This document shows positions 1-55,165 of a stretch of 55,165 nt of DNA, in pieces. Numbering within the stretch: position 1 is the stretch's first letter; every line of letters begins with the position of its first letter. The notes under the pieces were generated by a model. It ran no database searches, was not told the DNA's origin, and saw nothing but the letters and a program-made list of their open reading frames with translations. This stretch comes from a virus (taxonomy: Duplodnaviria; Caudoviricetes), in IMG/VR virus record IMGVR_UViG_3300033144_001879, positions 1-55,165 of that record. One strand, 5' to 3'. A program made the translations under genes and the position numbers.

Positions 1-114
1 ATCGCCGGCTCGGTGGATTGTCCGGCGGGAAACTGATCATTCTCGCGGCGCGTCCGTCACTCGGAAAAACATCGCTCGCGCTTCAGGCAGCACAAGCGGC
101 GGCGGCGGTCGGTT
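1..114. repeat. Terminal direct repeat (left copy); probably a circular assembly overlap
   Basis: 1..114 is identical to 55052..55165 and lies inside a continuous helicase reading frame. Confidence 0.95.
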
Positions 115-764
115 ATGGCGTCGGGATCATGTCGCTCGAAATGGGAGCGAGCGAGATCGCGGTTCGTGCGTTCGCTCACCAGTACGGCGTGAACAACACG
201 GCGTTAGCCGCCGGCGACCGAAAGACCGTCGCGGCTCTTACGCGGAAGATCTCGGACGACCGGGAGAAAATGGAAAAGGTGAAGTCGCTCTCGATCCATA
301 TTGACGAAGACACGTTCTCGCTTTCTGGGATCGTTGGGCGAATCACGGAATGGTCGCGGAAGCATAATATTCAACTCGTCATCGTCGATCACTTACAGTT
401 GATCGAAGTCGAGAAAGGACTCAATCGGAACGACGGTCTCGGCGAGATTACCCGAGCCCTGAAGATCCTCGCGAAGCGTCTTGATATTCCGGTGATGCTT
501 CTTTGCCAGTTGAACCGAAGCGTTGAGCGCGAACAACGAAAGCCGCGACTCTCGGATCTCCGCGACTCTGGAAACATCGAACAAGATGCGGACATCGTCA
601 TGACGCTTCACGGTCCGCTCGAAACGAACGACAACGGAACGCGCGAAGTTGAGATCGGGTTTCTCAAGTTTCGCGGTGGGCTCGTTGGTTGGGCCGGAAC
701 CGTGATGTTCAACGGACCGACGCAAACGTTTCACCGAATGGAATTCCGCTATGCCACTCCGTGA
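1..764 (+). CDS. dnaB: DnaB-like replicative helicase, C-terminal part (gene starts at 54526 and crosses the junction; about 429 aa in total)
   Basis: Walker A AARPSLGKTS, SLEM, VIVDHLQLI, LCQLNR, PRLSDLRDSGNIEQDADIV, KFRGG. Confidence 0.95.
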   Translation, partial: RRLGGLSGGKLIILAARPSLGKTSLALQAAQAAAAVGYGVGIMSLEMGASEIAVRAFAHQYGVNNTALAAGDRKTVAALTRKISDDREKMEKVKSLSIHIDEDTFSLSGIVGRITEWSRKHNIQLVIVDHLQLIEVEKGLNRNDGLGEITRALKILAKRLDIPVMLLCQLNRSVEREQRKPRLSDLRDSGNIEQDADIVMTLHGPLETNDNGTREVEIGFLKFRGGLVGWAGTVMFNGPTQTFHRMEFRYATP

Positions 765-963
765 CGTAATGGAATCGACGGAGATCGCGAAAGCCGAGAC
801 CGTCAAGCAAGAGCGATCGCGAGACGAAGAACGCGCGAGAGTCCGCGCGAAACTGTCGGAGCGCGACCGCAATTTTATTGATAAGATCTTGAGCGCGTTT
901 CCGGGCGCTCGGCTTGTCGCAATCCGTTTCGAAGACGGCGAACAATTGGGAGTAATGAGTTGA
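751..963 (+). CDS. Hypothetical protein
   Basis: ORF overlapping the dnaB stop, in a tightly packed operon. Confidence 0.6.
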   Translation: MPLRDVMESTEIAKAETVKQERSRDEERARVRAKLSERDRNFIDKILSAFPGARLVAIRFEDGEQLGVMS

Positions 964-1187
964 ACGCAATTGAATTTCGAAAGTACAAATATCGGTTGAT
1001 GATGTTGGCCGCGCATAACGCGCTTCAGGCTCCGCAAATTACGGAGATCAAAGTCGCGTCGAAAGATCTCCGCGAAATACTGAAGCATTATTCGGACGAT
1101 CCCGCGTTTCAAAAAGATGCGGCCGGGAATTTGCTCGTTCTTCCGCATTCGACTTCGGAGCATGGTTGCCGGTTGGTTGCGGCATGA
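960..1187 (+). CDS. Hypothetical protein
   Basis: TTG start overlapping the upstream stop, GGGAG RBS. Confidence 0.6.
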   Translation: MNAIEFRKYKYRLMMLAAHNALQAPQITEIKVASKDLREILKHYSDDPAFQKDAAGNLLVLPHSTSEHGCRLVAA

Positions 1188-1387
1188 ACAAGAAATATAT
1201 TTCCGTCGACGCAATCGAAGACGTCGTGATCGAGTCGCCCGAGTTAACGTGTCGATCGTGTCGACATTCGGGTTCGTATATGTCGGAAGAAGACGGTCTC
1301 GTCGACTTGTTTTGCCAGAAAGATGCGACGCCGCATCCGACGGTTTGCGGTTCGTTTGAATCCGAGAACGCGAACGATGCCGATTAG
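1184..1387 (+). CDS. Small Cys-rich hypothetical protein
   Basis: ATGA overlap; CxxCxH...C...C pattern. Confidence 0.6.
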   Translation: MNKKYISVDAIEDVVIESPELTCRSCRHSGSYMSEEDGLVDLFCQKDATPHPTVCGSFESENANDAD

Positions 1388-1778
1388 AAAGAGCCTTTCG
1401 TCACTGTACGAAGCGAAGGCCGCAATGCGTCGAGCAATTCTCGGCGCGGCAACTTACGACGGACCGGAAGCGCAACTCTTTGTCGCGATCATTGAGCAAG
1501 CCGTCTTCGACGCGCATCTTCAATCGACCGCCGGCGTTGCGAGCGCGACGAAGGTTGTCAAAGATGCTCGCGGATATTTCACGACCGACGGCTTTCAGTT
1601 TATTTGCGAACTTCTCGGCGTTGATCCCGATTGGGTTCGCAACATGACGAGCGCGATCGGTAGCGTTGCGCGCGATCGTCGTGGCGACGAATACGATCTC
1701 GCCATCGTTCCGCGAATAAGACGCCGGCGGCGAGCGGTTCACAGTAGAAGGGACAAGGGAAACTTTTTCAATGAGTAA
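1377..1778 (+). CDS. Phage hypothetical protein
   Basis: LFVAIIEQAVFDA...FQFICELLGVDPDWVR resembles a common phage family; overlaps both neighbours. Confidence 0.7.
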   Translation: MPIRKSLSSLYEAKAAMRRAILGAATYDGPEAQLFVAIIEQAVFDAHLQSTAGVASATKVVKDARGYFTTDGFQFICELLGVDPDWVRNMTSAIGSVARDRRGDEYDLAIVPRIRRRRRAVHSRRDKGNFFNE

Positions 1779-2463
1779 CGAAAACGAACAAAGCGCTTTG
1801 ATCGTCACGCGACGACCGGCGAAAGAATTAGTCGATGGAACGCTCCGCGTTCAAATCGATGTCGAACCAAACGATCGCCGACTCTTTCTCGACTTGTTTC
1901 CCGACGTCGGGGATCCGATGGCGGTCGCAAAACTTTCGGACGAAGTCGTTCGAGCCCACCAACAAAAAACGGCATTCGCGGATCCGCCGAAGAAGAAGTC
2001 GAAGGGCGACCACGGACAGTTCGCGAAGTGGCTTGTTCAAGTTGGGTTCTTTCGTCGGGTTGAGGTCTGGAAAATGGCCGGACGCGACTCTGATTATCTC
2101 GAATGGTTGAAGTCGCAAAAGTGTTGCGTCGTCGCCGGCAAGAAACACGAAGGCGACATCGTGCCGGCGCACGTTCGACGAATTGCGAGCGGGGCGGGAA
2201 CGGGAATCAAGCCGGAGTATTCGGCGGTTCCGATGTGCGACTTTCACCACAAATTGCAACACTCGAAAGGCGAGTCGGGGATCGGCGGAAAAGAATTCAT
2301 TGATCGGCAACGAGTGAAGCATCTTGAGCGATGGTCTCGTGAGCGCATTCGCGAACGAATGGGATTCGCGTCATGGTCGGAGATCTCACCCGCCGCGCTT
2401 TTGGTTCATGTCGGTGACGGATTTATTTTGAACATCCCACAGGAGTACCTTTCTCATGGTTGA
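1771..2463 (+). CDS. DUF968-like / HNH-type putative nuclease
   Basis: YLEWLKSQKCCVV...AHVRR...GTGIKP...AVPMCDFHHKLQH. Confidence 0.75.
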   Translation: MSNENEQSALIVTRRPAKELVDGTLRVQIDVEPNDRRLFLDLFPDVGDPMAVAKLSDEVVRAHQQKTAFADPPKKKSKGDHGQFAKWLVQVGFFRRVEVWKMAGRDSDYLEWLKSQKCCVVAGKKHEGDIVPAHVRRIASGAGTGIKPEYSAVPMCDFHHKLQHSKGESGIGGKEFIDRQRVKHLERWSRERIRERMGFASWSEISPAALLVHVGDGFILNIPQEYLSHG

Positions 2464-2644
2464 TATTTTCTTTTTTCTGTTAGCACTTCTCGGCTCGATT
2501 GTGGTGGTTTTTTGGATCGGCATTGCGTCCGTTTTGTGTCTCATCGGTTGGGGTATCGCCCGAATGGTGATGCGCGAAGTCGAAGACAAATATCTCGACC
2601 GGAAACTTTGGCCGAAAGATCCGAGAGCCGGCGACGATGGGTAA
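2456..2644 (+). CDS. Small membrane protein
   Basis: Long hydrophobic N-terminus; GGAG RBS. Confidence 0.6.
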   Translation: MVDIFFFLLALLGSIVVVFWIGIASVLCLIGWGIARMVMREVEDKYLDRKLWPKDPRAGDDG

Positions 2645-2966
2645 AGCGTCACGAGCAAAAGGCCAACGCGGAGAACGTGAGTTCGCCGCGATCATGGCGG
2701 ACTGGCTCGGGCATCGTGTCGTCCGACGACTCGGACAAGAGCGCGACGAAGGTCACGACTTGAACGGGATCGAAGGCTTCGCCGTCGAGGTTAAGCGTTG
2801 CGAAGAACTGCGCATCAACTCATGGTGGCGACAAACGAAGAAGAGCGCGGCAACGATCGGCCAACGACCGGCGCTTGCATATCGACGCTCTCACGAACCG
2901 TGGCGAGTCATGGTCGAGTTGAGCGCCGAAGAGTTTGCGACGGTCATTCGGGAATCGATGAAATGA
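2637..2966 (+). CDS. Holliday junction resolvase-like PD-(D/E)XK nuclease (Hjc-like)
   Basis: SRAKGQRGERE...DL...AVEVKR...WWRQ...PALAYRR...W. Confidence 0.85.
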   Translation: MGKASRAKGQRGEREFAAIMADWLGHRVVRRLGQERDEGHDLNGIEGFAVEVKRCEELRINSWWRQTKKSAATIGQRPALAYRRSHEPWRVMVELSAEEFATVIRESMK

Positions 2967-3793
2967 CGGACTGGAATCACAACGCTTTGTTGCGAGATCT
3001 CGCGGAGCATTTCGAGCGGCAAGGTCGGATTGTTTTTCGCGATCAGTTGATCGGGCCGGCGGGATCTCCGCGACCGGACGTTCTCACGATCAACAAAACT
3101 TACAACCGATGGAACCCGGCCGCATACGAAGTGAAGACGCATCGCTCCGATTTTCTTTCCGATGTGACGTCGGGGAAATGGGCGCAATATTACGACGCCG
3201 CCGCGTCGGTCACGTTCGCGGTTCCGAAAGGATTGATCAACAAAGCCGAACTTCCGAAAAAGGCCGGCTTGATTGTTCGGTCCGAGAACGGTTGGCGACA
3301 CTCGAAGAAACCGACGATCGATCACGTCGATAACTTCGATCGCTTCTTGTGGCTCGCGCTGTTATTTAAGCTCAGTAACCGCAACTCGAAGCCGGAGCCG
3401 AGAGCGTCATCATTTAGTCGCGCATCACGAGAGCGACACGAACTCGGAGAACGGATTGCGAAGTATTTGTACGACAGCACAACGGCCGAACGCGCCGTCG
3501 TTGAGGCTCGCAAGCACGTCGAAACAATTATGTCGTTAGCGAAAAGCGATGCGGAGAAGATCGTTAATAAAGCGATCGAAGAGAATCCGCTCGTTCTCAG
3601 TATTCTGCAAAAGACGCTCGCCGATCATGGAATCGGCGGAGCGCTCTCGTCGTGGCATTCGGTCGAGAAGCGAACAAAGGAACTTATCGAAAGATTGGAA
3701 AGCGCGTATTCGGAGAGCGAGTCGATCGCGGTAGCGCGTGAAGAGATCACGAAGGCGGCGAGCGCCGTCGGCTTAACTGTAACGGGAGAATAA
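2963..3793 (+). CDS. MmcB-like PD-(D/E)XK protein with helical C-terminal extension
   Basis: RPDVL...YEVKTHRSDFLSD...KWAQY...FAVPKGLI..ELP..AGLI; ATG 2963 overlaps the upstream stop. Confidence 0.8.
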   Translation: MTDWNHNALLRDLAEHFERQGRIVFRDQLIGPAGSPRPDVLTINKTYNRWNPAAYEVKTHRSDFLSDVTSGKWAQYYDAAASVTFAVPKGLINKAELPKKAGLIVRSENGWRHSKKPTIDHVDNFDRFLWLALLFKLSNRNSKPEPRASSFSRASRERHELGERIAKYLYDSTTAERAVVEARKHVETIMSLAKSDAEKIVNKAIEENPLVLSILQKTLADHGIGGALSSWHSVEKRTKELIERLESAYSESESIAVAREEITKAASAVGLTVTGE

Positions 3794-3798
3794 AACTC

Positions 3799-3978
3799 AT
3801 GGCAAAGAAAGAAAGATTTGTGTCGGTTGAGCGAACGAAGCTCGATGCGCTCGTCTCCGAAAACATTCGACTCCGAAAAGACGTCAACAAGATATGGCAT
3901 AAAGCGCCGCATTGGTTAATCGTAATAACGGCGGTCTCGGCTTTCTTTGGTGCGCTTATCGGGACGTTGCCGGTATGA
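3799..3978 (+). CDS. Small protein with C-terminal TM helix (59 aa; not in ORF track)
   Basis: MAKKERF...WLIVITAVSAFFGALIGTLPV; GGAG RBS; fills the gap. Confidence 0.6.
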   Translation: MAKKERFVSVERTKLDALVSENIRLRKDVNKIWHKAPHWLIVITAVSAFFGALIGTLPV

Positions 3979-4457
3979 ATACCGAAGAAGAGAGACTCGA
4001 ATTTCGAATCGCCTTTCTCGAAATTATGGCGACCGCATCCGGCCGAGCGGACGTGACGAAGAAAGCGCTTCACAATTGCGCGACGACTTTGCGAGAGCAA
4101 GGCGAACGGATCAAGGAACTCGAAGAGTCGTACAACAAAAACGAGATTTGGTGGCAAAATCTTTATGCCAAAAAGATCGGGGAGATCTTGGATCTCGAAG
4201 CCGACAATGCGCTTTTGAAAGTTGCCGCAAGGCGCGCCGATAATATCGAGGAACATCGGGACGAGTTGCTTCAACGCATCGAGGAACTCGAAAAGTTCGA
4301 GCGTGTCGTGCAATGTCCGAAGCGCGCGGAAGTTCTCAAGAAGATGACCGCCGTCATCGAGGCCGCAAAGACGTTCGTCGCAAACGAAGAAGAAATTTAC
4401 AATGTCGGGTATTACGGCGCTCTTGAGAAAGCGATCAAGGATCTCGAAGCAAAATGA
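3975..4457 (+). CDS. Coiled-coil hypothetical protein
   Basis: ATGA overlap; repeated RIxELE heptads. Confidence 0.7.
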   Translation: MNTEEERLEFRIAFLEIMATASGRADVTKKALHNCATTLREQGERIKELEESYNKNEIWWQNLYAKKIGEILDLEADNALLKVAARRADNIEEHRDELLQRIEELEKFERVVQCPKRAEVLKKMTAVIEAAKTFVANEEEIYNVGYYGALEKAIKDLEAK

Positions 4458-4651
4458 AACGCCGCTTCGTCGTGTATCGAGACGGCTTTCGCTATTGGGC
4501 GACGAAGTCTCGACTTCACGACGGGCGCATTCGCTTCACGTTCTGGTCGTCTCACGATTGGCCGTTTTATCATGGACATTACACGCCGGATCGAGTAAGT
4601 TCGGGCGACGTCTGGAATCACTTTCTACGATGGATACCAAAAGGAACATGA
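4454..4651 (+). CDS. Hypothetical protein
   Basis: ATGA overlap. Confidence 0.55.
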   Translation: MKRRFVVYRDGFRYWATKSRLHDGRIRFTFWSSHDWPFYHGHYTPDRVSSGDVWNHFLRWIPKGT

Positions 4652-4654
4652 CTG

Positions 4655-5056
4655 ATGAATGACTATCTCCCGTTAAATACAATTATCGACTTGACGTCGC
4701 CGGCGTTGCTCTTCGCGTTCCCGGTTGCCGTCTTGTGCTTCGCGCTTTTCGTGTCGATCTCGTCGGACATTGGGAGAGACATTCTTCCGAAGTATCCGAT
4801 TGTTGGACTCGTCGCGACAATGGTCCTGATCATGAGCTTCGGATATATGTGCATCGCGCCGTATACGGTCGACCCGAACCCGACAATGCGAGCCCGGATT
4901 GAGACCGGGATCTTTGACGGCGACGCTTTGACTTATCGATACGAAATCAGCGATCGCCTTTCGTTGGTCGCTTACCATTCGCCGGCGTGGTCGACTCACG
5001 GTTCGTGGAACGCCGGTCAAGATGCGGTCGCAATCGAATGGACGTTCGCCGAATGA
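4655..5056 (+). CDS. Membrane protein (two TM segments plus a beta-rich tail)
   Basis: Two hydrophobic segments; AAGGA RBS. Confidence 0.6.
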   Translation: MNDYLPLNTIIDLTSPALLFAFPVAVLCFALFVSISSDIGRDILPKYPIVGLVATMVLIMSFGYMCIAPYTVDPNPTMRARIETGIFDGDALTYRYEISDRLSLVAYHSPAWSTHGSWNAGQDAVAIEWTFAE

Positions 5057-5220
5057 ACGGAAGACCCGGAATCAAGAAAGTGCGAGAAGCGGAATTGCGA
5101 GAGTCCGTGATTCGTTTACGCGAGCGTGGATTCACTTATTCGGAGATCGCGGCTCAACTCGGGATCACGCGCAATCAAGCGAGTTCGAAAGCTCGCTCGG
5201 CTCGGGGCGGCAATAAGTGA
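5053..5220 (+). CDS. Small HTH DNA-binding protein
   Basis: LRERGFTYSEIAAQLGITRNQA. Confidence 0.75.
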   Translation: MNGRPGIKKVREAELRESVIRLRERGFTYSEIAAQLGITRNQASSKARSARGGNK

Positions 5221-5245
5221 CGGCGTTCGCTGTTATCCTTTCCGA

Positions 5246-5464
5246 ATGGATTCGGAGAACACGACAAGGCGATGCGTCGCAAACGGGTGCGAGAGCAAGA
5301 CGGACAAGGTATTTTGCGCCGCTTGTTTTTGGCAACTCTCGAAAGAGATCCGATCGAAGCTTCAGGTCGGCGCGACAAAGACGCGAAGACACCCGGACGA
5401 CCGGAAGGCCGCGACGAAATACGCGCTCGTGGTTTCCGATGCCTGTCAGGAATTGAACGGATGA
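5246..5464 (+). CDS. Cys-rich hypothetical protein
   Basis: CVANGC...FCAACFWQLSKEIR; start uncertain. Confidence 0.55.
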   Translation: MDSENTTRRCVANGCESKTDKVFCAACFWQLSKEIRSKLQVGATKTRRHPDDRKAATKYALVVSDACQELNG

Positions 5465-5567
5465 TTTATTTTCGGACCTATGCTCGCTCGATTGGTTGTG
5501 TCGTTGATCGACTCGGCGATCGCGACGTCTGGAATTATATTCGTGTCTATCAGGGAAGGCGGCGAAT

Positions 5568-5735
5568 ATGATCGTTCGAGAACTACGAGCGATCCTGAAA
5601 GTGGCCGATCCGAATGCGGTCGTAATGATCGTAATTGACGGCGACGCCGAGCTTCTCGCCGAGGTTGAACGCGCTCCGCCGGGATCCCAACAAGACGAAC
5701 CGATGATCTTGCTTCGAAGCGAGCCCGGAGAGTGA
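5568..5735 (+). CDS. Small hypothetical protein (55 aa)
   Basis: MIVRELRAILKVADPNAVV...; overlapping start/stop. Confidence 0.55.
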   Translation: MIVRELRAILKVADPNAVVMIVIDGDAELLAEVERAPPGSQQDEPMILLRSEPGE

Positions 5736-5890
5736 GTCCGATCTCGCGCCTATGGTGTGCGATGTTCCATGCGAATCACTATCGCAAGTTCCGCACGTTT
5801 CCGGCGGCCGTTACTTTGAGATCTTGCGATCGTCGTTACGATATGCGGTGCGAGAAGTGTCACCGGATTATCAAGGATCGCGGAAAGTGA
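5732..5890 (+). CDS. Small Cys/His hypothetical protein (52 aa)
   Basis: GTGA overlaps at both ends; LWCAMFH...RCEKC. Confidence 0.5.
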   Translation: MSPISRLWCAMFHANHYRKFRTFPAAVTLRSCDRRYDMRCEKCHRIIKDRGK

Positions 5891-6078
5891 TCGGAGTTTG
5901 CGGCGACTTACCGCCGCCCGAGTATCATCTTACCCCGACGGACGATCTTCGCGATCACGAGCTTTCGCCCGAGTGTTGGTGTCATCCCACGGAAGACGAA
6001 GAGGATCCGCGTTGTTGGATTCACAACGCAATGGACGGGCGCGAAGCGTTCGAGACCGGGGAGCGCAAGCCGTCATGA
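5887..6078 (+). CDS. Small His/Cys phage protein
   Basis: HLTPTDDLRDH...CWCHP...IHNAMDGRE. Confidence 0.65.
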   Translation: MIGVCGDLPPPEYHLTPTDDLRDHELSPECWCHPTEDEEDPRCWIHNAMDGREAFETGERKPS

Positions 6079-6242
6079 AGAAATATCGTTTTTCCGCTTC
6101 TGAAATGGCGGCTCAATCCGTCCAGTGGCGGACAAGTTGGCAAAGGCATGGCTCCGGCCGCGAGCCGGTATCTCATGAAATAGGCCGAGGCAGTATCGCC
6201 CGAACGCCGCGACCGGAACAGCAACTAAGGTTTACAAAATGA
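6075..6242 (+). CDS. Hypothetical protein
   Basis: ATGA overlaps at both ends. Confidence 0.45.
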   Translation: MKKYRFSASEMAAQSVQWRTSWQRHGSGREPVSHEIGRGSIARTPRPEQQLRFTK

Positions 6243-6646
6243 ACACCAAAGCAATGCACGAGAAGCTCGAAGAGATTTTCAATTGCGCGCTCGATCACGT
6301 TCACGCCGATATGCTTCACCGGGCGATCGACGATCAAGACACGACGATCGAACTTTTACGGCAAGCGGTTGCCACTCAAACCGCAAGAGTCGAGACGCTC
6401 GAACAAATAAAGAGTTCGCTCGGGCGAGCGCTTGACGCATACAAGTCTCAAGCTCGCGTCGTTGAGTTTTACGATGGTCCGTCCTATCCATTGACGGACG
6501 ATTCGAAGCGCAAGCCGTTCGAATTTCTTCTTCAGGTGTTGGGCTATGCCCGAACAATCGTCGCCGCGTTTCTCGGCTTCGCATTGGTCGCAACGGTATG
6601 GATCTCGCTTGATCAACTCGTCTCGATAATCGTGCAAATGCTATGA
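6239..6646 (+). CDS. Coiled-coil protein with C-terminal TM segment
   Basis: ORF packing; hydrophobic C-terminus. Confidence 0.65.
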   Translation: MNTKAMHEKLEEIFNCALDHVHADMLHRAIDDQDTTIELLRQAVATQTARVETLEQIKSSLGRALDAYKSQARVVEFYDGPSYPLTDDSKRKPFEFLLQVLGYARTIVAAFLGFALVATVWISLDQLVSIIVQML

Positions 6647-6945
6647 AGGTCTTCTTCTTTATTCTAATTCTCGCGTTTGTTCAGAATGTTTCGTTTACTA
6701 TGGTGAGTAGATCTCGCAATCGAGACAAGGCCGGATACCATGCAATTTGCTCGGTCTTCTCGAACGGCATATGGTTTTTGACAATGCGTCAACTCGTGGT
6801 TGCCGACTTGTCTTACTGGCTACTCTTGCCATACGTAGTTGGAACCGTTTGCGGATCCCTGTTCGGCGCAAAGGTCTCAATGCGCATCGAGAAAGCGATC
6901 GGAGCCCGAGCGGATAGTCCGCCGGATTCGGTCAAAACGCATTGA
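6643..6945 (+). CDS. Three-TM membrane protein (DUF5698/DUF2179-like)
   Basis: Three hydrophobic helices; YVVGTVCGSLFG motif. Confidence 0.65.
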   Translation: MKVFFFILILAFVQNVSFTMVSRSRNRDKAGYHAICSVFSNGIWFLTMRQLVVADLSYWLLLPYVVGTVCGSLFGAKVSMRIEKAIGARADSPPDSVKTH

Positions 6946-7002
6946 GCGGCGAACGCTACCCGAGGTAAACGTCGTCGCTGATTCTCAGGGAGAACCAGAA
7001 AG

Positions 7003-7689
7003 ATGACGAAGAAGAAGAGTCCGGCAAAGCGCAAAGTCCGAAGTGCGCCGAAAGCGAAGCCGAAGAAGAAACGGGTCACGAAGCGAACGGCAAAAGCCGC
7101 CGTGAAGAAAGTCGCGAAGAAGCGCGCGGTTCGTGTCGAGCGTCCGTCGAAGAAGACGAAGAAGAAAGCCGCGAAGAAGAAGACGAAGAAGAAAGGCGGC
7201 CGCCCGAGTAAGTTCAAACCCGAGTTTCAAGAGCAAGCGAAGCAACTCGCCGAGCTTGGCGCGACCGATGCGCAAATGGCGAAGTTCTTCGGCGTTACCG
7301 AGACAACGCTCAACAACTGGAAGAAATCTCACGCGAAGTTTTTTGAGTCCCTAAAGCTTGGGAAAGCGGTCGCCGACGATCGGGTCGAGAAGTCACTCTT
7401 TCAGCGCGCGAACGGTTACGAACACGAAGAAGAGAAGATCCATTTCGATCGGTGGGGCGACGTTTGTCGAGCGAACACGATCAAGCACTATCCGCCGGAC
7501 ACGACCGCGTGTATTTTCTGGCTCAAGAATCGCCGGCCGGATGACTGGCGCGACAAGGTCGAAACTCAGCACACGGTCACACCGGGCGAAGGCGGCTTGA
7601 TCGTTCCGATCGGGATGGACGTCGAGGCATGGAATAAAGCGGCGGCGCGTCAACAAGCGATCATGAAGAGCGGGACCGGCGGCGAGTAG
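7003..7689 (+). CDS. terS: Terminase small subunit with histone-H1-like Lys-rich N-terminal extension
   Basis: GRPSKF, HTH GATDAQMAKFFGVTETTLNNWK, PPDTTACIFWLKNR..WRDK; immediately upstream of TerL. Confidence 0.88.
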   Translation: MTKKKSPAKRKVRSAPKAKPKKKRVTKRTAKAAVKKVAKKRAVRVERPSKKTKKKAAKKKTKKKGGRPSKFKPEFQEQAKQLAELGATDAQMAKFFGVTETTLNNWKKSHAKFFESLKLGKAVADDRVEKSLFQRANGYEHEEEKIHFDRWGDVCRANTIKHYPPDTTACIFWLKNRRPDDWRDKVETQHTVTPGEGGLIVPIGMDVEAWNKAAARQQAIMKSGTGGE

Positions 7690-7691
7690 AC

Positions 7692-9173
7692 GTGAACGGA
7701 CCGGCAATAGCCGCGACGACGGAGAGCCTTGTCGCACCATTGCCGGTTTCCGCCGGCGTCTGGACGGCTCTAGAGGGCTCTCAACGGCTCTTCTTGAATT
7801 GCCCGCATTTCGAAGTTTTGTACGAGGGAACTCGGGGGCCGGGAAAAACCGACTCGATGTTGATGTGCTTTGCGCAGCGCGTCGGGCTCGGTTACGGCGA
7901 CCGATGGCAAGGCGTGATCTTTCGGCGCGAGTACAAGGAACTCGACGATCTCGTCAAGAAGTCGAAGCGGTGGTTCTACGAAATATTCGGCAACGACGTT
8001 CGATGGCTTGCTTCGAAATCGGATTACAAATGGGTGTGGAAGACCGGCGAAGAACTCTCATTCCGAACCGGCAAAAACGAAGACGATTATTGGAATTATC
8101 ACGGACACGAGATCCCGTTTCTCGGTTTCGAAGAACTCACGAATTGGGCGTCGCCGGCCTTTTACTTGACGATGTTCTCCGTCTGTCGTTGCGGAGATCC
8201 GCGCGTTCCGTGCATGGTCCGAGCGTCGGCGAATCCGTGGGGTAAAGGTCACGGATGGGTGAAGCTTCGCTTCATTGATAACAGTCCGCCGGGGATTCCG
8301 TTTCTCGATCCCGACACGAACAAAACGCGCGTTCGGATCTTTGGCTCGATCTCCGAAAACCCGTATCTCACCGACGAATATTTGAACACGCTTCGGAGCG
8401 TCGAGGATCCGAACAAGCGGAAGGCATGGATCCTCGGCGACTGGAACATCTCGGCCGGCGGGATCCTCGAAGGCGCATACGACGAGACCACTCACGAGAT
8501 CGCGCCGTTCAAGATCCCGGCGTCGTGGCGCGTCGATCGTGCGTTCGATTGGGGATCCTCGAAACCGTATTCGGCGGGATGGTTTGCCGAGAGCGACGGC
8601 TCGCCGGCGACGATCACGAACGAAGATGGAACGGAAACGAAGAAGCACTTCCCGCGCGGGACCGTCTTTCATATCGCCGAGCTTTACGGGTACAACGGAA
8701 AACCCGATGTCGGCGTGAAGCATACGAACAAAGAAATTTGCGAGCGCGTGAAAGAAGTCGAAGCCGGCTTGTGTCCGCGCTTGTTGAAGAAAGGGACGAT
8801 GATTTACGACGGACCGGCCGATGCCTCGATCTTCGACGTGATAAACGGCGACAGTTACGCGGACGAAATGTCGCGGAACGGCGTGGTATGGTTGGCAAGT
8901 TACAAGGGCAAGGGATCACGCGTTCAAGGTTGGGACCGACTTCGCTCGATGTTGCTCGCCGCAAAACGCGGCAATCGAGAAGAGCCCGGATTCTATGTTT
9001 TCAACACTTGCCGAAATTGGATTCGAACCGTCCCGGTGTTACCGCGCGACGACAAGAACCCGGACGACGCGGATTCCGAAGCCGAAGATCATTGCGGAGA
9101 TATGACCCGCTATCGGTTGCTTCGTGAGAAACCGCAAGAGCCGCAATTGATCGAAATAGGTTGGACTACTTGA
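7692..9173 (+). CDS. terL: Terminase large subunit
   Basis: YEGTRGPGKT, LGFEELT (Walker B), ASANP, FDWGSSKP, ADASI, EDHCGDMTRY. Confidence 0.95.
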   Translation: MNGPAIAATTESLVAPLPVSAGVWTALEGSQRLFLNCPHFEVLYEGTRGPGKTDSMLMCFAQRVGLGYGDRWQGVIFRREYKELDDLVKKSKRWFYEIFGNDVRWLASKSDYKWVWKTGEELSFRTGKNEDDYWNYHGHEIPFLGFEELTNWASPAFYLTMFSVCRCGDPRVPCMVRASANPWGKGHGWVKLRFIDNSPPGIPFLDPDTNKTRVRIFGSISENPYLTDEYLNTLRSVEDPNKRKAWILGDWNISAGGILEGAYDETTHEIAPFKIPASWRVDRAFDWGSSKPYSAGWFAESDGSPATITNEDGTETKKHFPRGTVFHIAELYGYNGKPDVGVKHTNKEICERVKEVEAGLCPRLLKKGTMIYDGPADASIFDVINGDSYADEMSRNGVVWLASYKGKGSRVQGWDRLRSMLLAAKRGNREEPGFYVFNTCRNWIRTVPVLPRDDKNPDDADSEAEDHCGDMTRYRLLREKPQEPQLIEIGWTT

Positions 9174-9185
9174 GGGAATGAAATC

Positions 9186-10706
9186 ATGACAGTTAAAGCA
9201 ACGCACCCGGATTATTCCGATCGCGCGAACTCGTGGGAGAAAATGCGCGACGTGATCAACGGAGAAGAAGCGATCAAAGCCGGCGGCGTGAAGTATCTTC
9301 CGCAACCGAGTGGACGTGACGACGACGATTATTTGCGTTACGTCGAACGCGCTCAGTTCTTCGACGCGACGAGCAAGACTTCGGCCGGGATGGTTGGCTC
9401 GATCTTTCGGAAACCGCCGACGGTTGAACTTCCGAACGCCATCGAGTATTTGAACGATGATTCGGACGGGAAAGGAACACCGCTCGAACAACTCGCGAAA
9501 GATGCATCGAGCGAAGTGATCGATCTCGGACGTGTCGGGATCATGGTCGATATGCCTTCGGTCCCTGAAGCGAAGCGTCTCGACGAAGAGCGCGCTCTCA
9601 ATGCCGAAGCTCGGCTCTATGTTTATTCGGCCGAGTCAATTATCAATTGGTCTTATCGGCAAGTCGGAAGCGTTTACCAATTGGCGCGAGTTGTTTTGAA
9701 AGAGACGATCGAAGTTGAAGGCGACGACGAGTTCGAGGTTAAAGACGCGACGCTTTATCGCGTATTGGATCTCGAAGACCAGTCGGAAGAACTCGCGGCC
9801 GGTTATCGTGTGCGACTCTTCGAAGAAGACGCCGACGGTGAGATCGGCGACGCGACCGAATACCGACCGACGCTTCCGAACGGCGAGCGGCTCGACTTTA
9901 TTCCGTTTACGTTCGTCGGCTCGAATGACAATACGTCGAGCGTCGACAAGCCGCCGCTTCTCGACATCGCGAACGTAAACGTCGGGCACTATCGGAACTC
10001 GGCGGACTACGAAGACTCGTTGTTCATGGTTGGACAACCGACGCCGGTAATCACCGGGCTCGACAATCAATTCATCGAGAAGCACAAAGGCTCGTTTGTT
10101 GTCGGGTCTCGAACTGCTTGGCTCTTACCTACCGGATCGACGGCGGATATGCTCGAATCGACGCGAGATCTCGGGGCGATGGCGGGCGCTCTCGATCGGA
10201 AAGAAAAGCAAATGATTCAACTCGGCGCGAAACTGATCGACTCGAATCGTGCCGGCGTGGAAGCGGCCGAGACGATCAAGCTTCGGCAAGCCGGCGAAGC
10301 GTCCGTTCTCGGATCGATCGCCTCGAACGTGAGTCGCGGCTTTACGATTGCGCTCAACTGGCTTTCGTTGTGGATGTCGGGAACCGGTGACGATGTCACG
10401 TTCGCCGCGAACACCGACTTTTTCCCGGCGCGTCTTTCTTCGGCGGATCTGAAAGAACTCGTCGCGAGTTGGCAAGGCGGCGTGATCACTTACGGAACGC
10501 TGTTCGAAAACTTGGTTGCCGGCGAAATTGTAACCGCCGGAACCGACGTCGAGGATTACGAAGCCGAACTCGAAGAAGAGGCGCTCAAGAATCCGTCGCC
10601 GCCACTCGGCGACGAAGATCTCGACGACGACGACGAAGACGAAGACGAGACAATCGTCATTGTTGAAGAAGAGGAAGAAGAGGAAGAAGAGGAAGAAGAG
10701 GAATGA
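9186..10706 (+). CDS. Portal protein (DUF4055-like) with poly-acidic C-tail
   Basis: Follows TerL; HPDY...YLP...Y..RA.F, KPPLLDIANVNVGHYRNSADYE. Confidence 0.9.
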   Translation: MTVKATHPDYSDRANSWEKMRDVINGEEAIKAGGVKYLPQPSGRDDDDYLRYVERAQFFDATSKTSAGMVGSIFRKPPTVELPNAIEYLNDDSDGKGTPLEQLAKDASSEVIDLGRVGIMVDMPSVPEAKRLDEERALNAEARLYVYSAESIINWSYRQVGSVYQLARVVLKETIEVEGDDEFEVKDATLYRVLDLEDQSEELAAGYRVRLFEEDADGEIGDATEYRPTLPNGERLDFIPFTFVGSNDNTSSVDKPPLLDIANVNVGHYRNSADYEDSLFMVGQPTPVITGLDNQFIEKHKGSFVVGSRTAWLLPTGSTADMLESTRDLGAMAGALDRKEKQMIQLGAKLIDSNRAGVEAAETIKLRQAGEASVLGSIASNVSRGFTIALNWLSLWMSGTGDDVTFAANTDFFPARLSSADLKELVASWQGGVITYGTLFENLVAGEIVTAGTDVEDYEAELEEEALKNPSPPLGDEDLDDDDEDEDETIVIVEEEEEEEEEEEEE

Positions 10707-11245
10707 AACCGGGTCTCATTATCGGAATAACCGGTTGCGCCGGATCCGGCAAAACGACGCTTGCGGATTTCTTTTCGTCGGCGTACTTCGCGACGCCGTT
10801 GTCGTTTGCGGATCCGATCAAAGCCGCGTTGAATGCGGCCTTCGGTTTTACCGGCGAGCAATGGCTCGACCGCAATTGGAAAGAGCAAGTCGATTTCGAA
10901 CTCGGGATCTCGCCGCGTGAGTTGATGCAAACGCTCGGGACCGATTGGGGGCGGAATATGATTTGCTCCGACGTTTGGGTGAAGTTGCTTTTCTCGAAAT
11001 GGAAGAGCGCCGGTCGACCGTTCGCGGTTGTCGCTGATATTCGTTTCGATAATGAAGCGCGGGCAATTCTCGCCGAAGGCGGAATCGTTGTGAATGTCGA
11101 GCGGCCGGAGATCGAGAAGGTCGCCGATCATGTTTCCGAAGATGGGATCTCGCGCGAACTTATTTCGGTAACGGTTTACAACATCGGAACGGTTGACGAA
11201 TTGACGCGACTCGGCGAAGCCGCGATCATTGCCCGGATCGAATAA
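10703..11245 (+). CDS. Deoxynucleoside monophosphate kinase
   Basis: IIGITGCAGSGKTT, SFADPIK, SPRELMQTLGTDWGR, VADIRFDNEA, HVSE. Confidence 0.9.
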   Translation: MKPGLIIGITGCAGSGKTTLADFFSSAYFATPLSFADPIKAALNAAFGFTGEQWLDRNWKEQVDFELGISPRELMQTLGTDWGRNMICSDVWVKLLFSKWKSAGRPFAVVADIRFDNEARAILAEGGIVVNVERPEIEKVADHVSEDGISRELISVTVYNIGTVDELTRLGEAAIIARIE

Positions 11246-12321
11246 TGCCGAAGACCGTCAACGAGCTTCTTCGCGATTCGTCGATTAAACATTCAATTTA
11301 TGTGACGCGATACACGACCGGCGTCGTGAAGCAAATGCTCGCGTTGATCAATAAGACCGATCAAGACATTTTGCGACGCCTTCGCTCCATGAACCTGCCC
11401 GGAGCCCGGACGCCTTATCAGCGGGCAAGACTCGAAAAACTGCTATCAGGGCTAAGGGGTATAAACGAAGCCGGCTACGGGGCGTTCAATGCGGCTCTGC
11501 GCAAGACGTTTATTTCGTTCGCGACGTATGAACTCGACTTCATGGCGCGGCAAATCGAGGCCGCGATCGTTGTCGACTTCGAAGCCGTCGTGCCGGCGGC
11601 CGGGACTGTTTACTCGGCGGCGATGACGACGCCAATGCAGGGAAAGTATTTCAAAAACTGGATGAAAGATCTTGAGGCGAACAAGATCCGGGCGATCAAC
11701 GACGCAATTCGGATCGGCGTCGTCGAGGGAGAGACGAACGCGGCGATCGTGAGTCGGTTGCGCGGAACTCGTGCGGCCGGATACAAAAACGGCGTAATGG
11801 GAATTCACCGGAGACACGCCGAAGCCATCGTTCGAACTTCGGTCAATCATCTTATGAGTACGGCGCGGCGAAACCTGATCAACAAGAACACGGACGTTCT
11901 TGCCGGCTGGCAATACGTCGCGACGCTCGATGGTCGGACAACTGATATTTGCATGAGTTTGGACGGCAACTTTTACAAGGTGAGGGCCGAGGGACCGACG
12001 CCGCCGCAACATATCAATTGCCGATCCGCGATGTCACCGGTCACGAAGTCATGGAAAGAAATGGGGATCGATAAAGAAGAGTTGACGCCGGCGAAGCGCG
12101 CCTCGATGTCGGGTCCGGTTCCGGCGAAGACGACTTATCAAACTTGGCTCAAGGGACAAGGGAACAAATTTCAGAACGACGTGCTTGGCAAAACGAAAGC
12201 GCAACTCTTCCGCGATGGCGGCGTGACGCTCGATCGTTTCGTCGACGCTTCCGGCCGGAGTTACACGCTCGCACAACTCGCCGCGAGAGAAGCGCAAGCT
12301 TTTGCCGCGATCGGCGGATAA
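11245..12321 (+). CDS. Minor head morphogenesis protein (SPP1 gp7 / Mu gpF family)
   Basis: AEAIVRT, YVATLDGRTTDICMSLDG, PPQHINCRS. Confidence 0.92.
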   Translation: MPKTVNELLRDSSIKHSIYVTRYTTGVVKQMLALINKTDQDILRRLRSMNLPGARTPYQRARLEKLLSGLRGINEAGYGAFNAALRKTFISFATYELDFMARQIEAAIVVDFEAVVPAAGTVYSAAMTTPMQGKYFKNWMKDLEANKIRAINDAIRIGVVEGETNAAIVSRLRGTRAAGYKNGVMGIHRRHAEAIVRTSVNHLMSTARRNLINKNTDVLAGWQYVATLDGRTTDICMSLDGNFYKVRAEGPTPPQHINCRSAMSPVTKSWKEMGIDKEELTPAKRASMSGPVPAKTTYQTWLKGQGNKFQNDVLGKTKAQLFRDGGVTLDRFVDASGRSYTLAQLAAREAQAFAAIGG

Positions 12322-12347
12322 GCTTAAAGCTTCAGACAAGAAGAAAT

Positions 12348-12425
12348 CGGGCTCTCACGAATAGGGGTATTTCTCGGATGGTTTTACCCCTATTCGAGCC
12401 CGTAATACCCTCTTCGGAGAAAGGG
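12348..12425 (+). other. Structured leader: long hairpin plus a cUUCGg hairpin
   Basis: CGAATAGGGGTA/TACCCCTATTCG 12-bp perfect stem flanked by CGGGCT/AGCCCG; then CTC-TTCG-GAG. Confidence 0.6.
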
Positions 12426-12431
12426 CGAGCG

Positions 12432-12707
12432 GTGAAGATTTCGTTTGTGGTCGTGGTTTTGTTTTTGGTTTCGTGCGCAACGCCGACGCCGGAGCAACTC
12501 GCCGAGTGGGAGCGGGCGCGAGAAATGCGGCAATATGATCGCGTTGATTATTACGAAGAAATTTACTTGCCGGAGAAACATCGTTGCGATGCGTATTGGG
12601 TTGTTTATTCGGATAGCGTTGGAATGACGCGCCGGAATTCTATACCGTCAATTCATGAAATGAGGCGCGCTCGATGCATCCGAGATTTCTCGGAGATACT
12701 GTTTTAA
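12432..12707 (+). CDS. Putative lipoprotein
   Basis: GTG start; MKISFVVVVLFLVS-C signal peptide with lipobox. Confidence 0.75.
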   Translation: MKISFVVVVLFLVSCATPTPEQLAEWERAREMRQYDRVDYYEEIYLPEKHRCDAYWVVYSDSVGMTRRNSIPSIHEMRRARCIRDFSEILF

Positions 12708-12730
12708 CCAACGAAGGGAGAACCGAAAAA

Positions 12731-13285
12731 ATGAGCGATGATCAAGTGAAAATGAATCTTTGGCGGCGCTTCGAAGCCGTCGTGAAACCGCAATATATTG
12801 TCGCGGCGTTTGTCGTGTTGGTGCTTGTTGGCTTTTGCCATGAAGCGCGGGCCGAGGTCGAGCCCGGTGTTCAAGTCGAACTCGGCGTCGGATTCTTGTC
12901 GGGTGATTACTCGGAAGGTCAAGCGCTTTTATTGACGGAGACGTTTGCGAATAAATATTCAATCGGGATCGGTGTCTTTACCGAACAATGGGTCGTGCCT
13001 CGAACGGAGCCGCTCACGCGCGTTCCGCAAACGGCAATGGTTCAAGCGTACCGAAACGTTCGGATCTCCGAGAACTTCGGGCTCGGTCTCGGCGTCGCGT
13101 ACTGGAACGGAACGAGCCGCGCGGTCGGGAGTGAGTTCACGTTTTCGCTTTTGATTCGATACGAGATCGGCGATCACGCGACGTTGAACTTTCGACATTG
13201 GTCGAGCGCGGGATCCGGGTCGGTCGGCGGATCAAGGCCGCCGAACATGGGTCAAGATCTCTTTACGTTTGGTTGGTCGTTTTAA
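12731..13285 (+). CDS. pagL: PagL-like lipid A 3-O-deacylase (outer-membrane beta-barrel)
   Basis: Signal peptide ending ARA; alternating beta strands; RHWSSAG...PNMGQD motif like PagL HxSNAG...NxGxE/D; terminal Phe. Confidence 0.8.
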   Translation: MSDDQVKMNLWRRFEAVVKPQYIVAAFVVLVLVGFCHEARAEVEPGVQVELGVGFLSGDYSEGQALLLTETFANKYSIGIGVFTEQWVVPRTEPLTRVPQTAMVQAYRNVRISENFGLGLGVAYWNGTSRAVGSEFTFSLLIRYEIGDHATLNFRHWSSAGSGSVGGSRPPNMGQDLFTFGWSF

Positions 13286-13340
13286 GCGATACGCGAAAGC
13301 GTATAAAACCAATCCATACGCGAACGCGTATGAGAAAAGA

Positions 13341-13384
13341 AACGGAAACGCGGAACCCGGTGATCGGGCTCCGCGTTTTTCGTT
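13341..13384. terminator. Probable bidirectional intrinsic terminator
   Basis: AAACGCGGAACCCGG-TGA-TCGGGCTCCGCGTTTTT between convergent genes. Confidence 0.75.
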
Positions 13385-13391
13385 CAACGAT

Positions 13392-13811
13392 CTACCGAGA
13401 TTCGTCGTCCAATGAGACGTTAAGATTTATCGCCGCATAGGTGAAGCTCACTCCGTTGTCGAAACTCATGCTTCGGTCGTACTCGATGCCGACGTGATCG
13501 ACCGGCATTCCGGTGCGCTTCGTGAAACCGGTCAAGAGATCGAGAATCGTCTCTTCGGTTAACCGCTTCAGTTCTCGCGCGCCGGCTAACGTCTTGATGT
13601 CTTTCTCGGCGGCGGCGATTACGAGCAATTCTCGATATGACGGTGGTACGTCGGCGTACTTGATGACCGCGTCCGCTTCTTCGATGACTTCTCGCATTGT
13701 AAGATCGAAGCCTTCGATCGGATCGTCGATCGAATCGTTTTGTTGTGCGCTTGCCATCGCGTAACCGCAAAGCTTGTTGAGCATGAGTCGTGATTTCGTT
13801 GGGTTCTTCAT
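13392..13811 (-). CDS. Hypothetical protein
   Basis: 139 aa; GGGAGAACC-N6-ATG. Confidence 0.7.
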   Translation of the reverse strand: MKNPTKSRLMLNKLCGYAMASAQQNDSIDDPIEGFDLTMREVIEEADAVIKYADVPPSYRELLVIAAAEKDIKTLAGARELKRLTEETILDLLTGFTKRTGMPVDHVGIEYDRSMSFDNGVSFTYAAINLNVSLDDESR

Positions 13812-14044
13812 GACTTTGGTTCTCCCTTGTCGGTGAATGGTGAGCGAACTCGAAGCTTTTCTCGGATTACTCCGAGATCTTCTTCGACGTCGCTCAAGTA
13901 TTGAAGCGCGAGTTCGAGAGTTCGAATCGAGACGCTTGCGAAATTATTTCGGCCGCTTCCGTGCTTCCGAGAATTGGTCGCGATCTTGATTGTCTCTTTC
14001 ACGCCGGCGAGTTTTTCTTCGCTTGTTAGATGTCCGTAAATCAT
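13808..14044 (-). CDS. Hypothetical protein
   Basis: GAGGGAACC RBS; stop overlaps next start. Confidence 0.65.
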   Translation of the reverse strand: MIYGHLTSEEKLAGVKETIKIATNSRKHGSGRNNFASVSIRTLELALQYLSDVEEDLGVIREKLRVRSPFTDKGEPKS

Positions 14045-14058
14045 TTCGGTTCCCTCGG

Positions 14059-14277
14059 TTACAGAACGGTGACGCGATAATACCGCCAACCGTAATCGGC
14101 GGAGATCTTGCCGGACTTGATCAGGCTCCGAACGGCGGCGGCGGTTGAGTGAAAGTCGAAACGATAGCCGGGTTTCGTCGTGACGTCGGCATATTGACTT
14201 GTTGCGATGTCGAGTTCCGTTCCGCGCTTCTTGCCGGCGATGAACTCGGAGAGATCTTGAACGTTTTGCGATTTCAT
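14059..14277 (-). CDS. Hypothetical protein
   Basis: AGGAACC RBS. Confidence 0.7.
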   Translation of the reverse strand: MKSQNVQDLSEFIAGKKRGTELDIATSQYADVTTKPGYRFDFHSTAAAVRSLIKSGKISADYGWRYYRVTVL

Positions 14278-14291
14278 GATCGATGGTTCCT

Positions 14292-14609
14292 TTAATTAGG
14301 TTGGGTTAATTCAAGGTTGGTGTGGTCGAGTTTCTTCAGGTGGTGAATCGGAAGGTTTGGCGGTATCGATTGCCAGCCATCGGCCGCGAGGATCTTACAG
14401 GTCGCGACGAGTGCTTCCGGGTGCGCTTCTTTCATGTGCGCATGGAGTCGACCGCGTTGCTTGTTGCCTTCGCGGAAACCGGCTCCGCGACCGCGACCGC
14501 ATCGGCGCACGTCGACGAAGTTACAAAGCCGGCAACCGCGAGCGATTGCAAACGGTCCCTTCGTGACGGTGACGAGCGCGTCGGTTGCTCTTGTGATGTT
14601 GTGTCTCAT
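14292..14609 (-). CDS. Hypothetical protein with C2H2-like Zn motif
   Basis: CRLC...HMKEAHP; AGGAACC RBS. Confidence 0.7.
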   Translation of the reverse strand: MRHNITRATDALVTVTKGPFAIARGCRLCNFVDVRRCGRGRGAGFREGNKQRGRLHAHMKEAHPEALVATCKILAADGWQSIPPNLPIHHLKKLDHTNLELTQPN

Positions 14610-14627
14610 GAGTCGGGTTCCTTTAAG

Positions 14628-14807
14628 TCAAAAGACATTGAGCGGCGAACGTTGCTCTTGTTCGAGTCGGTCGATCCGACGAAGTGCGTTCGTCAATGCC
14701 GCGCGGAGTTCGAGAAGAATCTCGTCGCGGTTCGGTGTCGCGTCGCCGCTCAAGACGTCGGCGGCTTCGGATGCTTCGCCGTGAAGCAATGTATTGAAGC
14801 GACTCAC
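14628..14807 (-). CDS. Small coiled-coil protein (59 aa; not in ORF track)
   Basis: GTG start overlapping the upstream stop; LRAALTNALRRIDRLEQ. Confidence 0.55.
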   Translation of the reverse strand: MSRFNTLLHGEASEAADVLSGDATPNRDEILLELRAALTNALRRIDRLEQEQRSPLNVF

Positions 14808-14989
14808 GAGAAGATCCGCGCTTCGCGATAACGGCGAGCCTGTTTCTTCTTCGCGAGCTTCGAGATCTCTTTCGCTTTCCGCCGGCGCTTTTGCACGATG
14901 TCTTGCCGGTAGGAGTTGCGCCAGTTGTCGCCGACGTCGTGAAGGTCGGAGACGATGTCGAGCATCGTTGGTGCGGTTGTCGTGTTCAT
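14804..14989 (-). CDS. Small basic hypothetical protein
   Basis: AAGGGAAC RBS; MNTTTAPTMLD... Confidence 0.6.
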   Translation of the reverse strand: MNTTTAPTMLDIVSDLHDVGDNWRNSYRQDIVQKRRRKAKEISKLAKKKQARRYREARIFS

Positions 14990-15057
14990 GGTTGTTCCCT
15001 TTGTCGTTGGTCGTTGGTCGAGTGTGGATCTTAACCCGGCAAGCGGCCGGAGCGCAA

Positions 15058-15465
15058 TCAATATGTTTCGTCTTCGATGTACTTGTTCAGGGTCTTGGCG
15101 TCGTCCGAGAAGTGTCCGAGTCTTTCGCAATGCTCGAAGTGGTTCCGGTTCGTGTGATAAGCCGCCGGTCCGCGTTGGTTTTTCTTCGAGTCGATGAGAT
15201 AGGAAGTCCACAGTCTTTCGTGTCGGTCGTACCATGCGATTCGGATTCCGTTCGAAAACCATTCGTCGTCTTCGCTCCAGTTCGATCGGTGAAGAAGCGA
15301 CTTTTCTTTCGTTCGGTATTCGATCAAGCCATGCTCGTCGAGTTTCCAAAGCAAGCCGCGCTCGGCGCAATAAGTATCGATCGTGCGATTGCAGTCGTCG
15401 TAATCCATACCGACAAGCCACTGAAGGGCGCGTTCGGTGGTTCGTTGTCTTGAGAGTGTCTTCAT
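15058..15465 (-). CDS. Hypothetical protein
   Basis: AGGAACC-N6-ATG. Confidence 0.7.
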   Translation of the reverse strand: MKTLSRQRTTERALQWLVGMDYDDCNRTIDTYCAERGLLWKLDEHGLIEYRTKEKSLLHRSNWSEDDEWFSNGIRIAWYDRHERLWTSYLIDSKKNQRGPAAYHTNRNHFEHCERLGHFSDDAKTLNKYIEDETY

Positions 15466-15485
15466 TGTCGTGGTTCCTTTCGTGG

Positions 15486-15959
15486 TTAAGAGCGGAGCAT
15501 CCAAAACCCGTAAACGCATCGCGTACCGTTGCGGTCCGGGTTGTAAGTGTCTTCGATGACGTGGTGAATCATCGTCGTGTAATGTTTCGAGACGGCGACG
15601 ACGAGTCGCGCCTTCGGAAGTTCGTCATAGCGAAGGTGAATCTTGCAACCGGTTCCGATACCCATTGTCGGGATCCACTCGAAGCCGAGTTCGTTCATGT
15701 AGTCTTTGAACCACTTCCGGGTCGTGAAGATTCCGTTTCGAGCCGAGCGCTTTCCGGCCGATGCCGATTTGACTGTCGGCGAGCGCCGTTGCGTCGCGTT
15801 GCCGTGCGCGAGCCGATCATAGATCTCACGGTAAGGGCGTTCGGTTGCGATCGTTAGAGCGCGAGTCACGCAGTCTCCGGCGTTGCCTTTGAAGCCGGCC
15901 TCGGCGCGACCGCCGTCGTTGTATCTGAAGATCGTCGTTGTTGTCGTCGGGTTTTCCAT
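15486..15959 (-). CDS. Phage protein, possible papain-like Cys-His-Asp fold
   Basis: GDCVTRALTIAT...KHYTTMI...EDTY. Confidence 0.7.
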   Translation of the reverse strand: MENPTTTTTIFRYNDGGRAEAGFKGNAGDCVTRALTIATERPYREIYDRLAHGNATQRRSPTVKSASAGKRSARNGIFTTRKWFKDYMNELGFEWIPTMGIGTGCKIHLRYDELPKARLVVAVSKHYTTMIHHVIEDTYNPDRNGTRCVYGFWMLRS

Positions 15960-15960
15960 C

Positions 15961-16308
15961 TTAGAATTTCCTGAATGTTGTTCCGATGATTTCTTCGGAG
16001 TGAGTGCCGTCTTTCAGAACGATGTGCTTCACGGTGTTGTGCTTCACGCGATCGCCGGACTTGTCCCAAGTGTAACGGTCGGACTCTGGCGTCTCCGGGG
16101 AGAGATCGACGATCGGATCGTGAGTGACGAACTCTCGCGAGCCGTCGCGATGGTTGAGTGACACGCCGTCTTGATGAAGCGCTTTCTTGATTTGCTTCTC
16201 GACGCTTGCAATCGCGTCCGGTGTGTTCGAGTAAAGATGGATCGTCTCGCCGTAACACGCGACGAGAATCGAGCCGTTCTTCAATCCGTCTTTGAGTGGA
16301 TGCGTCAT
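15961..16308 (-). CDS. Hypothetical protein
   Basis: GAGG RBS; ATGA overlap. Confidence 0.65.
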   Translation of the reverse strand: MTHPLKDGLKNGSILVACYGETIHLYSNTPDAIASVEKQIKKALHQDGVSLNHRDGSREFVTHDPIVDLSPETPESDRYTWDKSGDRVKHNTVKHIVLKDGTHSEEIIGTTFRKF

Positions 16309-16763
16309 GATGTAAACCCTCGCGCTTTCCGGTTGGCTTTGTGGATTTCCATTTGCGCGTCGACTTCGTCTTCGTTGCCGCGATTGAAAGTTGACGGTGT
16401 GCAAGCTTTCAATTCGTCGCGATCTTCTCGGATGCCGTCTTGATAACCGAAAGAGTCGGATCCGTAACCACTTTCGAGAATCGACTCGTATCTCGCGATC
16501 GTTGATTCGATATTTCTTGCGGCGACTTCGATTGCTTTTGCGGCGGCGGCTTCGTCGGTTAAGAGTTTGAATGTTCCGCACGTTTCGGAAGCGGCGATCG
16601 GGGCGAAGTGGTGGCCGAGCATTTCGTTCGTGTCGCGGTCGTGCAAACACATTTGCTTTGCGCCGCAAGAGTGGACGCGGACTTGACGGAAAGAAATCGT
16701 TCCCTTGCCGTCCCAGTTTTCGATGAGAGTCGCGAGTTCGTTTTTCGTGAATTCTTTTGACAT
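16305..16763 (-). CDS. Hypothetical protein, first gene of island 1
   Basis: ATG follows the conserved leader CACGAGACCCGACC. Confidence 0.7.
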   Translation of the reverse strand: MSKEFTKNELATLIENWDGKGTISFRQVRVHSCGAKQMCLHDRDTNEMLGHHFAPIAASETCGTFKLLTDEAAAAKAIEVAARNIESTIARYESILESGYGSDSFGYQDGIREDRDELKACTPSTFNRGNEDEVDAQMEIHKANRKARGFTS

Positions 16764-16797
16764 GGTCGGGTCTCGTGAGTGGTCGGTCAATGTTGAG

Positions 16798-16826
16798 AAT
16801 GTACGCCTACCCGTTGGGTGCGCCAA
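16798..16826 (-). promoter_or_regulatory. Sigma70-type promoter P1 with operator in the spacer
   Basis: TTGGCG-17-TACATT; TACCCGTTGGGTG at 16808-16820. Confidence 0.75.
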
Positions 16827-17081
16827 GCAAAACGCAACACTTTTTGAAAGAAAGTTCGGAAGGTCAATGTTTACGCGGGTTTGAGCGTTCCTGATTTTCC
16901 TCGATTTCGACAAACTTCACGCGGTTTGCGCGCTCTTTTTGGCCGATAAAACGCTCCGGCGTGTTCCATCGACAATCGCGTCGGAGCCGTTCGTGGCGTT
17001 CACTCTCGCTCGTTCTTTCCATTTGCTGTGATCTCCGTTTGACGTGTCGCGAAGTATCGCACGAGATCGAATCATTTTCTT

Positions 17082-17360
17082 ATGCCGTTGTTTGTTCCCG
17101 AAGTCGCGGTCTATACTTGTCGAAAGGTTGATATTTTGAAGCGATTAAAATTGATACATTGCGCGGACCGGAGCCCGACGGGTGAAAGTTTGCACGAGCC
17201 GGAATATACTCTAGTGAGTTGTCCGGTTTGTAATTCGACGACAACGATCGAAGCGAACGTCGGAGCAATGACCCGAGACGGAAAGAACGTCGAGGGCGGA
17301 CACAAGCAACGCATTTGCGTTCAGTGTTTGATCGAAGGCAAGTTGACGCCAGTTCTTTAA
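17082..17360 (+). CDS. Zn-ribbon hypothetical protein
   Basis: CPVC...CVQC; start uncertain. Confidence 0.65.
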   Translation: MPLFVPEVAVYTCRKVDILKRLKLIHCADRSPTGESLHEPEYTLVSCPVCNSTTTIEANVGAMTRDGKNVEGGHKQRICVQCLIEGKLTPVL

Positions 17361-17381
17361 GAACGACGCGCTCAACTCAGC

Positions 17382-17417
17382 AAAGACAAACGGCGAAAGT
17401 CGTTCGTCTTTTTTTTT
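17382..17417 (+). terminator. Intrinsic terminator-like hairpin
   Basis: AAAGACAAACGGC-GAAA-GTCGTTCGTCTTT followed by a long T run. Confidence 0.7.
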
Positions 17418-17460
17418 GGCTCGCCGAGCGAGCATCACAAGACCCCGAGGGAATAGGAAA

Positions 17461-18225
17461 ATGCCTGACGTAGATCTCAAAAGTCCAGAAGTAAAAGCGG
17501 CGATCGCGGAAGCAGTTAAAGAAGCAACCGGCGGATTGCAAAAGCAAATTGACACGGCGGTTTCGAAAGCGACCGAAGGTCTCAAGAGCAAAAACACGGA
17601 GTTGCTCGGAGAGGTAAAGAAATTTAAGACGAAGGCGTCGACAGTACCCGACGACTTCGACGTGAAAGCCTACGAAGAAATGTTGAAGGCTCAAACGGAC
17701 GCGGCGGAAGACGCGGCGAAACAAGCGGGCAAGTGGGACGAGTACAAAGCGGAATTGGTCGCGGAGCATAAGACGCGAGAAGCGGAGTTACTTCAGGGTA
17801 ACGAGAAGCTGAAAGCGCAACTCGAAAATGTTCTCGTCACGAACGAAATTATGGGCGCGATTGGACGCGCGAAAGGCAACTCTGATTTGTTGATGCCGCA
17901 CGTCCGAACGCAAGTGAAATTGATTGAAGAGAACGGCGAGCAAGTTGCTCGCGTGATCGACAAGGCCGGAAACGCAAGAATCTCCGGCGCGGAAGGCGAC
18001 TTCATGAACATTGAGCAATTGCTCGGTGAACTCAAAGAGTCGGAAACTTTCGCACCATGTTTTGAAGGCTCACGAGCGACAGGGTCGGGCGCGGGCGGAA
18101 GCGGAAGCGGCGGAGCCGGTGGTGATAATCCGTTTTCAAAAGACACGCTCAATCTTACCGAGCAAGCGAGATTGAAGCGCGTCGATCCGGTCGCGGCCGA
18201 ACGATTGAAAAAGGCGGCGGCATAA
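17461..18225 (+). CDS. Capsid scaffolding protein
   Basis: Coiled coil, LKSKNTELLGE, Gly-rich linker, NPFSKDTLNLTEQARL; upstream of the major capsid gene. Confidence 0.85.
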   Translation: MPDVDLKSPEVKAAIAEAVKEATGGLQKQIDTAVSKATEGLKSKNTELLGEVKKFKTKASTVPDDFDVKAYEEMLKAQTDAAEDAAKQAGKWDEYKAELVAEHKTREAELLQGNEKLKAQLENVLVTNEIMGAIGRAKGNSDLLMPHVRTQVKLIEENGEQVARVIDKAGNARISGAEGDFMNIEQLLGELKESETFAPCFEGSRATGSGAGGSGSGGAGGDNPFSKDTLNLTEQARLKRVDPVAAERLKKAAA

Positions 18226-18254
18226 ACTTTTTTAACCATTGAAGGACAAAGCAA

Positions 18255-19241
18255 ATGGCCGCTACAAAAATTTCAGACATCATCGTTCCCGATGTCTTCG
18301 ATCCATATGTAACCGAGAAAACGGCCGAACTGACCGAATTATTTCTCGGTGGCATCATCAACCACGATCCGCAGTTCGACGAGCTTGCGAGTTCGGGCGG
18401 CACTATTTTGCAAATGCCGTTCTTCACTGATTTGACCGGAGCCGACGAAGTTCTCGCCGACGATGGTTCATTGACGGCGGGCGCAATCGGGACCGGTAAA
18501 GATCAAGCGCGGATGCACTTACGCGGCCGAGCTTGGGGCGTTAACGATTTGGCGAAAGCTTTGTCGGGCGAAGATCCAATGCGAGCAATCGCGGATCTCG
18601 TTTCTACTTATTGGGCGCGACGTTTTCAAGACGTCCTGATCGCTTCCTTGAAGGGTTGCTTTCTTGACGACGCCGGAGACGACGACGACATGAGTGTCGA
18701 CATTTCTCAGGCCGAAGGCTCGACTGCTGACGCAACCAATTGGATTGGTCCGGCCGGCGTAATTGCCGCCGCCGGTACACTCGGCGACGCCGCCGGTAAA
18801 CTCACCGCGATTGCAATGCATAGCGTCTGCTATCAGCGCTTGCAATTGCTCGAAGTGATTATCTACGAGCGTCCAGCCGGAACCAACATCAAGATTCCGT
18901 ATTACCTCGGTTATCGCGTGTTGGTCGATGACAATATGCCCGTTGTTGCTGGTGGAACCGATGGCTTCGTTTACACGTCGTATCTGTTTGGCGAAGGTGC
19001 GTTCGGATTCGGTCAAGGCTCCGCGCCAGTACCGAGTGAGACCGATCGCGATTCGTTGGCCGGTGAAGACTATCTCATTACGCGCAATCACTACATCATG
19101 CACCCTCGCGGTTATGCATGGGTAGAGACGACCGTAACGGGCGAGTCTCCGACGAATGTCGAGGCCGCTCTCGCCGTGAACTGGAATCGCGTCTATACGC
19201 GAAAGAACGTTCGTTTTGCTCAACTGAAGACGAACGGCTAG
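18255..19241 (+). CDS. Major capsid protein
   Basis: TKISDIIVPDVFDPYV, MPFFTDL, RGRAWGVNDLA, MHS, YLGYRVLVDD, MHPRG. Confidence 0.92.
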   Translation: MAATKISDIIVPDVFDPYVTEKTAELTELFLGGIINHDPQFDELASSGGTILQMPFFTDLTGADEVLADDGSLTAGAIGTGKDQARMHLRGRAWGVNDLAKALSGEDPMRAIADLVSTYWARRFQDVLIASLKGCFLDDAGDDDDMSVDISQAEGSTADATNWIGPAGVIAAAGTLGDAAGKLTAIAMHSVCYQRLQLLEVIIYERPAGTNIKIPYYLGYRVLVDDNMPVVAGGTDGFVYTSYLFGEGAFGFGQGSAPVPSETDRDSLAGEDYLITRNHYIMHPRGYAWVETTVTGESPTNVEAALAVNWNRVYTRKNVRFAQLKTNG

Positions 19242-19268
19242 TCGAGGCGATTGGTTTGGTTTGAACTT

Positions 19269-19307
19269 GAAGGCGGCGTTCTCATTTTGGGAGCGTCGCC
19301 TTTTCTT
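19269..19307 (+). terminator. Intrinsic terminator after the major capsid gene
   Basis: AAGGCGGCGTTCTCA/TGGGAGCGTCGCCTT stem followed by T-rich tail. Confidence 0.75.
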
Positions 19308-19330
19308 CACTACAAAGGGAAGACAAGATC

Positions 19331-19501
19331 ATGAGTGTTACCGCATTTAATCGTCAACGACGTGACGTTGCCGCGAGAGCCGCGAGCGAAGTTCCGGCCG
19401 AAGTTGAGGTCGTCGAAGAAGTTGTCGAGCCCGAAGTTGAAGTCGAGCCCGAAGTTGAAGTCGAGCCCGCTCCGAAGACGCGCAAGAAGAAAAAGAAATG
19501 A
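19331..19501 (+). CDS. Small acidic/basic protein (56 aa; not in ORF track)
   Basis: MSVTAFNRQRR...(VEPEVE)n...KTRKKKKK; AAGGGA RBS; ATGA overlap. Confidence 0.65.
   Translation: MSVTAFNRQRRDVAARAASEVPAEVEVVEEVVEPEVEVEPEVEVEPAPKTRKKKKK
19423..19469 (+). repeat. 18-bp tandem repeat GTCGAGCCCGAAGTTGAA (about 2.5 copies)
   Basis: Read directly; in frame, encodes VEPEVE. Confidence 0.85.
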
Positions 19502-19749
19502 TCGTTTGTTTCTGGGCGGAAACGAAAGCCGGCATCGCCGAGCTTTACGAAGATCCGCCAAACGTTCCCGCCGGTGCGTCGATTACATGGCGAACGGCTG
19601 GCTCGTATCAAGGTCCGGTCGGGCATTATTGTTTTGCGCCTGATCACCCGGACATCGAAGAGGGATACCGCGAGGCGAAGCTTCGCGTTTTGAAGAAAGA
19701 AGAAGACGTCGTCGACACTCCCGTCGCCGACGAGAACCCCGAGGGTTAA
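19498..19749 (+). CDS. Hypothetical protein
   Basis: Overlapping start. Confidence 0.65.
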   Translation: MIVCFWAETKAGIAELYEDPPNVPAGASITWRTAGSYQGPVGHYCFAPDHPDIEEGYREAKLRVLKKEEDVVDTPVADENPEG

Positions 19750-19754
19750 AGGCT

Positions 19755-19955
19755 ATGGATCAAGGTAAGAAAGACGTCTTAACGCGCCATTTTTCGAAAG
19801 AAGATCTCGAAGCAATGGACGCGGACGAACTGAACGAACTTATTCGATCGGCTCCGCCGGGTGCGCAGTTTCACGCGAAGGCAGTTGTTCGAAAAGCAGA
19901 CGGAACGATCAAGTACGACGATCCGTCGAAGGCGGGTTCTTATGGCGAACTCTAA
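19755..19955 (+). CDS. Hypothetical protein
   Basis: RBS; operon packing. Confidence 0.7.
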   Translation: MDQGKKDVLTRHFSKEDLEAMDADELNELIRSAPPGAQFHAKAVVRKADGTIKYDDPSKAGSYGEL

Positions 19956-20139
19956 AAAGAAAGTTCGCAAGAAGGGACAAACCGCGAAGCAAGTTCTTCA
20001 GACGCACGACAAATTGAAGAGCGCATTCGAAGAAACTCAAACGAATTTCTCCGAGGCGCAAGCGGCGCTCAAAAGCGCAAAGTCTGAACTCGTCGCTTTT
20101 CGTGAAAGGTTTGGCGGGATCGTAAAACTTTTCGAATAG
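19942..20139 (+). CDS. Small coiled-coil protein
   Basis: GGAG RBS is absent but overlap with the upstream gene and packing fit; MANSKKKVRKK... Confidence 0.55.
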   Translation: MANSKKKVRKKGQTAKQVLQTHDKLKSAFEETQTNFSEAQAALKSAKSELVAFRERFGGIVKLFE

Positions 20140-20152
20140 AGGAATTTGCAAC

Positions 20153-20524
20153 ATGAGTATTGTTCTCGAAACGGCAGTAAAAAACACGCTCGGCGACGCG
20201 CTCGACGGTGCGGTCAATGTAGGGTCGGGAACGGCTCAACTGATCTTCGAGACATCGGGAGACGTTGAGGTCGCGGCGATCGATTTACAGAATCCCGCGT
20301 TTGGTAACTCGGCGGCCGGCGTCATAACTTTGGCCGGTGTACCGCTCTCGGATACGGATGCGGACGGTGGAACGGTCGCGCAGTTCTCGATCTATGATCG
20401 TGACGCAACGAAGATCCTCGAAGGCGTCGTCGCTGTTTCTGGCGAAGACATGGATCTTTCTAGTCTGTCGGTTGGTGTCGGTGACACCGTCGAGTTGACG
20501 AGCTTCACGATTACAGTTCCTTAG
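20153..20524 (+). CDS. Small beta-sandwich virion protein (putative fibre subunit)
   Basis: GAGG RBS; KNTLGDA...PAFG.SAAG.IT...GTVAQFSIYD...GDTVELTSFTITVP. Confidence 0.75.
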   Translation: MSIVLETAVKNTLGDALDGAVNVGSGTAQLIFETSGDVEVAAIDLQNPAFGNSAAGVITLAGVPLSDTDADGGTVAQFSIYDRDATKILEGVVAVSGEDMDLSSLSVGVGDTVELTSFTITVP

Positions 20525-20655
20525 CCGGAGCGCTTAATCGTCACGGTAACAATCGGCGCGGCATTTGCCGCGCCGATCTTGTGACACAAATTTAATTCTC
20601 GCCGGCTCGCGTTCAAGTTCGACTCGTTGTCGGCTTCGTAACGGAGTGAACGACA

Positions 20656-21267
20656 ATGGCGATCGAATTCTTCTTCGTACCAATCGACCCGGTTGCACCC
20701 GGTGGATTCGGTAATACCCGATTCAAAGTTAAATATTGGGATGACGACGCGGTCTCTTCTCAGGGATCGCAACGCTATTCGTGGGACACGTCCGCGCTTT
20801 TGATGTTGGACGCGACGCAAGTCTATCTCGATTTCGTTGCGGCTCAATCGGACACGTTGCGCTTTTGCGCTCTCGAAGATTTGTCGGAAAGAGTGGGCGG
20901 ACCGGCAAGCAACGAGATTAAAAACTGGCTCGATCCGTTGGGCGTTCCCGTAAATTGGGTTAACGCTAATACGTCTTATCGGGAAGTGTTGCGCGGCATC
21001 TTTGGGATGTTCAAATTTACTCAAGTCCACGAGCAACTGAACGAGAAAGGTTTCTTCACCGACTTAACGTCGCCGGAGAATGGCTTTAGTCTCAACACGC
21101 AATGGCAGAACTTGAGTCAAGAATTCAGGGACACCATGCAACTGACGATCGATCACTATGGGTGGCCCGATGTGCCGGCTCCGAATGATCAGGTGCGCAA
21201 GATCCTCAAAGATTTTTCCGACAAGTTCGAGGGCACTGTCATGTCCGTGTGCGGTGTTTGGATCTAG
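20656..21267 (+). CDS. Hypothetical protein
   Basis: GGAG RBS; 203 aa. Confidence 0.75.
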   Translation: MAIEFFFVPIDPVAPGGFGNTRFKVKYWDDDAVSSQGSQRYSWDTSALLMLDATQVYLDFVAAQSDTLRFCALEDLSERVGGPASNEIKNWLDPLGVPVNWVNANTSYREVLRGIFGMFKFTQVHEQLNEKGFFTDLTSPENGFSLNTQWQNLSQEFRDTMQLTIDHYGWPDVPAPNDQVRKILKDFSDKFEGTVMSVCGVWI

Positions 21268-21271
21268 TTAA

Positions 21272-22840
21272 ATGAGTTACGGCGACAAACGTCAATTAGA
21301 AATTTCGGATAACTTCGATACCGAAATCGATTCGGGTGTCTGGTCGATTGGTCCGGGCGATTGGGGCGCTTACATTTGGGTGTCCGGCGGGTACATCAAT
21401 TGCTTCGACGAAGATGAAAGTTGCGCGATTGTCTTTACTGATTTCACTCCGAGCGATGATCAGTGGGCGAAGACGACCGTCAATAGCCAAGATTCGAGCG
21501 GTTCCTACATAAGCGCGGATACGCGGCATCAATCGAGCGAAGCGGTTTACACGGCGACCGCATCGTCAGAAGACGGCGATTACCAACTTTACGAATTCAC
21601 GAGTGGAATCGGCGGCGGCATCATTGCGTCGACGAGCGCGGGCGGAGAAATCCCGTTCGGTTCTGGCGACTTCATTCTTCTTGAAAGCGAAGGCGACTTG
21701 CATCGCGTCGGAAGTAACGCGGGCGGATCGGACGAAGAAAAATTCAATCACACCGACACTACGCTTTCGAGTGGCGAGATCGGTATAAGTGGATACGAGA
21801 GCGATAGCGCGTCGTCGTCTGATATTACGGCGTTCGAAGGCGGATCACTTGCGGAAGACTCGGGCGAAACCGCGAGCGGATCTCCGACACTCGGCGGCTT
21901 GACGTCTTCGGGTTCCGCCGAGATTAAAGTTATAGAACAAGCGAGCGGATCTCCGACGCTTTCCGGGTTAACGTCGAGCGGTGCTTCAGTCGTGAAGAAG
22001 ATCGCAAGCGCCGCCGTTGTCATTGCCGCGTTGACGAGCGTCGGGTCTTCGGTCGTCGAGAAGATCGCGAGCGGATCCCCAACACTCGACGCGCTCACTT
22101 CCGCCGGCGTCTCTGAAATCATTCGGTCGGCAAGTGGAACGCCGACACTCGATTCGATTACGTCGTCCGGCGTCGCCGAGATCTCGAAGCGCGCGAACGC
22201 GATTGCGATACTCGATCCGATTACGTCCGCCGGCGTATCAACGACCGGAAGAAAGGCGAGCGGATCTCCGACACTGGACTCGATAACCTCGGCCGGAGCC
22301 GGCAAACTCGGATGGAAGGCTTCGGGCTCTCCGACTCTCGGCGCGTTAACATCGGCCGGCGATGCGGAGATTAAAAAGGTTGCAAGCTCAAGCGCCACAA
22401 TTGACGCATTAACGGCGGCGGGTGTTGCGAACGTCAAGAAGTCCGCGAGCGGATCTCCGACAATTGACGCATTAACTTCGGCCGGCGATGCGGAGCCGCG
22501 AAAAATATCGAGCGGCGCTCCGACGCTTTCTTCGATTACTTCCGCCGGCGTTTCGGCGATACTGAAAGAAGCGGCCGGATCTCCGTTGATCGATGCTCTC
22601 GTTTCGAGTGGTGTCGGCGAAGTCAAAAAGATTGCGAGCGGATCTCCGACGTTGGCCTCGGTGACGTCCGCCGGCGAAGCCGAAGTGAAGAAGTTCTCAA
22701 GCGGCGGCGTTACACTTCAACCGATAACGTCCGCCGGTTTTGCGCAAGCGACGAGCGTCACGATTACGTCGGTCGGCATCGATGAGAATTGGCAAGACGG
22801 CGAAAGCGGAATCGAGATCGTCGGAACCGGGTTCGTCTAA
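21272..22840 (+). CDS. Fibre-like protein A: acidic beta-rich N-domain plus 14 x 21-aa repeats
   Basis: ASGSPTLxx(L/I)TSxG repeats counted in the translation. Confidence 0.85.
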   Translation: MSYGDKRQLEISDNFDTEIDSGVWSIGPGDWGAYIWVSGGYINCFDEDESCAIVFTDFTPSDDQWAKTTVNSQDSSGSYISADTRHQSSEAVYTATASSEDGDYQLYEFTSGIGGGIIASTSAGGEIPFGSGDFILLESEGDLHRVGSNAGGSDEEKFNHTDTTLSSGEIGISGYESDSASSSDITAFEGGSLAEDSGETASGSPTLGGLTSSGSAEIKVIEQASGSPTLSGLTSSGASVVKKIASAAVVIAALTSVGSSVVEKIASGSPTLDALTSAGVSEIIRSASGTPTLDSITSSGVAEISKRANAIAILDPITSAGVSTTGRKASGSPTLDSITSAGAGKLGWKASGSPTLGALTSAGDAEIKKVASSSATIDALTAAGVANVKKSASGSPTIDALTSAGDAEPRKISSGAPTLSSITSAGVSAILKEAAGSPLIDALVSSGVGEVKKIASGSPTLASVTSAGEAEVKKFSSGGVTLQPITSAGFAQATSVTITSVGIDENWQDGESGIEIVGTGFV

Positions 22841-22856
22841 TTGGAGTGTTCGAAAA

Positions 22857-23204
22857 ATGAGTGACTTTGACAATAGAAATTTTCCCGACGCGGTCGACTC
22901 CGACGACGTTGGTTGGATGATCGTTGAATGGCGAATCGAGCGCGACCGGAAGCGGTGCGAAGATTGCGGCGGCGATTACTCGCTTTACTCGTCGCAGTTC
23001 GAAGACTTGCCGAAGGGAACGACGGCGGAACAGGCTCGAAGAATGCTTCGGCGATACGTGAAGAATCGCCGGGAACATATTTCGACGAGTTGCGACGGAC
23101 CGATTAGAACTTCTCTTTTCTTGTTGCGCGTCGATCGTGTCGCAAACATAACAGACGACGAGAACAATTTATTTGATGACGTCGAGGTCGTGAATCATGT
23201 CTGA
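22857..23204 (+). CDS. Hypothetical protein (CxxC)
   Basis: GGAG RBS; CEDCGG. Confidence 0.6.
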   Translation: MSDFDNRNFPDAVDSDDVGWMIVEWRIERDRKRCEDCGGDYSLYSSQFEDLPKGTTAEQARRMLRRYVKNRREHISTSCDGPIRTSLFLLRVDRVANITDDENNLFDDVEVVNHV

Positions 23205-24006
23205 TTGGCTTTCAAATGGTGGATGCGTAAACGGGATCCGCTTCGCGGCGGACGGAGCCGGCGCGGGCGCGCGCGATTGGGTCGGAGACGTAGACGAAGC
23301 CGCTCAGTTCACAGACGCCGAGACGATCATCGTTGCGATTCCGTTTGATTCCGACGACATGAACGCAATCGACGGCGACTTTTCTCTCGACTGGAAGAAC
23401 GTTAGCGACGCGGGATCTTTTGCGGCGCTCTCGGGTTCCGGTGAATTGGTACTCGGAACGGTGTCGGATCTCGTAAACGGGAACGCCGTCGTCGAGGCCG
23501 AAGCGAACGGTTCGGAGAACTGCTCGGGAATGGGTGTCACTCGAATGGATGGTGTCGAGCGCGAGAATGCGAATTCCGTCTCAATGTCGGCGGTCGCGTC
23601 GAAGCGAGTTTTTGATCTTCATTGGGCGGTTGATTTGTCCGGCGCGGACGGAGCGAACGGCGACGAGTATCAATTTCGCGTGTCTGAAAACGGCTCGAAT
23701 TCTTACAAGGAATTCTCGGCATATATTACGGTCGTGACCGCCGGCAAGATCGACGGGATCACGAAAAACAAAGATCGAAGCGCGGCGGTCGGCGGCGTTA
23801 CCGTTTCGGCGTATCGATCCGATGAAGCCGGCTCCGATCCGAAGCCGATCGGCTCGCTTGTTTCGCAAGTTGTATCACACGCTTCGACCGGCGTTTATTC
23901 TTTAACCGGTTTAATCTCCGGCGCGAAATATTTTCTTCATGCCTACAAAGACGATACGGCGGACGTGTCCGACGGAACTGGCGAAGTGACCGCCGTCGAC
24001 GTGTAA
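23197..24006 (+). CDS. Virion protein with C-terminal carboxypeptidase-regulatory / prealbumin-like domain
   Basis: GKIDGITK...GVTVSAYR...STGVYSLTGL..GAKYFLHA. Confidence 0.75.
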   Translation: MSDWLSNGGCVNGIRFAADGAGAGARDWVGDVDEAAQFTDAETIIVAIPFDSDDMNAIDGDFSLDWKNVSDAGSFAALSGSGELVLGTVSDLVNGNAVVEAEANGSENCSGMGVTRMDGVERENANSVSMSAVASKRVFDLHWAVDLSGADGANGDEYQFRVSENGSNSYKEFSAYITVVTAGKIDGITKNKDRSAAVGGVTVSAYRSDEAGSDPKPIGSLVSQVVSHASTGVYSLTGLISGAKYFLHAYKDDTADVSDGTGEVTAVDV

Positions 24007-24009
24007 ATT

Positions 24010-26490
24010 ATGGCGGACCCGATTCAAAACTTTGCGTTGAGAACCGAAGCCGAGAAAGGCTCCGGGGATCCGCAAGACTTATCGCTTCGGAACGAAGCCG
24101 AGAAAGAAGAGTCGGGCGGCGGTGCGGATGAAACGGCGAGCGGTTCGCCTACGCTTGGCGGATTGACTTCGAGCGGAACCGCCGAGATCGAAAAACAAGC
24201 AAGCGGATCTCCGACGCTCGGCGGACTCACTTCGGGCGGAGCGTCGAAAGTTGTTCGGGCGGCGATCGGTGCGGCGACTTTGGCGGCGATTGTGGTCGCC
24301 GGCGTGTCCGTCGTCAGTCGCCCTGCAAGCGGTTCTCCGGCACTTTCTCCGATTACGTCTCAAGGTATAGGCGTAATTCGAAAGGTCGCGAGCGGTACAC
24401 CGACGCTTGCTCCGCTCACGTCCGCCGGCTCCGGTGAGATTATCAAGTCCGCGTCGGGATCTCCGACGATTTTGGCGATCACTTCGACGGGTGCGGTCGA
24501 GATCATCAAGCCGGCTTCGGGATCCCCGACGTTGGATCCGATCACGTCGACCGGCGCTTCGGTCTTGGGTGTTGAGAAGACGGCGAGTGGATCTCCGACG
24601 CTTGAATCTCTGACGTCTTCGGCTTCGTCATTCATTTGGCCGCGCGTCTATTTGAACACGACTCCGACGCTCTCCGGTGCGGTCGAAATGCTCGTGACGG
24701 ATGCGAGCGCGGACGGAACATCAATCGAGTTCACGGATCCGATCGGAGCGCCACTCGGGGCCGCTTGGCTCGGCGTCGAAAACCAAAATAATCACGACAT
24801 CGGATGGATTGCCGTTGTCGTCGGCGACGACAAGACCGCGAGCGGAGCGGCGACACTTCAAGCAATCGTTTCGGCGGGTGCGTCGAAGATCGTCAAGCCG
24901 GCGAGCGGTGCTTCGGTATTGCCGGCGCTTATCTCGACCGGCGTCACCGAGGTTGAGAAACGGGCGAGCGGGTCGAGTGTACTTCAAGCGATCACGTCGA
25001 CCGGTAACGGTGAAGTCGAGAAGCAAGCGAACGGAGCGTCGACGCTTCAAGCGATTGTTTCTTCCGGTGTCTGTGAAATCGAAAAACAGGCAAGCGGCGC
25101 GGCGATACTTTCCGCCATTATTTCGAGCGGCGATTGTGAGGTCGTCAAGGTTGCGTCCGGCGCTTCAGTACTTCAGGAAATCACGAGCGCGGGCGATAGT
25201 GCGACGGGAAGAGAAGCGAGCGGCGCGTCGGTGCTTCAGTCGATTACGTCGAGCGGCGTTTCGAATATTGAAAAGCCGGCGAGCGGATCTCCGAGTTTAT
25301 CTCCGATCACGTCTTCGTCCGTTGCTTCGATCAAAAAGATTGCGAGTGGATCCCCGGTACTCGATGCGATCGTCTCGGCCGGTCTCTCTGAAATCATCGC
25401 AGTTGCGAATGCGACCGCGACACTCCAACCGATCACGAGTTCGGGTGTTGCTGAAGTAATCGGAGTCGCAACCGCCGGCGGCGGCGCGATACTTCAACCG
25501 ATCACGAGCGCGGGCGACTCTGAAATCATCAAGCCGGCGAGCGGCGATGCGACGCTTTCCGCGATTATCTCCGACGGTTCGGCCGATCTTGCCGGTAAAC
25601 TTACGGCGAGCGGCGGACCGGTTCTCGATCCGATCACGTCGGCGGGTGTTGCCGGCAAGGAATCTTCGGCGGCCGGCGCTTCGACATTGCAACCGATCAC
25701 GTCGGCGGGTGTTGCTGAAGACATTCGGAAGGCGAGCGGCGCTTCGGTTCTCGACGCGATCACTTCGAGCGGTGTTTCGTCTCGACAAGAGATCGCGAGC
25801 GGAGCGTCTTCACTTCAAGCGATAACTTCCGCCGGTGTTGCGGAGCGAACACTCGTCACGAGTGGATCCCCGAGCTTGTCGCCGATTACATCGGGCGGCA
25901 ATGCAACGGCGAAGAAGAAAGCAAGCGGAGCGCCTTCGCTCGATCCAATTACGTCCGCCGGTACTGCGACGACCGAAGAGCCGCCGAAGCAAGCGAGCGG
26001 AGCGCCGACACTTCAGGCTCTCACGTCCGCCGGTGTTGCGGAGCGCAAAGCAATCGCGAACGGCGCGGGGATTCTTTGGGAACTTTATTCGGCCGGAGAC
26101 GCGAACGACATTCAAGTCGCTTCGAGCGCGGCTTCGCTTCAACCGATAACGTCGAGCGGATCTTCGAGGATCGTCAAAGACGCCGACGCGTTTGCGACAT
26201 TGGATCCAATAACCTCGGCCGGTGTTGCCGGACTGAAGTTGACATCGAGCGCCGCGATTACGTTGCCCGCTCTTATTTCGAGCGGCGTCGTTGTCAATCT
26301 CGACGCGCCGAGAACGCCGTCGGTCGAGGTTACTGCGAACGTCGACGGAACCGAGATCGAGGTTCTCACCGAAGAGAACGTCGAAGTCGGCGCGCTTGTT
26401 TCGGATCTTCTCGATATACTGACCGAGTCAAGTGTCGAAGTTGATGCGCGAGTTTCGCCGCTTAATCTTAACGGCTACATGGACACATAA
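24010..26490 (+). CDS. Fibre-like protein B: about 31 x 21-aa repeats interrupted by a partial Ig-like insert
   Basis: 8 repeats, insert, then 23 repeats; paralogous to 21272..22840. Confidence 0.85.
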   Translation: MADPIQNFALRTEAEKGSGDPQDLSLRNEAEKEESGGGADETASGSPTLGGLTSSGTAEIEKQASGSPTLGGLTSGGASKVVRAAIGAATLAAIVVAGVSVVSRPASGSPALSPITSQGIGVIRKVASGTPTLAPLTSAGSGEIIKSASGSPTILAITSTGAVEIIKPASGSPTLDPITSTGASVLGVEKTASGSPTLESLTSSASSFIWPRVYLNTTPTLSGAVEMLVTDASADGTSIEFTDPIGAPLGAAWLGVENQNNHDIGWIAVVVGDDKTASGAATLQAIVSAGASKIVKPASGASVLPALISTGVTEVEKRASGSSVLQAITSTGNGEVEKQANGASTLQAIVSSGVCEIEKQASGAAILSAIISSGDCEVVKVASGASVLQEITSAGDSATGREASGASVLQSITSSGVSNIEKPASGSPSLSPITSSSVASIKKIASGSPVLDAIVSAGLSEIIAVANATATLQPITSSGVAEVIGVATAGGGAILQPITSAGDSEIIKPASGDATLSAIISDGSADLAGKLTASGGPVLDPITSAGVAGKESSAAGASTLQPITSAGVAEDIRKASGASVLDAITSSGVSSRQEIASGASSLQAITSAGVAERTLVTSGSPSLSPITSGGNATAKKKASGAPSLDPITSAGTATTEEPPKQASGAPTLQALTSAGVAERKAIANGAGILWELYSAGDANDIQVASSAASLQPITSSGSSRIVKDADAFATLDPITSAGVAGLKLTSSAAITLPALISSGVVVNLDAPRTPSVEVTANVDGTEIEVLTEENVEVGALVSDLLDILTESSVEVDARVSPLNLNGYMDT

Positions 26491-26494
26491 GAAC

Positions 26495-26836
26495 ATGACA
26501 ACCGAAATCAAATATTATCGAAATGATACCGCCGTGATTCGCGTCACCATTCGAAGTCGTTCGACTTTGGAACCGATCGACATTACTGCGAAAGAATTAC
26601 TCTTGACTGTCGATCCCTCGGAGAACCCCGAAGACGACTCGTCGAATCTCGTTCAACTTACCGGCGCGATCGAAGATGCGGCGGGCGGAGTTGCGACGTT
26701 TACGCCGGACTCTGACGACATGGACTTCGATCCCGGTTCGTATTGGTACGACGTACAAATTCAAGACTCCGGCGGAACGAATCGTCGAACCGTTGTGAAA
26801 GGTGTCTTCACGCATCAACAAGACATCACGAAATAG
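26495..26836 (+). CDS. BppU-N-like Ig-fold virion protein
   Basis: RNDT...PIDIT...DAAGGVATF...GSYWYDVQI...TVVKG...DIT. Confidence 0.75.
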   Translation: MTTEIKYYRNDTAVIRVTIRSRSTLEPIDITAKELLLTVDPSENPEDDSSNLVQLTGAIEDAAGGVATFTPDSDDMDFDPGSYWYDVQIQDSGGTNRRTVVKGVFTHQQDITK

Positions 26837-26845
26837 GAAAAGATA

Positions 26846-27352
26846 ATGTCGATTACAATTCCGCCGAGCGTTTCCGCCGACTCATATGTCGCGCTTGCCG
26901 TTGCCGACGCTTACCACGCGACGCGGCTCAATGTAGATTTGTGGGACAGTGCGAACGAAGAAACGAAAGAGTCCGCGCTCAAGATGGCGACGCGTCGACT
27001 CGAAGCCGAAAATTGGAAAGGGTTGAAAACGCATTCGCTTGCGTCGAATATTCTTCGTTGGCCGCGTTCCGATTTGTACAACGACGACGGTCAAATCGAA
27101 AGCTCGACGACGGTTCCGATTGCGGTTCAACACGCGACCGCCGAGCTTGCTCTCGAAATGCTCAAGGCGGCGGCGGACGAATTGGCCGGCGCACAATCGA
27201 AGACTTCGGAGATTCAAGTCGGACCGGTGAAGCTCAAACTCGACACGGACCAAACGAACGCGACGTCGGTCGAGGAACTCTCCGGCGACGTCGAGAACTT
27301 GATCGCCCGATATAGAAATTCCACGGCGATGACGTCTCTCGTTCGAGCGTGA
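26846..27352 (+). CDS. Head-tail adaptor (DnaT_2-like family)
   Basis: ADSYV..A.ADAYH, LRWPR, VPIAVQHATAELAL. Confidence 0.8.
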   Translation: MSITIPPSVSADSYVALAVADAYHATRLNVDLWDSANEETKESALKMATRRLEAENWKGLKTHSLASNILRWPRSDLYNDDGQIESSTTVPIAVQHATAELALEMLKAAADELAGAQSKTSEIQVGPVKLKLDTDQTNATSVEELSGDVENLIARYRNSTAMTSLVRA

Positions 27353-27353
27353 A

Positions 27354-27734
27354 GTGAGTATTCAAGCGACAGTGCAAGCGGGAGTCGAAACGGCGTTCGC
27401 GTCGCTCGGTGATCTAGTTGCTTCGGTTTGGTTGGTTCGACAAGTTGCGGGCTCGTACAGTTCCGAAGAAGGCGAGATTACATTTCAAGACATCGAATTC
27501 GAATACGAAGCGATCATCGATGATTCGGAGCATACGGGCGAAGCACAATCGTCCGGGGCGACGGACGTCGAGAAAAGTACGTCGCTCGTTTACATGAAGC
27601 CGGCGAACGATGTCGGTCCGGTGCGCGGCGACGAGCTTCGAATCAATGAAGATCGTTTTCGCATTCTCAATGTAAATCCGATAAAGCCGAACGGCGTTGA
27701 TGTTCTGCTTTGGGAAGTTAAGATCTCGCGATGA
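27354..27734 (+). CDS. Head-closure / stopper protein
   Basis: Synteny; PVRGDEL...ILNVNPIKPNG. Confidence 0.7.
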   Translation: MSIQATVQAGVETAFASLGDLVASVWLVRQVAGSYSSEEGEITFQDIEFEYEAIIDDSEHTGEAQSSGATDVEKSTSLVYMKPANDVGPVRGDELRINEDRFRILNVNPIKPNGVDVLLWEVKISR

Positions 27735-28153
27735 GTACATTCGCCGCACAAATAGCGGCCTTCGGAACGAAGGCGAAAGAGAAGCAAATTCAGGCTTTGA
27801 AGAAAGTCTCTTTCGAAATGTTCGGTCGCGTGATCATGCGCTCGCCGGTCGACAAAGGTCGGTTTCGTGGTAACTGGCAAGCGACGATCGGTCAACCGGC
27901 CGCCGGCGAAGTTGATGTCGTCGACGAGGGTCCGGTTAATGCCGGCGGATCGCTCTCGGGTTCGGGAGAAGCGGTCGCAAATATGGCGGTCGTTGTTTTG
28001 GGTGCGGACAATCCGACGCATTTCTATTTGACGAACACGCTTCCGTACGCGGCAAAACTTGAATACAAGCAACATTCCGACCAAGCGCCGGCGGGAATGG
28101 TACGAGTCACAGCGTCCGAGTTTGCCGGCGTCGTTGGGGAAATGGAATTATGA
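27731..28153 (+). CDS. HK97 gp10-like neck / tail-completion protein
   Basis: SPVDKGRFRGNW, NTLPYAAKLEY..SDQAPAGMVR. Confidence 0.85.
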   Translation: MSTFAAQIAAFGTKAKEKQIQALKKVSFEMFGRVIMRSPVDKGRFRGNWQATIGQPAAGEVDVVDEGPVNAGGSLSGSGEAVANMAVVVLGADNPTHFYLTNTLPYAAKLEYKQHSDQAPAGMVRVTASEFAGVVGEMEL

Positions 28154-28551
28154 TTTCATATGATGCAGCACGACGAGCGCTCGACGAAAGACTCGAAGCG
28201 TTTCAATCCGACGATGTGCAATGGGAAAATACGCAATACACTCCGGTTGAGGGAACGGGATATTTGCGATCGTTTCTTTTGCCGGCGGAACCGTTTCAAG
28301 CGTCGACCGGCGCGACCGGTCTCGATTATAATTCGGGGATTTATCAAATCGACGTCGCCGAACCGAAAGACGTCGGAGCCGGCGCGATTCAACGAAAGAT
28401 CGATTTGGTGATCGCGCAATTTGCTCGCGGGCTGAATGTCACGGCGGACGGTGTTACGCTCACTATATTACGGAGTTGGCCGGGACCGGCCTTCACTCGG
28501 GATTCGTTTTACATTATCCCGATTTCCGTTTCTTGGTACTCATACGAATAA
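28150..28551 (+). CDS. Tail terminator (DUF4128-like)
   Basis: VQWENT.YTP, GIYQIDV..P..G, FARG. Confidence 0.8.
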   Translation: MISYDAARRALDERLEAFQSDDVQWENTQYTPVEGTGYLRSFLLPAEPFQASTGATGLDYNSGIYQIDVAEPKDVGAGAIQRKIDLVIAQFARGLNVTADGVTLTILRSWPGPAFTRDSFYIIPISVSWYSYE

Positions 28552-28563
28552 AGGTAAAAGACA

Positions 28564-29469
28564 ATGACATTAGCGACAGGCGCACAAGCCGAACTCGGTT
28601 ACATCGAAGAAGTTGTGTATGGAACGACGCCGGCGACGCCGTCACTCGTTCAACTACCAATTTCCAGTTTCACGCCGGAACTTACGAAAGAAGGTTTTCA
28701 ATCGGGCGACTTGCGCTCCGATCGACAAATCGCTGATTATCGACACGGCGCACGACAAGCCGCGATCGGAATGGAATTCGAATTGAAGCACACCGAATTC
28801 GACGAGTTTCTCGAAGCGGCTCTCTGGGGTACTTGGGCGACCGACACTCTGAAGGCTTCGACCGATCGGAAGTTCTTCTCGATGGAAGCGGCGTATCGAG
28901 ACATCGCACAATTCCATCTGTACAAGGGAATGCTTGCAAACTCGTTCGGGTTATCTCTCGGCGTCGATGGCGTCGTCAAGTGTAATTTGGCGTTACTCGG
29001 TCAAGACATGGTGACGGCTCAAACGTCCGCCGATTCTGGTCCGTACGAAGTACCGAGCGCGGCTCGTTCGTTTGATTCCTTTACGGGAACAATCGACGAA
29101 GGCGGCGGCTCAATCGCCATCGTGACCGGGCTCGACTTTCAACTCGAAAACGGTTTGACGCCGGCGAAGGTTGTCGGCTCGGCAACGGTCGCGGATTTCT
29201 TCGACGGTCGATCGAATCTCACCGGAACCGTGAACGCGTTCTTCGAAGACGAATCGCTTCTCGATAAGTTCCTTGACGAGACTCCGAGCGACATCGAATT
29301 CGTTTTGACGGATCCCGATTCGGAGACGTTGACGTTTACGATCCCGCGCATAATCTACACTGGCGGCTCGGCTCCGGTTTCTGGCGAAGCCGGTATCGTG
29401 ATCGCTCTTCCGTTCCAAGCGACTTATGATTCGTCGGAAGATACGAATATTAAAATCGTCCGGTCGTAA
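28564..29469 (+). CDS. Major tail (tube) protein
   Basis: YIEEV.YGTTP, SGDLRSDRQ; synteny; no sheath gene present. Confidence 0.88.
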   Translation: MTLATGAQAELGYIEEVVYGTTPATPSLVQLPISSFTPELTKEGFQSGDLRSDRQIADYRHGARQAAIGMEFELKHTEFDEFLEAALWGTWATDTLKASTDRKFFSMEAAYRDIAQFHLYKGMLANSFGLSLGVDGVVKCNLALLGQDMVTAQTSADSGPYEVPSAARSFDSFTGTIDEGGGSIAIVTGLDFQLENGLTPAKVVGSATVADFFDGRSNLTGTVNAFFEDESLLDKFLDETPSDIEFVLTDPDSETLTFTIPRIIYTGGSAPVSGEAGIVIALPFQATYDSSEDTNIKIVRS

Positions 29470-29489
29470 GTTTGATCGGAAACAATAAC

Positions 29490-29511
29490 GGCCGCGTCGA
29501 GCGCGGCCTTT
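29490..29511 (+). terminator. Weak terminator hairpin after the tail tube gene
   Basis: GGCCGCG-TCGAG-CGCGGCC-TTT. Confidence 0.5.
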
Positions 29512-29523
29512 GAGGGCTAAAAC

Positions 29524-29928
29524 ATGAGCAACGATCTCGGCGCGTTTGAGACGCGCAACACAGACGGCGAATGGTTGGAAATTCTTAATCCGGTAACGGG
29601 TGACGTCATTCAAGACGACGACGGCAAAGCAATGCGCTTTCTTCTCGTCGGCAAAGATTCGCCCGAGTACCGGAAGGCGCAGCGCGCCGGAACCGAAAGG
29701 CGACTGAAATCGCGATCGAAGAAAAATCGAATCGATGCGGATTCAATCGAAAGAGAAGCGACCGAAGTTCTTGCGGCTTGCACGAAAGATTTCGAGAATG
29801 TTTCTCTCGACGGTGACGAGCTTATTTGTACGCCGATTAGCACCCGGAAAATTTACACGGACTATCCGTGGATTCGTGAACAGATCGACGACTTTGTCGA
29901 TGATCGCGGAAATTTTATCGAGGGTTAG
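29524..29928 (+). CDS. Tail assembly chaperone (gpG-like)
   Basis: Between tube and tape measure; GKDS..YR, YPWIREQID..V.DRGNF. Confidence 0.85.
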   Translation: MSNDLGAFETRNTDGEWLEILNPVTGDVIQDDDGKAMRFLLVGKDSPEYRKAQRAGTERRLKSRSKKNRIDADSIEREATEVLAACTKDFENVSLDGDELICTPISTRKIYTDYPWIREQIDDFVDDRGNFIEG

Positions 29929-30251
29929 TCGACGAGCTTGTCGAGTTTGCGACGGCGGAGTTCGTTCTCAGTGAGAACAACTTGCGACGTCAACTCGAAC
30001 ACGTCGAAGAGCAGACGGGAAAGCGGCCGCCGCAATTGGACAGCGGCGGCAATTGTCCCGAAGAGTTCGTTCACGTTTGGGACTGGTTTCTCGAATGTAG
30101 CGCGAGCCGGCAAAACGGGCAACCGTTAAGCCACACCGAGCTTGTAAGTTTTTTCGGTTTGTACGGCATCGAGCCTAGTTTTTTGGAACTCGAAGCAATG
30201 AAGCGCCTTGATCGCGAATACACTTTGCACAAGGTCAACTCGAAAAACTAA
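29910..30251 (+). CDS. Tail assembly chaperone -1 frameshift extension (gpGT-like)
   Basis: Slippery A-AAT-TTT at 29910-29916; the -1 frame is open through ORF 29982..30251. Confidence 0.75.
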   Translation, partial: KFYRGLVDELVEFATAEFVLSENNLRRQLEHVEEQTGKRPPQLDSGGNCPEEFVHVWDWFLECSASRQNGQPLSHTELVSFFGLYGIEPSFLELEAMKRLDREYTLHKVNSKN

Positions 30252-30260
30252 AGGGTCGGA

Positions 30261-32912
30261 ATGTCTACAGATCTTGCAACGCTCTCGCTTCGAATCGAGT
30301 CGCTCGAAACGGTTGTCGCCGGCAAGCGTCTTGATACATTGTCGGCGAAAGGAACGAAAGCCGCCGCGTCAATGGGTGTGATGTCGAAAGCTGCGAAGGC
30401 TCTCGGCGGAGTGTTGGCCGGTCTCTTTGCGTTCCGTGCGCTCGGTGGAATGTTTGCGAACATTTCGAAAACCGCGAGCAAGTTCGAGGCGTCGATCTCC
30501 GAGCTTGCGGCGATCACCGGAGCGGCCGGAAAGAATCTCGAATATTTAACGGCGAAGTCAAAAGAGTTCGGTCGAACGACAACGCTCTCGGCTTCACAAG
30601 CGGCCGAGGGTTTCAAACTTGTTGCAAGTGCGAAACCGGATCTTCTCGAAAACGCCGAGGCTCTCGCGAAAGTAACCGAGAACGCGATCGCTCTCGCGGA
30701 AGCGACGGGCTCGACGTTACCGGAAGCGGCCGAAACTCTCGGCTCCGCTTTGAATCAATTCGGCGCGGGCGCGGAAGAAGCGGATCGCTTTATAAACGTT
30801 CTCGCCGCCGGCGCACAACGCGGCGCGTCAATGGTTCGCGATACCGCCGAAGCTTTACGCTTTGCCGGCACGGTTGCCGCGAGCGTCGGCGCATCGTTTG
30901 AAGTTACGAATGCGGCGATTCAACAACTCTCGACGGTCGGCATCAAGGGAAGTGAAGCGGGTACGGCGCTTCGTAATATTTTCCTGAAGCTCGAAGGTCA
31001 AATGTCACAGCAATTCAAACCGTCTGTGGTTGGCTTTACTCAAGCGTTGAGAAATTTGCGTGATGCCGAAGAGGGTCAAATCGACACGTTGAAACTTTTC
31101 GGTCTTCGCTCCGTTGTCGCCGCGAACAACTTAATCGCTCAAGCCGATAACGTCGAGATCCTCGAAAAGAAGATCACGAAGACGTCGACGGCGTTCGAGC
31201 AACAAGCGACGAAGGTCGACAATCTCGAAGGGTCCATGAAGCAACTCGCAAGCGCAACCGAGGGATTAACGATTCGGCTCGGTGAGGGAATGGAACCGGC
31301 ACAACGAGCGAGCGTCGATTCTTTGACGAAGGCGGCGAACGCGTTTACGACTTACCTCGGCCGCGTCGAAGAGAGCGATCGCGCGACGTCGAAGTGGGGT
31401 TTCGTTGTGCAAGCAACCGTGAAGATCTTGTTTGCATGGTATATCGAATTTTTGGACTTGATCGATTTGATTAAGAAGTTCGGCGAGCATATTTCGATCA
31501 CCGGGCAAATGATCATGGTCTCGTTTCGCGACATGGGAGACGCGGCTTCGTCGTTCGGTCGATCAATCGTCGCGCTCGCGCAACTCGACTTCGACATGGT
31601 CGATCGAATCGCCGCCGCTCGGGAGACCGCGAAGCTTCAGGCCGAAGAAGAACTCAAGCTTTTGAGCGAACGACGCGTCGTCGTTAACTTGTCGCGCATT
31701 GCACAACGCGCCGAGGCCGAAGCTCAAATCGAGTTGTTCAATTCTCGTGTTGAATTCGGAGCGGTGCAAACGGATCTCGAAAACAATTCAATCGAACGTG
31801 CGCAAGTAAGTCTCGAATTGACAAAGGAACAAATCGCCGCCGAAGCCGCGAGAGCGCAAGCCGCCGAAGATGCGTTGACCGCCGACTCGCAAGCGGGAAT
31901 CGAAGACGTCGCGGACAAGTACGCGACCGACATCGAAGCGGCCGAGCAAAACGCGGCCGAGCAAAAAGCGATCCTTGCGGGGATTACCGCGTTTACGGTT
32001 GAGCAAGAAGAACTCAAGGCCGAGACGATTCGTCGTATCGATCAGGAACTCACCGATCTTAAATCCGAGGCGTTCGAGAAGATCGCGGATCAAGCTGCGA
32101 AAGAAACCGAAGTGGAGTTGAAGGCGATTCAAGATCGGCAAGACGTCATAACCGAATTTAAGATCATGGCGGCCGAGACCGAAACCGAGCGCGAGCAAAT
32201 TCGTTTCGAGGAACGTCTCGAACTCATCGAGGAACAAGCCGAAGAAGAAGCGATCGCGAAATCGTTGCTTGATGCGGCGATCGAGCAAGCGAGCGCCGAA
32301 CACGAAAAGAAATTGACGGACATCAAAGCGCGCGAACTGAAAGCTCGCAAGCGTCTCGAAGACATCGCGGCGAAGGGTAGCGTCGCAAATCAATTCGGAT
32401 ACATGGCGCAACTCACGAGCGGAGTCGCGCAACACTCGAAGAAGATGTTCAAAATAAACAAGATCGCGGCTATGGCTCAAGCGGCTATGAATATTCCGAG
32501 AGCGGCGTCGGATGCGTTTGCGGCGGCCGGAAACCCGATCGTCGGTGCGATATTTGCGGCGCTTGCGATCGCGGCGGAAGTTGCACAATTGAACGCGATT
32601 CGTTCGACGACATTCGAGGGCGGCGGCGGCGGAACCACACCGAGCGCCGCCGGCTCAATGCCGACTATAAACGGAACCCCGGTGAGTTCTCGCGGGCAGA
32701 ATGAAACAACCGGCGACTTTTTGAATCCGCCGTCGGCGGACGACGACGAGATCGGCGGCCGAACGCAAATCGTTGTGACCGGGAACGTTGGCTTCACTCC
32801 CGATATAATCGACGAGATCGCGGACGGTATTCGCGAAGCAACCGGCGACCGCGATGTCGTTCTCTTTGATGAAAACAGTCGACAAGCGCAAGACGTCGTG
32901 AGGGCGACTTAG
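30261..32912 (+). CDS. Tail tape measure protein (TP901-like core)
   Basis: TTLSASQAAEG, GIKGSEAGTALR, DNLEG; long helical protein. Confidence 0.92.
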   Translation: MSTDLATLSLRIESLETVVAGKRLDTLSAKGTKAAASMGVMSKAAKALGGVLAGLFAFRALGGMFANISKTASKFEASISELAAITGAAGKNLEYLTAKSKEFGRTTTLSASQAAEGFKLVASAKPDLLENAEALAKVTENAIALAEATGSTLPEAAETLGSALNQFGAGAEEADRFINVLAAGAQRGASMVRDTAEALRFAGTVAASVGASFEVTNAAIQQLSTVGIKGSEAGTALRNIFLKLEGQMSQQFKPSVVGFTQALRNLRDAEEGQIDTLKLFGLRSVVAANNLIAQADNVEILEKKITKTSTAFEQQATKVDNLEGSMKQLASATEGLTIRLGEGMEPAQRASVDSLTKAANAFTTYLGRVEESDRATSKWGFVVQATVKILFAWYIEFLDLIDLIKKFGEHISITGQMIMVSFRDMGDAASSFGRSIVALAQLDFDMVDRIAAARETAKLQAEEELKLLSERRVVVNLSRIAQRAEAEAQIELFNSRVEFGAVQTDLENNSIERAQVSLELTKEQIAAEAARAQAAEDALTADSQAGIEDVADKYATDIEAAEQNAAEQKAILAGITAFTVEQEELKAETIRRIDQELTDLKSEAFEKIADQAAKETEVELKAIQDRQDVITEFKIMAAETETEREQIRFEERLELIEEQAEEEAIAKSLLDAAIEQASAEHEKKLTDIKARELKARKRLEDIAAKGSVANQFGYMAQLTSGVAQHSKKMFKINKIAAMAQAAMNIPRAASDAFAAAGNPIVGAIFAALAIAAEVAQLNAIRSTTFEGGGGGTTPSAAGSMPTINGTPVSSRGQNETTGDFLNPPSADDDEIGGRTQIVVTGNVGFTPDIIDEIADGIREATGDRDVVLFDENSRQAQDVVRAT

Positions 32913-33311
32913 ATGGCAAGTACAACTTACCTCGCACAAAGATCTTTGAAGGGCGGCGTTGATCCCGACGACGAGATCGATTTCGATTTCGATATTTCGA
33001 GCGCGGATCGCAAGACGAAGCCGAAACGAAAAGATCATATCTCGCTCGACGGAAGTCAAGAATCCGTGCGCGAGCGAACCGATATTTTATATCGCATTAA
33101 AACGTTGCCAGTTATCGAAGCGAACTTCGACGACTTTCGCCAGTTCCTTGACTCGGTCGATGGCGGCGAAGCATTCGTCTTTGACGTTTACGGAACGATT
33201 GCGTCTCCGGTGGATCCGCAACCTTGCAAAATGCAGAGCAAGGGTTACACCGAGAAGCGCGTTTCGGATCTTTACCTTTCGGCTACGTTCATGGTTCGGA
33301 TTACGTCGTAA
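32913..33311 (+). CDS. Putative distal tail protein
   Basis: Immediately after tape measure; SLDGS...FLDSV.GGE.F.FD.YG. Confidence 0.7.
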   Translation: MASTTYLAQRSLKGGVDPDDEIDFDFDISSADRKTKPKRKDHISLDGSQESVRERTDILYRIKTLPVIEANFDDFRQFLDSVDGGEAFVFDVYGTIASPVDPQPCKMQSKGYTEKRVSDLYLSATFMVRITS

Positions 33312-36300
33312 ATGCGTTCGAACTCTGACAACTTTAACGAGTATAATTTCGCGGTCGCGAAAGAACTTCGGCTAGTTGTTCGGATCAATTTTCCGACGCC
33401 GATTTATCTCACGTCTCACTCGGGGATCTCCGGCATTCCGGCTAATCGAATCGATGGATGCCTGAAGAATGTTTCGAGTACGTCGCAACGGTTAAGCCCG
33501 GATCAAGGTCGCTCGACGATCGGTTCGATTTCATTCGACGCGCTAGATCTCGACGGAGAGATCACGACAGAATTCAGGGCGCAACAAGCCGCCGGCGAAG
33601 GTTTGGCCGGACGTCGGGTCATCCTGTATCGAGGCGGCGAAGGCATGGCATGGTCCGACTTCCGCGCCGAACAAACTCAGCAAATCGACGGAAGCGTCGC
33701 GTTTAATAAAGGCGTCTACAAAGTTCAGTGTGCCGACATTCAGCGCGCTATGCGGAAAGACATTTTCGACGTTGCGAAAACCGCGCTCGCCGCCGACTTT
33801 AATCAAGGCGCTTCGACGCTAAACGTTTTCGATACTTCCGAGTTCGAGGCTTGTACGCATAAGGCAAGCTTCGGTGATCAGCAATCCGGCTCGTATTATT
33901 ACGCGAAGATTAAATACGACAACGGCTTCGAAATTATCCGGGCAACTGGCAAGACGGCGGACTCATTTACGGGAGTAACTCGCGGCGTCTTCGGAACTAG
34001 TGACGTCGACCACGTTTTCCCGACTGGCGAAGACGACGATTCGAGCATCGAAATCGAGGAATATGTTTATCTCGAATTGCCCGCGCCGGCGTTAGCGTAT
34101 GCGCTTTTAACTGGCGACATTATTGGCGGCGGAACATTGCCGTCGAACTGGCATCTTGGCATCGATTCGGCGGACGTTGATCAACCTTCATTCGAGGATC
34201 TCGCCGAAGACTGGTTCGATTCGAGCGACTATTCGACCGGCCTGATTTTCCGCTTTCAGGGTGTCGGCAAAGAAGACGGAAAGCGTTTCATCGAGCGAGA
34301 AGTTTGCTTGCTTGCCGGCGCGTTCTTGCGAGTCGGAGCCGACGGCAATATCTACATAAAACAAATGACGGGAGTCATCGAGTCCGCCGATTACATTATC
34401 GAGCTTACGGAAAAAGAAATCGTGAAGTATGGCTCGGTTCGTCACTCACTCAATAAGCTTCGAAATATTTACGATGTCGAATGGGCGTTCGTCGATTTAC
34501 CGGGCGAAGATAAGCCGCGATTTGTTCGTCGGAATATTCTCGCCGACGCGACGTCGATCGCTATACACGGCGAGTCGAAACCGCTTGCTCTTAAATTCAA
34601 GGGATTGCACAACGAGCGCCACACCTATACGACGTTGATCAATCGGTTCGACGCGTTGCGCGATCGTTACGCGGGTCCGCCTATCGAAATGAACGTCGAT
34701 CTTTTACCGTCGACAAATGACATCGAGGTCGGCGATATTTGCCGGGTCGTTTTGGATGACGTGCGAGACTATGCCGGGACCGGTTCGCTTCGGCGCGCGT
34801 TTGAAGTTCAGCGAATTCGAGTCAATCAAAGAACCAACAAAGTGACCGCGACGTTATTCGGCTCGACGTTGAAGGCCGATCCAATTGTCGACATCGGAGC
34901 CGGCGTCAATTCGGAATTGCCGGATGGTTGGTATAGCTCGGCCGGAACCGACATGGACGGAGAACTGACGATCAACGGTTCCGGTGTCATGACGTCGAAT
35001 GGCTCGCTTACCGGCGGTACGACAACGCGAACGATTTATTATTATCTCGGCGACTTCACAATTCAAAACGGCGTGACGTTAACGACATCCGGTAACGTCG
35101 AGCTTCGCATTCGCGGACACTGTCAAATAAACGGAACGCTCAAATCCGAAGGCGGAATGCCGGCGGATACGAACGGGTTCCTCGGCGTCGGGCTCGGCGG
35201 AAACTTTGTCATGATTCGCGGGAGCGGCGAAGTTGTGTATTGGCGCGGACCGGCGACGGCGGATCATGGTCGCGAAGCGATGCCGATTTCCGAAATCGAA
35301 AATTTGGCCGGCGTCTTGACTGGTATTCGCTCGGATATGCGCGGGTGCGGTGGTGCGACCGGCGGCAAGGTCATGGAGTGGAACGGAAGTTCTTTCGTCG
35401 AAAAGGCGGCCGGCGGAAACGCCGGCGTCGGCGGTGGTTCGCCCGTTATCATTTCACGCGGCGCGGGTTACGGAGCCGGCGGCTCGACCGTTACGTCGGG
35501 AACCGACGGAAGTGTCGGCGCGAATTACGGCAACGAAGAAGCGGGCTCGGGCGGCGGCGGCGCACCCGGCGGCTTGCTCCATGTTCTCGACGGCTCGAAC
35601 GTCTCATTTCCAATTCTCGCCGGGAAGGTTGTCGCGGCATATGGAACGAGCCCGATCAAAAATAACAATCCGCTCACGCAAGGAAAGGCAAAAGCGGGAG
35701 ACCCGATAGATCTCGGTACGGCGGCGGCTCGTGTTGCGTATGTGCCGAAGAGTCGCGAGCCTTATCCCGATTACGTGAACGATGATCTCGGTCCGCAAGA
35801 CGGAGTCGACGGACAAGACGGCAACGACGGCAACGACGGCAACGACGGCGACCACGGCGATTCTGTCGACGTAATTTTTCAGCGATCGGCGACTCAACCG
35901 ACGACGCCGGATCCATCGGCCGGGGTTCCGGCGGGATGGTATGCGGATGTTGCAAGCGTTCCGGCGGCCGCGAATCCGTTGTGGTCTTCGTTCGGTACGA
36001 TACCGGGCGGCGGTTCGACTTATACATGGTTGACGCCGGTTCTTCTTGAGGCGTCGAATTCTCTTTACGTGCGCGGAACCGGTTACAACAACGCGTCGAA
36101 TCGAATCGTAAAGCTCGGCGGAGTAGATTTGAAAAATAGCGGCGGCATCGGGCTTTGTCTCACCGTTGTTCGCCGCGTTGACTTGGTCGAATTGTCATAT
36201 CACCGAGACGGTGGCGTCGGCGCGGACGCGAAGTCGCAAGTCTATAACACGTACTCAAGCGAAGACGATCGTCTCAAGCTACGCGATGCGCTTGTCGAAA

Positions 36301-38879
36301 TGCGTACGAACGGAAACGCAACGCAATCGGCCGGCGACTTCGGCGAAGATGTTTTCGTAATTATCACGAGTTACGACTCATCCGTTTTGAACAACACGAA
36401 CGGCGAGCTTCTCAAAACAGAAGCGAAGCTTCACGGCGCAAGCTCGTCGATTGATCGGTTCGACAACATCGAGTACCGGATCCCGTATTTACTGATCGGA
36501 ATTCCGGGCATCGGGGACGGAAGGGGAATCGAGGTTATGACCGACGACGGTGCGACGACGCCGCCGGCGGAATATTTCGGCACGATTCAAGATGGCGCGC
36601 TCGCCGGCCTCGGTATGCGCGGCAACGACGGTGATCCCGGCAACGACGGCAACGACGGGAACGACGGGAACGACGGAGACGACGGCACAGCCGCGCCGGT
36701 GAATTGGGCGAAAGACTATGCGTCGTTCGAGTCGAGTCCGAACAAGTCCGTCGACAGTGGAAGCGTGACATCGTCATACGATACCGGCGAAAAGTGGTCG
36801 GGATCTCAGTCGCTCAAGCTCGTTGCAAACGCATCCGACGGATACACATATTTCGGCATCAATGGGAACGATTACAATATCGAAATCCCGGCAAATCAAA
36901 GTTGGATTTTGTCGGGATACGTTCGATTGACGAATGCGAATTCGCCGAAGGTGTCGGACAATGTTCAACTTTACGTGCGCGCTTCTAGTACGACTCATTA
37001 TGGCGGCGGAACTCCCGGCAGTATCGCGGCCGATGATGCTTGGCATCGAATCGAAACCGTTTGCGATCTCTCGGCCGATGCGTCGACGTCGTTAGTTATA
37101 AGAGTTGACAACGACTCGTTTAACTCCGCCGGCGACACGACGATGCACTTCGACGGCTTGCAACTTGAACTCGACGACGGTTCCGGCGTTGCTCGTGTTT
37201 ACACGCCGCCGGCGGATGCGATCAGTTCGATTGTGGTTTCGATTTACCAGCGGGCGCGAATTGCTCCGTCGACTCCGACCGGTGGAAGTTATAACTTCGC
37301 GACGGGAATTCTTACCGTTCCGGGCGGCGGTTGGGCCGAAGAAATTCCCGCCGCGATCGGTCATCCACTTTACGTTTCGACTGCGCAGTTTGAATCGTCT
37401 GGTTCGTTCGGTATCGACTCGGTCGTGACATGGTCGTCGCCGGTGCAAATGGTAAACGACGGCGTCACCGGATTGATTCTTTCGTCGCGCGATTGGGTGA
37501 ATCCGATTACGGAATTCATGGGTGCATGGTCAAGAACGGCGAACGCCGGAACGGTTTCAATTGCTTCCGATGACGCCGGTCCGTTCGACGAATATCCGCA
37601 AGCAATTCAAATTACGGGCGCGGACAATAACCCCGGATGGTTCGGCCGCTTCGAGGGAAATTTCGGATACGACGCGAATCGATCTTATATTATTTATCAG
37701 TGGGTCAAGCGGTTGAACAGTGTCACCGCCGGACTTTATGTCGGATTTGAAACCGCCGGCGCGGGTTCGGAAATTGTTCAATCAACTGGCGGAACTCCGT
37801 CGGAAAATCCATATGTATTCGCGAACGCCGGGGCGAATCTTACAACCGACAAATGGTATTTGATGGTTTCAATTTGTTGGGCCGATGGCTTCGGCGGCGG
37901 CGGACAAGGCTTGTCGGGTATCTACGATCCCGACGACGGTTCGAAAGTTATCGGTGGGACCGAATGGCAATGGAACGGACAAGAAAAGGAATTGACTTAT
38001 TACCGTTTCGGATATTACGACAATGCGGCTCCGACGATTCCAGATACCGACGGCTACAAATTTACGCGCGTTTCCGGTTGGCTTCGCAACGGTGACGAGC
38101 CGTCGATCGAAGCGGTTCTCGGAGCCGGCGCAATTACGGGTGCGGACGGATCGGACGGACAAGACGGTGGCGACGGCGATAGCACTTTCGTCGCTCAAGT
38201 GTTCCTCAGAAAAGCGACGGCTCCGTCGACGCCGGACGTGGACGACGGCGAGTATAACTTCTCGACGTCGACATTAACGCCGCCGACGATCTCCGGCGGA
38301 TCCGACGAAGATTGGTTCGTGACGCCGCCGACGACCGACGGCAATCCGCTCTATGTTTCGGTTGGATCCTTTTTCGTTAACGGCACGACCGGAACCGATA
38401 GCACGGTGACGTGGACCGCGCCGGCGATTCTTGTCGAAGACGGTATCGACGGAGCCGACGCCGGGTTCCCGGTTGTACTCACTCAACTTAGTGTTAGTTT
38501 TTCGCAAGAAGAAGTTGCCACGTATGCCGGCATTCGATTTAATACCGACGGCTCAATCGATGCGCGCGGTTGGGCGGGTGGAACGTATATTCAACAGAAC
38601 GTCGGCGAGTGGTTTACCGGCGAGCCGGAAGCGGATTACGGCGACGACTTCGAGGTTCGTTGCGAGGAAATACTTTCAGGAGCGTGGGTGACGTCGGCAG
38701 CACCCGAGGGAACTTGGGTTCCGCTTACGTCCAATCGTTTGTGGAGCGTCGGCGCGTTGGCAATGGCCGCACCATATTATCAATATACGCCGGCGAACTT
38801 TGAGATCCGGCGAATCGGAACAACCGGCCCGGTCGCGTCGGCGACGATGTCTTGCGAGGCGGAGATTACGGAACCATGA
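33312..38879 (+). CDS. Tail tip/hub fused to a multidomain central fibre (Gly-rich, collagen-like, ILEI-like and CBM-like domains)
   Basis: 1855 aa; IEVGD in hub C-terminus; GxD triplets; YNTY...IITSYD...YRIPYLLIG; HFDGLQLE. Confidence 0.85.
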   Translation: MRSNSDNFNEYNFAVAKELRLVVRINFPTPIYLTSHSGISGIPANRIDGCLKNVSSTSQRLSPDQGRSTIGSISFDALDLDGEITTEFRAQQAAGEGLAGRRVILYRGGEGMAWSDFRAEQTQQIDGSVAFNKGVYKVQCADIQRAMRKDIFDVAKTALAADFNQGASTLNVFDTSEFEACTHKASFGDQQSGSYYYAKIKYDNGFEIIRATGKTADSFTGVTRGVFGTSDVDHVFPTGEDDDSSIEIEEYVYLELPAPALAYALLTGDIIGGGTLPSNWHLGIDSADVDQPSFEDLAEDWFDSSDYSTGLIFRFQGVGKEDGKRFIEREVCLLAGAFLRVGADGNIYIKQMTGVIESADYIIELTEKEIVKYGSVRHSLNKLRNIYDVEWAFVDLPGEDKPRFVRRNILADATSIAIHGESKPLALKFKGLHNERHTYTTLINRFDALRDRYAGPPIEMNVDLLPSTNDIEVGDICRVVLDDVRDYAGTGSLRRAFEVQRIRVNQRTNKVTATLFGSTLKADPIVDIGAGVNSELPDGWYSSAGTDMDGELTINGSGVMTSNGSLTGGTTTRTIYYYLGDFTIQNGVTLTTSGNVELRIRGHCQINGTLKSEGGMPADTNGFLGVGLGGNFVMIRGSGEVVYWRGPATADHGREAMPISEIENLAGVLTGIRSDMRGCGGATGGKVMEWNGSSFVEKAAGGNAGVGGGSPVIISRGAGYGAGGSTVTSGTDGSVGANYGNEEAGSGGGGAPGGLLHVLDGSNVSFPILAGKVVAAYGTSPIKNNNPLTQGKAKAGDPIDLGTAAARVAYVPKSREPYPDYVNDDLGPQDGVDGQDGNDGNDGNDGDHGDSVDVIFQRSATQPTTPDPSAGVPAGWYADVASVPAAANPLWSSFGTIPGGGSTYTWLTPVLLEASNSLYVRGTGYNNASNRIVKLGGVDLKNSGGIGLCLTVVRRVDLVELSYHRDGGVGADAKSQVYNTYSSEDDRLKLRDALVEMRTNGNATQSAGDFGEDVFVIITSYDSSVLNNTNGELLKTEAKLHGASSSIDRFDNIEYRIPYLLIGIPGIGDGRGIEVMTDDGATTPPAEYFGTIQDGALAGLGMRGNDGDPGNDGNDGNDGNDGDDGTAAPVNWAKDYASFESSPNKSVDSGSVTSSYDTGEKWSGSQSLKLVANASDGYTYFGINGNDYNIEIPANQSWILSGYVRLTNANSPKVSDNVQLYVRASSTTHYGGGTPGSIAADDAWHRIETVCDLSADASTSLVIRVDNDSFNSAGDTTMHFDGLQLELDDGSGVARVYTPPADAISSIVVSIYQRARIAPSTPTGGSYNFATGILTVPGGGWAEEIPAAIGHPLYVSTAQFESSGSFGIDSVVTWSSPVQMVNDGVTGLILSSRDWVNPITEFMGAWSRTANAGTVSIASDDAGPFDEYPQAIQITGADNNPGWFGRFEGNFGYDANRSYIIYQWVKRLNSVTAGLYVGFETAGAGSEIVQSTGGTPSENPYVFANAGANLTTDKWYLMVSICWADGFGGGGQGLSGIYDPDDGSKVIGGTEWQWNGQEKELTYYRFGYYDNAAPTIPDTDGYKFTRVSGWLRNGDEPSIEAVLGAGAITGADGSDGQDGGDGDSTFVAQVFLRKATAPSTPDVDDGEYNFSTSTLTPPTISGGSDEDWFVTPPTTDGNPLYVSVGSFFVNGTTGTDSTVTWTAPAILVEDGIDGADAGFPVVLTQLSVSFSQEEVATYAGIRFNTDGSIDARGWAGGTYIQQNVGEWFTGEPEADYGDDFEVRCEEILSGAWVTSAAPEGTWVPLTSNRLWSVGALAMAAPYYQYTPANFEIRRIGTTGPVASATMSCEAEITEP

Positions 38880-39313
38880 GCAAATTTGAAGCAATCTTCG
38901 ACGACCGAACATTGATCGCCGGCACAACGGCGGCGGATTTTGCCGCCCTGCCCGATGTCGGTTTGCTATTTGTAATCGTTCAACTCGACGACGGATCGAT
39001 CGAGGTTTTTTTCGCGCTCGACGAATACGAGTATCTTGGCGAGACGAAGCCGGGATCGTGGACGACGACAGAAAATTTCAATTCGATTCGCGCGGATCTC
39101 CCCGAGTTGTCACTGATATTGAATCCGCTTCGTCATATCAGCGTGAAGCGACAACAAGCGAAAGACAAGATCGATTCCGAGATCGTGTTGCGGGCGTTCG
39201 CCGAGGTCGTGATCGATGAGTTTAATATTCTTCGGGCCGAGCATGGACTCGCGGCGCGGTCGTTGTCGCAACTCGTGACGGCAATCAAGAGCAAGATCAA
39301 CGAGTCGGCATAG
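38876..39313 (+). CDS. Hypothetical protein
   Basis: GGAG RBS; ATGA overlap. Confidence 0.7.
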   Translation: MSKFEAIFDDRTLIAGTTAADFAALPDVGLLFVIVQLDDGSIEVFFALDEYEYLGETKPGSWTTTENFNSIRADLPELSLILNPLRHISVKRQQAKDKIDSEIVLRAFAEVVIDEFNILRAEHGLAARSLSQLVTAIKSKINESA

Positions 39314-39346
39314 CTAATTTCTCCGGTCGGGTGTAGTCTTTTTCCT

Positions 39347-39598
39347 ATGGATGAAGGCCGCCGGCAAAGAGAAAAAACAAGGAAACGAACAGTGGTCGAT
39401 AATAAATGCGGTGAGCGCTTGGCTACACTTGAAGAGAAAGCGAGAGTCGTCGAAGAAGACATGGTCGAGATTAAAGAAGGTCTCGACGCGATTCAATCGA
39501 CGCTCACGAAACAACGCGGTTTCTGGGCCGGCGTTACTTTCGTGATCACGCTCGCCGCGTTCTTCGCTCGCGAGCTTTGGATGAGGGTTACGACTTGA
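39347..39598 (+). CDS. Coiled coil plus single TM protein (holin/antiholin candidate)
   Basis: ERLATLEEK...GFWAGVTFVITLAAFF; upstream of endolysin. Confidence 0.65.
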   Translation: MDEGRRQREKTRKRTVVDNKCGERLATLEEKARVVEEDMVEIKEGLDAIQSTLTKQRGFWAGVTFVITLAAFFARELWMRVTT

Positions 39599-40074
39599 GA
39601 TTTACACGACGACCGGCCGGCGGATTCACGTCGGCGCAAATGCTTTCGCTTGCGCAACGCTTCGTCGGATCGAAAGAGGTTCCCGGCGCGATGTCGAATC
39701 CGATCATTCTCGCAATGCTCAAGCTCGATCTTGAATTTCCCGAAGACGATTCCGTTCCGTGGTGTTCCGCCTTCGTCAATTGGATTTGTTGGCTTGTCCG
39801 CTTTCCGCGCTCGAAGAGTTTGCGCGCCCGATCATGGTTGAACGTCGGTCGTGGAATCGAACTCGGTCGGGCAAGACCCGGAGACGTCGTCGTCTTTCAA
39901 CGCGGCTCCGGTCCGCAACCGGGCGCGGACGTCATCAAAGCGCCGGGTCATGTTGGTTTTTATGTCGGGATGTTCGGAGAATTTATCGAGGTTCTCGGCG
40001 GCAATCAATCCGACTCCGTGAAGGTCTCAAGATACCATGTCGGTCGCTTGTTGAGCGTCCGTCGTCTCACCTAA
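39577..40074 (+). CDS. Endolysin, NlpC/P60 (TIGR02594-like)
   Basis: DDSVPWCSAFVNW, ARSW, GDVVVF.R, GHVGF, VLGGNQSDSV; start uncertain. Confidence 0.9.
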   Translation: MDEGYDLRFTRRPAGGFTSAQMLSLAQRFVGSKEVPGAMSNPIILAMLKLDLEFPEDDSVPWCSAFVNWICWLVRFPRSKSLRARSWLNVGRGIELGRARPGDVVVFQRGSGPQPGADVIKAPGHVGFYVGMFGEFIEVLGGNQSDSVKVSRYHVGRLLSVRRLT

Positions 40075-40091
40075 CCCCGAGGGTTAAACGA

Positions 40092-40298
40092 ATGGCAATT
40101 TCCAAACCGTCAAGCACGATTCAAGCAACTGCGATCGCCGGCTTCGTTGCCGCGACAATTCTGCTAATTGTCAAGGCGAAGTTCCCCATCTTTTACTTGA
40201 TGATCCCGGCGGATTATCAACTTCACATGGTCGTCGCGATTGCGACTGCTATCGGTTGGTACAAGAAAGAAAACGTCTTGCCGTCCGCGCGGCCATAA
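40092..40298 (+). CDS. Putative holin (2 TM)
   Basis: Two hydrophobic segments; between endolysin and spanins. Confidence 0.7.
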   Translation: MAISKPSSTIQATAIAGFVAATILLIVKAKFPIFYLMIPADYQLHMVVAIATAIGWYKKENVLPSARP

Positions 40299-40747
40299 TG
40301 TTTCCGTTCTCGATAAAACAAACGGCGTACGCCGTTGGCGTCGCCCTGATCTTCGCCGGCGGGTTCAAAACGTCCGCTTATTTCTGGTCGAACCGTTACG
40401 ATTCGCTAGTCAATGCGCAAGCAAAAGCAATCGTCGAAATGCGCGATCGGTTGCTCGATCGAATCGAGCGAATCAACTCCGAAACCGAAGATCGCGAGCG
40501 CAACTTGCTCCGCGATCTCGAAACATCAAGGCGAAATTATGATCTCTTATCCGAAGAAATTGCGACGGCTCCGCTCACCATTGCGCCGCCAGTTGTGCCG
40601 ACCGATGACGGTGTCGTTTGCCGTCGTGTTGATTGGTTTAAGTTTGGCCGCTTGTACGACGACGCCGCCGATCCCCGAGGATCCGCCGAAGTTGACGAAG
40701 CCACTCGTCGCAATGATGCCGCCGCCGGAGTTACCGAAACTCGGTGA
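40298..40747 (+). CDS. i-spanin (Rz-like)
   Basis: N-terminal TM, coiled coil, C-terminal Cys. Confidence 0.8.
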   Translation: MFPFSIKQTAYAVGVALIFAGGFKTSAYFWSNRYDSLVNAQAKAIVEMRDRLLDRIERINSETEDRERNLLRDLETSRRNYDLLSEEIATAPLTIAPPVVPTDDGVVCRRVDWFKFGRLYDDAADPRGSAEVDEATRRNDAAAGVTETR

Positions 40748-40895
40748 CGACTTCGCCGCGCTTTGCGAGCGCTCTCTCGATGATTGTGTCCGGCGGATCT
40801 TAACCGTCGCGGCTCAACGTGCCGAGTTCTACAACGCTCTCGGGGCGAAGCACGGAGATCTCGTGAACTGGATTGAGGGACTCGATGGTGACTAA
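40605..40895 (+). CDS. o-spanin (Rz1-like lipoprotein), overlapping Rz in another frame
   Basis: Lipobox LAAC; Pro-rich. Confidence 0.85.
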   Translation: MTVSFAVVLIGLSLAACTTTPPIPEDPPKLTKPLVAMMPPPELPKLGDDFAALCERSLDDCVRRILTVAAQRAEFYNALGAKHGDLVNWIEGLDGD

Positions 40896-42150
40896 GCCGG
40901 GAGAATCTTCGACGCCGCCGATTGACGACGTCACATACGCGGACATCGAGCGCGCGATCTCCGAGACGCGCTCGGTTCGAGCGGCGGCCGCATATTTGGG
41001 GATTCCTCGCTCGACGCTTCGCTCTAAACTTTCGGAGTGGAAAGTCGACGATCTCATTCACAAATATTCCGACGGCTCGCTCATTAGCGAAACGGTGAGA
41101 GCGAAGAAGCAATCACAAAAATATCAGGACATGAACCGGGTCGAGCGGAAATCGTTTCGTGAACACGCGCGGGTTGAGAATGCCGTCGAGGTCTACGCGG
41201 CCGAGATCGTGAAGATTCTTAACAAGAAGAAATTTGTCGCTCCGCCGAGATCGAAAATCATTACGGCGCAACCGGGGGCAATTATCCATTGGTCCGATCA
41301 CCACTTGAACGAGCGAGTTGCGATCGCGAACAATACTTTTGATTGGCGAGTCGCCGGCCAACGATTGCGGAAGCACGTTCACGAATCGATCCGGCTTTGC
41401 AAAGCCTACGGGATCGAACACGTCTTCGTGGCATTTACCGGAGACGTTCTGAACTCCGATCGTCGAGTCGACGAGCTTCTTTCGAATGCCGGCAACCGTG
41501 CGAAGGCGACCGTTCTCGCCGTCGACTTGTATCAACAAGCGCTCCGCGAATTGAACAAGCACGTCGAGGTATCGGTCGGCTCGGTCACTGGTAACGAATC
41601 GCGAGTCGGTCAATTCGTTCAATGGAACTATGAGAGCGCGTCCGACAATTACGACTTTATGGTTCACGAACATTTGTCGATGCTCTTGCAAGATACAGGC
41701 ATTCACTTTTTCCCGATTCACGATCCGGGCGAAATGTGCGTCGAGATCTCCGGGCAAAATTGCTTGTTCCTGCACGGACACGGCGCGCTCACTCGCGACA
41801 TTCAAAAGTCGGTGCAAGCGGCAAAGGGTCGATGGTTGGAGCGTAACGTGAAAGTCGATCTTCTTTTTTGGGGCCACATACACGAAGCGCTCGTCGCCGA
41901 CACATACGCGAGATCGTCTTCGCTTGTCGGCTCAAACGAGTACGCGCAAAAAGCTTTGAATCTGAATTCGCGATCGAGTCAAAATTTTTACGTGGTTCTT
42001 CCCGACTCCGGCTTTCACGGATTCAAACTCGATCTTCAGAATGTCGACGGCGTCGAGGGTTACAACATCGACGAGCGGCTCGAATCGTACAACACGAAGT
42101 CGGCTCTCAAGGTTCGGCCGCAAGAAACCGTGTTGAGGGTCGTTGTCTGA
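40885..42150 (+). CDS. Calcineurin-like metallophosphoesterase with N-terminal HTH
   Basis: SVRAAAAYLGIPRSTLR; SDHH, GD, GNE, HGH, GHIH; GAGGGA RBS. Confidence 0.85.
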   Translation: MVTKPGESSTPPIDDVTYADIERAISETRSVRAAAAYLGIPRSTLRSKLSEWKVDDLIHKYSDGSLISETVRAKKQSQKYQDMNRVERKSFREHARVENAVEVYAAEIVKILNKKKFVAPPRSKIITAQPGAIIHWSDHHLNERVAIANNTFDWRVAGQRLRKHVHESIRLCKAYGIEHVFVAFTGDVLNSDRRVDELLSNAGNRAKATVLAVDLYQQALRELNKHVEVSVGSVTGNESRVGQFVQWNYESASDNYDFMVHEHLSMLLQDTGIHFFPIHDPGEMCVEISGQNCLFLHGHGALTRDIQKSVQAAKGRWLERNVKVDLLFWGHIHEALVADTYARSSSLVGSNEYAQKALNLNSRSSQNFYVVLPDSGFHGFKLDLQNVDGVEGYNIDERLESYNTKSALKVRPQETVLRVVV

Positions 42151-42272
42151 TCTCAGGACGCCGGGAAAGTGCCTTGACGGTGGGTCCGGCGGTTTACCGG
42201 TACGGGAGTGGCGGGCTAGTTTTGCAAATGCCGTGAGCGGGCTCTCAGGCGCTCTCGTCGAAATACCCGGTT

Positions 42273-42292
42273 TTTAGGTGGATCCACCTAAA
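42273..42292. repeat. Perfect 20-bp palindrome TTTAGGTGGATCCACCTAAA
   Basis: Read directly; at the convergence of the two transcription arms. Confidence 0.9.
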
Positions 42293-42524
42293 TATATTCG
42301 ACGACCACGAGTTCGCGCTCGCCGAGTTTCAATTCGAGAAGTTCGAGCATCGCGTCAGACATCCGTCGGAAGTTGCCGGGATCCGCCGGCGAAGAAAGCC
42401 ACTTATTTACGGCGGCCGATTGCCCGGACTTCGAGAGCGGCAAGTGTAAAAGTTCCGCGACGTTCTCGCGGTCGAGTTTATATTTCGCGATCAGTTCCCG
42501 AAGGCGTTCGTTGTTCGTCATCAT
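42288..42524 (-). CDS. Small XRE-like HTH regulator (candidate repressor)
   Basis: LRELIAKYKLDRENVAELL...AVNKWLS; ATGA overlap. Confidence 0.75.
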   Translation of the reverse strand: MMTNNERLRELIAKYKLDRENVAELLHLPLSKSGQSAAVNKWLSSPADPGNFRRMSDAMLELLELKLGERELVVVEYI

Positions 42525-42700
42525 GCCGACGCCGGCGCTTCGCTCAAGAGTCGCTGAACTTTCGTCGTCAATTCGCAAGCGCACGAAAGGCAATACTCGT
42601 CGATTCGTATATCCGTTTTGACCATGATCACGAGCCGCTCGTCTTCCGATCGGCAACTCGCGCACGGTACGCTTTGAGTTTGAAGTTTTGCTTCGATCAT
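42521..42700 (-). CDS. Small Zn-finger protein
   Basis: CASC...CLSC; GGAG RBS. Confidence 0.65.
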   Translation of the reverse strand: MIEAKLQTQSVPCASCRSEDERLVIMVKTDIRIDEYCLSCACELTTKVQRLLSEAPASA

Positions 42701-42951
42701 TTTTCCAGTTCTCCGGCTACCCGTTGGGCGAAGTGTAATCGCCCAAAGGGTAGACAATCAAGTGCGTTCGTTTTCCATTCGCGAAGTAATCGATTGATCT
42801 CCGTTACTCCCGACTTCCGCTCCGCTTGTGCGGTGTTCCTGCAAATGATACACGCGTAGGCGAAGCCGTCTCTTGTGGTCCGGTCCCGGTGGAATTGATC
42901 TTCTTCCCGGTCCCGGTGACAAGTGTTGCAAGTTCTAAGTTCAGGCTTCAA
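42697..42951 (-). CDS. Zn-finger protein (like the N-terminal module of HNH endonucleases)
   Basis: TCNTC...F.RD...DG....CIIC. Confidence 0.6.
   Translation of the reverse strand: MKPELRTCNTCHRDREEDQFHRDRTTRDGFAYACIICRNTAQAERKSGVTEINRLLREWKTNALDCLPFGRLHFAQRVAGELEK
42717..42761 (-). promoter_or_regulatory. Promoter P4 with two inverted operators
   Basis: TTGATT-18-TACACT; TACCCGTTGGGCG (42718-30) and CGCCCAAAGGGTA (42740-52). Confidence 0.7.
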
Positions 42952-43585
42952 GGTTCTTTCGCAAACCCGGAACGCCGGCGATGCCTTCGTGCGGCTTGTC
43001 CGCGTGGTTTACCGGAGCGCCGCGCTTGTCCGTATAAGTCTCGGTCTCTCCGTCCATCGCGTCGGCGTTTGCCTGAACTCGGCGAGCGTTGTCGAAGTCG
43101 TTTTCGCGATTGATTACCCGGTCCCGCAACACGAGCGCTTTGTCGCCGGTGTCATTGTCGAGTCCGCGCCGGCAATCGTACAAGAGCGAGCGCTCGAAAC
43201 TCTCGGCGCTCCATCCCCGGTCCCGTTCCCATCGCTCGTTTAAGCACTTGCCATTCGAACAAAAGAAATTGACCGCGCTAAAACATCGGCGAGCTTGCCG
43301 GCTACCTTCGCGAAGCTTTTTAACTTGCTTCATTCTGGCGAGAACGTCGAACGCAAGGTCGATCGTTTGTTGCGAGAAACCTTCGGCGATCAATGCGTCG
43401 AAGTTCGAGCGCGTTTCAAGTTGGCGCTTTCGATCCGTCAACTCGCGGCCGATGTCGTACAGTTGGCGCTTGCAATTCGCGAGATCTTTTTCGAAGTCCG
43501 CTTGCCGCGCGTTGTTAAAGATGATCGCATTTTCGAGCATCGAGATCTCGGCCGTGATTTCAGTTTTTGGTCGTTGGTGTCTCAT
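42941..43585 (-). CDS. Hypothetical protein with N-terminal coiled coil
   Basis: 214 aa; ATGA overlap. Confidence 0.7.
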   Translation of the reverse strand: MRHQRPKTEITAEISMLENAIIFNNARQADFEKDLANCKRQLYDIGRELTDRKRQLETRSNFDALIAEGFSQQTIDLAFDVLARMKQVKKLREGSRQARRCFSAVNFFCSNGKCLNERWERDRGWSAESFERSLLYDCRRGLDNDTGDKALVLRDRVINRENDFDNARRVQANADAMDGETETYTDKRGAPVNHADKPHEGIAGVPGLRKNLEA

Positions 43586-43878
43586 GATTTTGCCTTCTTC
43601 AAAAGTGCTTCGCTGGCTCGACGTTGCGCCGGTGACTCCGATCCGCGATGCGCGCCGCGCTCGAATTGTAAGAAGTCGCGAAGAAACGCGGTGTCGTTAA
43701 TCTCGATCGCGTCGATAATTGGCTCGACCCACGACGCGACATAGCGAAGCGTTGCGTCTTGAATTGCCTCGGTGTCTTCGGCGGGAAAGTTAGTCGTCGG
43801 AAGACGAAGGCAAGCCGTCTCGAACCGAATGCGCCGGCGGAGAACTCGGCAAGCGCTTTGAATGATTTTCGTTGTCAT
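43582..43878 (-). CDS. Hypothetical protein
   Basis: AAAGGAAAC RBS. Confidence 0.7.
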   Translation of the reverse strand: MTTKIIQSACRVLRRRIRFETACLRLPTTNFPAEDTEAIQDATLRYVASWVEPIIDAIEINDTAFLRDFLQFERGAHRGSESPAQRRASEALLKKAKS

Positions 43879-43901
43879 GATGTCGTTTCCTTTTTGGTCG
43901 T

Positions 43902-44789
43902 TTATTTGAAGAGTGAGATCGGCGCGTCGGAACTGTCCCAACAAGAATAATTCGGTTCGTAATCGTCGAACGCCGAGTCGTTCATAAGATGGTGCGATGC
44001 CATGAAGTCGGCGAAAGAATCGTGCGCGTCGAGGCCGCCTTGAACGGAGATCGCGACGACGTTCTCGTCGTATCCTTTCAGGGTATCGGCGCAACGCGCG
44101 ATCGCCTTTCCGCTTATCTGATTAACTTCGAGGAACTCCGGCCAATGACTCCCGATCCGCTCGCCGTCTTTGTCGAGCCCGATCACTTCGACGCCGCGAT
44201 GCGTGAAGTGAAATCGATTCGGTTCGCGCTTGGCGTCTGCCATGCAATCCCGAGCAAGCTTCGTGACGTGTTGCGCGAATTGAGCTTGACTCTCGAACGG
44301 CGCGCGGCCGAGAAGTCGGTTCATGCCGACGAGATTCTTCCGCACGATTGAAACGGCTCCGATCGGATCTTGCCCGACTTTCCGAACTTCGCGCTTAAAG
44401 ATGAGAAGGTCGCGTTCGAGCGATTCGATTTCCGCAACGATCTCGCGGCGCGTCATGGTGAGAACTTCGTGATCGATGTCGAAGTTCAAATTCATTTGCA
44501 AGGCGTCGGCGTGAGCGCGCGTCAACTCGTTACCGTTCCGAGTTTCGTATGCGCGGCGGTTGCGATTTTGTTCGTTGATCTTTTGTTCTTCCGGCGTTCT
44601 TCCGGTTCGGAATGCGCGACGGAGATCTCCGCGCTTCGTCATGGCTTCGTCGTAAGCGTCGGCGAGTTCGAGTCGGTCTTCGGTGCTAACGTCGATCGTC
44701 GGGCGATAGCCGCCGCGAGCCGAGAGAAGATCGTCGAAGTTGACGAAGCAGGTTTCGCGAGAGAGCAAGTTGTCGAGTCGTGTTGTCAT
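43902..44789 (-). CDS. Hypothetical protein
   Basis: AGGAACC-N6-ATG; 295 aa. Confidence 0.75.
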   Translation of the reverse strand: MTTRLDNLLSRETCFVNFDDLLSARGGYRPTIDVSTEDRLELADAYDEAMTKRGDLRRAFRTGRTPEEQKINEQNRNRRAYETRNGNELTRAHADALQMNLNFDIDHEVLTMTRREIVAEIESLERDLLIFKREVRKVGQDPIGAVSIVRKNLVGMNRLLGRAPFESQAQFAQHVTKLARDCMADAKREPNRFHFTHRGVEVIGLDKDGERIGSHWPEFLEVNQISGKAIARCADTLKGYDENVVAISVQGGLDAHDSFADFMASHHLMNDSAFDDYEPNYSCWDSSDAPISLFK

Positions 44790-44800
44790 GGTCGTGGTTC

Positions 44801-45094
44801 CTAATAGTCTTCGTGAATGACGTCGAGGTCTGTGATCAGTTTTTGCGGTTCCGGGTCTCCGGGTTTCCGCGTCGTGATGTGTTCCCAATATGCTCCGCCT
44901 TCGCCGGTGCATTGGTCGAGAAGATCGAAGCCGTCGGTATACTCGACGGTGACTTTATGAACGGAGTCGACGTCGAAAGAATCGGTGTTCCAATGTTGCG
45001 CGGCCTCGGCAAGCGCGGCGCGTTTTGTTCGGGCGCGGATCGAATAGCAATCGGCGTCGTCGTTACATTGAATATGCCAGTACGTGAGTCGCAT
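44801..45094 (-). CDS. Hypothetical protein
   Basis: TAATG overlap. Confidence 0.7.
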   Translation of the reverse strand: MRLTYWHIQCNDDADCYSIRARTKRAALAEAAQHWNTDSFDVDSVHKVTVEYTDGFDLLDQCTGEGGAYWEHITTRKPGDPEPQKLITDLDVIHEDY

Positions 45095-45321
45095 TAGATT
45101 ATCCTGTACTTGATTGGAGTCGGGTGAAATGAGTTGACGAACTCGCCGTCGAAGCTCACTCGGAAAAGCCGCCGGGATCCATCGAACCGGATCCCGGTCG
45201 CGCCGTCGAATTCCAAAACTTCCGCGATCGTCTTTTCGATCTCGCGGAGTCGTGCGCCGATCGCGTTGTGAGCGTAGATCGCTTCGCGTTGGAGTCGGAT
45301 TCTTTGGCCGGTCTTAAACAT
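45094..45321 (-). CDS. Hypothetical protein
   Basis: MFKTGQRIRL...; packing. Confidence 0.6.
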   Translation of the reverse strand: MFKTGQRIRLQREAIYAHNAIGARLREIEKTIAEVLEFDGATGIRFDGSRRLFRVSFDGEFVNSFHPTPIKYRII

Positions 45322-45326
45322 GATTC

Positions 45327-45734
45327 TCAGTCTCTCAGGATGTGATCGATTTCGCGGCGTTGCTCGTCGGTCGGCGGCTCGCCTTCGTAATCCCAGATAG
45401 CCATGCTTACGAGATAACCTTCGAGGCGCGCTCCGGTGTCGCCGGTCGATTCGATATGTCCGTCGCGGATCGCGTCGCCGATCAACTTGGCGCGACGCTT
45501 CGTCTCTTCGCTTCCGACCACTTCGCCGTCGATGACGGTCAACCACTCGGCCGGTCCGCCTTGTCCGTTGCACTGTCCGCCACAAGTCGCGTTCAAAACT
45601 TTAATGACTTGAAAGCCGTCGAAGTCGTGTTCGCTGCAAAGCGTTCCCCAACGTAATCGTTCGCCGGTCTCGGTCGTCGTGCAGAAATCTCGGTCGGATT
45701 TCCATGCTTGAATATTTGTTCGTCGGTCTGCCAT
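45327..45734 (-). CDS. Hypothetical protein
   Basis: AGGAACT RBS. Confidence 0.7.
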   Translation of the reverse strand: MADRRTNIQAWKSDRDFCTTTETGERLRWGTLCSEHDFDGFQVIKVLNATCGGQCNGQGGPAEWLTVIDGEVVGSEETKRRAKLIGDAIRDGHIESTGDTGARLEGYLVSMAIWDYEGEPPTDEQRREIDHILRD

Positions 45735-45747
45735 TGGTCGAGTTCCT

Positions 45748-45951
45748 TTAAGAGTTTTCTGCGATCCATTTTGCGCCGGCTTTCGCGTCGCGCAAAAGGT
45801 TGTAAGTTTGACACCACTCCCAATTTCCGATGACGTCGTCGTTGCGTTGAAGAAGCATCCAAAAGCCGTCGTCTTCGCGGCGTTGCGCTTGAAACTGGCG
45901 GTCGCCCGTTTCGTATGTTCCGGTTCCTACTTTGTTCCACTCGTGGGGCAT
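45748..45951 (-). CDS. Hypothetical protein, first gene after P2
   Basis: ATG follows the conserved leader CACGAGACCCGACC. Confidence 0.7.
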   Translation of the reverse strand: MPHEWNKVGTGTYETGDRQFQAQRREDDGFWMLLQRNDDVIGNWEWCQTYNLLRDAKAGAKWIAENS

Positions 45952-45986
45952 GGTCGGGTCTCGTGATTGGGTGAGTCGATGAGTGG

Positions 45987-46016
45987 AATTTACGCGTACC
46001 CGTTGGGTGGTGGCAA
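45987..46016 (-). promoter_or_regulatory. Promoter P2 with operator in the spacer
   Basis: TTGCCA-18-TAAATT; TACCCGTTGGGTG at 45997-46009. Confidence 0.78.
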
Positions 46017-46027
46017 GCTTTTGAGGC

Positions 46028-46056
46028 AAATAAAAACCCCGACCGGGGCCGGGGTT
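46028..46056 (-). terminator. Intrinsic terminator (minus strand)
   Basis: ACCCCGGCC-CC-GGTCGGGGT followed by TTTTATTT on the - strand. Confidence 0.75.
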
Positions 46057-46089
46057 CCTGAAAGCCTTATGCCGTGCGGCTTGTGGGAT

Positions 46090-46272
46090 TCAAAAAGAAA
46101 GGCCGCGAACTGGTCTCGCGGCAACTTTCCGGTTGTTTTCCGCACGTTTTCGGGCCGTTTCGTCGAGCCGATCTTGCCGGATCTCGTCGTGAACTTCGTC
46201 GGGATCCGGCTCGGCTCGAACGGTCTCGGGCTCGTCGTCGGCGTACGGTAAGACCATGTGATTTTCGATCAT
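46090..46272 (-). CDS. Hypothetical protein
   Basis: ATGA overlap; EPDPDE. Confidence 0.55.
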   Translation of the reverse strand: MIENHMVLPYADDEPETVRAEPDPDEVHDEIRQDRLDETARKRAENNRKVAARPVRGLSF

Positions 46273-46562
46273 GACTTCGCCGCTTCGTTCAAAAACTTTC
46301 GTGCGGCCTTCGTGATGTTGAGTCGCTTTCCGGCTTTCAACATCGTTCGAGCGGCGCGCTTGACTGTCGACAACTTGCCGTGAAGTTCCGAAGTGTAATT
46401 CTTGACTTCGTGATTCGAGATCTTGCGCAATCGAATCGGCGAGTCGATCCAAACGAGCGGAGTATAGAGTCGCTTCGCTTCGCCGAGAATGGCGACGACC
46501 GTTCCCGATGACTTCGAGCCGACGGCGTTCTTTCCTTTGTACCGAACGAGCTTCATCTTCAT
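46269..46562 (-). CDS. Basic hypothetical protein
   Basis: AGGAACC-N6-ATG. Confidence 0.7.
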   Translation of the reverse strand: MKMKLVRYKGKNAVGSKSSGTVVAILGEAKRLYTPLVWIDSPIRLRKISNHEVKNYTSELHGKLSTVKRAARTMLKAGKRLNITKAARKFLNEAAKS

Positions 46563-46717
46563 GGTCGTGGTTCCTTTGGTTGGTTGTGTCTCGGGATGGT
46601 GAAGCCGGCTCCGAAGCCGGCGTGACTCTTTTTCAATTTGCGTCCACAGATGCAACGGACGTGTTCTCCGTCGGGAAGTTCTTGCGCGCCGTGGTATCGG
46701 GCGTCGATGATTTTCAT
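46559..46717 (-). CDS. Small protein (CxC)
   Basis: RCICGR...IPRH. Confidence 0.55.
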   Translation of the reverse strand: MKIIDARYHGAQELPDGEHVRCICGRKLKKSHAGFGAGFTIPRHNQPKEPRP

Positions 46718-46752
46718 ATTCGACCAACCGCACCACACTTTGAGGCAAGATC

Positions 46753-46950
46753 TCACGACGGTTTCTTTTGCTGTGAGTAGAGTTCCAAAATCTCGACGTC
46801 GGCTCCGTAGCTTGCGCGAGCGGCCTTCGGCGAGTCATAGACGGGGATCATACCAATACACCCGTCGTCGACGTCAGAGAGCGCTACACGAGCGCCCGTC
46901 GTCAATTTGATGTCTTTCAAGAGTCGCATCGCCGCAAACATCACGGACAC
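46753..46950 (-). CDS. Hypothetical protein
   Basis: GMIPVYDS..AA. Confidence 0.6.
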   Translation of the reverse strand: MSVMFAAMRLLKDIKLTTGARVALSDVDDGCIGMIPVYDSPKAARASYGADVEILELYSQQKKPS

Positions 46951-47198
46951 TCATGGACGCATGGACATTCATCAAAGGCCGGGTGAAGCTCGCGACCGCA
47001 ACGACCGCACTTCGTCGGCTCGTGGTAAACGTGAGCGGATCCGATCGGTCGTTCGCAGTTGTCGAAGATCGTTCGGTAAAGCGGATCGGCGTCGGCGGCC
47101 GAGACAACGATCGGCGTCAAGATCTCGGAGATTTGATCGGCGGTCAATCGGTCGCCAGTCGTGCGGCATCCGATGTCGATTTCAATTTTCAATTTCAT
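46941..47198 (-). CDS. Hypothetical protein with C-terminal Zn ribbon
   Basis: AGGAACC-N6-ATG; CGRCG...CPC. Confidence 0.7.
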   Translation of the reverse strand: MKLKIEIDIGCRTTGDRLTADQISEILTPIVVSAADADPLYRTIFDNCERPIGSAHVYHEPTKCGRCGRELHPAFDECPCVHECP

Positions 47199-47211
47199 TC
47201 GTTGGGTTCCT

Positions 47212-47415
47212 TTATAGTCCGATGTGTAAATCGTCACCGGTCGCGATTTTGAACGCCTTCGATATGGCGGCGAGTTTGACGTTCCGGCCGAAGACCGGAT
47301 GCGACGGAAAAGCGAGTTTGTTCGCTTCGTTTCCAATCACCGACCGCGCTTCGTCGGACGACAAGTCGGGGAGACTTTTCGCAAACGTGCAAAGTTCTTT
47401 CGTCGGTGATTTCAT
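47212..47415 (-). CDS. Hypothetical protein
   Basis: AGGAACC-N6-ATG. Confidence 0.7.
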   Translation of the reverse strand: MKSPTKELCTFAKSLPDLSSDEARSVIGNEANKLAFPSHPVFGRNVKLAAISKAFKIATGDDLHIGL

Positions 47416-47504
47416 TCGTTCGGTTCCTTTGAAGTGGCCGGCGACTTTCAGGCCGCCGGCCGAGGGTTACGATTTGTTGTTTCGCTACTTCATGCGGTCT
47501 CCCA

Positions 47505-48719
47505 TTACGCCGCGACTGCGACTCGATTTACGATTGTCTGTTTTACGCCGTGATATTCGTCGTGGTCTTTGACGGTCATCTTCGCGGTTCCCTTTTGACC
47601 GACTTCGAGATTATGAGTCGAACTCCACCACTTCGCAACATTGCCGGAAATCAACATCGTGTAAAGCGTGGTTCCACCGAAGTCGTTGTCGAAGAAGTTC
47701 TCGGAGATCACTTCGAATTCGTACTCGGCGCGCTTCTTGATCTCGCCGAAATGTTCCGAGTTTGCGCTCGCGGCGTCGGCGGCCTTCCGGTCTTCGCCGC
47801 GCTTCTTTAATGCCGGCAAGCAAGCGGCGAACCCGGTCATGTTCTGGGGAACGTTCTCGGCGTCGAGAATGCCGGCGACGTTCAAGACGAACGAGTCGCT
47901 CGATCGAGTGTCGGGTCCGCCGTCGGTTCCGTCGTTGCCTTGATCGACGAATTCGCCGCGAGCCCAATCGATGACGACGTCGGCTTCGGCGTATTGCTCA
48001 TTCGTGAAAGGTCCGCGCAACGGGTTCGCTTTGTTGGGCGAGTAGATGCTCGCGTTTACACGGTCGCTCGTTGCTTGTCTGATCGGCTCGCCGTATTCGT
48101 CTTCGGAGTTGGCGCGCGATACGTAACCGTGTTCGCCGATAACGTCGATCGCGATGGCGACGACATGACGAAGAGAGTTCGACGGAGTCTCTCGGATCCA
48201 CTGGCGATCGTTGTCTTCCCAATTGCGAACGTCGTTCCAAAATCCCGCGCCTTTGAGAGCATCGGCGGGCGAGTATCCGAAGAAGTCTTTCGCGCAGGAT
48301 TTTCCGACTTGCTTCGTTTCGCCGGTTTCGAGATTGCGAAGAACGAAGATGTTCTTCCGGTAGCGGCTCGTCTTGCAATGATCGCAAGCGCTCGTGATCT
48401 CGTCGTAACCGTCGAAGCCGTCGGCGTTAAAATCGAAATATTGATTCGGGTCTTCGAGCTTGGCGAGACAAACGAACTCGAAGCCTTCGATCGAGAATGA
48501 CGGGCCGGTGATCTCGACGTCGATTACGCGAACCGGAACGTATGTGATTTCGCCGGCGCGGTCGACGGGTTGCTTCGAGATTCTTTCGTCGCCGAGCTTC
48601 ACGGAGAATTCGCCGGCGCGTTGAACGGCGGCTTTCTTATTCAGTCGCTTGAGGTTGCGAAAGAGAACGCCGGTTCGGAATGCCGGGATCGTGATTTCAA
48701 TGGTCTTTGTATCGGTCAT
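47505..48719 (-). CDS. Phage protein with Zn ribbon and C-terminal OB-fold-like domain
   Basis: CDHC..R.R...QVGKSC.KDF; SEHFGE...TVKDHDEYHGVKQT. Confidence 0.8.
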   Translation of the reverse strand: MTDTKTIEITIPAFRTGVLFRNLKRLNKKAAVQRAGEFSVKLGDERISKQPVDRAGEITYVPVRVIDVEITGPSFSIEGFEFVCLAKLEDPNQYFDFNADGFDGYDEITSACDHCKTSRYRKNIFVLRNLETGETKQVGKSCAKDFFGYSPADALKGAGFWNDVRNWEDNDRQWIRETPSNSLRHVVAIAIDVIGEHGYVSRANSEDEYGEPIRQATSDRVNASIYSPNKANPLRGPFTNEQYAEADVVIDWARGEFVDQGNDGTDGGPDTRSSDSFVLNVAGILDAENVPQNMTGFAACLPALKKRGEDRKAADAASANSEHFGEIKKRAEYEFEVISENFFDNDFGGTTLYTMLISGNVAKWWSSTHNLEVGQKGTAKMTVKDHDEYHGVKQTIVNRVAVAA

Positions 48720-48730
48720 GGTAGTGGTTC

Positions 48731-48946
48731 CTACAGGTAAGTCTTCGTCGTCATATAAATGGCGATCGTGGTCGCCTTGCTACGACTGAAGCATTTGCGA
48801 ACTTCGCGGTCGGTTGTTCCGTCGTTCCAGTATGTGAGAATTTCGACGGCGTGATATGTCCCGCCGTTGGTTCTGATCGTCACGTCGACGGACCGGTTAT
48901 CGAAGTCCGCCGAATAACTTTGAACGAAATGGAGTTCGCGAGGCAT
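48731..48946 (-). CDS. Hypothetical protein
   Basis: Packing. Confidence 0.6.
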   Translation of the reverse strand: MPRELHFVQSYSADFDNRSVDVTIRTNGGTYHAVEILTYWNDGTTDREVRKCFSRSKATTIAIYMTTKTYL

Positions 48947-48952
48947 TGGTTT

Positions 48953-49213
48953 TTACCGAACGTCGAACGTAAAGAAGAAGCGGCCGTCTGGGATCGTGTG
49001 CTTCGTTGCGAAGATCTCGTGATCTTCTCCGTAATTGCGAATCGTAACGCGGCCATCGTTGTGGATTTTCGGAATCCGTCGGATCGTTTGAATGTGGACG
49101 ACTTTTCCGAATCTCATGCATTCGATATTCCAACCGCCGACGAGAACGTTCTTCAGGCATCGCGTGGAATGTTGAACTGCTTCGATAATGTTTGCGGGTT
49201 CGTGTGTGGTCAT
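48953..49213 (-). CDS. Hypothetical protein, first gene after P3
   Basis: ATG follows leader CACGAGCCCAGACC. Confidence 0.65.
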   Translation of the reverse strand: MTTHEPANIIEAVQHSTRCLKNVLVGGWNIECMRFGKVVHIQTIRRIPKIHNDGRVTIRNYGEDHEIFATKHTIPDGRFFFTFDVR

Positions 49214-49247
49214 GGTCTGGGCTCGTGAGTGGTTGGTCGATGGGTGA

Positions 49248-49289
49248 AATTTAAGGCCAAAGCGGATCCGTGGCAATACCCAACGGGTA
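49248..49289 (-). promoter_or_regulatory. Promoter P3 with operator abutting the -35
   Basis: TTGCCA-17-TAAATT; TACCCAACGGGTA at 49277-49289. Confidence 0.78.
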
Positions 49290-49581
49290 GATATTTGGGC
49301 CGAGTATTCGAAGAAGCGCTCAAACCCTTACGGCATAAGGCTTTCAGCGCCGAAGTTATTTCGAATTATTTTCGGATCTTGCGGCGGAAATGGCGCAACG
49401 GCGCGCGTTTGCGCACGTTTTTCGGGGGTTGCGCGTACTTTTCGGAGACCGAAAGACGCCGGTTTATTTTTCACGAGCGGGAAAACCGGCCAACAAAAAC
49501 CCGCGCTTCGCAAAGAACCCGACCAAAAGTCCCGACGCCGTGAAGCGTCGAATGCGAAGCGGAACCCTGTTCATTGTAACG

Positions 49582-49821
49582 CTAGAAATTAGACGCGTCG
49601 ATGACCGACTTTAATCCGTCGATGACAAACTCGTCGCCGACGTTGAGTTTTATCACGTTCATTTCGAACACGTCGCAACCGTCGCATTGCGCCGTCAACC
49701 GAAAAGTATTTCGAGTTAAACGCTTGAGACAAACGTCGAGCGAATTGTCTTTCGACAACAATCGAAGAACGCGATTTTTCGCGGCCTTCGTTAGTTTGAA
49801 TTGCATTCTTGAAGTAAGCAT
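49582..49821 (-). CDS. Hypothetical protein
   Basis: GAGG RBS. Confidence 0.55.
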   Translation of the reverse strand: MLTSRMQFKLTKAAKNRVLRLLSKDNSLDVCLKRLTRNTFRLTAQCDGCDVFEMNVIKLNVGDEFVIDGLKSVIDASNF

Positions 49822-49835
49822 TTATTTTTCCTCGG

Positions 49836-50849
49836 TTAGAAAAGCGGTTGCGCCGATCTTATTTTGTCGAGCGCCGACGGTTCGTCGACGACTTCGTGAT
49901 GACAAAGATCGATCCATTCGCTCGCGAGTGCCTCGGGTACGCCGAACGCTTTCGCGAGGGCGGCAACGATTGAATTGCGACCGGGGAACCATTTCACTTC
50001 TTCGATAGTTTGCGGTCCGATCTCTTCGACGATTTCTTTCAGGCCGAGAACGGTCGCTTCGCCGGCGTCGAGATCTCCGCAATCGGTCGAGGCTTGCGTT
50101 CGCGGAAGCGCGCCGATCGATCCGTCGACGTCTTCTTTCTCGTATTCGCCCTCGATCGATTCGTCGAGTAACGCTTGTCGCTCGGCGAATTGTTGCTTCG
50201 CGCGCTCTTGTTTCTCTTCACGGAGAAGTTGAAGCTCGGCCGCGTCCGCTTCGGCTTTCAACATCTCTTCATGAAGCGCGCCGAGTGATTTCATTGCGTG
50301 ATGTTTTTGCGATGCCGCGACGTCGGAGAATTCTTCGAAGCCTTCGATCTCGATTCGGTCGAGGTCGTCCATGTATTGAACAATGAGATCCGAGTTCGCT
50401 TGTTCCTTTCTCGCTTTCTCGAACGTCTCACCGAAGAACGCGATTCGCGTGTTAATCGCCGCGATGCGTTCTTCTTCTTCTCGACGCTTCGCTTCTTCGG
50501 CGTCTTTGATCTTCTTCTCTTCGTCTTTGATTTGATCGTCGATCGGAGTTTCGAGCGCGAACAATGCGGCGGTTAACGACTTCGCCGCCGCGTCGATCGA
50601 TTTCCCGAGCGCAAGAATCGGAGCCTTCGCCGCCGTGCGAACGTGTTCGATCGCGAAGCGCGGACGCCGGATCTCTTTGCGAGCCGCTTGCGCCGCCTTC
50701 ATTCCGTCGGACTCGTCGACGTCGAAAATCACGCCGGCGTATTTCTCGGTCAAGTCGGCGATGCCGGCTTCGGTTGCGTTGAACTTTTGAACGGCGGTGA
50801 CGACTTCGTCGGCGGCCGGTGTTGGGATCGTTTCAATGTCGGTTGTCAT
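49836..50849 (-). CDS. Coiled-coil protein (DUF1351-like)
   Basis: L.EKY.G..FDV...GMKAA..AR.EIR..R..IE..R...KAP. Confidence 0.75.
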   Translation of the reverse strand: MTTDIETIPTPAADEVVTAVQKFNATEAGIADLTEKYAGVIFDVDESDGMKAAQAARKEIRRPRFAIEHVRTAAKAPILALGKSIDAAAKSLTAALFALETPIDDQIKDEEKKIKDAEEAKRREEEERIAAINTRIAFFGETFEKARKEQANSDLIVQYMDDLDRIEIEGFEEFSDVAASQKHHAMKSLGALHEEMLKAEADAAELQLLREEKQERAKQQFAERQALLDESIEGEYEKEDVDGSIGALPRTQASTDCGDLDAGEATVLGLKEIVEEIGPQTIEEVKWFPGRNSIVAALAKAFGVPEALASEWIDLCHHEVVDEPSALDKIRSAQPLF

Positions 50850-50945
50850 GATTTTGGTTCCTCGGTTTGTTGATGTTCAGGTCGGCACTTTGCGGCCGGA
50901 TATGATCGCCCAGAACATACCCGGCCGCCGATCGCGCCAGAAAAA

Positions 50946-51251
50946 TTAAACAGTTCTCCAAACTCGCTTCGGCCGGGAATGACATTGTGGAAGGTCGGAC
51001 TTTTTGACTCGATCCGTTGCCACAATAACGCCGATCTTTTGCAATCGCATCATGACCGGTCCCATTGCTCGCGGTTCGGACGGTCGCCGATCGGGATTTA
51101 ACGCTTTCCAGATGTCGTCCGAAGTAAACTCGGAACATCGAAGCGAAACAAGCTTTCCGATGTCGATGGCGTATTCGATCCACTTGCGATTTCTTGACGC
51201 CGTCAATCGGCAAAGCGCCTGATCTCGAAGCATATCCCCTTGCGTCGGCAT
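50946..51251 (-). CDS. Winged-helix-like hypothetical protein
   Basis: FTSDDIW...PRAMGPVM..L.K.G.I...H.RP..VW. Confidence 0.7.
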   Translation of the reverse strand: MPTQGDMLRDQALCRLTASRNRKWIEYAIDIGKLVSLRCSEFTSDDIWKALNPDRRPSEPRAMGPVMMRLQKIGVIVATDRVKKSDLPQCHSRPKRVWRTV

Positions 51252-51715
51252 CAAAACGGAATATCGTCGTCGAAGTCGTCGGGGTGCGGCGCTTGCCCGC
51301 TACTTTCGCCGGCGGTCGCAGGTTGTGAACTGCTATCGCCCGTCGAGTTCGCAGGTTGTGAACTGCGCGGCGCGGCTCCGCCTTCCGGTTTCTTGTCGAG
51401 CATTTTCATTTCGCGGCCTTTGATCTCGGTCGTGTAGCGCTTCACGCCTTCTTTGTCGGTCCACTCGCGAGTTTGAAGCGAGCCTTCGACATAGACTTTC
51501 GATCCTTTGCGGAGAAACTCGCCGCACACTTCGGCGATGCGGCCGAAGAACGCAATCTTATGCCACTCGGTCCGCTCGCGTTGCTCGCCGGTTTGCTTGT
51601 CTTTCCATCGTTCGGAAGTCGCGACGTTGAAGTTCGCGCAAGCGTCTCCGCTCGGCATATATCGAACCTCGGGATCTCCGCCGAGGTTCCCGATAATCAT
51701 TACTTTATTGAGCAT
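51251..51715 (-). CDS. ssb: Single-stranded DNA-binding protein
   Basis: [35 protein letters not shown]. Confidence 0.97.
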
Positions 51716-52496
51716 TGTTTCCGTCTCCCGTTTCCGTGTCTTTACTGATAACTTCGCCCGTCGCTTTGTCTACGTCCGCCGGCGGCTCTTCGGCCGCTTC
51801 GCCGACGCCGAGGACCGACTTAATCCGTTTCGTCGTTGTGTCGCCTTTCACTTCGGGAGCGTCCACAACTTCGTATTCTGCCTCGATGATTCGCTCGGCT
51901 TCGTCGGCGTCATGGATCCCGACAAACCCGAAGCCGATCCGCGCGGCTTGAATCAAAGCCTTGTGACGGAGCATCCGCTTCGTGTGCGTTTGCCACGGTC
52001 CCTTGATCGTGTTTCCGTTCTTCACGAACGGCGGCCGGTACACTTCGTCGAAGTACTCGCGAACGGTGACGGTGTGCGCGCGGTCCGATCGGTGAATGAT
52101 GACTTCGCACCACGACGGACAATCCTTATGTTCGCCGTTCTTCACGATGTCTTCGGAATAAACGAACTCCAATCCGTCGAAGGCTTTATGCTCGTTGATG
52201 ATCCGAGCCCAACCGTCGACGCCGACGACCGGGACGATTCCGCCCTGATCGGGATAGGCGTAAATCTCTTTCGTCCACGGATTGAGGTTGTATTGATCCG
52301 CGACGACGATCAACGCCGCCATTTGTTCGTTAGTGATCTCGACGGCGTTCCGGCCTTTCTGTTTGAACGCAGTCGACTTGAGAGTCGTCATCATTATGGC
52401 GGGATCGAGCCCGTATTTTCCTGCGAACTTTTGAATCAGGGAAACCGACTTCTCGGCTTTGTCTGTGGTCGCAACTTGCTTCGTGTCGTCGGTCAT
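51705..52496 (-). CDS. bet: Red-beta/RecT-family single-strand annealing protein
   Basis: [55 protein letters not shown]. Confidence 0.93.
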
Positions 52497-53419
52497 GATT
52501 TCGGTTCCTCGGTGATTTTAAGATTCGGCCGGAACGTTCGGATCGACTTCGGCGAAGAATACTCTTCGTATAGTCCGGGGTGAGCTTGGTCGAATGACTT
52601 GCGATTGAACTGCGAGCGATCCGAGTTACTCCACGTCGCGATCTTCTTCCCGTCGTGCATCAAAGCGACGGCGTCTCCCATCGATGCCTTGATTTGATTT
52701 CGAAGTCCGTCGTCGTGAGCTTTGAGCTTCTTGATCTCGGCGTGAACTGTTTTCAGTTCGCCGTGGATCAATGCGATTTCTTCCGACGCATCGATCGCGA
52801 GTTGTGTCGCCGTCGGATATGCGAGATCGATCTCGACTCCGGTCTTCGGATCCGGCTCGATGCCTTTCAAGATATGATCGGTCCACCATGTCCGAATTTT
52901 CTCCGATAGAAAGTTCCCGAGTTCTTCGTCATACTCGATCCGATAGATCTTGAAGTCGCCACCAATGTCGGCGGCAAGATGCCACACTCGCCAACCGGTC
53001 ACGATCATGTAATGTAAACATTGAATCAAATAGTACGGCGGAACGTCATCGGTTCCGGCTTCGCCGAAGTGCATCGCCATGCGCCAATTCGCGGTTTTTG
53101 CTTCGAGTCCCTCTTTCTTTCCGACGATGCGTCGATCGATATGTCCTACCATGAAAGGGAAGTCGGGATTCGTCAAAGTTTTGTTGACGCGATGCGCAAC
53201 GAGATCGGTCTCTTCGGAGAACCATTTGCAAACAAGCGCTTCCATATCGTTGCCGCGCTTGACCGCAAACTTCTCGGAAATATCTTCGGGGATAACCTGC
53301 CCGGTCTTCTCTTGCCAAAGTTCGTACGGCGTTTTGTACGGGTTCAAATAAAGAAGCGTCGCGGCATCGGATCCACCGATTCCGGTCTTTCGTTTTTCAA
53401 GTTGTTCAGTCGTAAGCAT
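52493..53419 (-). CDS. YqaJ-like (lambda-Exo family) exonuclease
   Basis: RKTGIGGSD, YKTPYELWQEKTG, GHIDR, LEAKT, YLIQCLHYM. Confidence 0.93.
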   Translation of the reverse strand: MLTTEQLEKRKTGIGGSDAATLLYLNPYKTPYELWQEKTGQVIPEDISEKFAVKRGNDMEALVCKWFSEETDLVAHRVNKTLTNPDFPFMVGHIDRRIVGKKEGLEAKTANWRMAMHFGEAGTDDVPPYYLIQCLHYMIVTGWRVWHLAADIGGDFKIYRIEYDEELGNFLSEKIRTWWTDHILKGIEPDPKTGVEIDLAYPTATQLAIDASEEIALIHGELKTVHAEIKKLKAHDDGLRNQIKASMGDAVALMHDGKKIATWSNSDRSQFNRKSFDQAHPGLYEEYSSPKSIRTFRPNLKITEEPKS

Positions 53420-53448
53420 GGTCGTTTAATCCTCTGGTCTTCGGTCGA

Positions 53449-53486
53449 GGCGTCGACTTTAATCGATGTAATTCACGAACGCAAGC
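53449..53486 (-). promoter_or_regulatory. Leftward promoter for exo-bet-ssb
   Basis: GCTTGCGT-17-TAAAGTCGACGCC. Confidence 0.75.
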
Positions 53487-53567
53487 CGCGCGAAATCCCT
53501 GTTTTTGTAGGGTGAAACGACAAAAGCGGCGGAGCATTATAAGCGCTTGTTATGCCGGGGGAAATGG

Positions 53568-53762
53568 CGATCGTCTAGCAAATGCTATAAAAACTTAGCA
53601 CGTTTTTAAGTGACGGAAAAACCGAGAAAACGGCGCGTGAAACCGGCCGCAAAAACACGACAGTTTTTTTTCGTAAGTCATTGGGTGGCCCGAGCGTTTT
53701 TCCGATCGTCTAGCAACTGCTATCAATTTGTAACTAGATAAGAAGAAGATAAAGATATAAAA
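53568..53762. other. Putative replication origin: two iteron-like copies, IHF-like site, purine/AT-rich tract
   Basis: CGATCGTCTAGCAA(A/C)TGCTAT at 53568 and 53703; GTAAGTCATTG near 53673; AGATAAGAAGAAGATAAAGATATAAAA. Confidence 0.55.
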
Positions 53763-53800
53763 CCCTTGCGCGCTTCGCGCTTTTCGGGGGAGACGAAAAA

Positions 53801-53838
53801 GCTTGCGTGAAAGAATGACTTCAACTAAAGTCGACGCC
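53801..53838 (+). promoter_or_regulatory. Rightward promoter for the replication operon
   Basis: GCTTGCGT-17-TAAAGTCGACGCC. Confidence 0.75.
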
Positions 53839-53875
53839 GATTTGAACCGACGACCAACAACGGGACAGCGAACGC

Positions 53876-54532
53876 TTGAACTTTTTGAAAATCAGAAATT
53901 GGTCCGACTTCCAACACTACAAAACTTGTCGGCATCCGCCGCCGTGGATTAAACTTCACAACGAGATCTTGACGTCGCGAACTTGGGTCTCATGCGACGA
54001 CACGAATCGCGCTCTCATGATCGCGTTAATGTTGATCGCTTCACGATGCAACAACCGGATTCCGCTCGACGAAGTTTATTTGATGCGAGCTTGCTATCTT
54101 TCCGAGCCGCCGGATTTCTCAATGCTTCTCGATCTCGATTTTATTCGGGTCATCAATGACGAAGGCGAAGCCGTCGAGGATCCCGCCGTTCAACTTAAAC
54201 TCAAGCCGCCGAAGACGCCGCCGAAGAAGCGAACCGCGAAGAAGAAACACGACGAGCGCTTTCCTGAATTTTATGACATATATCCGCGCAAGAGAGATCG
54301 CGCGACGGCGCTTCAAAAGTGGATCACGAAAAAGCTTGATTCAAAAGCCGACATGATCATCGCCGACGTAGCGAACCGGATCAAAAACGATCCACAGTGG
54401 GCGAAAGACGGCGGGAAATATATTCCGCATCCGTCGCGGTATCTACATCGCGAACTATGGAACGACGAAGTCGAGTCGAAAACAAAACGAACCGACGAAC
54501 TCGGACAAATACCGGAAGACCGCCGATGGTGA
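53876..54532 (+). CDS. Phage replication initiator / replisome organiser
   Basis: IRNWSDFQHYK...PPWIKLH; FPEFYDIYPRK...A..KW...YIPHPSRYL...W.DE; upstream of dnaB. Confidence 0.82.
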   Translation: MNFLKIRNWSDFQHYKTCRHPPPWIKLHNEILTSRTWVSCDDTNRALMIALMLIASRCNNRIPLDEVYLMRACYLSEPPDFSMLLDLDFIRVINDEGEAVEDPAVQLKLKPPKTPPKKRTAKKKHDERFPEFYDIYPRKRDRATALQKWITKKLDSKADMIIADVANRIKNDPQWAKDGGKYIPHPSRYLHRELWNDEVESKTKRTDELGQIPEDRRW

Positions 54533-55165
54533 CGACATATTACGATCAGTCCGAAGGCTCCGTCGTCGGTGCGTGTATTCAAGACAACGACGCGTATTGG
54601 AAAGTTGCCGGCATGGTTCGACCGTCTGATTTTGCGTCGGCGTTTCTTTCGACGGCGTGGTCGCTTATTGAAGCGGCCGCGAATCGTGGCGACGCATTCG
54701 ACGCGGTTAGTTTGGCCGAAGAGTCGGATCTCGAACTCGGCGCGCTTGTCGCGCTCGCAATGGATACGCCGGGATCGGCGAACGTCAAATCTTATGCGCG
54801 GATCGTTCGCGATCGAGCGACAGTCCGAAGCGCGACCGCCGAGATCGAATCATGTCGAGAGCGGCTCGTCGGCGGAGATAAAACGGCAATCGCCGAATTA
54901 CAATTGAAGCTCGAAGCGCTACATCGAACCGACAAGCCGTCGACGAATTTTAACGAAGCGTTGATCTCCGGGCTCGATGACATCGAGAAAGCACAAGAGC
55001 GCGCGAGCGTCGGCGGACTCGTCGGCGCTCCGACCGGAATCGAGTTGATCGATCGCCGGCTCGGTGGATTGTCCGGCGGGAAACTGATCATTCTCGCGGC
55101 GCGTCCGTCACTCGGAAAAACATCGCTCGCGCTTCAGGCAGCACAAGCGGCGGCGGCGGTCGGTT
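54526..55165 (+). CDS. dnaB: DnaB-like helicase, N-terminal part (continues at window start)
   Basis: MVTTYYDQSEGSVVGAC...RPSDF...TPGSANVKSYARIVRD...GAPTGIELIDRRLGGL; in frame with ORF 18..764. Confidence 0.92.
   Translation, partial: MVTTYYDQSEGSVVGACIQDNDAYWKVAGMVRPSDFASAFLSTAWSLIEAAANRGDAFDAVSLAEESDLELGALVALAMDTPGSANVKSYARIVRDRATVRSATAEIESCRERLVGGDKTAIAELQLKLEALHRTDKPSTNFNEALISGLDDIEKAQERASVGGLVGAPTGIELIDRRLGGLSGGKLIILAARPSLGKTSLALQAAQAAAAVG
55052..55165. repeat. Terminal direct repeat (right copy)
   Basis: Identical to 1..114. Confidence 0.95.

Follow-up and report, generated by a model that had tools for sequence, protein, structure and literature searches.

A predicted PagL-like outer-membrane barrel gene in the genome of a complete, uncultivated siphovirus

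A divergent outer-membrane serine esterase of the PagL lineage is probably encoded at positions 12731-13285 (+ strand; P0002, 184 aa) of the window, i.e. of the whole 55,165-nucleotide stretch of DNA analysed (IMG/VR record IMGVR_UViG_3300033144_001879), where it would be an accessory gene of a complete and apparently non-integrating siphovirus of a diderm host; a probability of about 0.6 is attached to this reading. PagL is a bacterial outer-membrane enzyme that takes one fatty acid off lipid A. The assignment is at present a homology-based annotation in an uncultivated phage, and it concerns a copy whose predicted active-site loop is altered.

Phage genome and genomic context

The record is complete and corresponds to a 55-kb siphovirus genome with a 114-bp terminal repeat. 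Phage structural genes were found in it and, together with the completeness of the viral record, they support the original prediction in reading the stretch as phage DNA. A search of the complete 55-kb genome for a tyrosine or serine recombinase, an integrase or a resolvase returned none, and the phage is probably lytic. Lysogenic conversion by a prophage moron was also considered as an explanation of the gene and is weakened, because the genome is complete and no integrase or resolvase was found in it. A scan of viral contigs with the Mu-F-like protein recovered no close relative of this phage, and a search for sequencing runs containing positions 12322-13391 listed none, RNA runs included.

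The phage has its own holin/endolysin/spanin block, which looks complete and lies 26 kb from the barrel gene, an observation that counts against the main reading. Two-component spanins consist of an inner-membrane-anchored coiled coil and a small Pro-rich lipoprotein, usually encoded by overlapping genes in the lysis cassette. An overlapping spanin-like pair of ORFs is present at 40298-40747 and 40539/40605-40895; one of the two carries a lipobox, and because of this pair the host is apparently Gram-negative (diderm). A spanin identity was considered for the two ORFs at 12432-13285 as well and was rejected, since the second ORF encodes a barrel and not a coiled coil, the endolysin is 26 kb away and a pair with spanin architecture exists at 40298-40895.

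The barrel gene lies in an accessory island of about 5.1 kb (12322-17415), located between a Mu-F-like head-morphogenesis gene and a scaffold gene and composed of two + strand ORFs followed by small, mostly minus-strand ORFs without known function. In Xanthomonas phage Bosa, the Mu-F part of which is 36% identical, a single small ORF is found between the Mu-F-like gene and the scaffold gene. Both ORFs of the original prediction, at 12432-12707 and 12731-13285, are present on the + strand, and strong secondary structures lie on either side of them. On the upstream side, a strong, interrupted stem-loop without U-run (12348-12402, + strand) lies in the 110-nt gap that separates the Mu-F-like head gene from the first ORF; the fold of the whole gap (12322-12431) has an energy of -40.8 kcal/mol (z -3.87), and none of 200 shuffled sequences was equally stable. 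No sigma-70-like promoter was found in this gap. On the downstream side, three hairpins (13286-13391) occupy the space between the barrel gene and a convergent minus-strand gene (13392-13811), with a folding energy of -44.5 kcal/mol (z -5.49) that was again reached by 0 of 200 shuffles. On the + strand a U-run comes after the last of the three (13346-13378), which, with its 14-pair stem at 13378-13346, scores as a terminator on the minus strand too.

Gene start and predicted export signal

In the source gene call the barrel gene begins earlier, at position 12674 (P0003, 203 aa). The start at 12731 is favoured here because of the N-termini of the homologues and of a Shine-Dalgarno-like site, GAAGGGAG. 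The codon-usage score of the ORF (0.248 per codon) falls inside the range of the confident genes of the same genome, which served as reference (22 genes, mean 0.32, minimum 0.19).

Residues 1-41 (12731-12853, + strand) form a predicted export signal with a long n-region, a hydrophobic core and an A-x-A site, the cleavage site between HEARA and EV being read by eye. The n-region is unusually long and is conserved among the closest relatives (NLWR+FEAVVKP), with N9, R12, E15, A16, K19 and P20 invariant in 4/4 of them. In the structural model, helices span residues 3-17 and 20-36 and the barrel begins at residue 46; residue 1 of the mature chain of 2ERV, the solved PagL of P. aeruginosa, aligns with residue 45 of the model.

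Homology to PagL by sequence and fold

Scans of both ORFs against Pfam, NCBIfam and PHROGs gave nothing usable: the barrel protein matched no Pfam family at E<=0.1 or at E<=10, and a six-frame search of the genome gave no match to the PagL family PF09411, whose gathering cut-off of 23 bits the barrel protein fails. All three of its closest relatives (39-54% identity) pass this cut-off, with 30-38 bits, in matches confined to the C-terminal half of the model, and 85 of the 94 members of the aligned family match PF09411 at E<=0.01. The missing Pfam match of the barrel protein thus does not refute homology, because its relatives pass; the family-profile check proposed in the original prediction came out negative for the protein itself and positive for those relatives. 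The profile built on the 94 sequences (A2) matches 2ERV_A with an E-value of 3.6e-7 (33.2 bits; chain residues 21-147 of 150), the next match having an E-value of 0.3, and a profile of four sequences reaches 2ERV with an E-value of 4.4e-4. Membership of the PagL lineage is therefore supported by transitive evidence only at the sequence level.

The AlphaFold2 model (pLDDT 92.5, pTM 0.85) has eight main strands, all within residues 46-183, in agreement with the eight-stranded barrel that had been anticipated. The structure closest to it is 2ERV_A, with Z 16.7, an rmsd of 1.6 A for 120 superposed residues and 18% sequence identity between them. In the structural re-alignment OmpA ranks second (Z 15.4, rmsd 2.8 A), and Ail (Z 10.8 or less) and OmpX (Z 9.7) score lower. 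Foldseek by itself does not separate PagL, Ail and OmpA, all of which are found near an E-value of 1e-4, and a search of BFVD returned only generic viral outer-membrane barrels, none of them named PagL. The eight-stranded fold alone is not specific to PagL, because other such barrels score within about 1.3-2 Z units. Taken with the family profile and the conserved catalytic residues described below, it identifies the second ORF as a PagL homologue, as originally proposed.

Active-site residues and the loop insert

The motifs noted in the original prediction are all in place in the barrel protein: RHWSSAG corresponds to residues 155-161, N172-M-G174-Q-D176 lies downstream and the C-terminal residue is Phe184. 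They are more than chance resemblances, because they are conserved across the 94-sequence family alignment. Indeed, (i) the HxS motif His156-Trp157-Ser158 (codons 13196-13204, + strand) is located at the end of strand 7, and His156 and Ser158, which align with His126 and Ser128 of 2ERV, are invariant in 94/94 sequences; (ii) Gly121 is also invariant, and Gly161, Asn172, Gly174, Asp176 and Phe184 are each conserved in at least 90% of the sequences; (iii) in the N172-M-G-Q-D176 segment (codons 13244-13258, + strand), Asn172 is kept in 91/94 members and aligns with Asn136 of 2ERV, which we take to be the conserved Asn of the oxyanion hole; and (iv) Asp176 aligns with the triad residue Glu140 of PagL, a position where 85 of the 94 sequences have D, 8 have N and 1 has E. 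Asp for Glu is a conservative exchange, yet one of the points against the main reading. PagL is described in PMC4402001 as having a Ser-His-Glu triad and a conserved Asn in its oxyanion hole, and the His and Ser of the Salmonella enzyme are reported as essential in PMC4958258.

Two features set this copy apart. The residue following the catalytic Ser, Ser159 (13205-13207, + strand), occupies the position of PagL Asn129, which is usually Asn in the family (N 74, T 13, S 4 including the barrel protein, C 2, Q 1), so the remark that HxSS stands here where HxSN is usual was correct. Furthermore, an in-frame, Gly/Ser-rich insert of 18 nt (13223-13240, + strand) adds six residues, VGGSRP (V165-P170), to the loop between HxS and PNMGQD. 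This insert is unique among the 94 sequences, although in four other members, all with the motif kept, the loop holds an insert of greater length. The pLDDT of residues 161-170 is 73, as compared with more than 94 in the flanking blocks. Because a near-universal Asn is replaced by Ser and the active-site loop carries a unique insert, this copy could be impaired or altered.

It is improbable, in our estimate, that the barrel is catalytically impaired and acts as a structural moron of the Lom/Ail/OmpX type, changing the surface or blocking a receptor without chemistry. The two changes right beside the catalytic Ser would fit such a protein, as would its failure against a Pfam model that its relatives pass, the near-equal Foldseek scores of Ail, OmpA and PagL, the frequency of small eight-stranded barrels in phages (BFVD list), and the position of the PagL-like gene directly after a J-like tail-fibre gene in one related contig (L011). 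However, His156, Ser158, Asn172 and Asp176 are all retained, 3 further sequences have Ser and 13 have Thr at the variant position, the loop accommodates longer inserts elsewhere in the family, and the invariance of His and Ser in every member argues for selection on catalysis.

Another unlikely alternative is that the protein has the PagL fold and is an active esterase of the outer membrane, but attacks a different substrate or position, in which case a 3-O-deacylase label would be wrong in detail; it might then act on a different acyl chain of lipid A, on a phospholipid misplaced in the outer leaflet, or on a lipid of a host with unusual LPS. The low identity to the solved PagL, the restriction of the relatives' Pfam matches to half of the model, the predominance of Asp over Glu at the triad position and the remodelled loop of this copy are all compatible with a change of substrate. 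Furthermore, two scans of 185,579 species genomes with short exact patterns detected no relative from the close clade, so that no characterised orthologue anchors the specificity. On the other hand, all residues known to matter in PagL are kept at aligned positions, the model superposes closely on 2ERV, and no other substrate is described for the PagL fold in the accessible portions of PMC4402001 and PMC4958258.

The upstream lipoprotein ORF

The ORF at 12432-12707 (+ strand; P0001, 91 aa) starts with GTG, and an in-frame ATG at 12378, which falls inside the upstream stem-loop, would give 109 aa. Its predicted N-terminus reads VKISFVVVVLFLVSC followed by ATP, a classical lipobox (LVSC) with Ala at +2, in agreement with its original description as a lipobox protein; the mature part comprises roughly 75 residues with two further Cys. 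It is less certain that this ORF is a real gene: its codon usage scores 0.006 bits per codon, more than any of the other five frames but far below all of the 22 reference genes, and it is missing from the proteins of the phage as listed in the protein database. No homologue was found among 5.8 billion proteins or in the first 16 related loci; the comparison with protein families gave no PHROG at E<=1, no Pfam family at E<=10 and a single NCBIfam row at chance level; and an Atlas search returned leads below 0.9 only.

The two ORFs had been proposed to constitute a two-gene cassette, with co-occurrence in viral databases as a check. This part of the original prediction was not supported, since the lipoprotein has no homologue and the pairing is absent from the related contigs: a regex scan for lipoboxes, run with a control, found 0 credible lipobox ORFs up to 1.5 kb away from the PagL-like gene of 22 related contigs. 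Its four matches were either the barrel ORF itself in its long-start form or ORFs lying out of frame or antisense within other genes. In E. coli, Ala at +2 directs a lipoprotein to the outer membrane. Both predicted products would be destined for the envelope, the lipoprotein presumably for the outer membrane, and the two ORFs lie 23 nt apart on the same strand between strong hairpins. A functional pair, in which the lipoprotein would for example act as a receptor blocker or as a tether or regulator of the barrel, is nevertheless quite improbable in view of the weak coding signal, of the lack of any homologue or PHROG resemblance and of the missing partner in the related contigs. The complex prediction for the mature lipoprotein and the barrel gave a score of 0.00 (mark 0.32), which bears neither way on binding. 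As far as can be read from sequence, the lipoprotein ORF is a lineage-specific orphan and not a conserved partner of the barrel; if expressed, it may have an envelope role of its own.

Distribution of PagL-like genes in phages

PagL-like genes recur among uncultivated phages. In most of the related contigs the gene is found at unrelated places (replication, packaging or tail regions), and in 3 of the 19 related non-bacterial contigs it abuts lysis genes. In brief, these are contig L009, where the gene lies between an endolysin and a holin gene with no lipoprotein ORF present; contig L010, where its start coincides with the stop codon of an endolysin gene whose product shares 69% identity with the endolysin of the 55-kb phage; and contig L024, where it and the beginning of a holin gene overlap. 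The protein encoded downstream of the PagL-like gene in a further contig (L025) showed no resemblance to the L009 holin.

A tblastn search of GenBank phages with four family members gave no PagL-like match, the matches of P0047 coming from its GIY-YIG half only, and PagL-like genes are absent from PHROGs. No phage PagL was found in the literature or in reference phage collections, which agrees with the original statement that no characterised one was known.

Proposed function

If the main reading is correct, the signal peptide would direct the export of the barrel precursor, and the BAM machinery of the host would insert it as an eight-stranded barrel ending in Phe. Ser158, His156 and Asp176 would make up the catalytic site, with Asn172 standing where PagL has Asn136, and this site would release the 3-O-acyl chain of outer-leaflet lipid A by cleaving its ester bond. 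The protein is probably made late in infection, because its gene runs in the same direction as the head genes and no separate promoter was detected for it. Under-acylated lipid A may loosen or curve the outer membrane at the end of infection, and a loosened membrane could ease the rupture of the envelope or the shedding of vesicles, or alter the binding of phages to debris. In Salmonella, expression of PagL increases vesiculation, according to PMC4958258. Superinfection exclusion, progeny protection and vesiculation, the roles put forward in the original prediction, are hypothetical.

There is a small chance, in our view, that PagL-like barrels represent an unrecognised class of phage late or lysis accessory proteins, which would deacylate lipid A so that the outer membrane yields or vesiculates, in some lineages without spanins. 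Under this broader idea, the barrel of the 55-kb phage would be auxiliary to the canonical spanin pair.

Lipid A remodelling enzymes are regarded as chromosomal, regulated tools of bacteria. If the clade is indeed carried by lytic phages, viruses would, while infecting a cell, modify that part of the Gram-negative envelope which is most conserved. This would be a new kind of phage auxiliary function and could bear on the way in which phages that have no recognisable spanins get through the outer membrane, on the production of vesicles during infection and on how much endotoxin phage lysates contain. Members of the family are small, with about 140 mature residues, and E. coli (K-12) is described as devoid of pagL in PMC4958258.

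Comparison with known systems

Among known proteins, the barrel is most similar to bacterial PagL: it superposes best on 2ERV and shares with it the HxS motif at the end of strand 7 with its invariant His and Ser, an Asn four residues before the acidic residue, and a terminal aromatic residue. It differs from PagL in being phage-encoded and not chromosomal, in lying below Pfam detection, in having Asp instead of Glu at the acid position of the triad, Ser instead of Asn129 and a six-residue loop insert, and in the long conserved n-region of the signal, which its close relatives also have.

A precedent for a lipid A deacylase carried on phage DNA as an accessory gene is provided by LpxR, a lipid A 3'-O-deacylase whose genes adjoin the antiterminator Q in E. 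coli loci to which the authors of a bioRxiv preprint ascribe a common bacteriophage origin (PMC13192938). LpxR belongs to an unrelated family (PF09982) and removes a different acyl group; furthermore, the LpxR elements are prophages with the gene beside Q, whereas no integrase was found in the 55-kb phage.

Lambda Lom and the Ail/OmpX-type morons are also small eight-stranded barrels encoded among late genes, and lambda lom is presumably located directly after J, as is the PagL-like gene of contig L011. Such phage morons are not known to have a catalytic motif, in contrast to the invariant His/Ser pair kept in the PagL-like family. As for the upstream ORF only, it recalls T5 Llp and Cor, phage lipoproteins that block receptors, in that it would encode a small secreted lipoprotein in a seemingly lytic phage; it differs from them in having no sequence family match, no conserved neighbour relationship and an unsure status as a gene.

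Lysis functions directed at the outer membrane include the Rz/Rz1-type spanins, which act by membrane fusion, and the disruptin gp28 of phage phiKT, a cationic peptide. The location of the PagL-like gene among lysis genes in contigs L009, L010 and L024 recalls these functions. The barrel is not the spanin of the 55-kb phage, because the phage has its own spanin-like pair at 40298-40895, and its mechanism would be an enzymatic trimming of lipids instead of membrane fusion or the action of a cationic peptide.

The PagL-like barrel

The 184-residue protein encoded at 12731-13285 (+) is a relative of PagL by transitive evidence, drawn from sequence comparison and a predicted fold. It has no Pfam match itself, even at E<=10, and a six-frame search of the window genome with PF09411, the Pfam PagL family, gave no match. 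The three database relatives nearest to it (39-54% identity) do exceed the PF09411 gathering cut-off of 23, with 30.3, 36.7 and 38.5 bits, their matches being restricted to the C-terminal half of the model. The family membership anticipated in the original prediction is thus found by HMM in the nearest relatives but not in the window protein itself.

An exhaustive phmmer search with the barrel yielded 108 cluster representatives at E<=0.001, including the window's own protein. The family alignment (n=94) is composed of 90 of the 107 non-self matches, the three nearest relatives and the query; 17 matches (fragments, partial matches and far longer proteins: P0017, P0031, P0038, P0041, P0043, P0045, P0058, P0079, P0085-P0088, P0102-P0104, P0107, P0111) were left out before counting. 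A PF09411 match at E<=0.01 is present in 85 of the 94 aligned sequences, and the profile built from them matches 2ERV_A, the crystal structure of Pseudomonas aeruginosa PagL, at E 3.6e-7 (residues 21-147 of 150), all other matches having E 0.3 or higher. The AlphaFold2 model obtained from this alignment (pLDDT 92.5, pTM 0.85) displays eight main strands, in agreement with the eight-stranded barrel initially proposed. Foldseek by itself did not separate PagL from Ail or OmpA; structural re-alignment of the model ranked 2ERV_A first (Z 16.7, rmsd 1.6 Å over 120 residues), followed by OmpA (Z 15.4, 2.8 Å) and PagP (Z 12.5).

The signal-like N-terminus ends with HEARA, followed by EV. Its n-region, NLWR(K/R)FEAVVKP (window 12731-12790), is long, predicted to be helical and kept in the closest relatives (P0004-P0006), features atypical of cleaved Sec signals. 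One phmmer family representative, P0047, combines an N-terminal GIY-YIG nuclease part with a PagL-like C-terminal part, and may reflect either two genes merged in gene calling or the insertion of a homing endonuclease beside a PagL-like gene.

Catalytic residues

His156, Ser158 and Gly121 are invariant in the 94-sequence alignment, and Gly161, Asn172, Gly174, Asp176 and Phe184 are conserved in at least 90% of it. According to HMMER alignments, His156, Ser158, Asn172 and Asp176 occupy the positions of His126, Ser128, Asn136 and Glu140 of 2ERV, Asn136 being presumably the oxyanion-hole Asn of PagL. The family carries Asp where PagL has the triad Glu (position 176: D 85, N 8, E 1). A review (PMC4402001) describes PagL as having a Ser-His-Glu triad together with an oxyanion hole that includes a conserved Asn, and His and Ser are reported as essential in Salmonella PagL (PMC4958258).

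The window copy departs from its family at two points. It has Ser159 at a position where Asn prevails in the family (N 74, T 13, S 4, C 2, Q 1), so that its HxSS motif does differ from the common HxSN, as had been remarked. Furthermore, a Gly/Ser-rich insert of six residues (165-170) is found in the window copy alone among the 94, although this loop is extended by longer inserts in four other members. Activity could be altered or weakened by either feature, and both leave every known-essential residue in place. The window gene is thus shown to be a phage-borne PagL homologue with its predicted catalytic residues present.

The upstream lipoprotein ORF

The original prediction described both ORFs correctly: the 91-residue product of ORF 12432-12707 (+) carries a lipobox (VKISFVVVVLFLVSC followed by ATP), and the barrel has a signal-like N-terminus, RHWSSAG, N172-M-G-Q-D176 and a terminal Phe184. 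The lipoprotein has no family match in Pfam, PHROG or NCBIfam, no homologue among 5.8 billion proteins (a listing from which the ORF itself is absent), no tblastn match in 16 PagL-related loci and nothing over lead level in a protein Atlas search, and is an orphan by these sequence searches. Its codon-usage score of 0.006 per codon is the top of its six frames, though much lower than those of the 22 confident window genes, which have a mean of 0.32 and a minimum of 0.19; the barrel gene scores 0.248. GC content is about 0.49 at this ORF versus 0.546 over the whole genome.

The two genes had been read as an envelope-remodelling cassette. A lipobox regex, which recognised the window lipoprotein as a control, was applied up to 1.5 kb away from the PagL-like gene in 22 distinct related contigs and returned four matches, all of them off-frame or antisense ORFs within other genes or a long-start barrel ORF; hence the two genes do not form a conserved cassette. 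In the window, the pair is flanked on both sides by strong hairpins, one upstream (12348-12402, z -3.9) and a cluster of three downstream (z -5.5), the last with a U-run. No convincing sigma-70-type promoter was found 5' of the pair.

Genome organisation and lysis genes

The siphovirus-type genome (55,165 bp) has a 114-bp direct terminal repeat and is rated complete. The repeat is exact (1-114 = 55052-55165) and a DnaB-like helicase gene is divided over the record ends (54397-55164 and 3-764), in keeping with a complete genome that was assembled as a circle. The genome encodes a small and a large terminase (7003-9173), a portal (9186-10706), a deoxynucleoside monophosphate (dNMP) kinase (10703-11245) flanked by the portal and a Mu-F-like head-morphogenesis gene (11245-12321), a scaffold protein and a major head protein (17416-19241), connector, tail and tape-measure genes, a distal tail protein of 1,855 residues (33312-38879), a RecE/RecT/SSB block and replication genes; no tRNA gene is present. 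The portal C-terminus (10640-10706) is acidic (DDDDEDEDE, then a 13-Glu run), and the distal tail protein contains several (GND)n / DGxDG collagen-like repeats, with almost no family matches. The Mu-F-like protein has its closest GenBank relatives in phages of Proteobacteria, at an identity of only 36%. A lytic lifestyle is probable, as the genome yielded no tyrosine or serine recombinase.

The Mu-F-like gene and the scaffold gene are about 5.1 kb apart, the interval being filled by small genes without known function, of which ORFs 12432-12707 and 12731-13285 come first. Xanthomonas phage Bosa, with a Mu-F part 36% identical, has a single small ORF there, which makes this stretch an accessory island. 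Around eight small ORFs (13392-16913, -) lie inside the head-gene module, two having PHROG matches (phrog_3754, phrog_22363), both of unknown function.

The lysis block is located at 39.3-40.9 kb (39347-40895). It comprises an XhlA-like single-pass protein (39347-39598, Pfam score under the cut-off), a CHAP endolysin (39577-40074, 28.4 bits for a cut-off of 26), a two-helix holin candidate recognised by architecture, without family match (40092-40298), an ORF whose product has an N-terminal membrane helix as well as a coiled coil (40298-40747) and, overlapping it, an ORF that carries the lipobox LSLAAC, with a mature part rich in Pro (start at 40539 or 40605, end at 40895). Judged by eye and without family match, these two ORFs are built like a pair of overlapping spanins, which implies a diderm host. 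This spanin-like pair also rules out ORFs 12432-13285 as the spanin of the phage.

Distribution of PagL-like genes and possible role

Scans of viral contigs revealed nine further viral records with a PagL-like gene (three at first, then six new ones alongside repeats of those three), and a metagenome scan revealed 13 contigs. No PagL-like match was obtained by tblastn of four family members against 50,697 GenBank phage records, and no close relative was found in 185,579 species genomes by two pattern scans, which rely on short exact patterns. No PHROG family is common to the 94 members; ten sampled clusters each hold one or two metagenome-derived sequences with uninformative names, one being 'hypothetical protein'.

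Three of the metagenome contigs (L014-L016, 25-38% identity) carry the gene among ordinary bacterial genes (such as amidohydrolase, cupin and deacetylase) and have no PHROG matches. In the remaining 19, the gene occupies many different genomic places: (i) flanked by DNA polymerase and exonuclease genes in a T7-like lineage (L001, L004, L005), coupled to a phrog_2524 membrane protein; (ii) in the replication region (L003) or 3' of a primase/helicase (L021, L022); (iii) adjoining a terminase or portal gene (L013, L019, L026); (iv) directly 3' of a J-like tail fibre (L011); and (v) amid lysis genes in three of the 19. In the T7-like lineage it overlaps the stop of the upstream phrog_2524 ORF, of unknown function, whose product has a charged N-terminal part and C-terminal hydrophobic stretches resembling, by eye, two membrane helices; the same family lies beside the PagL-like gene, convergent, in L008 (394-789, -). 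Among the lysis contexts, L009 has the order endolysin, 70-residue membrane protein, 173-residue protein, PagL-like gene and holin, with no lipobox ORF found near the PagL-like gene; the L010 copy begins right at the stop codon of an endolysin gene, whose product shares 69% identity with the endolysin of the window; and in L024 it overlaps the beginning of a holin gene (phrog_1356, E 1.5e-4).

The barrel would be made late, together with the head genes, exported via Sec and inserted into the outer membrane by BAM, where it could hydrolyse the 3-O-acyl ester of outer-leaflet lipid A in the infected cell, loosening or curving the outer membrane. Superinfection exclusion is another candidate role. 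A role in the envelope at the end of infection is tentatively preferred because PagL expression increases vesiculation in Salmonella, according to PMC4958258, and because of the three lysis-cassette contexts; the preference is a weak one, since the window phage has a full lysis set, 26 kb away from the PagL-like gene. Should the enzyme prove to be a lysis factor, its interest would rise sharply.

Comparison with known systems

No report of a phage-encoded PagL was found in the literature searched, which covers few subscription journals, in line with the initial remark that no characterised example was known. Among lipid A deacylases carried by phages, the nearest precedent is LpxR, whose gene is unrelated to that of the window. 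As stated in PMC13192938, the LpxR gene of pathogenic E. coli is conserved beside antiterminator Q, near PasD sRNA genes, a context traced by its authors to a common bacteriophage origin. The nearest known protein to the window barrel is bacterial PagL. The enzyme family is already known, and what is new is its setting in uncultivated, apparently lytic phages, with a predicted Asp-type triad in the family and an altered active-site loop in the window copy.

Follow-up and report, generated by a model that had tools for sequence, protein, structure and literature searches.

The locus raises the question of whether two repeat-fibre proteins of one phage are joined by a single Ig-like domain whose strands are divided between them. 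In the window, by which the whole analysed stretch of 55,165 nucleotides is meant, gene A (21272–22840, plus strand) is an ORF for a fibre protein of 522 aa, with an N-terminal body of ~200 aa, ~14 repeats of 21 aa and a tail of 28 aa, the putative plug (residues 495–522; 22754–22837, plus strand). Gene B (24010–26490, plus strand) is an ORF for a repeat fibre of 826 aa, which comprises ~31 repeats and one non-repeat insert of 61 aa, the putative socket (residues 211–271; 24640–24822, plus strand), placed after the eighth repeat. The profile of the phage repeat-fibre family phrog_38263 matched both A (E 2.3e-6) and B (E 6.4e-10), and the matches fell on the repeat regions of the two proteins. 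Pfam gave no family for A, B, the window tail or the window insert. The first-pass annotation had located the tail and the insert correctly; it had also taken the fibre genes A and B to be adjacent, and two conserved ORFs of 115 and 269 aa were found in between.

We lean towards the reading that A and B are a plug-and-socket pair in which a TIG-like domain is completed in trans. The tail of A would supply the first two strands of a putative IPT/TIG-type Ig-like domain, and the insert of B the remaining five strands of the same domain. After translation, the hairpin of the tail would dock on the insert and complete one beta-sandwich, and A would thereby be fixed to B by a non-covalent joint, at roughly one quarter of the length of the repeat shaft. 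The socket protein would be the conserved repeat fibre and the plug a portable tag carried by many bodies, some of them concanavalin/LamG-like; such a joint would let phages hang interchangeable modules on the fibre. The contact between tail and insert, the TIG-like composite sandwich, the virion-anchored partner and the oligomeric state are what we infer from the evidence below.

The tail of A reads SVTITSVGIDENWQDGESGIEIVGTGFV and is followed by a TAA stop. An HMM of 13 tails, which was built from the window's own tail and from database proteins, with the insert-selected and tail-selected loci left out, matched the window tail with E 6.3e-10, and the match ended at the stop codon; a profile of 23 tails gave E 4.4e-18. 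The family consensus was ..ITDV.T.E.W.DGDTGLVITGTGF, with a length of 27–28 aa. Among the 23 distinct tail sequences, six positions were invariant and three nearly invariant, and in every one of them the stop followed 0–2 residues after the end of the tail. When 31 other loci were translated in six frames, the matches of the tail HMM were confined to C-terminal ORF ends, and no further tail match was found elsewhere in these insert-selected loci or in the window. A word-index search with the last 47 aa of A among proteins of 287–914 aa gave no relative at E<=1; the relatives of the tail were obtained via the matches of the insert and via P0043. The tail is a conserved module and not a chance sequence. 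A frameshift or read-through of A into the downstream sequence was rejected, as an in-frame TGA lies seven codons past the TAA and the distance to the insert ORF in the relatives varied from an overlap to ~1.1 kb.

The Pfam TIG profile (PF01833) matched seven of the 23 tails (best E 0.0052), none of which attained the curated cut-off (20.9 bits), and the three matches shown with coordinates covered positions 1–26 or 1–27 of the 84 in the profile. In the tail ORF of L010, residues 243–268 of 269 were matched to positions 1–26 (E 0.034, 14.6 bits). When whole virus records were scanned, the tail was the sole TIG match in G002 (E 2.6e-4, 16.8 bits, positions 1–27) and in G004 (E 3.4e-3). The window's own tail matched no Pfam family at E<=10. 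Judged from these profiles, the TIG resemblance of the tail family is real, though it lies under the Pfam threshold; the cut-off for IPT/TIG membership by sequence was reached neither by the window tail nor by the insert or the related tails.

The insert HMM matched B with E 1.5e-31, and this was the sole copy in six frames of the window, the next best match having E 1.1. Among 1.84 billion representatives, 66 relatives of the insert were found at E<=0.001, 42 of them at E<=1e-10. The insert is likewise a conserved module and not a product of chance. Related loci were retrieved with the compact alignment A4 as the query; none was retrieved with the single 77-aa insert, P0001, P0002 or P0067. 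A search of genome contigs gave no relative, and tblastn against a cultured-phage collection gave no match to B. The family is currently invisible to annotation, since it was absent from the cultured-phage collection searched. A second insert copy or a hidden remainder of the domain of A was also sought in the window and rejected, as the insert HMM matched B alone; the start of the 115-aa ORF, which by eye resembled the last strand of the insert, received no score from it.

Thirty-one loci were chosen by the insert alone, and in six of them the insert ORF was cut by the contig start, which left 25. An ORF ending in the tail was found upstream on the same strand in 24 of these 25 loci (22 of 23 without two duplicates), L015 being the sole exception. 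Conversely, an insert ORF lay downstream in all nine loci chosen by the tail alone; seven of the nine were on contigs already found, and L036 and L039 were new. The same two-gene layout was present in the window. Exactly one tail and one insert were found in each of five whole virus records, of which three were at least 95% complete. After removal of the tail, the 25 tail ORFs fell into 16 groups mutually unrelated by BLASTP, and Laminin_G_3 was matched in three of the nine bodies scanned. Synteny alone is no proof of contact, as neighbours in the genomes of related phages have a common descent. Both modules exist and are conserved; they lie on complementary parts of the TIG profile and fold, are almost always neighbours and occur once each per genome. 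The idea of complementary TIG-like parts on two cooperating proteins receives strong support from comparison, namely from the pairing in both sets of loci, the five records and the 16 bodies.

The insert alone (77-aa query) was modelled by AF2 with a mean pLDDT of 85.2 and core blocks of 90–95, and the model contained five strands (residues 12–16, 25–32, 39–42, 50–58, and 63–71 of the query). The best VIA match with an rmsd below 3 Å (rank 2 overall) was DR_1364 of D. radiodurans, a chain of PDB 8co1, in which residues 90–155, the C-terminal 66 residues, were matched by model residues 8–72 (rmsd 2.2 Å, 62 residues aligned, 27% identity; Z 5.4). This Z, like those of the other TIG/E-set fold matches of the insert (4–6), is in the range that VIA calls common. 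IPT/TIG or E-set domains recurred among the top 50 VIA rows (RelA, NFAT, p52, Met, plexin, and EBF3). DR_1364 is described as a protein with a predicted IPT/TIG domain, the model of which covers residues 61–155 (PMC10828601). The first ~29 modelled residues of DR_1364 therefore have no counterpart in the insert, because the model spans 61–155 and the match 90–155.

Foldseek against PDB and the search of BFVD returned no match at E<=0.001, and ESM Atlas returned no usable match. None of nine inserts matched Pfam TIG, and by sequence no TIG similarity of the insert was seen; a profile of the nine inserts found nothing significant among PDB sequences (best, an archaeal-type pilin, E 0.062). A contiguous TIG-like domain was present in the related fibres L015 and P0036. 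In a weak profile–profile test against this domain, the insert aligned to columns 34–117, after the 'GSNF' strand, as expected (P 0.05), and the tail aligned elsewhere (P 0.077).

The complex prediction for the insert and the last 47 aa of A scored 0.56, and the best of three controls 0.07. Of 80 solved complexes, 58 attained the pass mark, as did two of 110 mismatched pairs; with scores of 0.60 or less it was attained by only seven of those 80 complexes and by both of those mismatches. The contacts of the runs agreed by at least 64%, and the pLDDT of the partner was at least 57. Since whole TIG folds are solved, the pass may reflect likeness to a complete TIG fold and not binding. The protein P0017 carries the insert, one repeat and the tail in one chain, and its AF2 model, for which the tail alignment was shallow, left the tail undocked and without strands (pLDDT 49–65). 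Physical docking of the tail on the insert, i.e., the strand complementation in trans put forward in the first-pass annotation, is weakly supported by these models, with the complex score for it and the P0017 model against it. That annotation had named complete folding of the insert by itself as a result that would refute its reading; in silico the insert did fold alone, with five strands and a pLDDT of 85, and from this confident model the insert may be a self-sufficient domain of five strands.

This leads to the rival explanation that survives best, although we consider it rather unlikely: the insert would be a small autonomous beta domain of the shaft (e.g., a spacer, a knob or a glycan-binding domain), and the tail a separate C-terminal docking or oligomerisation tag that binds elsewhere, for instance to the virion or to a different stretch of the downstream fibre. 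The two genes would then adjoin since both build one appendage, and the modules would not complete one fold. The solitary folding of the insert, the undocked tail of P0017 and the lack of a TIG signal in the insert sequence agree with it, as do four tail proteins with no insert in the same chain (P0073–P0076) and several fibres with two or three inserts and only one tail gene seen nearby (L009, L016, L022, L026, and L033, all partial contigs). Against it, the tail and the insert fall on parts of the TIG profile and fold that complement each other without overlap, each of the two occurs once per whole record, and the complex score was weak but separated from the controls. By eye, the insert was the only common element of the downstream proteins, whose N-termini differed and of which that of L010 had a different repeat type; this also speaks against an autonomous domain, yet 30 of the 31 downstream proteins were still linked by BLASTP with the insert masked.

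An improbable alternative is that the tail completes the insert of its own chain or of its own type of protein, as a permuted domain or in chains arranged head to tail, and that A and B were secondarily separated or each pair with their own kind in an oligomer. It draws on 11 of the 15 tail-bearing database proteins, which carry the insert, one 21-aa repeat and the tail in a single chain (e.g., P0017 and P0043), where a linker of ~25 aa could perhaps span an Ig domain. Against it, AF2 left the tail undocked in just such a chain, the two modules were on separate proteins in 24 insert-selected loci, L036, L039 and the window, and A contained no insert and B no tail. The already disfavoured idea that the tail is the degraded remnant of a TIG domain that was formerly whole, without a present role, or a chance likeness, is highly improbable: the window tail has no Pfam match and all TIG scores were under the threshold, but the invariant and nearly invariant positions were kept in 23 sequences on 16 unrelated bodies, always at the extreme C-terminus and with no tail match elsewhere in the window or in the 31 loci chosen by the insert.

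Returning to the trans-completed pair, a wider reading is offered tentatively. In diverse uncultured phages, a split Ig-like domain might serve as a universal connector, in which a C-terminal tag engages a socket of 61 aa to give a complete TIG-type sandwich, the cargo being swappable and the number of sockets setting the valency. If so, lectin-like adhesin cargo could be exchanged simply by replacing the gene that lies upstream of the one for the fibre, and fibres would be branched or tipped, with sockets embedded once or several times. The side-branch docking suggested for A agrees with the internal insert of B; in four relatives (L008, L017, L030, and L032) the socket was 11–21 residues from the C-terminus, which would make a tip joint instead.

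In chaperone-usher pili, an incomplete Ig-like subunit is finished by a strand of another polypeptide, which gives a strong non-covalent joint between subunits; the subunit is without its C-terminal G strand and is completed by the N-terminal extension of the next subunit. The proposed pair resembles this donor-strand complementation and exchange in that strands of a partner polypeptide would finish an Ig-like fold. It differs in that the missing part would be the N-terminal 27–29 TIG residues, i.e., two strands at the start instead of the last one, and in that the candidate donor is a hairpin at the C-terminus and not an extension at the N-terminus. The proposed contact would join two distinct phage proteins whose genes are neighbours, and the annotation around these genes gives no hint of a periplasmic chaperone or an outer-membrane usher.

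Compared with IPT/TIG domains (PF01833; DR_1364/GspP, PDB 8co1), the tails correspond to positions 1–27 and the insert to the last 66 residues. Unlike those domains, which form one contiguous segment of ~85 residues, the TIG-like unit here was in parts on A and B, with two ORFs between; the two parts are 1.8 kb apart in the window, both were below the Pfam cut-off, and there are five strands in the insert instead of seven. The G7C and CBA120-type tailspikes form branched receptor-binding complexes, which dock via whole folded N-terminal adaptor domains. They share with the proposed pair exchangeable adhesin-type proteins on a carrier fibre, with variable bodies and one conserved docking element, whereas the putative docking element here is a C-terminal half-domain of 27–28 aa. 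SpyTag/SpyCatcher is an engineered split Ig-like tag system, and the likeness is that a truncated Ig-like domain would be made whole by a short peptide tag; the A/B pair is natural, would donate two strands and presumably has no isopeptide bond.

Ig domains that are split or complemented in phage fibres were not described in the literature searched. If the parts assemble, a donated two-strand hairpin would be a new way to join phage appendage proteins; the principle would resemble that of donor-strand complementation in pili, though the polarity would be reversed and the setting viral. The many unrelated bodies (16 groups, some LamG-like) carried by a single conserved fibre would then be explained, and there would be a rule for recognising host-recognition modules in metagenomic phages, namely a gene ending in the tag. 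As the tag is short and natural and the socket small, the two might also become a tool for protein coupling.

The ORFs around A and B were conserved as well. The 115-aa ORF (22857–23204, plus strand) and the 269-aa ORF (23197–24006, plus strand) belonged to no family found in Pfam or PHROG, and both had counterparts in L005 (651–995, in the same place, and 988–1806, respectively). The 269-aa ORF shares the frame of B, and TAA ATT ATG separates the two. The N-terminal 40 aa of B were common to P0002 (E 5.6e-10). The N-terminal 200 aa of A showed 51% identity to a protein of L004, and the 203-aa ORF in front of A (20656–21267, plus strand), which had no Pfam family, travelled with this type of body, as its homologues immediately preceded the A-type bodies of L004 and L036.

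The window is a complete virus record, 55,165 bp long and bounded by direct terminal repeats. The genes of the two fibre proteins, A and B, were situated on the + strand within the structural block, flanked by the capsid gene (major head protein, 18255–19241; phrog_247, E 8e-105) and the head-tail adaptor gene (Ad1, 26846–27352), with a tail protein gene at 28564–29469. Small ORFs separated the major head protein gene from a 203-aa ORF (20656–21267). Between gene A (21272–22840, 522 aa) and gene B (24010–26490, 826 aa) there were a 115-aa ORF (22857–23204), which carried a C-x-D-C-G-G motif, and a 269-aa ORF (23197–24006). Just after B, a 111-aa ORF (26501–26836) matched phrog_1084 and, weakly, the bacterial Ig family Big_9 (E 0.0059). 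Downstream of the probable tape-measure gene (30261–32912) lay a very large ORF (33312–38879, 1855 aa).

Protein A comprised a ~200-aa N-terminal body, ~14 copies of a 21-aa repeat (ASGSPTLxxITSAGxxEIxKx) and a 28-aa C-terminal tail (22754–22837), which terminated in GIEIVGTGFV-TAA. Protein B comprised a 40-aa head, ~31 repeats and a single 61-aa non-repeat insert (residues 211–271; 24640–24822) following the eighth repeat. The first-pass annotation had claimed that tail and insert are the two parts of one IPT/TIG-like Ig domain joined in trans, and the ORFs and repeat layout showed that it had placed both correctly. Pfam contained no family for A, B, the window tail or the window insert, and the sole PHROG match of both A and B was phrog_38263, of unknown function. 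The head of B contained two short ..LR.EAEK.. units (24010–24135) and was conserved in the database protein P0002 (residues 1–38, E 5.6e-10) and in the B-like protein of the related locus L005, and is a candidate attachment end of the fibre.

The insert behaved as a conserved module. When the 77-aa insert region was run by phmmer on 1.84 billion representatives, 66 proteins passed E<=0.001; of these, 42 also passed E<=1e-10 and 6 passed E<=1e-30. Three weak hits with apparently unrelated repeats (P0061, P0063, and P0064) were excluded from the insert HMM. Each protein had one to three copies, which always started with P-[KR]-V-[WY]-L-N and were preceded by the 21-aa repeat or by unrelated sequence. 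No additional N-terminal strands were found before the insert in the 82 matched stretches printed, ~75 of which were true instances. The insert HMM found a single copy in the window, that of B (E 1.2e-33), and its next best hit had E 1.1. None of nine inserts matched TIG in Pfam, and four of the nine weakly matched VP17_central_barrel (best E 0.0019).

The tail was conserved as well. The last 45 aa of A found counterparts at the C-termini of P0017, P0043, P0049, P0052, and P0046, and the end of P0043 as query gave ten more, so that 14 proteins, the query included, were found at E<=0.1 among 88 candidates. Insert, one repeat and tail occurred within one chain in 11 of 15 tail-bearing proteins, and the insert was absent from the other four (P0073–P0076; best E >1). 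TIG was matched in Pfam by 7 of 23 distinct tails (best E 0.0052), with every tail score below the cut-off of 20.9 bits and the window's own tail not among them; one other family was matched, by one tail of the 23. The matches covered the start of the profile. In the L010 tail ORF, which also contained Laminin_G_3 (E 8.7e-16), residues 243–268 of 269 corresponded to TIG positions 1–26 of 84 (E 0.034). In whole-record searches of the virus records G002 (E 2.6e-4) and G004 (E 3.4e-3), TIG matched the tail alone, at positions 1–27 and up to the stop; G001 and G003 gave no match.

The main new result is the neighbourhood of the tail and insert genes across loci. With a compact insert alignment as query, 31 loci were obtained, 10 viral and 21 from metagenomes; prokaryote genomes gave none. 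Their six-frame translations were searched with the insert HMM and a tail HMM built without sequences from these loci, and six loci were set aside as their insert ORF was cut by the contig start. Upstream of the insert ORF, a same-strand ORF ending in the tail was found in 24 of 25 testable loci, the exception being L015, or in 22 of 23 after dereplication (L011 duplicates L010, and L020 duplicates L012). The tail ORF overlapped the next reading frame by up to 40 nt or stopped as much as ~1.1 kb before it. Elsewhere in the window and the 31 loci, the tail HMM matched nothing. Conversely, a search with the tail alignment gave nine viral loci, seven of them on contigs already seen, and in the two new ones (L036 and L039) the insert ORF was immediately downstream. 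The counts were one to one, with one tail and one insert in each of five whole records (three >=95% complete).

The proteins that bear the two elements varied widely, and the tail was portable. With tails removed, BLASTP at E<=1e-5 separated 25 tail ORFs, the window's included, into 16 unrelated groups; among them were repeat fibres, LamG-like bodies (three of nine scanned) and very short ORFs. The downstream proteins varied in the N-terminus, and another repeat type was found in L010. In L005, the window's counterpart, 115-aa and 269-aa ORFs likewise lay between the A-like and B-like genes. In the window, L008, and L012, the module was flanked by capsid and connector genes, and in L005, L010, and L036 it lay just upstream of a candidate terminase gene, identified by size and position alone. 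Given these differing positions, the fibre may belong to the head or to the tail.

The fold of the insert was modelled by AF2 from a 43-row alignment (mean pLDDT 85.2, pTM 0.71, five strands). Foldseek of this model against the PDB found nothing at E<=0.001; the best entry was 8co1 (E 0.15, TMq 0.62, rmsd 2.0 Å), which contains the predicted IPT/TIG protein DR_1364 of D. radiodurans, modelled over residues 61–155 (PMC10828601). Of 48,161 chains compared by VIA-align, five reached Z>=5, and Z>=8 was not reached by any. The best low-rmsd row was 8co1_Q2 (Z 5.4, rmsd 2.2 Å, 62 residues, 27% identity), aligning model residues 8–72 with chain residues 90–155, and many rows at Z 4–5 were IPT/TIG or E-set domains, including Rel-family dimerisation domains, the IPT domains of Met and plexin, EBF3 IPT/TIG and galactose oxidase domain 3. 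This suggests that the modelled insert superposes on the final two thirds of the TIG-type domain, whose first ~29 residues would have no counterpart in it; the likeness is suggestive and not proof, because the Z values fall in the range that the tool calls common. In position on the TIG profile or fold, tail and insert were complementary.

Contiguous TIG-like domains occurred in related insert-bearing fibres, namely in L015 (~2368–2640; Pfam TIG E 0.0015, positions 3–69 of 84) and, similarly, in P0036 (residues 508–598). L015 was also the one testable locus that lacked a tail gene upstream. By hhalign, the insert profile aligned with columns 34–117 of this pair, right after the 'GSNF' strand (P 0.05), and the tail profile aligned elsewhere (P 0.077), a weak outcome that was half as predicted, for the insert but not for the tail.

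Complex prediction of the insert with the last 47 aa of A scored 0.56 (runs 0.48, 0.56, and 0.57), with contact agreement of at least 64% and partner pLDDT of at least 57. Of 80 solved complexes, 58 attained the mark used, as did 2 of 110 mismatched pairs; scores <=0.60 accounted for only seven of those 80 and for both passing mismatches. With 0.07 for the best of three controls, joining in trans gained weak support. Solved structures of complete TIG folds exist, so the pass may mean likeness to a whole TIG domain and not binding. In full-length P0017, where insert and tail share one chain, AF2 gave pLDDT 90–97 for the insert and 49–65, with no strands, for the tail.

A plug and socket on two co-encoded proteins is suggested as the most economical account: the plug, TIG strands A–B, would be the tail of A, and the socket, the remaining strands, the insert of B. 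The data show that both parts are conserved and complement each other in position, that their genes are near-obligate neighbours with one-to-one counts, and that the tail is portable; that the two touch, that they build one composite fold and which of them is anchored to the virion are inferences. The side branch proposed by the first-pass annotation would suit the internal socket of B, but not L008, L017, L030, and L032, where the socket lies 11–21 residues from the C-terminus and would make a tip joint. The search of a cultured-phage collection gave no relative, nor did that of BFVD at E<=0.001, and literature searches brought up no phage-fibre Ig domain described as split or complemented. 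Among known principles, donor-strand complementation in chaperone-usher pili comes closest; it differs in polarity, number of strands donated and biological context.

Some minor features were observed around the pair. A tail residue within I-V-G-T-G-F (22817–22819) was V in the window and L005 and T or A in other tails, and a residue of the last insert strand V-V-V (24817–24819) was V in the same two and T or E in other inserts. This is a possible paired change, and one event at most because the two are close relatives. The conserved 115-aa ORF between plug and socket genes, with no Pfam or PHROG family, was found only in the window and its closest relative, L005 (651–995). The 269-aa ORF and B shared one reading frame (23197–24012) with nothing but TAA ATT ATG between them, and the B ATG had no obvious ribosome-binding site ahead of it; the L005 counterparts likewise abutted, the end of a 272-aa ORF being the start of the B-like ORF. 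This junction may reflect coupled translation, or the two may once have been one gene. The 203-aa ORF travelled with the A-type N-terminal body as a cassette (window 20656–21871; L004 7405–8588; L036 3383–4680), the body being followed in L004 by a different repeat and no tail, and in L036 directly by the tail with no repeats.
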